Origin: Pseudovirgaria hyperparasitica
Taxonomy: Eukaryota
Direction: 5' to 3' (one strand)
Assembly (NCBI GenBank): GCA_010093815.1
Contig: ML996571.1
Length of the DNA stretch: 64,000 bases
Shown here: positions 1-64,000 of the stretch, in pieces
Position numbering within the stretch: the stretch's first letter is position 1
Layout of the letters: every line of letters begins with the position of its first letter
Position numbers and translations under genes: made by a program
The notes under the pieces: generated by a model
Seen by the model: the letters and a program-made list of their open reading frames with translations, nothing else
Told to the model about the DNA's origin: nothing
Databases searched by the model: none

Positions 1-1044
1 GTCGCCGAACCATGCCGTCGCAAATTCCATCTTGCGTTCGCAGGCTTCGACGTCCAGAGGGTCAGCGGCGTCCCAGGGCTCGGCCCAGTCGCCTAAGTGG
101 TGCGTATCAGCAGCGTGACCGTATCAATATATCACATCTATCCATTTAGACAATCGACCTATGTGAAGATGTAATCTCACCATTCAGCGTGATTCCAATC
201 TGGCCACCATCGCGCGCCTTGAACTCCTCACGATACACCTTGACCGCACTCGCATGCGCAAGCAACATATGATGCCCAACGATCCACGGCTCTGTACTAC
301 TATCACCCTCCTCACTCACCGTGCGATCTGACGTGCGCCCTGGCGCAAACAGCCCGGTACTATACCCCAGCACACTGCTACACCATGGCTCATTAAATGT
401 TACCCAAAACTTACACTCCGGCAGGGCTTCAAACATGACCCGCGCAAATCGCGTGTAGTCGGCTATAAACTCGGCTCCGTTGCGCATCCCGCCGTATCGC
501 GCCTCCAGTGCTTCGGGTAAGTCCCAGTGGTACAGCGTAATCCATGGCGCGATGCCCGCGGCGATTAGGTCCACGACAAGCGTCTTGTAGTAGGCCAGAC
601 CGGCTGCATTGACAGGGTCGTCGCGCCCACCGAGAGGGATTACGCGCGGCCACGAGATACTGAAGCGGTAGACCTTTGCACCCAGTTCGCGGAGGAGGCG
701 GATGTCGTCGGCTGCACGGTGGTAGCTGTCGCAGGCGACGTCGCCGGTGTCACCACCGGCAGTTTTACCGGGCGTGTGACTGAATGTGTCCCAGATGCTG
801 TCGAGGCGGCCGTCGGTGTGTGGGGCGCCTTCGATTTGGTAGCTGTGGTTGTTATTATAGGGTTCGCAAGGGAGAGTACTTGGAAAGGGTCATATGGTAG
901 TGGTCAGGTTGTTGAGACTCTAGGTCTCGGTAGATATGATGGTGAATAGTGAATAGCTAGACAGATGGATGCGGGCGAGCGTGAGACTTACGCCGCAGTT
1001 GCAAAGCCCCAGACGAAGTCCTGAGGCAGTTTCGAGGTCGTCAT
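1..1044 (-). CDS. Glycoside hydrolase family 1 beta-glucosidase (5' part; continues past window start)
   Basis: Exons 1044-992, 842-181 and 92-<1 (GT-AG introns) give [23 protein letters not shown]...YRFSISWPR...TLYHWDLP...TFNEPW...GITLNGDWAEPWD. These include the GH1 N-terminal signature and the NEP acid/base motif. No signal peptide seen. Confidence 0.95.
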
Positions 1045-1230
1045 CGTGCGTTGTTGAAGCCAGATCGAAAGTAAAGACGAAGTCACAGAAGAAGCCATAG
1101 GGACATTGCGGGCACTCGGTTCTTGAACCACTCGATTCATCTGTTCGCACCCTGCCTGGCACACACTCTCGTTCTACACGGCCCATTCTGCCGGTTCTCC
1201 GGATCGCTTCTAGCCTTGCACGCCTCGCTT

Positions 1231-1254
1231 CTGGGGTAATCAAGGATACCCCAG
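1231..1254. promoter_or_regulatory. Inverted pair of SYGGRG (CreA/Cre1-type) sites
   Basis: CTGGGGTA-N8-TACCCCAG is a perfect 8-bp inverted repeat ~190 bp upstream of the GH1 ATG. Further SYGGRG matches at 1506 and 1525. Confidence 0.35.
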
Positions 1255-1783
1255 TCCTATCCCGTGGTCTACGTGTCTCAACGAGCCAGTAATGGCTTCA
1301 GAACGCCCAAGGCAGCTGCCAATGGTTCGCCATCATCGCTTGAAGGTCTTAGTTCGCTGCTACTCGGTTGCAACTTTCGGGTGAGTCATGTCGCATACTG
1401 TATGTACAGTATGGACGGTCAGGGGTTTGCGAACAGTCGCCGGATAAACTGCCCGTCGTTCCGGGAGAGTGTACAAGAATAGCCGGATAGCCATGTGTTG
1501 ATAGCGTGGGGTCGGTCGGCCTTGGCGGGGCTCCTATGGCGCATATCTCAGCATATCGTCGCAGAAGCAGTACTGCAAAAGCCGCGGTTTGGGCGGTAAT
1601 CTAACTCCATGTAGTAGTGCATCCGACGCCAGACGACACGTCTCGATGCTCCGTTGTGCATGCGCGTCTCTTGCAACGTTGATTTGCAGGTTATAAGATT
1701 CGGCATGGAACCACTATCAGGCACAGAATATTGAAATTGATACCGGTCTCAGCACAGAAAGATCGAACTTGGATACATCAACC

Positions 1784-3430
1784 ATGAATCGTCTTCTCCG
1801 CCCATGTCTTGTCTCACTCCGTTTAGTATATTGTCCTTCAAGAACGTTTCACAGCACTACTGCAACACAAGCTGCAACACATAAACGCGCCGGCGACATC
1901 TCAGACGCATTTTCAAGTCTCTCAGGACAGGAGTTTGCGCCACTTGAGCCGGAGTATGCGAGCATCAAAGCCCAGCTCATCGCGGGGAATGAGGATAAGG
2001 TAGTGGCGAGCTGGAGGAGGCTGTTAGCGGAGTTGAATACGGATGTGGAGAGAGTTAAAAGATTGGGGAGTAGTATCGTGCCGGAGATCGACTTCAAGGA
2101 TGTGGAAAGCGGTACTGTGTCCGGGGAGTTGTTGAGGAGGTATAAGGAGACGGGCATCGCTGTTATCAGGGGTGTGGTCGATGAGCAGGAGGCCAAGGAG
2201 TGGAAAGATGGCTTGAGCACGTATATTAAAGAAAACCCACAAACAAAAGGTTCGTTGCACAGGTTCCGATTTCTTCTCACTCACTCGTCTCTACACTCTC
2301 ACCTACTCACTCACTCCCCGTAGCATTCCCCGCCCACAATCCGCAAGTATTCGAACTCTACTGGTCCCGCGCCCAACTCCTCGCCCGAGCGCATCCAAAT
2401 CTCCTACACACATCCCGCTTCCTTATGTCCCTATGGCACACCACTTCCTCCACCAGCACTCCGCTCTCCACTAAGCACCCCTTGACCTACGCCGATCGTC
2501 TCCGCATCCGCCTCCCAGGCGACACCAGCTTCGCCCTGGGTCCTCATATCGATGGCGGCTCTGTCGAGCGCTGGCACCCCTCCGGTTACGGTGGTCGTAC
2601 TGGCGTCTATAGCCCCGTCTGGCGTGGCAACTGGGAGAGCTTCGACCCCTGGGACGCAGAAGTACGTCTACGTGTCGTCTCGGATCTGCACGCCGGCGTC
2701 GGTGCATGCAGCGCGTTCCGCATGAGCCAGGGCTGGCTCGCGCTCAGCACGGCGCGCGCAGGACAAGGCAGTCTACGTGTGAATCCACTACTGGTCAAGA
2801 CGACGGCGTATTTCCTACTGCGGCCGTTCTTCCGCCCGCTTGTTGGGCATGATGATCCTACGTATCTTCACGCGGATAATTGGGCGCTCGAGCATGTGCC
2901 GAGCGCGTGGCTGCACGGTGCCGCACCGGGACGCGGCATGGAGCTCTCGCCGGCGCTGCATCCGCATCTTCAGCTTGCGAGCACGATGGTGGCGATGCCG
3001 GATGTCCAGCCGGGGGACTATGTGGCGTGGCACTGCGATACTGTTCATGCGGTTGACGCGCAGCATACGGGGACGAGCGATGCGAGTGTATTGTATATCC
3101 CAGCGTGTCCGTTGACCGAGGCAAATGCGCGCTACTTGGTGCGGCAGAGGGCTGCGTTTGTTAGCGGTGAGCCGAGTCCAGATTTTGGTGGCGGTGGTGG
3201 AGAGGGGGCGCATGTTGGGCGTGTGCAGGTGGCAGAGCTTGAGGGCTTGATAGAGGCGGATGGAGTAAGTTACGCTTTGAGAGACTTGGAATATGTCTAG
3301 ACAACTAACATTGTGCTGGTAGAGAAGAGCGGTGGGGCTAGAGATGTGGGATGGGGAGGAGGAGGGGTTGACGCCGGGCGAGAGAGAAGTATGTTGGAGG
3401 GCCAATAAGATTTTGGGCTACTATGATTGA
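1784..3430 (+). CDS. DUF1479 (Gig2-like) putative Fe(II)/2OG-type oxidoreductase
   Basis: Exons 1784-2249, 2324-3264 and 3323-3430. Motifs GDISDAFSSLSG, VFELYWS, YADRLRIR, LGPHIDGGSVERW and GDYVAWHCDTVHAVD. The Arg/Ser/Thr-rich N-terminus resembles a mitochondrial presequence. Confidence 0.85.
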
Positions 3431-6086
3431 GGTTGAGAAAGATTGTCGGTATCCTGTTCAGTTTAAGCAAGCAGAGGATGCATCCAGCTTGGCTATCACT
3501 CGTATACTAGGCATTACTCCTCGCAGAGACTTCTCCAAAGGTTGTGCATAATGTAACCATGTCTTTATGTATCATGAAACTCTTATCCAAATTCAAACCC
3601 ACAAATACATGAACATAGACGCTAAAATGAAAGCTATGGAGGGATGGACTGAGAAGTGTGAGGAACAATCTATTCGGAAGGTAGAGATTAAAACGGCGAA
3701 GCTTGCGTAGAGGATATGAAACGAAAACGTGAAGATTTCGTGTATGTGTGATACATAGATCCTATATTTTGACATCTCGTAATCTCGTATGTCTTCACAA
3801 CTGTAGAACATAGGAAACAGAACATACCTCCTGAAAGTAAATTTGGGGTTGGCGGTCTGATTGGACTCCGAAAATCGATTTTTCAACCAATGTTCAGGGA
3901 TCTCATTATTGATATCATGATCCTAAGGCGATCCTTCTTGTTGGCTCATATTGAAGATGAAGCACTTTTACACTTAATCGATGAGGCTAGTATTAGAAAG
4001 TGTCTACATTAAGTTATAGTACCGATGGGTCTTACATGTATCTTTGAGTCTTCGTAAACGATTATAGCAGCTGCAGTCAAGCTCTGATTATATAGATTTT
4101 ACTAGGATGTTCCAATCCCGCTCTTGGAGACTATCTTGGATCACATCTGTGCTTCATTGCCTTGATTCACATAGTGAAGAACCAAGACAAGGATCACTTA
4201 TGTGAACTCAAGACGTCACGAGTACTCCTTGCTCAGTACGATTATCATGTGATCCTATCGACTATAACCGCAAGTACAGATTCCGACAACAATTGGATTT
4301 CGAGGACTATTTTATGAAGATTGAGGACACCAACGTCGCTTAAATCGAGAATCCTAACACAGTCATGCGTTAACTCGAATCAAACTTATCGTTCGTATCG
4401 TGTTGCTGTAACTCGGAAGATCAATATATGACTTTCCGAGTTCAAGGTCGATATTACTCCACTGCGTACTCGTCCTTCCTGATTTTCCATTGTGCAGATT
4501 CACTATCAAACGATGGCCTCAGCCGTTATAGCATTATCACCATATATTGCCCTTTATGAATGCTAAAGTGGTACCTCTGAGGATTGCCGATTCTTTGCCG
4601 CTGGAAAGGATTCGACTTACCGATTCGCCTGATCGTAATGCTGACATGGTGCCTACTCCTGAGGACTCCCTCAATTGTCTTTAGCGATGTATGTGGAGCC
4701 GAACTAGTTGAATATCTACAGGAACTTAGGTAGAGCAGTCTTGCAAGATCAGTCGAAAGGCATGAGCGGAATTCCTAGTAGATTACGTCGTATCTGGTTA
4801 CTCAAAATGCTCATAGATCCACGAGGTTATTGATCCTCGTTACACAAGATGCTAATAATCACTAGCATTGCGTGTGCAACACCTCAGCAAGAAATATAGA
4901 CACTCCGTTCCTGAGTAGCCTATAGTTTTGATGAAAGACTCCGCTATTGGTTCCGGTTTCGGGTTCTGGCCGTTGACCGTCATTTGGACAAGGAACGTCG
5001 TTAAAGCTTACAATATCTCGGCTTCCACGGAGATCTGCGGAGAACCTGGTTGGTCGCAATATGCGAAGCTGCCTTGAATTAATTTTGCAGTACTGTTCAA
5101 CACGAGTACCTTTATTGTTATCGTATAGCTTCAGTACCGTTATATAATGCTTCAGCAGGCTTACTGTATTCTTGGGATTCATATGACCCGTGAACGAAGA
5201 GCGGACGCTCATCGACACAAAAGTAAGGAATTAGTACAGACTCACCAGCCGCTCGTTTGTGCGCCATATGACAGATGCAATTGGTGAGAAGCCAGGGTAG
5301 CGACGACGTCTATGTCTCTTCTTCGTCATACCAAGTGTAACGTCAAGTTGCAGGACCCTGAATGCACGGCGAATCGGACGTGTGACTATTCCATCCTAGC
5401 TCTTCGGTGATGCTGTTTACGGTATCTGAGACCCTACCATAGTTCGTCTGCTAGAAGATGAGAATAAGGAACCGCTCAGCAGTAGGGACAGACCCTAAGC
5501 TTCTTCGGCGACACAGAATAAGCAGGGACCAAGTCCAAGCCCTGTAAGAGACGCAAGCGTTGTGATGGCTCCGCGGTGTTCGTCGCCGTAATGTGGCGGA
5601 GCGATTTTGTCGCAGATGACGAGCCAAACACCGCGTCAAGCTGAGTTGAAGTAACGACGGGGTGGACGGGCGCGATAGAGAGTGGTGTGAGCAGTCCGAA
5701 GCCTTCCGCAAGCACCGGCTTATCTACATTCCGCACTGGTGTTGAGTTGGCATCTAGGCTATCTTTAGGCTAGCACGTGTGCACCCTGATTCGTCAAAGC
5801 TACTCAATGATCTCAAGCTCAGCCTAAAACAACTAACACGGTGTGCCCCAATGATCTCGTGGAATCTTATCGCCAACAATTATCGCAGCCCCTCAATGCG
5901 GTTGAGGTCTTCTCTCTTCCAACTCTACGCTGTGTCAGGGACGTAAAGAGTCAATCTCATCAGCAATGGCGACAGCGACGAAGACCAAGCGAGGTCCAAC
6001 GGTCTTGGTACGTCTTAAGGAGCTGCGCCTTGCTTTTGGTGCAAAACCACGGCAATTTTTGTACACAGTATCGAATAAGACTGACA

Positions 6087-7739
6087 ATGGCCCACGCGCA
6101 GGTCACAGACTCTAGAGAAGCCTCATCCGGGCGTGTACAACCTCGACCATCCCCTCCTCGCTTCACAGTAGACGGCATTCTTGGGTACGCCTCCGAAATT
6201 CCCTCAGCTCAGAGACGAGGCCCTCCTCCTCGACCTCTCCACACACGAACGCCCAGTGGCAGACATCCGTTAGACCCTAAACTCGCAGGACGTCTCGTTC
6301 CGCAACATATGCCAACTAGAACATCCAAGGTCTCCGAAAAACTTGTTCTTCTTCCAGATACAGTTGAAGAAGATGACGAAAAGCTTGGACTATCAGGTGA
6401 AGAGGACGGTCCACCCACAGACGAAGACCTGGAACAGATGAGAGCCCCAATGGGTGGTTTGAAAGATAGAAGCTACGCGGAGAGGATGCCTAAAGCTAAG
6501 CGAACGGAAAAGCTGGCTCGTGTAACAGCATATTGCACAGCCCAGGCCTATAAGATGAGATCGACGGCAGAGTTTATTAAGAAGCAGCACAGCGCTCGAA
6601 CGAAGCTTTACGACGATTGTCTATACTGTGTATATCACCTGCCGCTTCTCCCAGGTCATGATGGCTACAGAGTTCGGAGCAGTCCTGTCTTGAAGAACCC
6701 GGGCGGTAGATCAATACTGGACGAGGAGATTGAGCGAAATGAGCGACGGGAGTATCACGAAGGATATTTTGGCGAGACAGAACAATACGGTGTGGGTGCC
6801 AGTGAAGAACATCATCGGCGTGGCCAAAGACAGGACGAGGATGGCCGAGGTCGACATTCTGAAGATCATCCGATGGACAACTCCCCTCGCCGATCCTCAT
6901 CACCACCAAGGATCGCACCAGATGCGACCACCTTTGGAGAGATGTTTGTGTTTAGCTATGGTGTGGTGGTATTTTGGAACTTTACGGAAAGGCAAGAGAA
7001 AGATATTCTAGCGGACCTCACCTTCTCATCATCAGAGACAGGTGTATCCCTGGTTACTCGGCCGCAGGAAGAGGAAGACTTTGAGACAGAGGAGTTCCAT
7101 TTCGAGTACAATCCATACATTGCCAGGCCGCGCATGTTCAATGATATGATTACACTGAGGAGCGGAGATCATATGATTAAGCTGGCTATGAGTCACGCGA
7201 TAGCGCAAAGCACCAAACTGAGTTTCTTCGAAGAGCGCATGGCTCACACCATGTTAGAGGCTCAATACGTCCCACGACGTCTTGCGTTGACTGGCAATTT
7301 GGGCATGAAACGAGAGGACGTCGTAAAGATTCTAGGGCGACTATTCACCAGTCGCGTCGATGTCAACCTCTCGTCGAACATGCTCGACGTACCAAACTTC
7401 TTTTGGGACGCCGAGCCGACTTTGCATCCGCTCTACGCCGCTGTCCGCGAATATCTCGAGATCAAGCCTCGTATTCAGGTCTTAAACGAGCGTTGTCGCG
7501 TATTTCTCGACCTCGCAGAGATTCTTTCCGACTCCATTGCAGACAAGAAGATGACCAGAATCACCTGGATCATCATTGTTCTCATTGTCCTCAGTATACT
7601 GGTCACATGTACTGAAGTTTTCCTGCGGTTTGGTATCCTAGCTGGGAAGAAGCACGGTGCAGACACCGGCAATCTCGTTATCAATGCCTTCCAAGAGAAT
7701 GCAACTGGTGGTATTGGTGCTCTGGTTGGAGAATTATAG
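6087..7739 (+). CDS. RMD8: DUF155 RMD1/RMD8-family sporulation protein (RMD8/Sif3-like)
   Basis: Intronless ORF with RVTAYCTA, FVFSYGVVVFWNF, SHAIAQSTKLSFFE, LDVPNFFW and YLEIKPRIQVLNERC, plus a C-terminal TM segment. RMD8 rather than RMD1 is assigned from memory of the family. Confidence 0.8.
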   Translation: MAHAQVTDSREASSGRVQPRPSPPRFTVDGILGYASEIPSAQRRGPPPRPLHTRTPSGRHPLDPKLAGRLVPQHMPTRTSKVSEKLVLLPDTVEEDDEKLGLSGEEDGPPTDEDLEQMRAPMGGLKDRSYAERMPKAKRTEKLARVTAYCTAQAYKMRSTAEFIKKQHSARTKLYDDCLYCVYHLPLLPGHDGYRVRSSPVLKNPGGRSILDEEIERNERREYHEGYFGETEQYGVGASEEHHRRGQRQDEDGRGRHSEDHPMDNSPRRSSSPPRIAPDATTFGEMFVFSYGVVVFWNFTERQEKDILADLTFSSSETGVSLVTRPQEEEDFETEEFHFEYNPYIARPRMFNDMITLRSGDHMIKLAMSHAIAQSTKLSFFEERMAHTMLEAQYVPRRLALTGNLGMKREDVVKILGRLFTSRVDVNLSSNMLDVPNFFWDAEPTLHPLYAAVREYLEIKPRIQVLNERCRVFLDLAEILSDSIADKKMTRITWIIIVLIVLSILVTCTEVFLRFGILAGKKHGADTGNLVINAFQENATGGIGALVGEL

Positions 7740-7900
7740 TCGTATGATTTTCATTGTTCCTCTACTTTTCAGATAACCACATAGCGCGGCGTTGGGGCAC
7801 AGCGATTCCAGCTTTCAACCTCCTCTATTAGGAGGATTCTAATCAATATCATATTTTCGTCAATCAACGTTCTTCTACCTGCCCTAAGAGTTTTCAACCT

Positions 7901-8345
7901 TCATTCCTCCTTGTCAGCAGCAAATTTTTTCAACTCCTCCAACTCCACCTTGCCCAGGGCCTTCTCGTTCGTCGCGTTCAGCCACACCTTGGGTACCACT
8001 GGATCGGTGTCATTCTTCCGCGCCAGAAACGCCTCTTTCCAGCGACTCGCACACAGACACCATTTACAACCTGGCGTCAACCCTGCACTACGCAGGTCAT
8101 TTCCACGAGACGCTGTGAAGTCGAGGAACTCCTTGGACACGCTTGCTGCGACGGCGTGGTTACCGAAGTCACCGGCGGGTACGTGGCAGTAGCCGTCGCG
8201 CAGGAAGCCGGTCATAGGGCTGGTGGAGTGAAGAGCAAGGGGCTTCTTGAAGACTGGGTCGAATTGTTAGTGGAATTTTATTTTTGCATACTGTTGTCTG
8301 CTGTGGGTGGACGGACTTGCCATTGAGGCTTGCTGGGCTGACCAT
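7901..8345 (-). CDS. DUF2237 family protein
   Basis: Exon 8345-8321, GC-AG intron 8320-8254 and exon 8253-7901 give MVSPASLNVFKKPLALHSTSPMTGFLRDGYC...GNHAV...WCLCASRW...ATNEKAL. Confidence 0.85.
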
Positions 8346-8574
8346 TGTGTGTTGATGGTAGTGGCTGTGCAGTGCTTGGGTTGAGATTGCGAGGATTGAT
8401 ACTATGCTGAATAGCGTGAGATTCCAGTTCATTGAGGTCAAAGTGTTCCAGGTGGTGTACGGGACCGTGGTGGTGGATCATACCTAGGTAGCCCGAGATG
8501 CACGAATCCATGACGTACATAAATCGCCTGCTAGGGCATCCATTCTGATACAGTAGTAGCGACTCCTCACAATA

Positions 8575-8830
8575 AATTTACGCGACGCCACGCGTATGAG
8601 ATAAGGATCTATAGATTCAAGATAGGACTACAGATAAGACTATCATACAATAGGTAGCTTTCGACATACTAGTAGGATACTAGGGTCAAGTATATTACTT
8701 TTATTTTACTAGAATAACGTTTTTCTACCTATCTATACCCACAGGACGTACCCGATTGCCCGGACCCCGACAGGCTAGTTCTATATAGGCTATCTATCAA
8801 AACATCCTCCTATGTAAGATAAATGCTAAT
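8575..8830. repeat. Small RIP-like TpA-rich relic
   Basis: Local excess of TAG/TAA/CTA and depletion of CA/TG in intergenic DNA. Family not identifiable; limits approximate. Confidence 0.4.
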
Positions 8831-9075
8831 GAAGGCAAGTTTATCGCCGTGAAGGTAGTACACGTGCGCATGGGTGGTGAGTCTGCACACAATTGCTCCG
8901 CTTGACGACGGGTGATGCAGTGGACTCTGTTGGTGGGAGATGTGCATGGACGAACGAGTGGAACATTATCCTACGTGCGACAACAGTACAACTGATGATG
9001 GCGAATGTGTAAGCGTGGTAAGAGAAGTTTGTCAGATGCTAACCACTGGAGCTATGACTGAAGACTAATCCACGC

Positions 9076-9864
9076 CTACTTGTCAACCTTATTACCATCC
9101 ATGCTATCCAGTTCGTACATAATATCCGTCCTCAAGGTGTATTTCGTCCCCTGCACGACGTCATCTCCTGAGTGGAGGAGGGACCGGTGCTGGAAGACCA
9201 ACACTCGCCCAACCTTTGGCACGACTTCGTAACGCTCTCTCATTGTGTAGTCGTGGAATACCGTAGCCCCCCCTTGCAGCGGCCTTTCCCCAGGGGCCGC
9301 ATTCATAGCATCGTTCAGGTACAGATGCAACGTATAGTACGACCGCTCCTTGCGATCAGGTGTCTCATACGTTCCATCACAATGGGGTCTGAAAAACTCC
9401 CCGCCGACATATTTCAAGAACCGCATACGCTCATTCAATCTCGTCGCACGCCACACTTCCTTGCGCTTAGCAGGCCCATTTCCTGTAACTTCTGCCCTAC
9501 CTTCAAGGCGTGTCCAAGGCTCGATATGCGGCTTCACGCGCTGCCATAACCTGTTAACAATCTCTTTGTCATCCCAGATTATGCGACCGCAGTTGCGAGT
9601 GTCCGTGTACAGGGCCTGTTTTCCATTTCCTATGTTGACCATTGCACGCTCCCAATGTCCGACTGTCTCAGCGACTGCGATCAGTGCTGCACATTCGGCT
9701 GCAGTGAGGACGTTATCGAGAATTTTGGCGTCAAGACCGCCGTATTTTGCACCACTGAGGTTGGTGTCATCGAAATCAATGTCCTTGATTGTGATATCTG
9801 GTGGTGGAGATGTGAGGAGGTGCTTGGTGCTCCAGACGGGAGCTGCTGAAGTAGTAGTCAGCAT
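9076..9864 (-). CDS. Prolyl-4-hydroxylase-like 2OG-Fe(II) oxygenase
   Basis: LNERMRFLKY, HxD motif (FRPHCDG), YTLHLYLN, GGATVF, distal His (LLHSG) and KYTLRTD. Confidence 0.85.
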   Translation of the reverse strand: MLTTTSAAPVWSTKHLLTSPPPDITIKDIDFDDTNLSGAKYGGLDAKILDNVLTAAECAALIAVAETVGHWERAMVNIGNGKQALYTDTRNCGRIIWDDKEIVNRLWQRVKPHIEPWTRLEGRAEVTGNGPAKRKEVWRATRLNERMRFLKYVGGEFFRPHCDGTYETPDRKERSYYTLHLYLNDAMNAAPGERPLQGGATVFHDYTMRERYEVVPKVGRVLVFQHRSLLHSGDDVVQGTKYTLRTDIMYELDSMDGNKVDK

Positions 9865-10789
9865 CTCGAGATGCTATATAGAAGCGCGATATTCGTCCAA
9901 CAATGCCTTTGAAACGAATGAAGCTGAGAGTGCATCTGCTGCCATTACTGCGGAGCTCAAAGGGTTAATAGCATATGGCTGCCTGGTCTGGTATGACTGG
10001 GCAGTCGCTCGAGCCTAATGGGGCTGAAGCCACGGAACATGGCTGAGTATGGGCAGTCCAATATTCCAATGCATCTCGCGGCGCTTGAAATTCCGACTAT
10101 GGTGACATGTATTGCTAACCATGGGTTTAACCTGTCGGAATTGTATGGTGGCATCACCATCAACTATTCGTGATGATGGGTTGTGTCGTTGGCTGCTTTA
10201 ACGGCATGGCATGGCGTGGTACCTAGGTATATGGTACCAAGGGAGCCAATTTCCGTGTGTAGCCAATCATCACGAAGCTCAAGCACCGCACAGGTCCACT
10301 TTAGTTTCCTTCCCCTGCTCCAGGTTTCAAATCGCGACTGTGACTTTTGTCCTTTACTTTGTCTCAGCTTCTTACCTGCGAGCGACATCGCCAGTAGACG
10401 TTGATATCTCATTGATCGCGAGAATCGCCCCTGTCGTTCGCTCACTACCATCGCTCAACCTCATACCGCTCTATCGTACCGGATCTTCGACTTTCCGCAG
10501 CGCCTCGGCTCGCCCTCGCGCTAACACCACGTTCGTTCACATCGTCACTTCTGCGACTCTCGCTCTATTCACCATCATCAGTGTCTTCATTCCTCTCGGA
10601 GAACTACGAATTGAGTCTGAAGTAACTGGAACGATTGGTTGAGCGTAAATCTGCGTGAGCTGAAGTACGCGACATCATTGCCGGAGAGCAGAGTTCGGAA
10701 AGCCGAAGGTCATTTCTACTAGGAAGGGTGCGAAGGCAGGCTCGACTCAGAACTTTGGATTTTAGTTGCGCGCGACTTCGGTGTTGAAG

Positions 10790-12005
10790 ATGTCGACTCC
10801 AACTCCAGAGCCAGACATGTCGCGGAACCGACTGCCAACGCTGTTTGAGGTGCTCAGTCGACGAACAGCCGCGCCCGTGGACCTCTTCTCATTCTATATT
10901 TTTATGCGCGATCAACAGCGATCTGTCGATTACCTGGACTTTTGGTAAGCTCAATAATATACCTAGACACTGGAATGGTGGATGACTGACGTTGCGATCT
11001 AGGTTGGACGTCTCGCAACATCTGTCTCTCTGTCGCCATTATGTCCGAACTCTCCACAGGTCCATCATCGATCAAACCCCAGATAAAATTGGATCGAGAC
11101 GATCGTCACAAGTTCTCGAGGATGTAGGTCTCGCTGGTCCATCAGGAGACAAGGGTGAGAAGGACTACAAGCGGACGCCCGAGCAACGCCTCTCCGCCTT
11201 TCTACGCGAGAACAATGAAGGCTCAAGTGTGAGGAAACACTCCCCGGCGACCAGTCAAGATACGACTGGAACTAGCCGTTCTGAGCGCCGACGACATAGC
11301 TTCATGACTTCTGCCGATGGCTCGCCGTTCCACGACTCTTCGCCCGAGCAAGGTGGCAGCCAAATCTCTCGTAGCGACATTCGCGCTTCAGCTGAAAAAA
11401 TTCTCTACACGTACTTGCTCCCTGGATCGGAACGGGAGATCATTCTGCCACAGTCTATTCTCAACGATGTCACAGACGCCATTGAAGGACCAGATCAGCG
11501 CAGTGACCCAGAGCTGTTTGATTCCGCGAGGGATTATGTTTTCCAAGCTATGGAGCGTGACGCTTTTCCAGGATTTCTACGTGCCAAAGCCTTGGGCAAT
11601 ATTGTTCCGTCGAGCATGTTCTTCCGTGTCATTTTTGGACTGGTGTGCATGTTTGCTGGTTTCTGGACTGCATTCATCCTTATATTCTTAAACTATCACC
11701 ACGCTACCCGTGCGTGGATAATAATTCCCTTTTCGTTGGGCGTTTGTGAGTTCACACCAGTATGGATCCTTCAAACGATATCTAATTCATCTCCAGACAT
11801 GCTCTTTACTCATCAGTACACTCTCGATCCAATACTCGTCTTCGCTGGATACAGCGAGTACACACTCATGTCTTTCTCGAAGATCAAGGAACCCTTCGTG
11901 AAGAAACTTTTGCTGAAGCGGTCATACATGGTCTTCGCTGAAGTCGTCCTCGTCACCGCAGCTATATGCTGTCTTTTCATTTTTGTACCAGGAAAGAGGC
12001 TTTAG
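10790..12005 (+). CDS. RAX1: RGS-domain membrane protein, Rax1-like
   Basis: Exons 10790-10944, 11003-11745 and 11797-12005. Motifs RNRLPTLFEVLSRRT, DLFSFYIFMRDQQRSVDYLDFWLDV and YVFQAMERDAFPGFL, three C-terminal TM segments, ending FVPGKRL. Confidence 0.88.
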
Positions 12006-12589
12006 GTAGCAACCAGATCTGAACGATCACTTTCTTAAGTTTGGTAGGCGTTCGGGATATTTGCAGCGGATGAATTGTAAGGCGTATTGGGGACAATACC
12101 AGGTGGTGCGACAATCACAACGCTTTGTTTTGACATTAAAAAGACATGCTATTAATCGACTTCTTTACCCGCATGAAGACCCTAACTCAGGTCTTCTAGG
12201 TGTCTCTTTCAATTCGCGATGCTAGGAGAACACACATTCCGGCAGAGCATAAGCTCCCATGAAGTCAGGCCGCAGCGCAAGTTTCTTAATTGTAGCTTAG
12301 GCGATGTGAGATAATCAATCAATTCAAGTCTTATCTTTCCAACTCCATATCCATATCTTTCGTGTAGCCACATGGTCCCGGCTCGCAGTCCCAGACTGTT
12401 TCCTGTGGCTAAGCACCGTTGGGTCGGTCAAAGATGCCCCTGTTACCATTACCTGGATGAACCACCGGCTTGTGCGTCTTGTACCACATCATCCACGACG
12501 TACACCGTTCACCCGCTTGTCGCAATCTCCTGGCCGGCATACTCATTCATATCCATACGTAGCGCCCTTCGGCTCTGATCAACTTGCTT

Positions 12590-12830
12590 GTTTAGATAAC
12601 TCGATTAGAAGGAGTTTATAAGTAGTTGAGACAGACTTACTTATAGCTTACTTGAAGAGTTCTATATCTATATATCCCTGCCTACTCCCTACATACTAGC
12701 CATCTACCCTCTACGTAAAACAATACATATATATGTGTTATTACATATAAAATATTAGGATAGTTGCTTGTTAGATATAATTACTAACGCCATAAGATAA
12801 TTAGTAGTTCCATCTACAGTCGATACTGTG
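12590..12830. repeat. Small RIP-like TpA-rich relic
   Basis: Abrupt AT- and TpA-rich patch between RAX1 and the kinase; limits approximate. Confidence 0.45.
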
Positions 12831-13291
12831 TAATAGCAAGCATTTCAGCGTTACCACTCTCTACAGGGGTCTCATAGTATTGAATCGCTGTATTAAAAAA
12901 TCCTTCATATATGAGACTTGGTGCATGAAGATCACGCGTTGAGTACATAGTTCAAGCGCTAATCTTGCAGACCGTCTGATGCTCATTCATATTCTCAAGA
13001 CAGCACCAGCGCCTCAACTGATGTCAAAGGGTGGCAAATTTCGATAACTGTGACTTTTCTTCTTCGTGGTTGAAGGAATGAAATAAGGTCGAAGGTTTTG
13101 AGTATTTCCATAGTGCAGGACATTCAGGCTCTATGTTTGCAAAGTCGACCCAAATAGATCATAGCAGTGATAATACTGGAGGCTGTATCGATCGTTAATC
13201 GTGCCTAGCGCTTAGCATCTGGTATTTAGACCCCTACGATTGTAGAGCGGTACAGCATCGTGTGTTATAGCCACGCGCGATAGAGGGAATC

Positions 13292-14854
13292 TCACGCGTT
13301 CTGATGAAGCCATTCATGCCGCAGGAGCTCTTTGGCAGTCTTGCGATCGTGTGGATCGAGTGCCAAAGCGCCTTGCAAGAAGTCAACAAAAGCCGAAATG
13401 TCCTCGCTAGTCATATTTTTAGGTCGCTTTAGGGGACCCTCTTTCCCATCAAGGAATCTCCTTAGGTTGGTCTGCTGAAGGGACGGGATCCTGAGGAGGT
13501 TGCCTGGGTCTCTCGTTAGACCACCCTGAAGTATGGACGAATGGTACCGACCTTTGTCGTCAAAGAACTCCGCAGTCCTCGCAGCACTTTCAAGAAGTCT
13601 TGGAGGCATCGCACCGAGTACCTCCATGTATTGCGCAAGATGATCATCCTCGAAGTCCAGGTACCCCGCTTGCAGGCCGCGCCCGGAAATGCGACGTGGC
13701 CTTTGACGAGCTCAATCACCTGTACTAGTCAGTCACACTTCCTCGAACTGTGTATCAAGAGCAGCTCTCTAGTTCTCAAACCCACGTACAAGACAACCGA
13801 GGCTCCATATGTCCACAGGAGGGCCCCAAGGAGCACCTAGTACTACTTCAGGAGCCCTAAGGTGCTCTGGCTGGATGTTGTTGGACAGATGTTTTGAAGT
13901 CCATGATGCTTTATTATGTCAGCGCTCTTGTTTGCTGTAGTGGTGTGTGTTCTGACATCTTACCGACGCTAAAGTCTATGATCTTAATGTTTCCGGGCTG
14001 CTCTTCCGTCATGGTCGGGGTGACATTGCTGATAGATTGTCCTTCTAACACCTCTAATCGGCATGTAAGCGACAACAACTAATATTACCAACCTCTGTAG
14101 CTCACTCTGAACAAGGTCTTCGTCGATCTCCAAGCAAATATTCGAAGGATGAAGATCTAGTAATTCTTTAGTCGGCAGTAATGACGCTATTGGTGAGCCG
14201 TGTACTTACCAGTATGGATGACTCTACATGTGTCATGCAAGAAGGACAACCCCTGGAGAAGCTGCCTGGTCACCGTTTTCATAATAGACACCGGAATGCG
14301 CTTATCAGCGAATCTCATCGCCTGGTCCATGATACTGCTTCCGACGATAGGCATGACGATGCACTCGTGCATTCCATTTGGACCTTTGATTTGGAACGTA
14401 TCCAGCAGGGTGATGCACCGACTTCTGCTAGCGCCAGTGAGTCGAGCATGTTCATTGGTTACTTTGCGAAGTATCTCAACTTCAAAGATGTCATGGTCTG
14501 TCCCATAGCAATCATTGGTCAAAAGTTTGAGCGCCACGGATCTGTTCTCTCTATATGCAATCAATATTAGATTCACAGCTATTCGGACAAAGGAGCAGCG
14601 TACTGAAGATCTTTCGCCAGCCAAACCTGAGAGTATCGGCCTCCGCCAAGCTGTCTTATGGCTTCATATCGTCCGTCTTTGAACATCTCCCTCGTGCTCG
14701 CAATGTAATACCTATCCGTCGTACCGAATAGTGGTGAGCTTTCACATTTGCTCGCTGATTTGACAGCGAGAGTAGCAGAGCAATGGTCTATTTTTTGGGA
14801 GAATTTACTACCACGTTTGAACAAAGAAGACGGCAATTTGAACCAGCGCATCAT
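13292..14854 (-). pseudogene. SRPK-like (CMGC) Ser/Thr protein kinase, frameshifted
   Basis: Multi-exon model: LGGGRYSQVWLAKD, VALKLL, HTDLHPSN, IKIIDFSV, LRAPEVVLG, VDIWSLGC and ALDPHDRKTAKELLRHEW. A frame change within an exon at ~13652 (GTWTS / EDDHLAQYMEVLG) has no intron signal. Confidence 0.75.
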
Positions 14855-14959
14855 GTTGTTATTGATTGAATCGTGATTATGTTCGCGTAGGTCAGAGGGC
14901 GCGAAAGCTCGAGGGTCGGGTAAATAAGTCTGTCACGAATCCGTCTCTAACTTTTTCAG

Positions 14960-15560
14960 CGCGACGTTTGGCATCTATACACACCTATAGAAAATATAAC
15001 GTTTGCCTATAGTAATTAAGTATCTTGAATATTATTATATACAGTAGGGGCGGCCTGCGGCCGGCAGACTGCGGGCAGTCTCTAAGGCACTAAGACATGC
15101 CGGAAAAACGATACACCACGCCGAGACGGGAAAATTTTCAAGCTACGCGTATATAGGGGCGACTGTTTAGCTGATAATTATATCTCGTCCGCTAATACGG
15201 CGCTATAGGTTATGAAAAGTATATAGAATTATACGTCATAGGTAGATCTAAAGATAGGATTCACGTAAACCGTGGTTCTTAGGGGCAGATTTCGGTAAGG
15301 GCGCTAGCGGGCACTAGATAAAAATATTATATCTTTTTATAATTCCTTTGGAATAGTCTAGCCTCCCTTGCTAAAGAGATTTTATATATATATCTTATTT
15401 CTTCTCTAATATAAGGCTCTATTAATTATCTCTAATATCTTATAGAAGCTTATACAATTAGAGAAGAGAAGGGATAGAACTCCTATTATATTATCTTTAT
15501 TAATAAGATCTTATTAAGTACTAGACTTATATATATAGAGTATAGGTAGACTGGATAGGA
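14960..15560. repeat. RIP-mutated transposon relic
   Basis: ~600 bp AT/TpA-rich patch between the kinase and the adenylation enzyme; family unresolved. Confidence 0.55.
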
Positions 15561-15837
15561 CCATCAATTAACTTTGTTACGTCTGACCTACCGAAGTTCC
15601 CGTTTCTCCCTGGTCTGATTCCGTTGACGTCTATCTCTTATGGGCGTGTACTTGCATCTTCTACTGTCTTCCTTGGTAATAGTGGTAGTCTCCTCCGTAA
15701 GACCGCCATGATAGTATGAATCAAGGAGAACGGCAACGAATCAAAAAAAGAGAAATATAAATTAACTAAGATATAGCTTCGTCTTTTTTTCATATTCCAC
15801 ATAGAACAGAGATGTAAGTCTACCGCGAACCAACGCT

Positions 15838-17690
15838 CTACAACGAGAAGCCATATGCCCGGTCGAATAGATCCTTGAACTCGGCTGCAGTCTTTGCTCG
15901 GTCAATCGCTAGCTTTGCCGTTCTCGGAAGCCTTCGCTTTAGTCCTGTTGAAAATAGGTGTTCATGGCATAATTGGACTGATGTTTTACTACCTTCATTT
16001 GCCTTCTGGATTTGCATCCACACCGAGTTCATAAAGTCTTCGTCGGAAAGCTGGAAGGCTTTTTCGTTCGGCTCGAGGAGCACAATCGGCCACGGTCTCC
16101 CCGACTGACCTATGTACACACCAGACACGAGTTCGTGATGTGCGATTTGACGTTCTAACAATGCAACAACCATATTTTGCCCATTTGATAGGCTTATCAC
16201 GTCATCAACTCGTCCGACGATGCGCCAATAGCCAGCACGGTCCGGATGAGGGACGAAGAGGTCGCCCGTATGGAATGTCTCCAGGTGAGGATATGTGTCA
16301 AACACGCCTTGGAACTGTTCTAAGCCCGCCACTTTCTTCATCTTCATTTCGAAGAGCCCATCACCATGCTCCTCAAAGTCAAGCCCCATGCACTTACCAA
16401 AGGCAAAATAGCTGTGTTCCCCGGCGGCATCATCGAATAGATGCGAGCATACCATAGGATAGATCTCTGTTGATCCATAGACCTCACAGATATCGGTTCC
16501 CCCATCTCTCTCCAGTGTTCTGATAAGATCTACACCCAGAGGGCACCCTCCAGTTTTGATTTGCTCCAATCCGCGGAGCAGAGAGAGAGCCTCGGGATCA
16601 CGGATCATGGATTCGAGAAGACCGGAGACATAGGCAATAGTCTGTATTTGACAGTGCTTGAGTATGGATTTAGCGTAGCTGACATCTACGCCGCCTTTTG
16701 GTAGGGCGATAATAGGCTGCGCGTCATCGTAGACGGGGTGGAAAAGAGCGAGGGCAAGACCCCATGTCTGGTGAGAGGTGAAGTCACCATGCTGGAGGGT
16801 GTATTCTATGGCATCTACTTGGGAACAAACTTACATGGCATGGGAAAAAATGGGTATGCAATCTTTTGCCGGCGTATCTTGGAGCTCGGGTTTGAGGGCT
16901 TTTCTGCGAAAGGAAGCGAGCTGCGCCAAATGCTGCCAGGCGTCGGTTGGTGTAGTAGATTGGCTTTGGTAAAGCTGCTGATGGTAAGCGACCTAAAAGA
17001 GCAAAGATTGGGGCAAGGACCATACATGTGGTTCCAGATGAATGTAAAATACAGGCGACCCGACCAGCAGAGGATGCATATGTCTCATTGTAAGGATAAG
17101 GTAGCCCTGCCGGAACTGACAACCAGTTCTCAGATGGTGGCACAGGAACCTGACAAACATCTAATCTGGTCCTCAACACCGCCGCAATGTTCGAGTCCGT
17201 GGGCAGGGTTCCGCGAAGTAAGAGACATTGGCAGCCAACCTTGTCGAACAAATTCACTATGCCATCGAAGGAGGCATAACAAGATAACAGGAGGATCTGA
17301 CAAACAGCACACTACCATCAGCATAGCTCGTTTCATGAGTTGCGGGATTCGCCAACCTACCTTGCACCGAATCTTCATGCAAGCTACTATCATTATGACA
17401 TACTGCAGATCGAAAGGGCCCCAATAGCTAACGGTCTGGAATCGTACGTTTGCTGTTTTTAGAGCAGAGTTCAACCACCAGGCAGCATGATCTATCGCTC
17501 GCGCGAAAGCCGAGTATGTGATGTCTTGGAAGCCCTGGGAAAGGTCTTCGGTATCGTGTGGGATGGTGGCGTAGACCTTATTGGGTTCACGGGTGGCAAT
17601 ATAATCAATTCTCGGGACCAGGAGTCGAGGGCTTCCATCTGACAGAAGCTCTGACAGGCCGATGTTAGGAGGCGGCGCCGTTAACCCCAT
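15838..17690 (-). CDS. Stand-alone adenylate-forming (AMP-binding, NRPS-like A-domain type) enzyme
   Basis: Exons 17690-17361, 17296-17026, ~16974-16835 and 16767-15838 splice into an open frame. Motifs DITYSAFARAID, HSSGTT(S)LPKP, YGSTE, FHTGDLF, GRVDDVISLSNG and LPRTAK. Ends without T or R domains. Confidence 0.8.
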
Positions 17691-18745
17691 AACTATGTGC
17701 AGACCTGGACAGACACGAAGGGGGCAGTTGTAGATGGTAAGCAACAGCTCAGTCGTCTAGAAAGCGGGACACAAGAGAACATCAAAAGAGCTGTTGTTTT
17801 CATGCTTGATGATGTCGTAATTAAACCACTGGTCACTTGACTAGTTCTGGTCTTTTGGCCTAGTGGTTGAATCACGACAGAGCCATGGACTACTGGTCAC
17901 GGGAAGGACAAGCATTTTCGACTGTTCTATACGAATGCGACACATGGCAGGGGAAGACCTGCTGAACGTACTATGGGTATGGTGGGTAATACTTCCCACT
18001 TGTCAAGCTCTCTTGGAATCGGTTTCAAGTGCTTCTTTACTGTTTAGAAACTCCTTATCCAGAAGGATTCTAATTAACACTACCTATACTAAGCTCTATT
18101 AAGTCAAATCAATGTATCTCTAATAGAAGCGGTTCTGGGGGAAAAGGGCCGAAAGGGAGGTATCACCCTTGCGACCGTAGTACGAAATGCTTTCTGACCG
18201 TGACGTACAGTCGCATAGCGCTACGAATTGAGTAGCGCCATGGTTAGAATAGCGTCAGCTAGGGCGATAAGAAAAGGCGAGTTTTGGGATCTGGGTCTAC
18301 AAACGCACCGACAGTAATCTTCAAGGGTTCCTGGATACGGATGCAATTGGTGAAGTATATGAAATGGTATGTTCCAATCCCACGTGCTCGCCCTGATAAG
18401 GCAGCCAGTGAGCGTGACTCAAATCGAGGCGACTTCTTGACAGCCCCGCCCGGTCGTGCCTTTAACAAAATACTGTGGTGGTATAGGTAAAGATTGTTAT
18501 TACAGGTCAGTGCTTAACTACGGTCATTCACGCCTATGTAGGGAATGATTGGACTTTATTAGGTGTGAGGCGAGGTATTATAATTTAAAAACGCTGCGAC
18601 TTAGGGGCAAAGAGACATAGACGATTATTGCCCCTACTATTACACAGTACATTGCGTGCGTTAGTGTGTGTGTGTATTTCACCAAGATGATCAAGCAACC
18701 TCCTTGCCAAAAACTGTGATGAGCGGACCCATGATGCTACCATTA

Positions 18746-19649
18746 TCAATCTTGTTTCGTACCTTTGAGATCCAGCGCGCCTAGTGCAACGGCTGCCGCA
18801 GTTCCATTCACGAGGCCTAAGCCTGCCTTCGGACCGAGTTCGATTGGTTTGATGCTGTTAATGCTGAGGGCTTTAGGCGCAGAGAATAGTCTGTCCGCTA
18901 CTCTGCGCCATCTCGACTCGAATGTCCGGATTTCCCTCAATCGCACCAACGATATATGACAAAGGCATAAGATCGCCTGACACAAAGACAGAACCACGGA
19001 GCAGAAACACGGGGGCGATTTGGTGTTTGAGTAGACATGCCATTGCCTCCAGGACAGGGAGCGATACAGCGGTATGACCTCGAAGTGTCTTGTTGCAGCG
19101 CACCGCAATTGTTGCGCGAAGCCAGTCCGAAGGCATCGCCTGTACCGGCTTTGACCCATCTGGCGACTGGTTACCGACTCCAGCCTGGGTGAGCTGCAGC
19201 AAAGCTGCTTGTAGCTGGATCGTTTCGCCTGTTCTCGAGTTGACACTGCCCCTGAGCCCAGTGTTCGTGCCTGTTGCATGTCATCAGCACATATTAGCGT
19301 AAAAGAACGGCCATCGACATGATTGGGTTACGTGCCGTAGACATAGAGGCCGTCAGCGAGGTGGCCCAGCAAAGCCTGCACGCCATCACGCATGTTTCTC
19401 AGTTCACCTTCACGATTCGTGAGCCGGGGTAAACACCCATGGCTATCGCAATTAGTCTCATCATCTCCGACGGGTAATGAAGTCAGCAATGTGCAGGTCT
19501 TCACCGTCAATTTCAGAGCATCTGCTCCGTATTTGCTACTGGAGGCGGGCTCATGTCTCAAGGGCTTTCGTGATATGCCGAGTGTCCGCGTCTCGGCCCT
19601 TCCTATCATCACTGCCGGTGCCGTCTTTGATAACAGTAATACCGCTCAT
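18746..19649 (-). pseudogene. Phenylalanine ammonia-lyase (PAL) pseudogene, N-terminal half only
   Basis: Motifs IDGEDLHIA, YVYG/TNTGLRGSVNSRT, LQAALLQLTQAG, MPSDWLRATIAVRCN, RGSVFVSGDLMPLSYIVG and LGPKAGLGLVNGT. Two early in-frame stops, MIO triad ASG changed to VSG (18983-18975), a frameshift at ~18885, and no C-terminal half. Confidence 0.88.
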
Positions 19650-20039
19650 GATGTTGCAGACGCGCGGTTTCCCAAAGGCGTCAAAACCTCGAGAACTACC
19701 CTGGTTCGATCAGTCTCTATGGCGCAAGTATATTGATGTCTGTGAGCATAAAGACTCGGCAGTCCACCAATCATTTATGTCTCGACCATACCACATAGAC
19801 GCGAGTCATCCGGCTTCAGCTTCAGCTGGTCCATATTCAAAGGATGGACATGCAGAGTGAACCTGTCTGAGGCAGTTTTCAAAACCTCAGGTGACGTTCG
19901 TTTTTTGACCGTTTGGACCTTCAATATCCCAATATTCACCATGTGTTTAATGTCTCATCCCACCTCCAACTTAAGACCCGAGCTAAGGACCAGGGTTAGA
20001 AGACGGCGTAGAGCTAAAGGAATATGGCTTCAAGATGGC

Positions 20040-20255
20040 TAAACTTACCTATTTTAGATATAGTCGGAGGTTAAGATCGACCTTTTTCGAGTAGTAAGTA
20101 TTTATCGTCCGCCGAATAACTCGAATCTATTCGACTTCGCTTATACTTCAATAGAGCTAAGAGAAACTATGGATCTAGTATAGCCGGATACTGAAGAGAA
20201 AGAAAGAGAGATAGTGTGTGTGTGTATGTGTGAGACAGAGAGAGAGAGTATATAT
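20040..20255. repeat. RIP-like relic followed by (GA)n/(GT)n microsatellite
   Basis: TpA-rich patch, then gaagagaaagaaagagagatagtgtgtgtgtgtatgtgtgagacagagagagagag. Confidence 0.5.
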
Positions 20256-21349
20256 AGGTGTATGCGTAGATTTGAGTCTGGGAATTAATCTTGAACCAAT
20301 CAGAAAGCTAGCGCCGAAGATACCCGCGGCTATCGCCCGCCTATGTAAAGTTGGGGTGCTCGATATACTCTTTATTGGTGGTCGATATAGCTTTACTTAT
20401 TTTGGAGGTCAAAATCGACGTGAGATTTCACGCGATTAGTCTCTTTGCTGATCAACAAATGCATGCAGGGGCAGGGTCTGGATAAGGCGTTGTGCTGCGA
20501 GCCGCTCGGCCCGTAGCCCACGGGAAGTAACATTTAAAGATCATGCTATACACACGTTCACTTAGTCCCAGCTGCTGACCCTGTCCTTTTTCTCGACAAC
20601 TTGCCTGTCCGGCAAGCATAGGAGCAAGCATGCATCTGCATAGCAGTAATTCATTGGCTGAAAAGACTTGCAATTGTGATGAACTGACCTGCTTAACCTG
20701 CCGGAAGCTATACAGGTAATGAACAAGCTCTGCTGCCTGAGGGCCTATGATCCTGTGCATCTACCCGGGCGACTTTCTCGTACGATACGAAAAACGGGAA
20801 TAGGCATTTCTGGTTGTGTCGGGTGCATGCCACGCTGATTAATAAGTGAACGAATATTCGGCCATCGTAGCATTGCACTTTTGACATTCACACTTTCGAG
20901 ATGGTCTGCTGACTAGCTGGTCAGGTCATCACGCCACTTCCCAAAATCACCCAAGTTGTGAATCTCTGTCGCATTTGATAGTCTTGAGCCGGCGTAGACG
21001 GTGGTGTGAAGTACTGTCTTGTGCTACCATATCTTTACCCGAGCTCGACACCCAAATTAGTCTAGCCATATAGATAAGTGATCAGTCTTGTGCCGGGACG
21101 CAAGCAGTCTGATGTCACTATACAGTGTCACGGACTCTTCCACATGTTTTCCAGTGAAACTTTTAGCACCAGTATATATGATCTAGTTCATCCAGCCGAA
21201 AAGCAGATGTATATCTGCTTCAAAGCAGCTCAGCTTGTCTAGAAGGCTAATAGCCTTACCAGTCTTAGGTAAAGCCGGTCGATTCGATCCGTTCAGTTTG
21301 GTTTTACCCTGAGACTGCTGATCTCCTTCTTGCCTTCTCAACTTTGAAT

Positions 21350-22351
21350 ATGGCGGATCTCAATCACGATGCACCAACAATGTATAGCAGTTTGGACTGG
21401 GACCACTACGCCCGATGGCGACCACCGTACCCGCAGTCGCTGAAAGACCTGATTTATGGCTATCGCAGTGAACACTCTGGAGCCGGTTGGAAACGAATTG
21501 TCGATGTTGGCGGTGGTGTTGGGATTTCCTCGGCGATCTTTGCCTCAGACTTTGGCACTGTGCATCTCCTCGATCCCAGTCCTTTGAATCATCAGATGGC
21601 ACGGAAATACCTGGGCCAGTTGGTGGAGCAACAGAGCCTCCAAACTAAGCTAGACTTCACGCAAGCGACTGCCGAAGAAGGCCATAAGTTCGTGAAAGAC
21701 GCAGACATGCTCATTTGCGCCGAAACAGCACATTTTATCGATCCTGAAGAACTCGTCAAGTCTGCAGCTGCGATTCTTCGCCCGGCTGGCACATTAGCTA
21801 TTTACAGCTACTGGGGGCCGATTTTTCCCGACCAGTCGAGGGAACTCAGCGACGCATTCTGCAAAGTCATCACTCGAGCACTGGGCTGTTGTCTCAAACC
21901 AGGTGATGAAGAAGCGCGATCGAGGCTCGGGAGCGCTGCGGCTCGGGTATCAGCGGGAAAGAGCGTGCTTGATTCTATTCCTGTTCCGGAGGAGTATTTC
22001 GAAGACATCCGTCGAGTACGGATCAACCCTGATGCCGAGAGAGCGATTGAGGTCTTCAGAAAAAGTTTCCCCGTCGATCATGAACCTGCTCCCTCCCGTA
22101 TCGGCAACAATGATAAGCATTTCATCTATCAGAGTGGTTGTGATCCCGAAGCAGAAGGATGGAGCTTTTTGGTCGATAACAGGTGGCTCCACAACTTCAT
22201 TGCCACTATGCGCCCGACTGACGTTGAGCTGAGCGATGAGGAACAGAAGGTTATCTTTGGGGAGTGGGATATGCTTTTCGCGAATGAATGCCCATCCGGG
22301 TCTACGCGAGCCTTATGGGCTGTAAACGTCATCCTCGCTACGCGGAGATAG
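21350..22351 (+). CDS. Class I SAM-dependent methyltransferase (small-molecule, Methyltransf_11/25-like)
   Basis: Intronless 333-aa ORF with YARWRPPYP, motif I IVDVGGGVG, LLDPS, AETAHFID and LRPAGTLAIYSY. Confidence 0.85.
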   Translation: MADLNHDAPTMYSSLDWDHYARWRPPYPQSLKDLIYGYRSEHSGAGWKRIVDVGGGVGISSAIFASDFGTVHLLDPSPLNHQMARKYLGQLVEQQSLQTKLDFTQATAEEGHKFVKDADMLICAETAHFIDPEELVKSAAAILRPAGTLAIYSYWGPIFPDQSRELSDAFCKVITRALGCCLKPGDEEARSRLGSAAARVSAGKSVLDSIPVPEEYFEDIRRVRINPDAERAIEVFRKSFPVDHEPAPSRIGNNDKHFIYQSGCDPEAEGWSFLVDNRWLHNFIATMRPTDVELSDEEQKVIFGEWDMLFANECPSGSTRALWAVNVILATRR

Positions 22352-23336
22352 GGTCGACGAACCAAGGGGATGTTTATCGAAGTATAAGATGTCTAACGGA
22401 GCTCGGTCGATTCTATGGGCGTTTTTCAAAACTTCGTTCGAGGTAAGAGCGCCTGATGCACATGACCGGGGCGCAGTTCACTGCCCGAAGATAATACCCG
22501 TTTACCAGCGCTGCGCTAAGAGTAGTGGTCACTCGCGCTAGATATAAATATGTGCCATGAGTAACTTAAGCGTCTTACGCGTACTTCATCAGTCTTTCTT
22601 CAAAGCCTGGTGCTCATTCCTACATGCCCGTGACATTTCAGATTTCCTTGAGAATCCTCTCGTATTCAAGATGACGGACAAGCACGCATCTATAACATTG
22701 CTCATCCACTGCCATGCCAGTGAGCCAGAATGTGGGAAACATTGCCTCAAGGCGTGCTGCACAGAACCACTCTCGATCAAATCAGGCACGCGATTTTGTA
22801 GTCCTTATCAACATGAATGTTGCTCTCGGTGACTAGGTCCTGTAAGGGATCCCCCAGAGTTGATAGTACGGACGAGTAGTTGCAGGAAGGCGCGTCGTTG
22901 GACTGAGACTGAACCGTATTGTTGACGGATGAGGGTGAGCGTAAGAAATCAGAAGGCGTTGTCCGGACTGTGCCACTTAGGACGCGTTCAGACAACCACA
23001 CTAGGCCCAATGAGACGAGGTGCTGGATATATTGTAGGTGCGTCAAGTCGTAAATACGTTGCACGAAAGACTGTTCCAATATCATTAACGGTGGCTAGCA
23101 TGTCTGAGAAAACCAGCTTGGTAGTAATTTGGCAGAAAACAACATAAGCATGGCAGCCAAAAGGAATGTGATGCTCTTGAAGACGGCCTTGTGAACCGGG
23201 AGCTTGCAATGTGTACATCCTTACGGAGTGAGCCCTCCTGCATCATCAAATGTTAGTAGGCATGGTTTCCGAACATAAACTGTATTGTATTGGGTGTCGG
23301 TATCTTACAAGTCCTCTCCTCGTGACGTAATAATCT

Positions 23337-25357
23337 TTACACTTCCAGCCCGTACCCTCTCACCCATCTCAACTCTGCCGCCTGTCTCTCTAGCGCCCTT
23401 CTCATTTCCCTGTCATATTCTCTCTCCCTCTTCATTTGCTCATGCTCCAATGCATCCTGTGCTTGCTCGTCAAGCTCATCCGCCAAGAAAGTAGCCTGAG
23501 TCCCAAAGCCCACCATGCCGAGCATTCCATCACCGGTCCAGACCAGCAGGTTATCTTGTCCGAGGGGCACATCATTTCCCGTCGCCTCCGAAGCGACCAT
23601 AGGAATGATTTTTTGGACGATGTCCCCTTCTGCTGCATCCATGGCAGGCTCTTGGACTTGTGCGCTTCTGTGGTCATTCACTAAGGAATCCAGATCTCTA
23701 GCTGCGCGATGTGTTCGGATTGCGTCATTGATATTGAATTGTCGCACTGGCGTCGAACCATCGCGCTCAACCCACTTTAGCCAGCCGTCCCCATCTGAGA
23801 ATACGATACGGCAGCCATGCGATACAGCGGAAAGCAGCTTGGAGCGTGATGCGGAGTAGCGGTTGCGGTAAGACGTATCAGGATTTGACGTCGTGCGCGC
23901 GTCTGATACTAGTATGCCGCGCTTGGGCTCGGAGGAGAGGCCATAGAGTTCAAGCGAACCCTTGCCTTTGTATTCTCCCGCAGCGAGGATAGTGTTACCT
24001 GATCTGGCTTTGGCTTCTCTAATGCCGGAAAGATTGGGCGGGCGAAGCAGATTGCGGAAGTCATGAGGTACGTAGGGAAATGGGAGGAGAGCGAGACTAG
24101 AGAGCCGGGCGCCTGAGTGAACAGTACCATGGATTTTGGGGAAGAGACGTCGATCGTAATTAAGTAGGCTTGTGAATCGACCAGCGACCCAAATGTCACC
24201 ATTACCATCCCAAGGTTGCCCCTCTGGTATGTGTAGTATAGAGAGAGCACCAGGCTGCGATAGTGAGACATATGCCCCTGAGGGCCCTCCGCCATACATT
24301 AGAGGTAAGAAAGAGCTTTTCTTCGGTGGTGTGCCTCCTATAAGCTCCAGCCGTGTATTTTCAGACTCGTTGGTGAATGCTATAGGTTGTCTTGGATCAT
24401 GAAGATGCACAGTACCATTTGTACCGATGGTCAATGGAACTGGGTGTCTCGCCTCTGACAGGGCTGTGATTGCAAATGGATATGGACTCCTCGAGACGAC
24501 TTGCATGGTATGTAGATCAACCTCGTTTAGCATATTCGTGACACCAAAATATCCTTTCTTCTGCTTGTTATCTATGCTGACCACCTCTACTGCCCCCGTC
24601 TCGGTCATGGCGGTCTTGCTCTGCGTTATCCGGGTGTTGCGATCCGACCTTAGATCTAGTCCAGCAAGCAGTCCAACAGAAGTCTTCTCAATTATACGGC
24701 CCTGATTAGGCTCTGAGCGAGCATCCTGGACAAAAGAGACGTCCCATATACATATACTCCCATCATCCATCGGAGCGATGAGCTTGTCTGCCATGCATTC
24801 TGAGTCGTCATAAAGGATCCCCATTCCTGTAGCTTCATGCTGGACCATGTTGTCATTCTTTCCACGATAGACACCTTGCAACCAGCTGAGTTGCACAGGT
24901 GCATGCCGATGGATGAATTCTTGATAGAAGTTGCTATCTTCGTTTGGATATGACGGATCCCAACTGGCCATCATATTGGTTCGCCTTTGTGCGGTTACTT
25001 GATATGTTGTTCTCTCTGAGCTTGGCTCGATACTGGCCTGATTGCCCGTTTCTTGTGCCGCTATCGCTTCCATTGCGTGAACGATCTGCAGCGTTTGGTG
25101 GTTTTGTGAGTCCTGCAGTCGCATGCGTTGTTGATGGAGCCCTGCGCGAGTGCGCTCGAAGCAGATCTGCTTCCAGATTTCATTATCGCGGCCGACTTTG
25201 AGAAAGCGACGAGAGGTCAATTGAACGTTGACGAGGTCGAGATAATTGAGGACTGTCGCATTACGTCAGTTGACTGATCGCAACATTCTTGACTAGGGCT
25301 ATAACGGGACTCACATGTGAAGATATGGAGTACAACCTCGTCCGGGAGACGATGCAT
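23337..25357 (-). CDS. F-box domain protein with probable beta-propeller-like C-terminal region
   Basis: Exons 25357-25315 and 25252-23337. F-box MHRLPDEVVLHIFTFLNYLDLVNVQLTSRRFLKVGRDNEIWK; WD-like segments (DDGSICIWD, GTVHLHDPR). Confidence 0.8.
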
Positions 25358-25956
25358 ATCGATATCACAAAATTACTCCAATGCTACCTAAAATATCGGT
25401 TTCATAGTAAAAAGTCGTTGTCGCCAGACGAACTATGTAGTTGGTACCCGTTAAATACCGCACTAGTCTATTTTAGGATGAGCGCCGTACATCTTCAACA
25501 CCATGCCAAGCAAGTTGAGATGGCAACTTAAAAGCGACCACGACTTCTGGGTGCACTCATTAATATACATTACTCTGAACTACGGAGTATTGTCAACCAA
25601 ACAGTCGCCCAAGTCTGAGACAGAGTCCACCATCGCCCAAATAATCAGCCAGCGCTAGTCGTTTCCGATACCGAAATTGCCGAACTGGATAGTTCAAGCG
25701 CTAACATAATACCTATAGTCTACCCCGCGGGATCAAGACGGTCTTCTTATTGTCCGTGCTGTTTCTGCCGTTGTTCTGATGTGTAGTCTTACGTCATGAC
25801 TACTCCCAAGCAACACGTATTGGACAGTATTACGAGACCACCTTAGGCTGCCCGCTAATCTATGTTACGAAGATATGTAGCTTTGCGCATTGTGTACTTT
25901 GTAAGACATCCATTTGCAGAAGTCAGCATTCTTGTATGCTTCAAGTCTAGACAATA

Positions 25957-28900
25957 ATGCCACCGATCCCATGGAAAGTGAAGGTCACTGTCCACCCTGG
26001 TTCATCGCAGGACGACATTGCAAACGAACCAGACTGGCAGAAGGGTCATCAGCATCGTATTGGCTTTCGAAACCGTCAGGACCGACGACCTGGAATTACG
26101 CACGTGTATGACGGAGCGCATGACGAAGCTGTTGAGGACGCAGTTAAGGACTATCAGAACCTTCTTGACCGCGAAAAAAAGGGACACTTGGTGAATTTTC
26201 GAGATCTCATTGAGAGCCAAAAAGTAAGTAGTCGCGCTTGATAGAAACCGTTGGCCTGAGCTTATCGTCTTCAGGACCTTCACCTGAAGCTACCTGAGAA
26301 CCGTTCGCTTGGGTGGCGATACGTTCTCAACGCTACTGAAGACTGGGTAAAGAATGAGCAACCCTGGCCTGCTAATTTAGAAAGAAAGGAAAAGGAAAAG
26401 GAAAAGGAAAAGGAAGAAGATCAAAAGAAGACCGACGAGCAGAATTCAGAACAGAACCAAACTAGCTCGGATACTGACGGTGAAGCTGAGGAAAATTGGA
26501 AGCGACAGAACGGTGAGGGTAGTAAACATCACGATGCCTACGCCGGAGGACCCGACTCTGGCTATTGTAGTGATAAAAGTGATGACAAAGAGCCAAGTGA
26601 GTATGACAAGCTACGTGAGAAGTACACTGTACAGGAGATCGCCCTGCTTCGATGCCTTCAGCATGAAAAGAACTATATTCAAGCCCTTGGCCAGAACAAT
26701 GGTAAGCGAAGGAGCCCAGTCAACCAGAAGCAAAGGGACATCTCCATAGATGAAGCTGATCAATTTTCACCTGATAATTGGATACCTCGCTCCAATAATC
26801 TAATACGTCAAACCGGAAAACATCCTATGAACGCAGAACCAAACCTTACACATCTATTTGACGCTGGAATCATCACACCAAATGAGCTTCATTACGTAAG
26901 GAATCATGGTGCCGTCCCACACATCCTGTGGGAATTTCATGAGCTTGAAGTGGAAAATGGGAAGCTCAACCTTTCTATGGATGACCTCAAGAGGAAATTC
27001 GACACAATCAACATACCTGTCAGCCTGGCATGCGACGGAAATCGAAGAGGTGAAATGAACCTGATAAGACGATCGAAAGGCTTCGATTGGGGTGCTGGCG
27101 CAGTCAGTTGTGCGTACTGGAAAGGACCACTAGTAAGGGATGTACTGCTAGCAGCGGGCGTGGATGAAAATGCCATCAAAGAAACCGGTAAGAGATACTG
27201 GGTCAATTTCGAAGGTGCCGACGAACCAAGCGAGGGAAAGTATGCAACCTGTATACCTTTCGACTATGCAATGAATGTGAGTAATGACGTTATACTGGCT
27301 ATGGAGATGAACGACGTTCCATTACCACCAGACCATGGTTATCCTGTCCGTCTCATGATTCCTGGATACGTGGGAGGCAGATGCGTAAAGTGGCTGAAAC
27401 GGATCTGGGTCAGTGAAAAGGAGAACGATTCGCATTACCATATCTGGGACAACAGGGTTCTACCAGCTTTCGTTACCGAAAAAGACGGAGATTTTGCAAC
27501 TGCGCTGTTCAACCATCCCGATACCGCATGCAATGAGCAAAATTTGAATTCCGCGATCGTACGACCTGCTCACGGGGAAGCGATACCTTTGACGCATGCT
27601 AAGAGGGGCAAGACCTACCGCATAGAAGGATACGCATATGACGGAGGCGGCCATGAGGTGCAACGAGTAGAGATATCTCTTGATAATGGGGACACTTGGT
27701 TGTACTGTATACGCAAGTTTCCTGATGCTCCCATTCGGCATGGCAACAAGTTCTGGTGCTGGCTACATTGGCACGTTGACATCGAGATGACCCATCTTCT
27801 GCAAGCAAGAAGCATCACTGTTCGTTGCTTCAATGTGTTTAAAAATACGCAGCCGGAAAAGCCACAATGGAACACAATGGGCATGATGAATAATGGCTAC
27901 TACATTGTCAAGCCTGAAATTGTCGACCAAAAAGACGGCGACGTCCCTACAATCCTGTTCCGCCACCCAGTTGATCCATCTGGTAAAGGAGGCTGGATGA
28001 AACCAAGTGTCGAGAATCAAGTCGCAACTGCAAGACAAGATGCCGGTGCACCGCAAAATCAGTTTACAAGAGAGGAAATAGAAAAGCATGACAATGAACG
28101 GAGTTGTTGGCTTGTAGTGGATAATAAAGTATATGATGCCACTAGCGTGCTCTCATGGCATCCAGGAGGCAAAGCAGCAATCCTTGGACATGCCGGGAAA
28201 GTCCATCAAGACACGACTGATGAGTTTTCGAGTGTGCACGACGACTACGCTTACCAAAAGCTCAAAGGTCTGCCCTTGTTCTCTCCAAGCTTTGGGCTAT
28301 GACTGACACGCATCAGAATGTATCCTCGGGACAGTAACGGATAAAGCCAAAAACTTTATCAAAGCAGACGCCGAAGCCAGAGCCAAAGAGCTCGCCTCAG
28401 CATCTGAAGGCTCAAAAACCATCACACTCCAGAAACACCGATGGGTTTCAGTCAAGCTCGTCAACCGTAAATCACTCTCCGAAGATACCCGTACATACAC
28501 CTTTCAACTACCATCAGGCAAACCCGAACTAGGTCTTGGAACATGCCAACATGTCCAACTCGGCTTCCATCTCAAAGACCGCATGCTAATCCGTTCATAT
28601 ACCCCAACACGCCCAACACTCCCATCTATCTCCGATGCCACTTCACCTTCAACTCACGAACCCTTCGACCCGCACGATGGCGCCGGCACCTTTGATCTCG
28701 CCATAAAAACCTACTTCCCCACTTCCCAACAACCCGGCGGTGCCATGAGCAATATCCTGGACTGCTTGCCGCTGGGCTCCGAAATCGAGATCCGCGGACC
28801 GACTGGCGAAATCATATACAATGGATCTTCCAGATTCACGATTTCCGCCCAAGAATACACTTTCACCAAAGTGAACCTAATTCTCGGCGGCAGCGGTATA

Positions 28901-29257
28901 ACACCTGGTTATGCGCTGCTCGCTCGTATCTTGCAATCTGCAGATGACGAGACACAGCTTAGGGTCGTCGATGCGAATAAGAGCGAGACGGATATACTGC
29001 TGCGCGAGGAGATGGACGCGTTTGTGGAGAAAGGCAAGGGCAGGTTGAAGGTCGTGCATGTACTGAGTCATCCGAGCGAGAGCTGGAATGGGATCAAGGG
29101 ACATGTTGATGAGAATGTGATTCGGGAGAATCTGTTTGAGCCGAAGGAGGGCACAGTGAGTCTACTGTGTGGGCCACCGGCCATGATTCAGAAGGCAGCA
29201 TTACCTGCGTTGAGGAAATGGGGTTTTGTAGAGGATGAGAATGTTTTCGGTTTCTAA
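25957..29257 (+). CDS. Nitrate reductase-like molybdo-flavo-haem enzyme (Mo domain + cytochrome b5 + FAD/NAD reductase) with long N-terminal extension
   Basis: Exons 25957-26223, 26275-28267 and 28317-29257. Motifs TGKHPMNAEP, HYVRNHG, LACDGNRR, DHGYPVR, GGRCVKWL, GMMNN, b5 HPGG, RSYTP, GGSGITPG and LCGPP. Confidence 0.9.
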
Positions 29258-29599
29258 AGGTGGCGAGTGGGTGGGTAACACAGTTAAGGTCAAATTATCC
29301 ATCAAGTATCGTCAAGTCTTCTGTTATCGCGCGCAGAACCTACTGCCCAGATTCTAGTTCCATATCATGATCTTGTAATCATTTTTCAGCCGGGCTTGTG
29401 GAAGAGTTCGATAGCACTTGCTACATACTCAAGTTTCAAAGCATGAAGCTGTGGCTAGGCACATCGTCTGTAATGAAACAGCCCTTCTGTTACACTCTGC
29501 TCCTTAGCTCTTGTAGCAAACGAAAGAGGAGAGATTCAATTCAGGAGAGACTTCATACAGCGAATTGTATCTCCATAGCATAGTCTTCGTAGCCCAAAA

Positions 29600-30340
29600 G
29601 ATTACCCACAAATTAGAGACATATATCGCAGGATATGATCACGGATATCCATGCATGGCTGACATTATGCAATATGTCTGAGTGTATCTTGACTGTGTTG
29701 CATTCAGATCGGCAGAAACTAATTCGAGGATAGCCTGGAAATGTTCTTTTCTACTCATGTCCAGATGGATCAGGCTGGGTGAATCGACTGAAGAGCCGGG
29801 CAAATACTGATTCCTTACCAATCGACATCTGGGCTCCTCTCACGTTTGCAATTTCCTAAGTGATCCAGAAGCGTCGGAACCAGGCTCTGTCTAAAAGGCT
29901 TACATACGTAGCGATATGATCGAGTCTGATGCCTAGACTCCTGGGATCTGGAATGATCGTCAAGAAATTCTGACAGTGACTGACGCTGCAAAACTACCAG
30001 ACGTTCCATGATAAGAATGGGATCAGGTGTTAACCTTCCCAGTCAAACTATGACCTGATCAGCATTTCTGTTATGTCGTCCTTCCAGCTTGGTGACTCCA
30101 CTCTTTGTAATCATTCTGGTTGATACACCATGCATAAATCTATACAATCTGATCTTCTGTGTCAGAGCGTACATGTCATAAAGCATCATCAAGATTTCCT
30201 GTAATAGGTAGTTCTCGGCTATTGACGACAATCTTGGCTGACCTTTCTAGGCTGTTTCACAGATAGAACAGGGTTTTGCATGCGATTAGCAACCCGGCAT
30301 TAGGTTCGCTCAGGTATGTTTGAAAGATACTGCATCCAAT
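29600..30340 (-). pseudogene. HET-domain (heterokaryon incompatibility, HET-6-like) pseudogene
   Basis: Fragments read LPITGNLDDAL*HVR, IV*IYAWCINQNDYKE, ADQVIV*LG and LLDRAWFRRFWIT*EIA. These match HET motifs (WIDAICINQ.D..E, VIVWLG, WFxRxWIIQE), with stops at W/Q positions and frameshifts. Limits approximate. Confidence 0.75.
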
Positions 30341-30454
30341 CCTGTCATTGCCTCTGCCAGAGTACAACCTCAGCAATCGAAATACGTCGCTGCCGAGGTC
30401 GGACGGAGTGTATTGGTCAGACTTCCTATCAAACAATCAGTTCAATTCTATGCC

Positions 30455-30946
30455 TATATTTGAAGTTAAACTAAAGTACTTTAGTTTACCCTACTATATA
30501 TTTAAACTAAACTATTAGTTCTAGTAGTAGAATTAAAGTTAACTAAGTTAAACTAAAGTTTAGTAGGTAGTTAAAGAATCTCGTAAACATAGTTAAAATA
30601 TCGTATATTTAAGGCTATATAGTCGATTTTCGTATACCTTAGTATATACCTAGGTAGATTTAAGTACTAAATTATCTAAATTTAATAAGAAACTAACTAG
30701 TATACTTTTACGTAAGCTACTAGTCGTAGATAAGACTATAATACTACTAACTTTTTAAATCTTATAGATAGCTAATTAATAGTAGACTTATCTTACTTTA
30801 TTATAGTATAATTATATCTTCTACCTTACTAAATATATATTTATTATTATAGCTTAAAGCTAGTATAGAGAGTATATTAATCGCGAGTTTATAAAGGTAA
30901 GGAAACTTATCCTTTCTATCTAGCTACTACTAGATTAGACTATCTA
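30455..30946 (-). mobile_element. hAT transposon relic, 3' part (dimerisation domain); continues at 58373-~58932
   Basis: Joined across the A1 insertion, the minus strand reads DSLI***LDRKDKFPYLYKLAINILSILALSYNNKYIFSKVEDII. This is the RIP form of the hAT C-terminal motif (WW...FP.L..LAIDILSIPASS...E..FS). Confidence 0.7.
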
Positions 30947-33900
30947 TGTAAGAATAGGGTTATTGGATAGTAGTATAGTTAGATAGAATAATGGGGTGTA
31001 TTCTATTATAGAACGAATTACTACCGAACCCTTTCGGTAGGAATCTAAGAGTATATATATAAAGGGACGCCGATCTATCTAGTACGTGACTATTTACCGC
31101 CCTTTACGTTACCTTCTAACCCTATTAGCTAAGGTACGTGTAGGTTAGGTTCTATCTAAGGCTAAGTTCTAATAATTATCCCTTCCCTCTAGGAAGCTAC
31201 CCTTAGTAACCTAGATTATTACCTATTTCTATATCCCTATTCTAAGTCTCGTAAGACCTTAGTCGTTCTCTACGCTTCGTCTTAGATACTTACTAATATT
31301 TACCGATCTAAGATTTATATAAGTATTTTTCTAATAAACTAGATTTTATCTATCTTAACTTCTTATATAGGTGAGATTACCTAATTAGGCCTAGCATATC
31401 ACGTAATATAATTAGGTAAGCCCGGGTACTACCTATATTAAAATCTTTTCTTAGAAATATTCCTTTCTTTAAAAAACTTCTTAACTCTTTATAGAGTTTT
31501 TTAGATTATTAGATATATCACCCGATCCTTATAGATATAGATTTATATAGATTTACTATAATTTAGTACGATTTACGTAATTTACTAATTTTTATACCAT
31601 CCTTAGCTAGTAATAATATAATTCGTAATAATCCGTATAAATTAATAATAATCTTAATATAGTTTCCCGAAATCTCGACGCTCTAAAGTAATCGACGCGG
31701 AAATAGGCGCCTTCGAATAATCTCTATCTTATATACGTTACTAATATATTAAAAGCTATTAATCTACCCCGACCTAGGCCGGGCTCTAATAATCTAGCTA
31801 TATATTATTATAGTTATCGCTTTCTATTGTATATAACTTACGGCGGTACTAAATCTATAATATACGGTACTTATATGACTAAGAAGCGTTATTACTTATA
31901 GGTATTTAAGTAAGTTTAAAGAACTTTATATAGATTTACTTATATTAGTATAGATTACTACTAGGCCTCTAGTAACCTCTACTAATAAGGAGTATAGTAC
32001 TACTAATCGTAACGCCTTAGAGAAGGCTTTCTACGAGCTATATACCTAAGGTAAGGGTTACGCCTAGGAGTACGATTCTAATAAGATCCGTAAGGATTTA
32101 TTAGAATCTACTATAGTTATTATTACTGCGATTACTAGATAATATCGTTTTTCTTAAATCGTTATAGATTCTTACTAATATATATTAATCTCTATAATAG
32201 TGCTAAAATCTCTACTACTTCGGACTTCTTTCTATATACTAGTAATATTAGAATTCCTAGAAAAGGTTCTAGTAAAAAGGCTAAGGTTCCTTCCTTACGC
32301 GTGCTAAAGAGCCGTAAATTTAGGGAAGATGGCTCTAATCTAGAAGTTTCTATACTAAAGGTATATGGTTCTATACTAATCGTTAAATCTTTTCGCTAAT
32401 TTATATAATTCTTAGCGTGCCCGCGCCGGTCCGTCCCTCTCTATCCCGGGTTCTACCGCTCCGTAGGTTTCTATAGAGGAGTTTATAGCTATAAGGCACG
32501 CTATATAGAATTTATAGCGTCGGAACGAAAGGCTAGAGACTTATATTATAAAGCTCTATACTATGCTAAATAAGAACTAGTAGAAGGAATTAGATATAAC
32601 TATCGCGGTAATTAGTACTTCTACTCCTACTCCGACTTAATTAGTTTAGATCTATACTAATCGGTACTAATATATCTCTTTTATCTAGCGTTTTTAGTTT
32701 TTTAGTTTTAATTTTAAAGTAATCTTACTTCTTCTAGATAGATTAGTACGAGTTTATATAGATCTATATAGATCTTTATATTTTCTTTTAGCTTTCTTAA
32801 TTTTATCTTTCTTTAATAATAACTTCTTTAATCTCTTTAGTAATCTATACCGATCTATACTAATTGGCATCGATTTTCGATATCTATTTCTCTTAGTGAA
32901 TTATTTTTCTAAGTCTCTTTTTTAGTTAAATTTTTAAAGTTCTAAGTTCGAACTTTCTAAGGAAGTTCCTTAATTCCTTAGAATATTTTAAAGATCTATA
33001 TCTCTTTCACCTTCTTCCTTTTAGGCGGCCATCCTTAGCGCCGAACTATACTAAAAAATGTCGAATCGCCGTACTTTAGTATAATTCTCTACGATTCTAC
33101 GGCTTCCTTTACTAATCGCTACTTATATACTAATATCGCTACTTTACTAATATTTATTATAGGTTCCTAAGTATCTTCGTTAGGATTATATCCTTTCTAA
33201 TAAATTTTATATAGCCACGTGCTATCTTCGGCGCGTTACTAGCTAAGTATCTACTTAACTTCGTAGATATCTATACCTTCTTATATAACTACTTTATATA
33301 GTATCTATTCGGAATAATCCGGTAATAATAAGGTATAAAATGGCTCGAGAAGCGTAATATAGAATATATTATATATCTTTAACGTAGGAGGGAGTTATAA
33401 CTCGTACGCCTGGTTATTAATTATATAAGTAATCTTATATAGACCTATCATCGTATAGTTAAGCTTTTTCTTTAGCCTAATACTACGAATATTCTTACTA
33501 TTTAGTAAAACTTTATCCCTAATATTAAAGCTTATAGGTTTTCTACCCTTATTATAGTGCGATTTACTATAATTCATAGTATCTTATAGTAACTTTATAA
33601 CGCTTCTTTACGTTTAGAATAGTTCTATAGTAATTTCTATTACTTTAACGTTAGGTCGTTCTACTTTAAACTAAGTCCCTAAGAACTATATATTATGGTT
33701 CTAACCGAAGTTTACTTCGAACGAACTCACGTAGGTTAATATATATTAGCTATTATTATACGCGAATTCCGCGATATAGACTAACCTTACCTAGTTATCC
33801 TACTTATAGTTATAATATACGCGTAAATACGCCTTAACTATCTAATTCTACCACTCTATCTATCTATCTATTTATAGATAGAACGTAGTACTAAGTTTCT

Positions 33901-36900
33901 ACTTAATTCCTAGCGTATAGTAGAAATCCTTCTAAAATTTAGACGTTATCTACGGATCTCTATCCGAAACTATGCCGTTCGGTATACTATAGAGCCGGAC
34001 TACGTCACGGAGTAGTATATCTATAAGATCCGGTGCTTAGATTATCTTCCTTATAGGGATGTAGTATAATATCTTTATAAATCTATCTAGAACTATAAGT
34101 AAACTATTATAAATGTGCCTAGAACACTTACTTAGGGGTAGATCTATAATAAAATCCATCGATAATTCCTTCCATGCCTCCTTTAGTATAGGTAATGGCC
34201 TTAATTCACTATATGGCAAGTGTCTATATACTTTCGTATGCTAGTAAATGTTAGGACTTAGCCTTAGGTAGGACCCGATCTACACGTACCTTAGCTAACA
34301 GGGTTAGGAGGTGACGTAAAGGGCGGTGAATAGTCACGTGCTAGATAGATCGGCGTCCCTTTATATATATACTCTCGGATTCCTACCAAAAGGGTTCGGT
34401 AGTAATTCGTTCTATAATAGAATATACCCTATTATTCTATCTAACTATACTACTATCTAATAACCCTATTCTTATATTCGAATTACTCCCTATATAGTAC
34501 TATAGTTAAGATAGTCTAACTAGAACCGAGAAGGTCGACACGATCTACTATAGGGATAAGTAATACTATATTAAATAATAGGGATCCTCTATAATCGGTA
34601 TTAATCCCGGCCGTTTCTAACTAAGAAGTAGAAATATTAGACCGAATCACGGAGCTTTTAGACGAAGAAATGGTAGATACGCCGAGTAACTTCTAATAAT
34701 ATAAAGCCGGATAACGAGTCGTGGCGGAGCCACGTAAGGTATTATAATAAACTATCGCTGAACTTTAGGAATACGTCGCGAATTAGGCTCGAGAGATTTA
34801 AACCCTTAAAGAATAGGTAGAACGCGCGAAACTCCTTATAAAGAGACGAGAACTTAAGGAGTCTCTTAAAGAACTACGCCGAACGATAGTAGGTGGACGA
34901 CTTCCTATACTAATTTAGGCGGAATTAGTTTACCTACCATTAGAGTTACGATAATCTACCGTATACCCGGCCGCTTCGTTACCGATTTACCCTATTCCTT
35001 CCCTAGGTATACTAAAATCTAAAGACCTAACTATATTTATAGGGAAGAACTAAAAGGAGTAGAAAGACTAGAAGAGAGACTACGAAAAGTACTTCCTTAA
35101 TAACCCTCTACTCTTTTCTACTAAAGTATAACGCATTTCGTTCGGAGAACGATACCTAGACTTATAATCCCGCGATTAATAGAATAGATAGAAGGAAGTG
35201 CAGCTACTATCTACGATAACCTAGGAATATTTAGCTATATTTATACTAAATACCCTCGGAACGGATAGAGAACGTGAAAGAAAGGCACTATCTAAGTTAA
35301 GAAGCGTGGTATAACGACCGAACTAGACACCTACTTAACTACTATAATACCTCTAAAACCTATAGGATAATATCCCTACGCTATAGGAAAATATTCGCAT
35401 ATTCTAGTTTCGCGAAGTACTACTTCCGTTAATTCGCGAAAGACTAGGAATAGTATTATTAAGTTTTAACTATCTATACGAATTAGAGGAGAAAGCTAAT
35501 AAATACTACCGTATCCTTAAGGAACGCGGCTCTCTAGGTAAAACCGACGAACCCTATATAGGTTAGAAACGAGGTCGATTAAATACGTTCGATTAAGAGT
35601 AACCTTACTATAATTAGCGCTAGAAGAGTGTAAATCGGGGTAGAAACGCGTTAAGAGGACACTAAAATAATTAAGGCGGTGCTTCTTAACACGGAAAAGG
35701 ATAAGGCACGGGCTTAAATATAACGCCTATTATAAAATAGTAGGATTATAGCGCACTTCGTTACTATAAGTATAGAGAAATAGGATATATTTCGCCTAAC
35801 TATAAGAATCCGAAAAAAGAATAGACTAGTACACGAGACCTAACCGCGTCCTTAGCTAAATTATATATACTTAGGAGGAGCTATAGCGCCTTCCGGCGAG
35901 TAAAGACCTAATATTACTAAAAGTATCGTTATCTATAGTAAATAGTAATAAAACTATATAGGCCCTCGTGGATACTAGTATAGAAGATAACTATATTTCG
36001 TCGATTCTCGTAAAGGAGTATAGATTATCGTATAATCTCGGTAAAGTTAGCCGAACTATCGTAGTTAATAGATATGAAGTTAGAACTTTAGGTAAAGCTA
36101 TAACGAATTACGAAGTTCATGACTTAAAGATAATAAAATAGTAGATGTCTAATAAATTTATCGTGGCTAATATTAGCTAATAGAATATGATTCTAGGGAT
36201 GCCTTAGCTTAGACGCCTAAACCCTATCCTCGATTTTTAGAAGGAGATATTAATATTCTAACGATACCATAGTAAATTATACTAGTAAGTCGTAACTATT
36301 AGTAAGGAGGCATAGAACCTCGCCGTGCGGACCCGATTATCGCTAATCTATCTTATATTCTTATTAATTATTAATAAAGACGAGGACGATAGTAATAATC
36401 AGGGCGAAGACACGCTATCTAACGTATATTCGTAGTATACGGATATGTTTTCGGTAGAAGATACGTTACTTCTCCCTAATCACGGGCTATATAAGCTAAA
36501 GATCGAGCTCGAAGAGGGAGTAGACGTCCCTTATAGTCTACTTTACCTACTTTCGAGACTAGAACTTAAAGTTCTTTATAAATATATTAAAGAATACCTC
36601 GAAAGGGGCTAGATACGTCGTAGTACGTTATCGGCCGGTATACCTATTCTCTTCGTAAAGAAGAAAGATAGAAGTTTACGTCTATGCGTTAACTATTAGG
36701 CACTAAATATAGTGACTAAGAAGAATCGTTATCTATTACTACTAGTTAGTAAATCTTTAGACTAATTAATGAAGGTAAAGTACTTTACGAAGCTAGATTT
36801 ATAAGATATATATTACCGGCTTTAAATTCGTTACGGAGATAAGTGGAAAACCGCATTTCGGACTAGATATAGTTATTTTAAGTATACTATTATGCTATTC

Positions 36901-39299
36901 GGGCTAATAAATACGCTAGGAGCGTTTTAAGGATATATTAATACTATACTCGTAGGATTACTTAACGTGATTTACGTAGTTTATCTCGATAATATACTAA
37001 TTTACTCCGATAGTATATAGGATTATAAAGAACACGTGAAATCGGTGCTAAATCGTCTAAGGTAGTATAAACTCTACGCAAAATTATCTAAATACGAGTT
37101 TTACTAATAAGAAGTTGGGTTTCTTGGCTTTATTATAATATATGGCGGCCTAAAAATAGAGCCGGAGCGTATAAAGACTATTATAGAATAGCCAGAACCT
37201 ACTACTATACGTTAAATTAGAATATTTATAGGTTTCGTGAACTATTATTATAAATTCATTATAGGCTTCTTACGAATTACGGCGCCGCTTAATAAACTTA
37301 TAGAGAATGGCGGTAAAATCCCTATAGGTGGGCGAGTATAGCGTAAAGCTAAGTTGGTCGAGATATAGTTAACGCCGGAAGCGCGAGATACGTTCCGATT
37401 GTTAAAGAATTACTTTATAACTACGCTAATTCTTAGGTATTTTAATTCTAAGAAGTATATTTAGGTCGAAACTAACGCGTTAGGATTTATAATTACTAGA
37501 ATTATTAGTTAACCGTATAAAGATACGAAAGATAAGGTATAATAGTACCCGGTCGCTTTCTTTTCCTATAAAATAGCGGATATAGAGACGTGTTATAATA
37601 TACACGACTAGGAACTACTTATAATCGTCGAGAGTTTTAAGTAATAGCGATATTATTTAGAAGGCTCTATATATTAGATTAAATTATTATCGGATCACGT
37701 AAATCTACGTTACTTTATATCGACTAAGGTCCTTAATCGCCGATAAGTACGTTAGGCTAAGTAGATATTAATATTTAACTTTAAAATCTTATATAAAGCT
37801 AGAAGAGAGAATAAAGCTAATCCTCTATCGCGGTGTAAAGATTATAAGAAATCGTTATAGAATAACGTAGATAGTCGGTATAAGTTAGACTATACTATAC
37901 TTTAGATACTATAAGACTAGTTATCTAATAGAATACTAGAAGCTAGGACACTTTCGGCGATTCTCCGCGGGAATTAGAGCGGGTATTAAGTAATCTAAAT
38001 AAACATCTAAGAAACTAAGAAAACCCTTAAAGACTTAATTAAATCTACCTAGAATTCCGATATATTAGTAAAGAAAGTTATAAGTATAAAAGGAAGCGCT
38101 ATAGATCCGCTATGGTTATTAAGGTAGGAACGATGATTAGACGCGATCTACTTCTAAGGCCGACTCTATATGCCGGAAGGCGGCTTACGAATTAATATTT
38201 TAAGGGAATAGTATAATTACGCGTTAGTAGGGCACTTCGGTATTATAAGGACGGTCGATTTAATCCGAAGGACATACGACTAGCCGGGTCTTTATAAATA
38301 TATAAAAGACTACGTAAAAACGTATAACGTTTGCCAGCATATGAAAGTACATAGACACTTACCATATAGTAAATTAAGGCCATTACCTATGCTAAAGAAG
38401 GCATGGAAGGAATTATCGATAGATTTCATTATAGATCTGCCCCTAAGTAAGTATTCTAGGTATATTTATAATAGTTTACTTATAGTTCTAGATAGATTTA
38501 TAAAGATATTATACTATATCCCTATAAGGAAGACGATCTAAGCACTAGATCTTATAGATATACTACTCCGTGACGTAGTCCGGCTCTATAGTATACCGAA
38601 CGGCATAGTTTCGGATAGAGGTCCGTAGATAACGTCTAAATTTTAGAAGGATTTCTACTATACGCTAGGAATTAAGCGGAAACTTAGTACTACGTTCCAC
38701 CTATAAATAGATAGATAGATAGAGCGGTAGAATTAGATAGTCGAGGCGTATTTACGCGCATATTATAACTATAAGTAGGATAACTAGGTAAGGTTAGTCT
38801 ATATCGCGGAATTCGCGTATAATAATAGCCGATATACGTTAACCCACGTAAGTCTATTTAAAGTAAACTTTAGTCGGAACTATAATATATAGTTCTTAGG
38901 GACTTAGTTTAAAGTAGAACGACCTAATGTTAAAGTAATAGAAATTACTATAGAACTATTCTAAACGTAAAGAAGCGTTATAAAGTTACTATAAGATACT
39001 ACGAATTATAGTAAATCGTACTATAATAAGGGTAGAAAACCCATAATCTTTAATGTTAGGGATAAAGTTTTACTAAATAGTAAGAATATTCGTAGTATTA
39101 GGCTAAAGAAGAAGCTTAACTATGTTAAGGATAGAGATGTCAAGTCTTGGTCAAGTATTGAATTGATTACTAGCTACTTCATGGAATCTACGGCTATGTA
39201 TATGGGACTGCTAGTCCGTGGTTCTTGCCGTTATCCATCTCCTTGTTACTTTCCGTGACAGCTACCCCTAACAGCTCGAAACGATAAATGTAAAAGTCC

Positions 39300-42200
39300 T
39301 TACTCTGGTAGGCTTGCTTTAGTTAGATGCTCGTGCAGATACTATACTATGTTACTCCCTAGGTGTCGGTAGAAGTATTAATAGTATTATTATAACATAG
39401 CTCTTTGTCTCTCCGGTTCTTGCGCGAGGATAGCTTCCATTACCTTTAGATTTATAGTAACTTCCTAAAGCCTATCGTGAACCTCGAGGAAAGCTTCGAA
39501 TTAGTTATTAGGGTATTTGAATATATAATTTAGTACTATTCTTGTTACTCTTATTTCTTTTATATTTATTTAATCCATTCGTAGCGTCGGTATAGCTATA
39601 GGGATCTAAGACCATTCGTACATATCGTCGTCTTTTCTCGGCCAGTTCGAGTAAGTGGATTCAGCGGGAGTGGGAACTATGGGTATCGGAATAATAACGG
39701 TTTCTATATTTATAGCCGTAGCGGCACTTACGATAACGTCATTCTCTACGTCGGCTACGGCACTTGCGATAACGTTAATCTTTACGTCGGCTACGGCACT
39801 AGTCTCTACTATTGGCATGGTTTTAGTAGTAGTATTATCAATGGCGGCGGTGACTTCCTTAGTTTCAATGATTAGGACGGTTTTAGTTACGGCGGCTTCT
39901 CCCATTTAGGAGTCTTCTATATCATGAAATTCGTTTACCGACTCCGAGTCGTCGGTATTCGCGAGCTTTACGAATTACTATATTTGTTTCTTGAACTTAT
40001 CTAAGACGGCTTCTTCGTGCACGACTTCCATTAGGTTGTCGTTTATATTAGTATCTAATTCTCTAACTTCTAGTAGCTCAATTTCTAAGCTTGATACCTT
40101 GTCGTCTAAGAGCTCCTAGGCGTTTCGTTCTAGAAGTTCTTTAAACTAATATTCTAGCGTAGGAATTCTAGAAACCGGTATTTCCATCTGAATATTATCG
40201 AGTTTAGGATAGTAATTATAAGTACTAGCGGCCGCTACTTCGTCGAAGAGCATTTTAAAAGGTATTCCGTTAGAAGCTATACATAGTTTATCTTCTTTTA
40301 TAGCGAGTAGGTGTTCGAAGCTATCTTAGATATATTACTAGTATCTTCTAATAACTTCGTCGATATCTTGCGCGCCTACTTCTATAGCGCGCTCCATAGT
40401 TTTCGTCACGCTATTAGGATGTTATGGGTTTATAATTATCTCTATGAATCTTCGTATCCAGCTGGTAATTCTTAGTGTTTACCTAATTAATTCTTTCCTG
40501 GATGAAGCATCTACTATGGGCGTAGCAGTTACCGCGGGCGTAGCTGTTACTATAGGCGTAGCTGTTTCTACTATCGCAGCTATCTTCTACGTAGCGATCT
40601 TTTATGCTTCTACTATGAACCTTTTTAGAGCCTCCCTTATAATATCTTTTATCTAAGCTTCTATCTCTTTCTCGTGGGCTAAGATAAGCGTGTTCATTTC
40701 CGCCTCTTATTAACTAATAGCGTTTGCGGTTAACGCGGCGGGAATTAAGGCAGGTAAGGTCGCGGGAATTAAGGTAGATCGTAGCTCCGTTAGCTCTATT
40801 AGGGTAGGCGGAAGTTCTAACGACGTAGGAGCTACCTTGGATGCTATTGTTTTGGCGGTGATTGACTTTACCTTCTTTACTATTTTAGCTTTCTTTGCGG
40901 CGGTAGCTAGTATAGGTTTTATAATAGGGAGTGGGACCTTGATTACCTCTATTACCTTCGTAACTAGAGCCTATGTTTCTTCCGGTATCCTTAATTTAAT
41001 GACGCCTTCGGTTAGGTTTATCGGGACGTTTAAGGTAGACACTCCGGCCTTTAGTCCCTTAGCGATCTCTCTTACTAAAATAATTGGCTATACCTCGTTA
41101 GTATTCGTGAATCCTTCGATCACGAAAAAGTTATCTATTTTATTAAAACTAGGTAGCGAGCTTATAGTAATAGTTTACGTAGAGATAGTTTACGTAGAGG
41201 TTTCGGGTAGGGTTAAAGTGTATCTACTAAGTAGGTGTCGTGGTAGGAGTTTATTAATTTTCCTACCCTATGTAATTCGATCTTCGCGGGAACCGTCTCG
41301 AATGATTATTAGCATGGTTACCCAGTCGTTCGTGACACCGTAATTCAAAGGATCTGTGAACCATGGCATTTTTTTATAGGCCGTGGCGAATTTCCGTGCG
41401 AGGTCTTTAAGAGAGACTACTAAGATTAGCCATGTACGCGCTATGTCTTCTATATATAGCGCGTAGACTTCTTTAAGTAGCTTTTCTTCTGCTCCTCGAC
41501 GCTAGTCTACTATTACGCTCTCTATTAGGCCCTATTTTCGAACCAAGTCTTAGAGTATAACCTTATTCAATGGTATCTGTGAGTGCACTTCACGGACGTT
41601 TTTTATAATTCTAGCCTTGTCTTCTAGGGAACTCAGACGGTGGATTAACTAGAACTGGTATCCGGACGATTATAGTGCTGTTATATGGTTGCCGTTAAGT
41701 CCTTTAAGGCGTTATAAGACGTACTAGGATCTTGCGTGTCTGTGGAGGATGTATCATTAGTATTCATGCGCCACGAGCGTCGCTTCTTAATTATATTACA
41801 ATTACTATATAATTAAGTCTAGAGGTCCTATTACCCATTCCTAGGCGATGTCTCTTTACTACTAAGCTACGACGGTAACCTAAACTAATCCGTCCCTCCT
41901 TCGCCATGCGGCGTAGCGCCGAATATTCTTACTATTTAAACCTTATAGCTAAGATACTGGTATATTCCACGCGTGACTATAGTGGCTCCGGATTTCCTCT
42001 ATGGTATCCGTTACGAAGTATCGTGCCGGAATCTACGTATATTCTACTTAAGCTATTTCCTTTGTGGAGTATCTATTATCTAGTTTTAAGAGCTGCGCGA
42101 TAATACTACTCTTAGACGATTGCTCTGCCTCGAATCTCGTGCCTTTTAGGAGTGTGACGGTAAAGTTCCATTCCTCGTCCGCGGATATTATACTCTCCTC

Positions 42201-43514
42201 GAGTTCTTCATTAGAAACCGTGGCTGGAATCTTTATAAAGAATTCTTTTTACTTTAGAATATACCTGATTTCGTCTATAGACACTAGAGCGAGTAAACCT
42301 AGGCGGAGGCGGTGTGGATTTACTCCTGGGTCCGAAAATTCTAACTAATATTACTATGTAACGACTGGTTCCTCCTCTTCTGTCATGGGCGGCTCATATT
42401 TATAGTTGGAGTTAGAGATTATACTACCGTCGAGAATGTTATAACGTATGGTACCGTGCCTCGCACTATACTTATCATACGCCTTTTGTTCGCCCTTCCT
42501 TGTGATCTTAAGCTTATTTTTCGTCTTGATTATAACATGATGTGGCACGGCGACATTTGGTAGTATGGTTAGACCTTTTAGATCCTACGTGACTCCCTTA
42601 TCTTCCTTATATAGGAGGTTAATCTATCGAAGCTTGTGTAATGCTATTTATAATACCTCTGTGTTCGAATGATGAACCCCGTACTTTAGGAGAGAAGGGT
42701 CCCACCAGGTAGGATTCTTAATATCGGTGTTAGTAAGAATCGGTCGCTCCTTATAGAGCACGTACTAACCGATAGTAAGATAGTAGAACTTTCTATTAAC
42801 CGTAACCGGCTTTCCTTTATTATCGTAGTATAAGCATCTATCTTTATAGGGAGGGTCTAGCTTTCGCGGTAGAATATAGAAATTATCGCCTTCCTTCGTT
42901 ATGAAAGGCGATACTTCCTTTAAAGACTAAGTCTTTGATACTTAAAATGACGCTATGAATCTATTTATGATATCCTTCTAGTAAAAGATATTATCGAGTT
43001 TCCTATGGAATATCAATGCCACGTAAATCTCGAGTTTATACTTGTTAGAAAGGTAGATACCGTGAGTTGGCATCGCAAATCGGAGGCCCTTAACTATAAT
43101 TCCTAAGGTAGGATAATTATAGACTGGTTTTCGTTCGTTATATCTTCTATTAAAGCTTCCTTTTTATTCCATGTCGATTCTAATACGCGCTTTATAGAAT
43201 AGGAAGGTTTCTAATTATATAGTTCTGATGATACCGCTTGTTATTCCTTTTACGCGAGGGTGCTTTCCATACACCGCTCGAGTTATGATAGGAACTGTGT
43301 TATATTTTAAGGCGGTAGGCTTCTTAATTAGTGACTTCTTACTCTTTATAGCCTTTCCTTCGTTAATTTCGCTCGCTAAATAACCTCCGTTACCTTTATT
43401 CCCTTTTAGCTTTCGCTTATGACCTCTCTTAGTAACTGTTTTTAGCGGGGTTAAGGCGTTTTCCTTATCCGAGGTGACTTTAGCTTTATTATCTTTACTC
43501 CGTGTTATCTTTAT
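39300..43514 (-). pseudogene. Extra ~1,400-codon ORF (ORF3) of element B, function unknown, broken by RIP-type stops
   Basis: One reading frame (codon starts = 2 mod 3) checked at 43514, 43172, 42548, 41369, 40697, 39905 and 39302. Interruptions seen are TAA/TAG only. Confidence 0.75.
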
Positions 43515-44489
43515 ATACTATAGATATAAGAGTAAGGAGGAATTAATAACTGTTTAAGATTATAGATAAAACTTATTAAGCTAGAGTCTCTACGAGGTTA
43601 AGGTGGAGGATAGAAAGATAAGTTACGCGTTAAGTTAAGGATGAGTAAGTAGAAGGTAAATCGAGCTCGGCGGTAAGAGTGTTCGCGAGCGTGACGTTAC
43701 TATTACTACCTTCCTTCGACGGTAGGGTAAATTCTCCTTTTACTAAGATTATATCTACTAGTGCTGGGTTTACGTCGTTAAGAGGACTAATAGCGGTAAG
43801 TATAGCGATAATATTATCGACTACTAAATAGTATCGTGTTCGTTATCGTCGTTATATATAGTAATATATTTCTACTAACGGATACTAAACGGTAGTCTAT
43901 AGCGTGTGCTTAATGGCTGATCGAGATATACGTGGTGAGGAGGGCATTCTCGGATCCTAGTGTTGATCTATATAGATATAGTGCTATGAGATTACTCCTT
44001 TATCGTCCTCACGGAATTCGTGTTATAATGCGTTAAGAATTCGTTTAAGCTTATGGGTATGCGGTAATAATTAATGTCGCTGTGTTTTTATTCACGGATT
44101 CTATTCCTCTTAGACCGTTATACTATTTCGCTTACTATTATTATAAATGTTTAGGGGATATGATTATAGGAATAGTTATATATATAGGCGCAGTTTCGGT
44201 GAAGTGTGTTTTTCAGGTTAGGGATGTATCTGATATTGGATGCAATGCTTTAATACTATTATACGTTTGACATTGGATATAATTCTTTTATTAATATAAT
44301 TCTTTTATTACACGGTAGTACTTCTAAAGGGTAAACGCGAAAAGGAACGTATATATGCAATTAATGATAATTCGGAATTGTATCCATCTTAGGTAGGAAC
44401 CTTTCGGTTTCTAACCTAAGCTAGGATTTTAACGCTGTGTAAGAAACGCCTCTTAGTACTTAAGGCTATGAATTTCTTTTATCTAGGTC

Positions 44490-47400
44490 CTCTTTTATAG
44501 TTCCTTATCTCTGTTTTTAAGGTTGGGTATATTATGTCGAATTCCTCTCGAAGTTCGCGGGTATCTCTAAGGTCTTCTTCATTATACCATTGGTTATGAA
44601 TTAGACCCTAGCCCTTCTATTTAACTAGGTACTATTTCTTCTTTGTATTCTAATTCTAACGTCGGTCGAGAAACCTTTCAATTTCATAAGACGGATATTT
44701 ATCTAGATTATCTTCGGCGAAAACGCTAGGTGGTTCGTTAGTACCATGGTTGCGTCCGAATAGATCCGTGCCGGGCGGGTATGGTACTAGCTGGCTAACT
44801 AATACCACTAGGTGAATTTTCACGCTCTCCGGAAGGTCGAGTTCGTACACGTTATTCCCGATACGTCGTAAAATTTTAAACGGACCGGTTCTCTAAATAT
44901 CGAACTTCCTATTTACGTGCCCGTGTACGCGGTAACCGTGGTATAATTATAGATACACTTCGGCTCCGGGTTTTAGACGAAGAGGCTTATACTTCTTATT
45001 ATATCGGTACTTTATTATAACCGCTGCGAAGCTAGTAGCTTCGGCGGCTATTTCTCTATTCTTTAAACGGAGCGATTTATAATCTTTAGAAGGTAATTCA
45101 TGTAGTGCGTCCGCGCTATCTTTAACTTTAAAACCATATAATTACTTATTTAGAGACATGCTAGTGGTTTCATTTATAGCGTTATTCATGAAGCCTTATA
45201 GGAATGGTAAGTAGGCATCCTAATCTTCGTCGGGATTCTCGGTAACCACGAAACGAATTCCGATCTCTACGGATTGGTTTGTTCTCTCTGCCTAGCTATC
45301 TATTTATAGGCGATATACGGCGGATATTAGGAATTTAACTCCTAGTATGCTAAAGACCTTTTACTAGAAGGCTGAAAGCCATCTCGCATCCCTATCTAAA
45401 ATGATTTCAGCCGGAATTCCCCAATCGTGTTTAACGAGGTTTAGTAGAATTAGACTAGCCCATTCTTTAGCGCCCTAGTTAGTACGTCCTAGAACGAGAA
45501 GCACTCTTTTCGTAGCTTTATAGGTAATAGGCGCTAGAGCGTCGTAACCCGTTACTGTTTTAGGTAGGGCAGTAATAAGGTCGAGGCATATAGTTCTAAA
45601 TGGTACGTGCTAAGTCGCGATAGGCGTGAAACTCCCGTATGGCTATTACCGAGAGGTCCTCGCCTCGTTACATTACTTATAATATTTAATATAGGCCTTG
45701 ACTTCTTTTGAAAGATGGCGTACGTAGAAAGATGCGGACACTCTCTCATAGAGTCTATTCTCTCCTTAATGGAAACTATAATCGTAAAGTACGTTAAAGA
45801 TCTCGCTAAGAAGGGCATGGGGAATATATAGCCTTTCCCGATCATTGCCTCTATCGATGTTATAGATTATCTTATCTTTTATAAAGAATTTTAGTCTATT
45901 CAGGGGTTGTGATTTCCCTTTTAGTAGTAATTTACCTTTAGAGAAGTTGACGTATATTGGTACGTTCTCGTCTCCATGTCGGAGAGCATCTTCCTTAATT
46001 AGTACTTCGCGTACTTTGTTCCATGCCTCGTCGTCTTTATAGGCTTTTCGTAGGCGATCCTTGAATTTATCTACTATTTTAATTAAGACTACGTGATAGA
46101 CGTAGGTGAGTTTAGTAATCGTCCCTTCATCGCTACCGATCGTAAAAGCCTATGCGATCTTATCTAGCATATTGCCTTCTGTGGCTGGCGCCGTACTTAT
46201 AAGCCTGCTAAGAGCGTCTAGCACGATATGGTTTCTACTAGGGCGGTATCGGATATTAAGCTTATATTATAAGAGATATTAAGCTGCTCGGATAAGACGG
46301 ATATTCTTATAGTCGGCGGCTATGCTGGAGAGCTTCGTCTAATATGTAATAGCCGTTATTACGGTATGGTCCGTGAATATAATAAACTATGCTAATAATT
46401 CGACGAAGTGTCGAAGTTTAGTTACTAACCAAACTAGACCAGCCATTTTAAGTTCTATGGGCTAATAGTTTCGTTCAGTTACCGTGATGGCTTTACTAAG
46501 AAATAATATTGGTTGTATTACTTCCTTTAGAAATAATTCTACCTAGCGTAGCCACGATATTCTTAGGGGGTCGAGTAGATTAAGATTAGTCTCGTCGGGA
46601 TCGATAGGATCGTTAACCGGAACTAACGATATTACTAGATCTGGGTCCCCGCGAACGTGGTATATGAAGACTCTAAAGCCATACTCTTTTAAAGCGTCGA
46701 CGTCTAGGAACGTACGTCTTACCGGCTCATGGTAATAATAGAAGATCGGGTCATCCTATAGCCCTTGTACGGCTTAAAATGATTTGATAAGTACTTTAGT
46801 CTATGGAACTAGCCTTTTCGAGGCCTATACTTTTTGCTGAGTCTTTTTACGAGGGGCATAGCGGAAGAGCTTAGTGCTAGCTTTTAGTAGCGGTGAGACT
46901 AACTATATATAGTATAGTAACTGTCCTCGTAGATATCCCGCCATTCCTAGGTATTGTTTAAGTGCTATAGTATCTTTTAGGAACTGTATTTCTTTTAGAG
47001 CTGTAATTCTTTCTACCTTTGAAGATAGTCCGAAGGCGTTAACTCTTTTTCCAAGGATTATAGTACTTGGATACCCGACGAACGTCTTGGTTACGGCGAG
47101 AGACATATTGAAGTTTAATAGTGTGCTCCATAGTTACCGTAAATAATAAATATGCTCTTCGAATGTCTTAGAGAAAACTACTATATTATCTATGTAGGCT
47201 TTTGCCTATGGGAACTCTCGTAGGAGATTATCGAGTTCCCGTTGCACGTGCTAGACTAAATTAACGTAGCCCATGGTAAGAACTTTCAGGTATTCTTAAC
47301 CCCTATAGGTGTTTACCGTGAATTGCTCACGATCTTCTTCTCGTACTAACCATTAGTAGAATATACTTATAGCGTCCATTGTTATGATATAGTGGTAATC

Positions 47401-50400
47401 TCGGCTAGCCTAGAGCATGTCATCCATTCTTATTAACGGGTAGGAATCTTTGACGGTAATTGTATTAAGGCCTCTAATGTTAATCACCACGCGTGGTTTC
47501 TATATCAGCCTATTTATCTTTAGATTATAGACCTCTCTCTAGACGATAAAAACTGGGGAGCTAAATTGGGTAGGCTTTTTACTCTAACCCATTTTATTGT
47601 TGTCATGAAGCCCGTCAAAGGTTTTATTAATTACTTTACGGTCCTAAGGGCCGACGTTATATACTCGAGTGTATAACTTCTTTAGTTCTCGCTAGTCCTC
47701 CATAAGGATAAGCTTTGCTTCCCTAGAGTTTACGACGGATTTTTTATCTCGCCATAACTCTATAAACTCTTTAATAAGTTCTTTATATTTTGTAGCCTTC
47801 TCTTCCCTACTATAGAGTATTATTCCGTTTAGGAGACGTGTCTTAAGCTTAGGGTTAATGTTCGCGGCTTCTAAGGGAGGAAGGGTAGCGAGGTCTACGT
47901 TAGTATCGGAGATCTAGTAGCATTCTACGATGTCTAGTTCGCGGATTTTACCGAGCACCGTATTCCTCGGAATTACGAGTGTCTCGTTTCCGTCGTTCTT
48001 AATCACGATTTCTCCACTACTAGAGTCGATGACTACCGTATAAATTGTAGCTTATCGCTTCCCAGTAGCGGAGAGGTGCTCTTTCGTGGGTTTAAAAAGC
48101 ATATCGCGATTATTTAGGAGGTTACGTGTGTCCACGAGAACCACGCCTCTTGAATTAGGCTTGATGGATACTAAGTGCTGCGCTCTTACTATGACATTTA
48201 ACTGCTTCTTATGTCTTAGGCGGATACTTATAGGAGCCACCGCATTTTGGCCGTGTGGAAAGGTAATCATGCGGTTTTGAACTTTGATGTCTATTTCTTC
48301 TAGACTAATAGTATCCATGCCCATCAGTAGTTTTGGTACTAGGTTTTCGATAATGCGTGCTTCGCATTTAATAGTAACCGCGACGTCGTTTCCTTCTACG
48401 GTGGTAGGTACCGTGAGTGTCATTTTAACGGACTCGTCGCTATTATAAACCTTATTACCGATATCTATGACTACTGTTAGGTGTATGAGTTTCGTGACAT
48501 GCTTTTTATAATCTAGTAGGACTATGGCTAGCTAGTTTCTGTCCACGAGACTCAGCTTTACTCCGGTATCCACGATTATTTACTTAGGCTCTATGGTCCC
48601 GTTTAATGTTATGTTTATTATAATGTAGTTCTAATAACGAAAGCGATGGCCTTTCGTTCCTATCCTTTTTGCGGTACTCTTAATGACTCGTGGTACTGGT
48701 AGGGGCGACGGAAACTCGTCCACCATATATACGTGATCCACTGGTTTCTTCGGATGCTTTTCCGTAATATACTAATATAGCTTATTATTAGAAGGATACT
48801 TTTATCTATAGACGCGACAGTTCCTCGCTATAGTCCTTTTGCTCTTCTACGGTTTCTCGAGCGATAGTGCCGGTAGAGTCTCGACTTCCTTAGTTCTCAC
48901 GAAGAAAACTCTAGCTGACTTCTTATAAGGTTCCTCGTCCGACTAGCTTTCTTTAGCTTACTCTTAAGCTTATCCGCCCTAATCTTCGTCCGGCGAGTCT
49001 TCTTTATTTTGCGATCCTTCTTAATTAAGAAACTCTACTAGGACTATATTATAATAGGCGCGTTGCGGCTTTATATAAGGTTGCCTCTCGACTTATATAG
49101 AAGTCGTCGTGGTCTTTTCGAAACTCTTTAGCTAATACTTGCCATTCCCTTTATATAGGCGATGGTCTACTTCATATAGACGACGGTCTCTGCCTTAATA
49201 CTAGTTTTGACCGCGGTCTTTACTAGACCTTTACTCATTTATCTAAGAAGATACGACTTAGATTGTTTTCTCGCTTTCTTTTATTATCTAAAACTTGTTA
49301 GGGCGGTCCTCTCGTCCGCCGCTACTACTATATCGTATCCCGCGGTTCCCTTAAAAGTAGTTATTTCCGACTTCTTTTTCTTTACGAGGATAGCGGTTCG
49401 ACGGATACTAGCCTTATAACGCTTTACTAGAATAGGAATAGTCGAACTTACTCTACTTATAGAGTTCACGCTAGGTCTATGATTTCTACTCGAGCTATTT
49501 ATAAAAGGTATCTAGATTAGTATTAGATCCGGGTTCCTCTATGCTTACCCTAAATCTTAGGTCGAGCTTATTCTAGGCCTGTGCTATAATAAGTACTTTA
49601 GATTTCAAATTTACTTCTTTATAAGCCCTAAGTACTTTTATAATATAGTTAGTCGTGCTCTAGCCTCTATATAAGTTCTCGGGGCTATATAATATGCCTT
49701 AGAGTCTCTTTAAGGCGGCACTTAGAGGTGTAGAGAATCTCTTTTCGAGTTTCTTAACCCAGCGCTTAAGTCCATCTCCGCTAGTAAGACTTGACTTTAT
49801 AGCGTCGCTTAATTAAGAGCTATACCAAATTTGCGCCGTGCCTCTAAGATACTTATAGAGATTATAACGAATGATTTTCGCAGGGCATGTCTACTAGTAG
49901 TTCCTTATTACGTCGATGAACGGCTGAACGGATCTATAATAGACCTTTCTATTCTTATTATAAATATCTTCCGTTCTTAAAGGATCTATGCTCGGATCGA
50001 AGAATCTAATGTCCTCCGTCCTAAACTTCGTGTCTCTTAGATTTAAGCTATCGTTATCTTTATAGTCTCTAGTTTCCGTAGTTCGCCGGCGACAATGCGG
50101 GGGTATATATAATCTACAACGGTGGCCACGAGCTCTATCATCGTCTCCCTATAGATTATCATCCGAGCCTTCGCTTAGATCGTTATCGTTTCTTAAAACT
50201 CTTACTATAGGCTAAGCTTATCTATGGTAGTCGTTTCTAGACGGACGGTCTCTAGAAAGTTCTTCTTTATCTCTTCCCTAAGGCCTTTCCTAAGAGGGCG
50301 CGACTTGGCTGGCTCTACTTTATTCTACTAGAGGATTTGCCCTCTTACGATTATTAAGTACCGCTAAAACTATTATCGTAATTTACGCGATCATTTCTAC

Positions 50401-50950
50401 GCTTAGCATATTAGGCTAGGCTTGCTAAGCCATAACGGGAACTGGAATTGGAGCCGGAATTGGAGGCTCGAGGCTTTAAGGCGTTCCGACTTGCTCTCCG
50501 CTTCTCTCTACGCCTTAGCTCGAGCTTCCTCTCTAGTAAGGATTCTCTAGTACTATAATCGCCTCGTGAGGATTAGAGATTATCGTCTCGCGAGAATTGG
50601 AGTTCTCTAGTCTTACGGGTTCGTCGTGAAACTCGAAGTCTTATGGTCTTACGGGCCTTTTCTTTAGCGCGGCTAGAACTTTAATTAATGACGGAGGGGA
50701 CGAGGAAGGCAAATTTACTTCTCTTGGCTATACGAAGTTTCTAAAGTTACTGAAATATTTAGATTAACGGAAATTTGCCGCTAGCCTTTCAACCTTTATA
50801 GCTTCGGTAGTCGCTAGACGTATTCCGTGATCTTTATTCATGAGATAGTTCTAGTTAGGAGGATATCTATCTTCCTAAGGCTGTTTGCCCCTAGACCGTA
50901 AACGATTTCGATTTCTTAAGACTTCTAGATATACGTGGGCAATACCTCGA
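44490..50950 (-). pseudogene. RIP-inactivated gag-pol of element B
   Basis: C2H2-like relic CRVYR*KYPSNNKLY*YITEKH at ~48755-48820, protease IIVDTG at ~48570, RT AYIDNIVVFS at ~47190, RNase H LDVDA at ~46700. Also integrase WGIPAEIILDRD at ~45410, TGPFKILRRIG at ~44880 and chromodomain YEIERFLDRR...QWYNEEDL at ~44690-44570. The 5' limit is approximate. Confidence 0.88.
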
Positions 50951-53900
50951 AGTAAGATAAGGGTATAGGGGTTTAATTCATGTAGTGGGCTATCTTTAAA
51001 GTAATGAATAAGTTGATAAGCTGTTTTAATAACTTACTCTAATAGCTTAGGAATCGGTTCCTTCTATAATACTAGTAAGGGAGCTAGTATATCTTATGTG
51101 TTCCCGAGCGTACCGAGAATGTCGGCCGCGGGAGGCGCGGACGTAAGCTTCTCTAGTATACTTAGGTAATCGGGAATGTTTAGTGGGAACCTACTCTAAC
51201 CTTGGTAGCTCGCGGAAACCGAGGCTTCGCGTACTAATCGTCTCGTCTAATTAGTACTAACCTATTCCTATGAAGTAGGGTTCGACTGGCACTAAGTGTG
51301 ACCGGTCGTGGTATAGTGTCGTGTTCCTTACTTAACGGGAACTAGGGAATCGTAGGGAGCTCGATCCTTTTAATGCACGACTCGTTTAGGAACACTAGTG
51401 CTTATGCTACCTTTTAGTAATCCTCTAGAACGAGTCTCATGGAATTTAGTATGGTTAGAATAAGGTGAGGCCTTTGATGCGGATACTTATTCCTGTTTTC
51501 CTCTAGTGGCAAATCCTTTATTTACCGTTCCCTTGGCTCCTTCCTTAGGACTTTCGGTTATAATTTTATACTCTTACGAGTCTTAATGATAGTAATAGTA
51601 ACGAACGTTACCTGGTGCCTAGTATTCTTTTATCCTTACCGATTGTCTCTCCGTACTTATAAACTTCTTTTACTAAATTTTACGGAAGCGTCTTTCGTTC
51701 GCTAAGTCGGGATATTAACGTCTTTTGATTCGGCTTCGGAGAACTAGTACGTCAGGGCGTTAGTATCTTATATTCGACTAGTACTATCTTTCTTTCGAAA
51801 ATGATTAGCTGGTAGTATGCTTTTAGCTACTAAGATGTTAAGGATAGAGATGTTAAGTCTTGGTCAAGTATTAAATTGATTACTAGCTACTTCATGGAAT
51901 CTACGGCTATGTATATAGGACTGCTAGTCCGTGGTTCTTGCCGTTATCCATCTCCTTGTCACTTTCCGTGACAAACTATACGATAATAGGTCTATATAAG
52001 ATTACTCGTGTAATTAATAACTAGGCGTACGAGTTGTAACTCCCTTCTACATTAAAGATACATAATATGTTCCATATTACGCTTCTCGAGCCATTTCATG
52101 CCTTATTATTACCGGATCGTTCCGAATAGATACTATATAAAGTAGTTACGTAAGAAGGTATAGATATCTATAAAGTTAAGTAGATACTTAGCTAGTAATG
52201 CGCCGAAGATGGTACGTGGCTATATAAAATTCGTTAGAAAGGATATAATCCTAATAAAGATACTTGGGAACCTATAATAAACATTAGTAAAGTAGCGATG
52301 TTAGTATATAAGTAGCGATTAGCAAAGGAAGCCGCGGAATCGTAGAGAATTATACTAAAGTACGGTAATTCGACGTTTTTTAGTATAGTTCGGCGCCGAG
52401 GACGGCCGCCTAAAAGGAAGAAGGTGAAAGAGATATAGATCTTTAAAACATTCTAAGGAATTAAGGAACTTCCTTAGAAAGTTTGAACTTAGAACTTTAA
52501 AAATTTAACTAAAAAAGAGACTTAGAAAAATAATTCACTAAGAGAAATAGACATCGAAAATCGGTGCTAATCGGTATAGATCGGTATAGATTACTAAAGA
52601 GATTAAAGAAGTTATTATTAAAGAAAGATAAAATTAAGAAAGCTAAAAGAAAATATAAAGATCTATATAGATCTATATAAACTCGTACTAATATATCTAG
52701 AAGAAGTAAGATCGCTTTAAAATTAAAACCGAAAAACTAAAAACGCTAGATAAAAGAGATATATTAGTACCGATTAGTATAGATCTAAACTAATTAAGTC
52801 GGAGTAGGAGTAGAAGTACTAATTACCGTAATAGTTATATCTAATTCCTTCTACTAGTTCTTATTTAGTATAGTATAGAGCTTTATAATATAAGTCTCTA
52901 GCCTTTTATTCCGACGCTATAAATTCTATATAGCGCGCCTTATAGCTATAAACTCCTCTATAGAAACCTATAGAGTAGTAGGACCCGGGATAGAGAGGGA
53001 CGGACCGGCGCGGGCACGCTAAGAATTATATAAATTAGCGAAAAGATTTAACGATCGGTATAGAACTATATACCTTTAGTATAGAAACTTCTAGATTAGA
53101 GCTATCTTCTCTAAATTTACGGCTCTTTAGCACGTGTAAGGAAGGAACCTTAGCCTTTTTACTAGAACCTTTTCTAGGAATTCTAATATTGCCGGTATAT
53201 AGAAAGAAGTCCAAAGTGGTAGAGATTTTAGTACTATTATAGAGATTAATATATATTAGTAAGAATCTATAACGATTTAAGAAAAACGATATTACCTAGT
53301 AATCGCGGTAATAATAGCTATAGTAGATTCCGATAAATTCTTATAGATCTTATTAGAATCGTACTCCTAGGCGTAACCCTTATCTTAGATATATAGCTCG
53401 TAGAAAGCCTTCTCTAAGGCGTTACGATCGGTAGTACTACGCTCCTTATTAGTAGGGGTTACTAGAGGCCTAGTAGTAATCTATACTAATATAAGTAAAT
53501 CTACGTAAAGTTCTTTGAACTTACTTAAATACCTATAAGTAATAACGCTTCTTAGTTATATAAGTGCTATATATTATAGATTTAGTACCGCTATAAGTAA
53601 TATATAACGGAAAGCGATAACTATAATAATATATAGCTAGATTATTAGAGCCCGGCCTAGGTTAGGGTAGATTAATGGCTTTTAATATGTCGGTAACGTA
53701 TACGAGATAGGGATTATTTAAAGGCGCCTATTTCCGCGCTGATTACTTTAGAGCGTCGAGATTTTAGGAAACTATATTAAGATTATTATTAATTTATACG
53801 GATTATTACGAATTATATTATTACTAGCTAAGGACGGTACGAAAATTAGTAAATTACGTAAATCGTACTAAATTATAGTAAATCTATATAAATCTATATC

Positions 53901-54816
53901 TATAAGGATCGGGTAATATACCTAATAATCTAAAAAACTCTATAAAGAGTTAAGAAGTTTTTTAAAGAAAGGAATATTTCTAAGAAAAGATTTTAATATA
54001 GGTAGTACCTAGGCTTACCTAATTATATTACGTGATACGCTAGGCCTAATTAGGTAATCTCACCTATATAAGAAGTTAAGATAGATAAAATTTAGTTTAT
54101 TAGGAAAACGCTTATATAAATCTTAGATCAGTGAATATCGGTAAGTATCTAAGACGAAGCGTAGAGAATGACTAAGGTCTTACGAGACTTAGGATAGAGA
54201 TATAGAGATAGGTAACGATCTAGGTTACTAAGGGTAGCTTCCTAGAGGGAAGGGATAATTATTAGAACTTAGCCTTAGATAGAACCTAACCTATACGTAC
54301 CTTAGCTAATAGGGTTAGAAGGTAACGTGAAGGGCGGTAAATAGTCACGTGCTAGATAGATCGGCGTCCCTTTATATATATACTCTTAGATTCCTACTAA
54401 AAGGGTTCGGTAGTAATTCGTTCTATAATAGAATACACCCTATTATTCTATCTAACTATACTACTATCTAATAACCCTATTCTTATAGTAAACGTTATAT
54501 ATTTTTACGTAGTCTTTTATATATTTATAAAGACCCGGCTAGTCGTATGTCCTTCGGATTAAATTAACTATCCTTATAACGCCGAAGTACCCTACTAACG
54601 CGTAATTATACTATTCCCTTAAAATATTAATTCGTAAGCCGTCTTCTAGTACGTAGAGTCGGCCTTAGAAGTAGATCGCGTCCGATTATCGTTTCTACCT
54701 TAATAACTATAGCGGATCTATAGCGCTTCCTTTTATACTTATAACTTTCTTTACTAATATATTAGAATTCTAGGTAGATTTAATTAAGTCTTTAAGGGTT
54801 TTCTTAGTTTCTTAGA

Positions 54817-54871
54817 NNNNNNNNNNNNNNNNNNNNNNNNNNNNNNNNNNNNNNNNNNNNNNNNNNNNNNN
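54817..54871. other. Assembly gap (55 N) inside A1
   Basis: Run of N in the sequence. Confidence 1.
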
Positions 54872-57800
54872 TACTTATCGGCGATTAAGGACCTTAGTCG
54901 ATATAAAGTAACGTAGATTTACGTGATCCGATAATAATTCGATCTAATATATAGAGCCTTCTAAATAATATCGCTATTACTTAAAACTCTTAATAATTAT
55001 AAGTAGTTCCTAGTCGTGCGTGTTATAACACGTCTCTATATCCGCTATTTTATAGGAAAAGAAAGCGACCGGGTGCTATTATACCTTATCTTTTATATCT
55101 TTATACGGTTAACTAATAATTCTAGTAATTATAAATCCTAACGCGTTAGTTTCGACCTAAATATACTTCTTAGAATCGAAATACCTAAGAATTAGCGTAG
55201 TTATAAAGTAATTCTTTAATAATTAGAACGTATCTCGCGCTTCCGGCGTTAACTATATCTTAACCGACTTAGCTTTACGCTATACTCGCCCACCTATAGA
55301 GATTTTACCGCTATTCTCTATAAGTTTATTAAGCGGCGCCGTAATTCGTAAGAAGCCTATAATAAATTTTCGATAATAGTTTACGAAACCTATAAATATT
55401 CTAATTTAACGTATAGTAGTAGGTTCTAGCCATTCTATAATGGTCTTTACACGCTCCGGCTCTATTTTTAGGCCGCCATATATTATAATAAAGCCGAGAA
55501 ACCCAACTTCTTATTAGTGAAACTTATATTTAGATAATTTTATATAGAGTTTATACTACCTTAGATAATTTAGTACCGATTTCACGTATCCTTTATAATT
55601 CTATATACTATTAGAGTAAATTAGTATATTATCGAGATAAACTACGTAAATCACGTTAAGTAATTCTACGAGTATAGTATTAATATATTCTTAAAACGCT
55701 TCTGGCGCATTTATTAGCCCGAATAGTATAATAGTATACTTAAAATAACTATATCTAGTCCGAAATGCGGTTTTCTACTTATCTCCGCGACAAATTTAAA
55801 GCCGGTAATATATATCTCGTAAATCTAGCTTCGTAAAGTACTTTACCTTTATTAATTAGTCTAAAGATTTACTAACTAGCGGTAATAGGTAACGATTCTT
55901 CTTAGTTACTATATTTAGTACCTAATAGTCGATATATAGACGTAAACTTCCGTCTTTCTTCTTTATAAAGAGAATAGGTGCGCCGGCCGATAACGTACTA
56001 TAACGTATCTAGTCTCTTTTAAGGTATTCTTTAATATATTTACGAAGAACTTCGAGTTCTAGTCTCGAAAGTAGATAAAGTAGGCTATAAGGGACGTCTG
56101 CTCCCTCTTCGAGCTCGATCTTTAGCTTATATAGCCTATAATTAGGGAGAAGTAACGTATCTCCTACTAAAAACATATCCGCATACTACGAATATACGTT
56201 AGATAGCGTGTCTTCGCCCTGATTATTACTATCGTCCTCGTCTTTATTAATAATTAATAAGAATATAAGATAGATTAGCGATAATCGGGTCCGCACGGCG
56301 AGGTTCTATGCCTCCTTACTAATAGTTACGACTTACTAGTATAATTTACTATGGTATCGTTAGAATATTAATATCTCCTTCTAAAAATCGAGGATAGGGT
56401 TTAGGCGTCTAAGCTAAGGCATCCCTAGAATCATATTCTATTAGCTAATATTAGCCACGATAAATTTATTAGACATCTACTATTTTATTATCTTTAAGTC
56501 ATGAACTTCGTAATTCGTTATAGCTTTACCTAAAGTTCTAACTTCATATCTATTAACTACGATGGTTTAGCTAACTTTACCGAGATTATATAATAATCTA
56601 TACTCCTTTACGAGAATCGATAAAATATAGTTATCTTCTATACTAGTATCTACGAGGGCCTATATAGTTTTATTACTATTTACTATAGGTAACGATACTT
56701 TTAGTAATATTAGGTCTTTACTCGCCGGAAGGCGCTATAGCTCCTTCTAAGTATATATAATTTAGCTAAGGACGCGGTTAGGTCTCGTGTACTAGTCTAT
56801 TCTTTTTTCGGATTCTTATAGTTAGGTGAAATATATTCTATTTCTCTATACTTATAGTAATGAAGTACGCTATAATCCTACTATTTTACGATAGGCGTTA
56901 TATTTAAGCCTATACCTTATCCTTTTCCGTGTTAAGAAGCACCGCCTTAATTATTTTGGTATCCTCTTAACGCGTTTCTACCCCGATTTACGCTCTTCTA
57001 GCGCTAATCATGGTAAGGTTACTCTTAATCGAACGTATTCGATCGACCTCGTTTCTAACCTATATAGAGTTCGTCGGTTTTACCTAGAGAGCCGCGTTCC
57101 TTAAGGATGCGGTAGTATTTATTAGCTTTCTTCTCTAATTTATATAGATAGTTAAAACTTAATAATACTATTCCTAGTCTTTCGTGGATTAACGGAAGTA
57201 GTACTTCGCGAAACTAGAATATACGAATATTTTCCTATAGCGTAGGGATATTATCCTATAGGTTTTAGAGGTATTATAGTAGTTAAGTAGGTGTCTAGTT
57301 CGGTTATTATGCCACGCTTCTTAACTTAGATAGTGCCTTTCTTTTACGTTCTCTATCCGTTCCGAGGGTGTTTAGTATAAATATAGCTAAATATTCCTAG
57401 GTTATTATAGATAGTAGCTACACTTCCTTCTATCTATTCTATTAATCGCGGGATTATAAGTCTAGGTATCGTTCTCTAAACGAAATGCGTTATACTTTAG
57501 TAGAAAAGAGTAGAGGGTTATCGAGGAAGTACTTTTCGTAGTCTCTCTTCTAGTCTTTCTACTCCTTTTAGTTCTTCCCTATAAATATAGTCAGGTCTTT
57601 AGATTTTAGTATATCTAGAGAAGAAGTAGAGTAAATCAGTAACGAAGCGGCCGGGTATACGGTGGATTATCGTAACTCTAATGGTAGGTGAACTAATTCC
57701 GCCTGAATTAGTATAGGAAGTCGTCCACCTACTATCGTTCGGCGTAGTTCTTTAAGAGACTCCTTAAGTTCTTATCTCTTTATAAGGAGTTTCGTACGTT

Positions 57801-58372
57801 CTACCTATTCTTTAAGGGTTTAAATCTCTTAAGTCTAATTTACGACGTATTCCTAAAGTTTAGCGATAGTTTATTATAATACCTTACGTGGCTCCGCCAT
57901 AACTCGTTATCCGGCTTTATATTATTAGAAGTTACTTAGTGTATCTACTATTTCTTCGTCTAAAAGCTCCGTGATTTAGTCTAATATTTCTACTTCTTAG
58001 TTAGAAACGGCCGGGATTAATACCGATTATAGAGAATCCCTATTATTTAATATAGTATTACTTATCCCTATAGTAGATCGTGTCGATCTTCTCGGTTCTA
58101 GTTAGACTATCTTAACTATAGTACTATATAGGGAGTAATTTAAATATAAGAATAGGGTTATTAGATAGTAGTATAGTTAGATAGAATAATAGGGTATATT
58201 CTATTATAGAACGAATTACTACCGAACTCTTTTAGTAGGAATCCGAGAGTATATATATAAAGGGACGCTAATCTATCTAGCACGTAACTGTTTACCGCCC
58301 TTTACGTTATCTCCTAACCCTATTAGCTAAGGTACGTATAGGTTGGGTCCTACCTAAGGCTAAGTCCTAACA

Positions 58373-58932
58373 ATCTATAAGGTTAGACTTACTATTAAGG
58401 CGATAATAGATACTTAGCTTATTCTTCTCTTATCTTTTAGAGCCCTTTACCTTTATTTTATCTAAGTATTACTCTACTTATAATAGCTAAGATAGAGATT
58501 ATATAACTAGAAGAGATAGAGATAGTAGCGAGAAGGGTAATAGAGATTAGTACGAGTAATAGAGTATAAGGAAGTCTAATTTTAGGCTATCTTATAATAC
58601 CTATAGATATAAGTCTACTAGATCCTTATTATCTTACTTAAAGAAGTATTTCTATATAGAATAAAGATATATAGTAGTATAGTATATAACGTTTTCCTTT
58701 ACTAGGTTATAGTACTTTACTAGCCTACTATAATAAACCTTTTCTACTAAGGATACGGCTTATCCCTAAAGTAGTCCGTTATATAGAGTATTCTAGCTTT
58801 TCTAAAGATAAAGATACTTAGAAGACTTAGAGAAGTATAAGTAGATTTATAGTAAGTATTAATAGAGTATAAATAGTAACTAGCTAGTAGGCGAGTAAAG
58901 TAGTAATTATATTAGTATAAGTTTAAATTAAT
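58373..58932 (-). mobile_element. hAT transposon relic, upstream continuation
   Basis: Contiguous with 30946 once A1 and one TSD copy are removed; apparently interrupted by the LTR of element C at ~58933. Confidence 0.55.
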
Positions 58933-61242
58933 TATTATAGAACTATCTCTAGAGATCGGGTCTAAAGGGTCTATATAGTTCTACTAAGGTCCGCTAATTA
59001 GAATACTTATTCTAAGTATTTAGTATATTACTTAGAATACTAATATTCTATTTCTAATTATCTAGTAGGCTACTTAGAATACCTATTCTAAGTATCTATA
59101 ATTAGCTCTCCCTATAGATACCTACCTTAGCCTTAGGTTATTACCTAGGGCTATCTATTATATTATAGGCCCCTCTTCTATATATTATACTATCCCTTAT
59201 ACTACTTATACTATAGTCTATATATCTTTCTATAGCTCTAGCTAGTAATTTATTATATAATACCCCTTTTAAGGTACTTCGTCCTAAAGTACTTCCGTAG
59301 CTACTTATAAGTAGAGGGTTATTCTAACTTCCTTTAGTAAGGAGCCCTTCTTTCTTTTCTTTTATTATATCTAGAGTTATAAAATTAGTTAAGTCTTCTA
59401 AGTCTAATCCGGCGAAATAGAGAGTTACTTTATCTATCTTAATTAATTATAAGGGTAATAAGATACTTTTTCCTTACTTATTTTATAAGAAGTATAGCTT
59501 AATCTATAGAATAGTATTTATAAAGTCTAATAAGTATTTAGAGTATATTTATTAAGATTATTTAGTAAGTAAGTATAGAATTAAGGCTTTAAGTAAGTTA
59601 TCTTATAAGTTTTCTTTCTTTTTATTAGGACTAGTAAGTAATATTTCTAGATAAGAAGATTTATTCTAAAAAGACTTATCTTAAGCTAGAGAAAGAATAT
59701 ACGGCTACTACTTAGCGAAAAGCTTAGTAGAACGCTTAGACCGCCTTTATATATCTAGAGCGTCTAGAGAAGTAGTAGAAGCTATTAGAGTATTATTAAA
59801 ATAATATACTTTATTAGAATCTATTAGTAATAGACCTTAAGGAGAAGAAGAAGTAACTTAAATAATAATAGAGAGTTACTATTAAGGAGGTTCTAAATTC
59901 TCCCTTAGATTTTAATAATTCTTAGCTTAGTATAGAGGACTAGGTAAGTCTAGGTTTATTTAATAGAACTTCTATAATAGTTACTAGTAGTTCGTTAAAT
60001 ATTCCCTAGGTTTCTAAGTATTTAATTCGTGTCTATAGCTCTTCTACTTAATTAGATATTCTAATATTTTATTACTAATTCTAGATTCTAGAATCTTTTT
60101 AACTTTAAATTCTTCGTCTATAGCTTTAATATTAGTTTTAACTTTTATATTATATAGTACTAGTTCTAGTAATAAGATATAAAATACTAGATATATTCTT
60201 ATATTCTAAGATAAAGATAGCTTATAATTAACTTCTAAATTTTTTTATTTTATTTAGAAAGGTCCGATCTTCTTAAAGTCTAGTTTACTATTTAGTTATT
60301 ATATCTTAATATTTTTCTATATAAGGAATACTAGGTCTCCCTCCCTTAGAGATAGTCTCTTTATTCTCTTTTAATTTATATATTTTATTATTCTTTTATT
60401 TATAAAGGAAAGTTTAGTTTATAGCTCTAAGTATAGCTTATATAGTTATTCTACTTTAATCTTCGCTTTTAGTATAGACTATTCTAGTTTATAATTATAG
60501 CTAGCTATAGAGTTAAATCTATAGTTCGTATAGAACGGTAAGGTTTTAGTTATTAAGGTTATTATACTATTATAGGCGAATTAAGCTAGTAGTAGTAGTT
60601 CTATCTAATTATCTTATTATTTATTAATATAGTATTATAGATATTATTCTAGTATTCTGTTTAGAATCTCTATTTATCTATCTATCTATAGATAATAGAC
60701 TATTAATAGTTAGTAGCTCGTTCCGAGCTATTATACTAGGCTTTTCTAGAAGTTTAATATAAAGAGCTTATCTCTATTAGATATAATACTATTAGGTAAT
60801 CTATAGTTTACTATAACTACTTATAGAAATATATAGACTATTTCTTCTATATCTATATTCTTTTAATAGAGTATAAAGTAGGCGTACTTTATAAGTTTAT
60901 TAACTACTACTAGTATAGTATTATACTATACTTATAAGACTAGTTCTCTTAAGAGTAGTAGGTCTATCATAAAATCTATAGAGATTATATTCTCCTTAGT
61001 ATCTATATATTAGATCTTTATAGAATTCTTTAATAAAATAGTAGGTCTTATCTCTAGAGATTATACTTCTTCCCTTAGGGTCCTTAAGTATAAATTCTTT
61101 TTATATTACTATAATATATTATATTAGTCTAAGGTTTCTATCTTTAGTAACCTCTAATATAGTCTATTCTATAGTAGGTTCTTTTTACTCGTATTCTACT
61201 TATTAGCTAAGGGCATTAGCTCTTCCGTTTTTAGATTCTTTA
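58933..61242 (-). mobile_element. Ty3/Gypsy chromovirus C, 3' portion (end of RNase H, integrase, chromodomain, 3' LTR ~58933-59259)
   Basis: NGRANALS at ~61215, ISIDFMIDL at ~60975, KKIGPF at ~60265, chromodomain EEFKVKKILESR...YLIK*KSY...NT*KP at ~60000-60120, PPT-like aaaaggggta at ~59261-59270. LTR limits approximate. Confidence 0.75.
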
Positions 61243-64000
61243 TATTACGGGAATACAATGTATATATAGACGTAAGAGTATTTATAGAATATAGTAAGTT
61301 TAATAAGGGAGGAAGCCGGAGTCTACTTAGCTTCCTTAAGATAAGGGATAGAGTACGCTATTAAAAAGAGGCTTACTTAGCTTCGTTAAGCGAGGAGAGA
61401 GTAGTAGCGTAGATATAGTACGCTAGCGTTAAGTATACCTAGGGTCTACCCTTAATATTACCCCCTCCCTCTACTTATTTATTACTAGAGCCCGCCCTAG
61501 CCGTGGACCGCTTATAAGTAAGTATTATCTAGCTTATTTCTACTGGCTTTCTAGAAAACCCTTAATAAAGCTACTCTCCTATACCTAGTTATCGTAGTAG
61601 TAATTACTATTAGCTTATAGTAATACTTATTATCGTGTACGACGCCCCCTAATATAGGCCTTAGTAACTAGACTTAACGTCTACTATTAGACCGTAGCGC
61701 GTATACCTTCTATTAAAAGAATCTACCTATTAAATCTATTATAGATTATTTATAGAAGATGGTTTAATTCCTACGTTAGTAGCTCCTTTTATATCTATAT
61801 CCCCCTAGTACTAGGTAGATAGCTATCTATCTAAGAATAGCTTTCTAACGTGGTAGTATCTATTATTACTCTAGTAGTAATAATCATTATTATAGGACGG
61901 TAGTAGCCTCTATTACCGCCGTATATAGTACTCTCTATAAGCTAGGCTACTTAGACTTAATATATATATTCGCGTAGTAAGTCTAGCGAAATTCTACTAG
62001 ACTTACCGTCCGTGCGTCTACTTTAATTTAGCCCTATACCTCCTTAGGCCTTAGCCCTATATCTCCTTAGGTCTTAGACCTATTATTAAGTATATAGAAG
62101 AAAGGGTTTAGTTCTTCGATTAAGGACTATTTTTATATTAATCTATCTCTTACCGGGTACTTCTTAGTTAATAGGGTACCTATTATCGCGTACGCTAGGA
62201 CCATTTACTTATCTATTAAGAGTACGTGAATAAGAGTTATTTATATATTTTTAGAGTCGTACGTAAATAGATATTCGTATATTATAGATGTTCTATTTAC
62301 GATATCTTATTTACGAAGGTCTATTTATAATTTTAAGAGTCCCGAGTATAAAGGTATAGTTTTCCTTCTATTTTCCTAGACCTTAATAATCTCGTCCTTC
62401 TCTATTATAAGATTAGATTCTCTCTCTTTATCTAGTCGGAGTCTAGTTACTAACGCTTAGGTTCTATAGATAAATAATATTATCTACTACTAGGGCTACG
62501 CCCTAGCTAGTAAAGACTATACTAACTAAGCGGTAAGTATTAGACTCTATATTATTTATATCGGGCTCCGTGTTAGGGCTGACACTAGGATAGACTTAAG
62601 TAGACTACTATGGTCTAGTACGGTCCGTAACAGGTGGACCTAGGTTAAGCTAGCTAGAATAAGTAAGACTACTATATAAGTAGGCCGTATATACTTAATT
62701 TCTACTCTTTAGAAATTAACCTCGTTAGAAGAGTAGACTACCCTTTTAAATATATTCCCGAATCCTTCTATAACCTATTAGACTACTATTCTACGTCTAT
62801 AATCCTTATATTTTAATTCCTCTTTATATAGCACGATGGTAGTTTATAGAAATAGCTCTAACTACTCGTTATAATACTCGTGGCACCGCCTCTTATAGTA
62901 GATCTTCTTCTAACCTAAACGAGGAGAATAGTCTATCTATAACTACCCCTACTAATAACTATATCTTATAGGCTATTATACTGATAACTCGTATAATATT
63001 CTATATAACTATAGAAGATATTATAGAATACGAGGATAGAGTCTATTATACTCTATCTTGGTCTAGTTTAAACTATACTAGACCTAACCTTAATATAAGG
63101 CTAGACCTTATTAATATTAATAAGTTAATCTATTAGAATCGCCTAATATTAACTATATCTTATAACGACGTATATACTAGACTACACGAAGAGAGGTAAT
63201 AATAGATTTAACTCGAGTAATAACTACGCGAACTCGACGAAGCTTAAGGACGTACTATAAGACTTAAAGCTATATTATACGCTTTAGTTCTAGTAACGAC
63301 TAATCTATATTTATATAGACCTATACTAACTAAAACGATCTATTCTAGTCTACTACTATCCTAATTACCCCGACCTAAGAAACTACCTTACTTTAATAGT
63401 AAAAGTAGAAAGAGTTTCTATATATAGGCTTACTAATATAGCCGATTATTCTATCTATTTACGAACGATAGCGATAAAATTAGATTCGCCTAGAACTACC
63501 TTAACCCGACGCCTTTAGAACGTTAGATAGTATACTAAATCGAATATTCTAAGGATACCTATAACTAGGACACGTTCACTAAATTTCTTCTCTAATATTT
63601 TAGTAATAGAGCTAAATAACGCGACTAGACCTAGGGCTATATCTTCGAGACTCGATAACGAGATAATTAGTTACTATTATAACTTCTTAAATACCTTCGG
63701 CCCCTCTAGAGAGAAGCCGAAGAAGATTATATAATTTAATAGTATAATAACTTTAAACGGTCCCTTATTCTAAATATAAAGGACTATCTCGATCTTATAA
63801 TAATAATCCCTATAGATCTCTAAGCTCTTATAAACCTTACGGAGCGATACTAGTATATAATAAATAATTAACGCCGCGCTAGTATATAACTATCCCTTAT
63901 AATCTAATCTAATATAAAATTATCTAACTAAAACCGATTTAGTAATAGATCTCGCGGGATATTATAAGGCTACTACTATATCTTAAATTTAAAACCACGC
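61243..64000 (-). mobile_element. Probable LTR retrotransposon D (3' LTR ~61243-61457 plus 3' internal region), inserted in C; runs off the window
   Basis: The C reading frame breaks at 61242. A 215-bp segment with RIPed inverted termini is followed by a PPT (minus strand agagggagggggtaa). No pol motifs recognised within the window. Confidence 0.55.

Follow-up and report, generated by a model that had tools for sequence, protein, structure and literature searches.

A RIP-degraded candidate third gene between pol and the 3′ LTR of a fungal chromovirus

The LTR retrotransposons of fungi are usually treated as carrying gag and pol only. In errantiviruses, retroviruses, the plant Athila/Tat elements and Sireviruses, an env or env-like third ORF sits between pol and the 3′ LTR. 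The passages of PMC8365987 on Boty (BcGypsy1) of Botrytis cinerea describe a fungal Gypsy element with an extra gene, brtn, besides gag-pol, and the title of Zhao et al. 2011, cited there, places brtn in antisense. Extra ORFs have been captured by LTR retrotransposons of bdelloid rotifers and orchids, according to extracts of PMC5408684 and PMC9289625, and an extract of PMC3105345 gives RLG_Rolly of Leptosphaeria maculans a length of 11,875 bp with LTRs of 235 bp. In the excerpted part of ‘LTR Retrotransposons in Fungi’ (PMC3248453), the only cases named are complex nested elements bearing additional domains. A text search of a Cochliobolus TE paper (PMC4112212) gave no match, and literature searches for a third ORF in fungal retrotransposons, including ORF3 combined with repeat-induced point mutation (RIP), returned nothing relevant; in the abstracts and extracts so retrieved, Boty with brtn was the only fungal element with an extra gene.

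Here we describe a Ty3/Gypsy chromovirus, element B, in a 64-kb stretch of DNA (the window). A long degraded frame, ORF3, lies between its pol and its 3′ LTR. We consider it probable that ORF3 is a genuine, once-coding third gene of a 12.85-kb chromovirus-type family, limited to this lineage, mobilised with the element and killed by RIP in this copy.

Element B and its insertion

Element B lies on the minus strand at 39123-51973 and is 12,851 bp long (Table 1). Its LTRs have the TG...CA ends and flanking target-site duplication (TSD) of a Ty3/Gypsy element. The predicted LTR length of 138 bp is borne out; a repeat search gave 139 bp by including a flanking T that happens to match. The short purine-rich AGGGGTAG precedes the 3′ LTR, and a tRNA-complementary primer-binding site is not clearly visible in the RIPed sequence. 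Besides the features in Table 1, the gag-pol frame holds RT, RNase H, the integrase zinc and core domains and SH3, with Pfam matches to RVT_1 (residues 1465-1607), RT_RNaseH (1792-1874), Integrase_H2C2 (2023-2079) and SH3_Tf2-1 (2312-2371). The order protease, RT, RNase H, integrase is that of Ty3/Gypsy elements. The Pfam match to Chromo (residues 2402-2451, E 7.9e-4) scores 19.7 bits, under the gathering score of 25.1 bits, and the segment aligns with the same region of the relatives P0003 and P0004, both of which carry PF00385. Element B thus has a chromodomain C-terminal to the integrase, as chromoviruses do. As predicted, a spacer of about 1 kb follows it: we find 0.8-1 kb without a preferred frame, the 3′ end of pol being estimated by alignment to P0003. 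No further copy of element B was found in the window, and an Rfam search of the element gave 0 matches.

Table 1. Features of element B, listed in window coordinates
Feature	Position	Strand	Evidence or remark
TSD TAGTT, 3′ side	39118..39122	-	read directly
3′ LTR, 138 bp, TGTCAC...TTAACA	39123..39260	-	97% identity to 5′ LTR
ORF3, 1,419-codon RIP-degraded frame	39261..43517	-	stop counts, shuffles, codon model
36-nt x 2.2 tandem repeat, 12-residue SAVADV... unit x2	39722..39800	-	in frame
Acidic C-terminal region, helical prediction tentative	39873..40370	-	low-confidence model overall
18-nt x 3.3 tandem repeat, TATP(I/A)V x3	40512..40570	-	in frame
Stop-dense patch in ORF3	41630..41960	-	~20% of codons stops; runs such as TAG-TAG-TAA
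First in-frame ATG of ORF3	~43172		codon 116
Basic N-terminal 100 residues, incl. KRGHKRKLK	43218..43517	-	net charge +21
Candidate start region of ORF3, ATA codons	43514 and 43508
pol-ORF3 spacer	43518..44300	-	no preferred frame, stops dense in all frames
5′ leader and gag-pol frame	44301..51835	-	TGA-free over 51891-44095
Chromodomain at pol end	~44690-44540	-	Pfam, alignment to relatives
Protease DTG	~48570	-	DTG region aligns to P0003
Gag core	~50020-49450	-
5′ LTR, 138 bp	51836..51973	-
TSD TAGTT, 5′ side	51974..51978	-	read directly

One 5-bp TSD pair flanks the whole unit, ORF3 included. Contig sequence joins 39117 directly to 51974, leaving out 12,856 nt, the length of element B and one TSD; this joint corresponds to copies of the host TE in which the site is empty. 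Element B entered another Gypsy element as a single unit. The possibility that ORF3 is a separate insertion with a TSD of its own is contradicted by the single TSD, by the exact empty-site joint and by even contig depth. In run X1, which consists of contigs of the source organism, the summed depth averages ~3,890 over nine ORF3 bins versus ~4,000 over 17 gag-pol bins, these depths being sums over short contigs and not copy numbers. ORF3 is covered as deeply as gag-pol, and therefore belongs to a multi-copy family; since every part of it is as repeated as gag-pol, it persisted through the amplification of that family. A 60-kb contig of the same run terminates in the LTR and ORF3 3′ end of another copy. 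Two further runs (X3 and X4), with the same species label and from another study, contain next to none of the stretch and are not evidence for absence.

The copies in run X1 differ from each other at 1,347 transition places and 89 transversion places (~15:1). RIP is indicated where TpA/ApT exceeds ~0.89 and (CpA+TpG)/(ApC+GpT) falls below ~1.03. The two indices are 1.48 and 0.51 for ORF3 and 1.43 and 0.54 for pol, both on the RIP-mutated side, and 0.77 and 1.18 for the GC block. This copy of element B, ORF3 included, was killed by RIP and is a fossil in this genome.

ORF3 as a formerly coding frame

A frame of about 1,400 codons was predicted here, and the minus strand does carry one of 1,419 codons, from 43517 to 39261. 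It contains 64 stops (4.5%); the remaining sense frames have 163 and 117. The prediction had allowed it TAA and TAG only; this holds for 63 of the 64 (33 TAA, 30 TAG) and fails for a single TGA at 41754-41756, inside the stop-dense patch. Each of the remaining five frames of the region has 7-25 TGA. The coding frame of pol is similar, with 17 TAA, 34 TAG and 0 TGA in 1,459 codons (3.5%), so that ORF3 matches pol in stop density as it does in the RIP indices. None of 1000 dinucleotide shuffles came down to 64 stops in any of its six frames (minimum 68, mean 88.6).

When all six frames are scored over 4,257 nt with a codon model derived from pol, the sense frame of ORF3 comes out best by a margin of 214 nats; 500 shuffles gave margins of 18 on average and 86 at most. 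Per kilobase, the margin is 50 nats for ORF3 versus 12-15 for the spacer and the adjoining TE DNA. In overlapping windows of 600 nt the ORF3 frame is best in 12 of 14, at least 13 nats above the runner-up and at least 25 above the third sense frame. On the minus strand A exceeds T, and this skew is unchanged across ORF3. The three tandem repeats inside it have periods of 36, 18 and 15, each a multiple of 3. Together, the stop spectrum, the codon model and the repeat periods show the ORF3 region to be a formerly coding ORF on the sense strand.

Could the frame instead be an artefact of composition in RIPed, A-rich DNA, or could the true gene be the plus-strand frame at 40192-41976 with its neighbours? 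With 64 stops the plus-strand frame is equally open, and it includes a stop-free stretch of 209 codons (40714-41343); Boty-like elements are reported to have an extra gene in antisense (Zhao et al. 2011, cited in the extract of PMC8365987). Yet it contains 9 TGA against the one in ORF3, and its phase relation to ORF3 is that of the open antisense frame to pol. It also falls 372 nats below the sense frame in the codon model, a preference that is partly one of strand composition, the model having been trained on the same A-rich strand; coding opposite gag-pol, as in brtn, is therefore not what we find. A purely compositional origin is excluded by the shuffles, in both stop counts and codon model. 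The openness of the plus-strand frame is a by-product that mirrors the sense frame, as it is opposite pol, and we regard the non-coding or antisense reading as very improbable.

The continuity of the sense frame is weakest at the stop-dense patch (41960-41630), which divides it into ~520 and ~790 codons and in which the frame in phase with pol scores slightly above that of ORF3. The patch may have been a Gln/Trp-rich linker hit by RIP, or it may mark a local frameshift or the boundary of two ORFs, and an intron was considered; given its stop density and the slightly better pol-phase frame, ORF3 may be two ORFs or frameshifted. The 4.2 kb might accordingly comprise at least two ORFs, or be left over from an older, unrelated element that had nested in the family ancestor, the single frame being partly coincidence. 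The sharp contrast in composition between a basic N-terminal and an acidic C-terminal half would fit such an origin. Against this, the same frame is used in both halves, and the runs of stops are readily explained as Gln and Trp codons changed by RIP. Pfam gave no match in any of the six frames of ORF3, and hence no domain of any transposon class; neither internal termini nor protein-level repeats beyond the short tandem units were found within the segment. We judge the composite origin to be improbable.

The frame opens TAT-ATA-AAG-ATA-ACA-CGG, and the predicted start ATA-AAG-ATA-ACA-CGG is present directly after the TAT. The natural stop is probably at ~39400-39300. No intact copy of ORF3 was seen.

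The predicted product and its possible origin

The features of composition that drew attention to ORF3 are all there: the basic N-terminus with KRGHKRKLK, TATPxV three times, SAVADV twice and acidic stretches. Net charge is +43 over the ~350 N-terminal residues and about -17 over residues 1051-1200. AlphaFold2 models built without an alignment reach a mean pLDDT of 29.9 (residues 70-546) and 43.4 (residues 985-1215), the latter a low-confidence model with one long predicted helix at about residues 1136-1178 (pLDDT 59-71). Both were too poor for a fold search.

The original prediction that the product is not an env protein agrees with its hydropathy. There is no transmembrane segment, no 19-residue window having a Kyte-Doolittle mean above 1.73, and the peaks fall in low-complexity Ile/Ala/Pro stretches. 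The N-terminus is basic rather than hydrophobic, and there is no signal peptide. ORF3 lacks the signal peptide and transmembrane anchor of an env-type protein as it is now read, RIP having altered residues. A supposed C-x2-H segment was a misreading: the presumed Cys is ATG (Met) at 43073, in the peptide FAMPTHGIY. Only two Cys occur in the 1,419 codons; since Cys and His codons become Tyr codons under RIP, the ancestral protein may have had a Cys/His motif. A nuclear, nucleic-acid-binding, anti-silencing or targeting role would be a conjecture from the basic N-terminus.

How far does ORF3 resemble known proteins? A PDB search gave nothing significant (best E 0.87). No homologue appeared with phmmer, using residues 1-1200 against 1.84 billion representative proteins, or in word searches over all lengths from 30 to 2,484 aa. 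The best E was 1.6 by tblastn against the loci of 26 pol relatives, and 0.2 by blastp against gag-pol and 12 pol homologues. A metagenome scan gave 58 pattern matches, 0 of them confirmed. As a positive control, the equally RIPed pol finds P0003 at E 3.5e-249. In the Pfam, PDB, phmmer, word and tblastn searches alike, ORF3 joined no described protein family.

These searches bear on the idea of a captured host gene. As a recent capture of a conserved gene it is unlikely, no cellular homologue having appeared in the phmmer search with residues 1-1200 or in the word searches. In a broader form, ORF3 would be a passenger, a cellular or foreign gene captured once by the family ancestor and without a part in retrotransposition. 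The non-coding spacer of ~0.8-1 kb in front of ORF3 and its lack in both of two complete relatives fit a passenger as well as an accessory gene, and extra-ORF capture has precedent in LTR retrotransposons (extracts of PMC5408684 and PMC9289625). However, no cellular source was found where RIPed pol retrieved its relative so readily, codon usage and A-richness match those of pol, and all parts of ORF3 are as repeated as gag-pol. The captured gene may have been an orphan, and its upstream spacer perhaps a promoter or 5′ UTR. We consider the passenger origin unlikely.

We infer instead that ORF3 is a lineage-specific accessory gene, in sense orientation in the ‘env position’, which would have arisen or been acquired in this lineage only and then moved with the element. 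Its product may, as a tentative proposal, have been a large non-membrane accessory protein, made from its own subgenomic message and serving the element's cycle. Its N-terminal part would be basic and possibly directed to nucleic acid or the nucleus, its middle part of low complexity (Ala/Thr/Pro/Ile), and its C-terminal part acidic and helical. A spliced or internally initiated message is proposed because of the ~0.8-1 kb non-coding spacer and the change of frame after pol. Fusion to pol by frameshifting was rejected, stops being dense in every frame of the spacer. The product would act not in cell entry but in steps such as the handling of particles or cDNA or the targeting of chromatin. In the boldest reading, which we hold to be unlikely, ORF3 would have founded a new class of fungal retrotransposon accessory gene, needed for propagation and read from a subgenomic RNA whose start lies in the pol-ORF3 spacer; its product might then deliver the pre-integration complex to the nucleus or chromatin, or blunt host silencing.

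That a family amplified with a 4.2-kb orphan gene on board indicates that there is room for large accessory cargo in fungal chromoviruses. With the sequence of ORF3 as a probe, live relatives could be sought in fungi that are less prone to RIP, and a function tested there. For TE annotation, the value lies in a 12.85-kb family with 138-bp LTRs, which LTR finders may split. ORF3 is a lead, not a demonstrated new system.

Comparison with known systems

Compared by description and not by sequence, brtn of Boty is antisense according to the title of Zhao et al. 2011 (cited in the extract of PMC8365987), and ORF3 is sense. RLG_Rolly resembles element B as an unusually long, RIP-affected fungal Ty3/Gypsy element, found in AT-rich isochores, with LTRs of 235 bp in place of 138 bp; this comparison too is by description alone (extract of PMC3105345). 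The additions in rotifer and orchid elements are a precedent for lineage-specific ORFs or domains, but as described in the extracts they have recognisable domains, where ORF3 has none (PMC5408684, PMC9289625).

ORF3 has the position of the env-like third ORFs of errantiviruses, retroviruses, Athila/Tat and Sireviruses. It differs from them in having no signal peptide, transmembrane segment or Pfam match, and in being parted from pol by a long spacer instead of overlapping with it.

The nearest fungal chromoviruses that we found are the Logan proteins P0003 and P0004 and the metagenome elements L001 and L003. Element B shares with them the TG...CA LTR ends, the 5-bp TSD and the domain order gag, protease, RT, RNase H, integrase, SH3, chromodomain, and it is 36-39% identical to P0003 over ~1,380 residues, RIP notwithstanding. 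The expectation that such elements encode gag-pol alone holds for the two complete relatives, L001 (period 7,154) and L003 (period 7,645, with a single gag-pol ORF of 2,080 aa), neither of which has room for ORF3. At 12.85 kb against their 7.15-7.65 kb per unit, element B adds to this shared chromovirus plan a third ORF of 4.26 kb, the spacer of ~0.8-1 kb and a longer 5′ region.

The third reading frame of element B

Our analysis supports the view that element B, a minus-strand Ty3/Gypsy chromovirus, carries a real third gene, ORF3, which is borne by the family, lies on the sense strand and occupies the env position. Its product is supported as a non-membrane protein without known relatives, and the gene in its present form is dead through RIP. 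The long third ORF of about 1400 codons between pol and the 3′ LTR that was originally predicted is therefore real, with two details wrong: its stops are not exclusively TAA and TAG, and the proposed C-x2-H-x12-(Y/H)-x5-H segment begins with Met, not Cys.

Table. Coordinates of features in the window and in two relatives of element B
Feature	Coordinates	Strand	Details
Direct repeats	39122-39260; 51835-51973		97% identity; 139th base common to both is a chance T
LTRs of element B	51973-51836; 39260-39123	minus	138 bp, TGTCAC...TTAACA
TAGTT target duplication	51978-51974; 39122-39118		on either side of the LTRs
Long frame of element B	51891-44095	minus	zero TGA
ORF3	43517-39261	minus	1,419 codons; 33 TAA, 30 TAG, 1 TGA
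Lone TGA of ORF3	41754-41756	minus
Open plus-strand frame	40192-41976	plus	594 codons, 21 TAA/TAG; 209-codon stop-free run at 40714-41343
Host integrase	38137-39258	plus
Host chromodomain-like continuation	51972-52486	plus
LTR copies of one 231-232-bp family	30946-31176; 34245-34476; 54256-54487; 58144-58374		90-97% identity; outer two inverted relative to inner two
Assembly gap	54817-54871		55 N, within AT-rich TE nest
L001 (metagenome relative)	1-7277		exact terminal overlap 123 nt, period 7,154 nt
L001 ORFs	385-4542; from 5621		pol; gag, running over the junction
L003 (metagenome relative)	1-7784		exact terminal overlap 139 nt, period 7,645 nt
L003 ORF	1065-7307		single uninterrupted gag-pol, 2,080 aa

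RIP acting on an ORF converts CAA, CAG and TGG codons to TAA or TAG, and its context preference means that TGA is seldom made. The stop density of ORF3 is 4.5%, compared with 3.5% in the pol coding frame (17 TAA, 34 TAG and no TGA in 1,459 codons), and the two spectra are alike. The other two sense frames over ORF3 contain 163 and 117 stops, and each of the remaining frames of the ORF3 and pol regions has 7-25 TGA. The stop pattern of ORF3 is the outcome of RIP on a former ORF. Only 10 Gln and 12 Trp are left against 64 stops, so that RIP has hit roughly three of every four such codons. The RIP indices, TpA/ApT and (CpA+TpG)/(ApC+GpT), are nearly equal in ORF3 (1.48/0.51) and pol (1.43/0.54). 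Both lie in the AT-rich part of the window (30001-64000, GC 0.23-0.43), where the indices are 1.4-1.7 and 0.12-0.54, compared with 0.77 and 1.18 in the GC-balanced block (1-30000, GC 0.39-0.59). The isochore boundary near 30000 between non-RIPed DNA and the RIPed repeat block is sharp.

Could the open frame be something other than a gene? This is less likely. A plus-strand frame over ORF3 also has 64 stops, 9 of them TGA; it is judged to be the usual mirror by-product of ORF3, because its phase relation to ORF3 is that of the open antisense frame to pol. Across 1000 dinucleotide-preserving shuffles the lowest stop count never fell below 68, whichever of the six frames was read (mean 88.6, sd 5.5), compared with the 64 observed. 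With codon frequencies learned from pol (48899-44520), a model ranks the ORF3 sense frame first of six, 214 nats ahead of the second and 372 nats ahead of the open antisense frame; the best-minus-second margin in 500 shuffles had a mean of 18 and a maximum of 86 nats. Per kb the margin is 50 in ORF3, against 12-15 in the spacer, the 5′ region and adjoining TE DNA. The A>T skew of the gag-pol minus strand persists across ORF3, and the periods of its three tandem repeats (36, 18 and 15) are all multiples of three.

That the region is a composite of two ORFs is also less likely. In 600-nt windows the ORF3 frame is top everywhere but 42373-41474, where the pol-phase frame ties. About 20% of codons are stops in 41960-41630, which has TAG-TAG-TAA runs and the sole TGA; read as former Gln and Trp codons this is plausibly a Gln-rich linker, but it may instead be a local frameshift or the border of two ORFs. 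The start of ORF3 has no ATG; the ATA codons at 43514 and 43508 could be a RIPed ATG, and the natural stop is probably among those near 39400-39300.

Insertion, repetition and expression

The LTR ends and their TAGTT flanks give element B, a minus-strand unit, a length of 12,851 bp. In contigs from two DNA runs of the source organism a joint 39117->51974 omits 12,856 nt, exactly element B plus one TSD. The joint represents the empty site as it occurs in further copies of the host element, a plus-strand Gypsy that contains element B; all 12.85 kb, ORF3 within, was hence inserted as a single unit. This speaks against a separate insertion of the ORF3 segment, a possibility considered with the original prediction. 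The LTR copies of the 231-232-bp family suggest a three-level nest, with element B in the plus-strand Gypsy (34245-54487), itself in a minus-strand copy of the same family (30946-58374). The host family is far commoner than element B in the source organism, since the flanks (39000-39436, 51673-52100) exceed element B 8-20 times in summed contig depth.

In X1, a DNA sequencing run of the source organism, 2,954 contigs were placed on 39000-52100 at an identity of at least 80%. Summed depth is even, about 2,900-4,580 over ORF3 (nine bins) and 3,040-5,240 over gag-pol (17 bins), with single long contigs at about 270-350; summed depths are not formal copy numbers. The contigs differ at 1,347 transition and 89 transversion places, and a 60-kb contig terminates in the LTR and ORF3 3′ end of a different copy. 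These data show that ORF3 is about as repeated as gag-pol, and that its copies are all RIP-diverged.

The long frame matches Pfam RT, RNase H, integrase zinc and Tf2-type SH3 domains, with a weak chromodomain match. Two database proteins, both intact, align with pol from protease to chromodomain: P0003 at 36-39% identity across some 1,380 residues (E 3.5e-249), and P0004 at 33-34%. These alignments place the end of pol near 44300-44450. Pol and ORF3 differ in frame and are separated by 0.8-1 kb of frame-less DNA, so that ORF3 would be expressed separately, from a subgenomic, spliced or internally initiated RNA, and not as a pol fusion. Within the spacer a minus-strand frame in pol phase (43880-43580, about 100 codons, 0-4 stops per 60 codons) is the local best by 7-13 nats, and may be either a small ORF or a product of chance. 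At the other end, TGA is absent from the gag-pol frame from 51891 onwards, and some 430 of its codons precede the point at which the gag-pol ORF of L003 starts. In this region (51835-50600) the codon model weakly favours the gag-pol frame (7-15 nats per 600 nt) and Pfam matches nothing; the region represents either an extension of gag at its N-terminus or a long 5′ leader.

Relatives and predicted product

How widely is ORF3 distributed? Pfam gave no match to ORF3 or the six frames of 39261-44519, and PDB sequences none (best E 0.87). A phmmer search of 1.84 billion representative proteins with residues 1-1200 returned nothing at E <=0.001, and word-indexed protein searches (780-2,484 and 30-779 residues) and a metagenome scan with ORF3 found no relative. 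The 26 loci that contain pol relatives gave no match by tblastn, and neither did gag-pol and its homologues by blastp. As positive control, pol, RIPed to an equal degree, still finds its relatives; an ORF3 homologue of moderate identity should therefore be detectable, though a fast-evolving one might escape.

The 26 loci came from a metagenome scan with the pol alignment. Two, L001 and L003, are complete, circularly assembled units, with no room for a third ORF; the remaining 24 loci, partial or degenerate, show no match to ORF3. On this sample ORF3 is lineage-specific, by gain in the line of element B or loss elsewhere. The main rival reading is a passenger gene acquired in a single capture. 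L001 and L003 are apparently intact chromoviruses, and may be active kin of the clade of element B.

Residues 1-350 of ORF3 form a basic part of net charge +43, to which the initial 100, with KRGHKRKLK, contribute +21; residues 750-1000 are rich in Ala, Thr, Pro, Ile and Lys with three TATPxV units, and residues 1050-1300 are acidic (net -27) with two SAVADV units. Outside low-complexity stretches there is no transmembrane-like hydrophobicity (maximum 1.73). Two single-sequence AlphaFold2 models were uninformative (pLDDT 29.9 and 43.4), the sole feature being a long helix spanning roughly residues 1136-1178. The acidic part is tentatively helical where the low-confidence model reaches (residues 985-1215). 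A role on nucleic acid or chromatin is hinted at faintly, in that a basic N-terminus and acidic helical tail might suit an adaptor there.

Comparison with known elements

Element B is thus an LTR retrotransposon that carries an extra ORF, kept only as a RIP fossil. Extra ORFs of LTR elements include env and env-like genes and those of the plant Tat, Ogre and Sirevirus elements. Our searches of the open-access literature turned up no account of such an ORF, on the sense strand and about 1400 codons long, in a fungal chromovirus. Captures of extra ORFs are described in bdelloid and orchid LTR elements (PMC5408684, PMC9289625). The fungal Boty/BcGypsy1 carries a gene, brtn, described as antisense (PMC8365987). 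RLG_Rolly, a fungal Gypsy family whose length is 11,875 bp and whose LTR is 235 bp (PMC3105345, from Table 4), resembles element B in being both long and RIPed.
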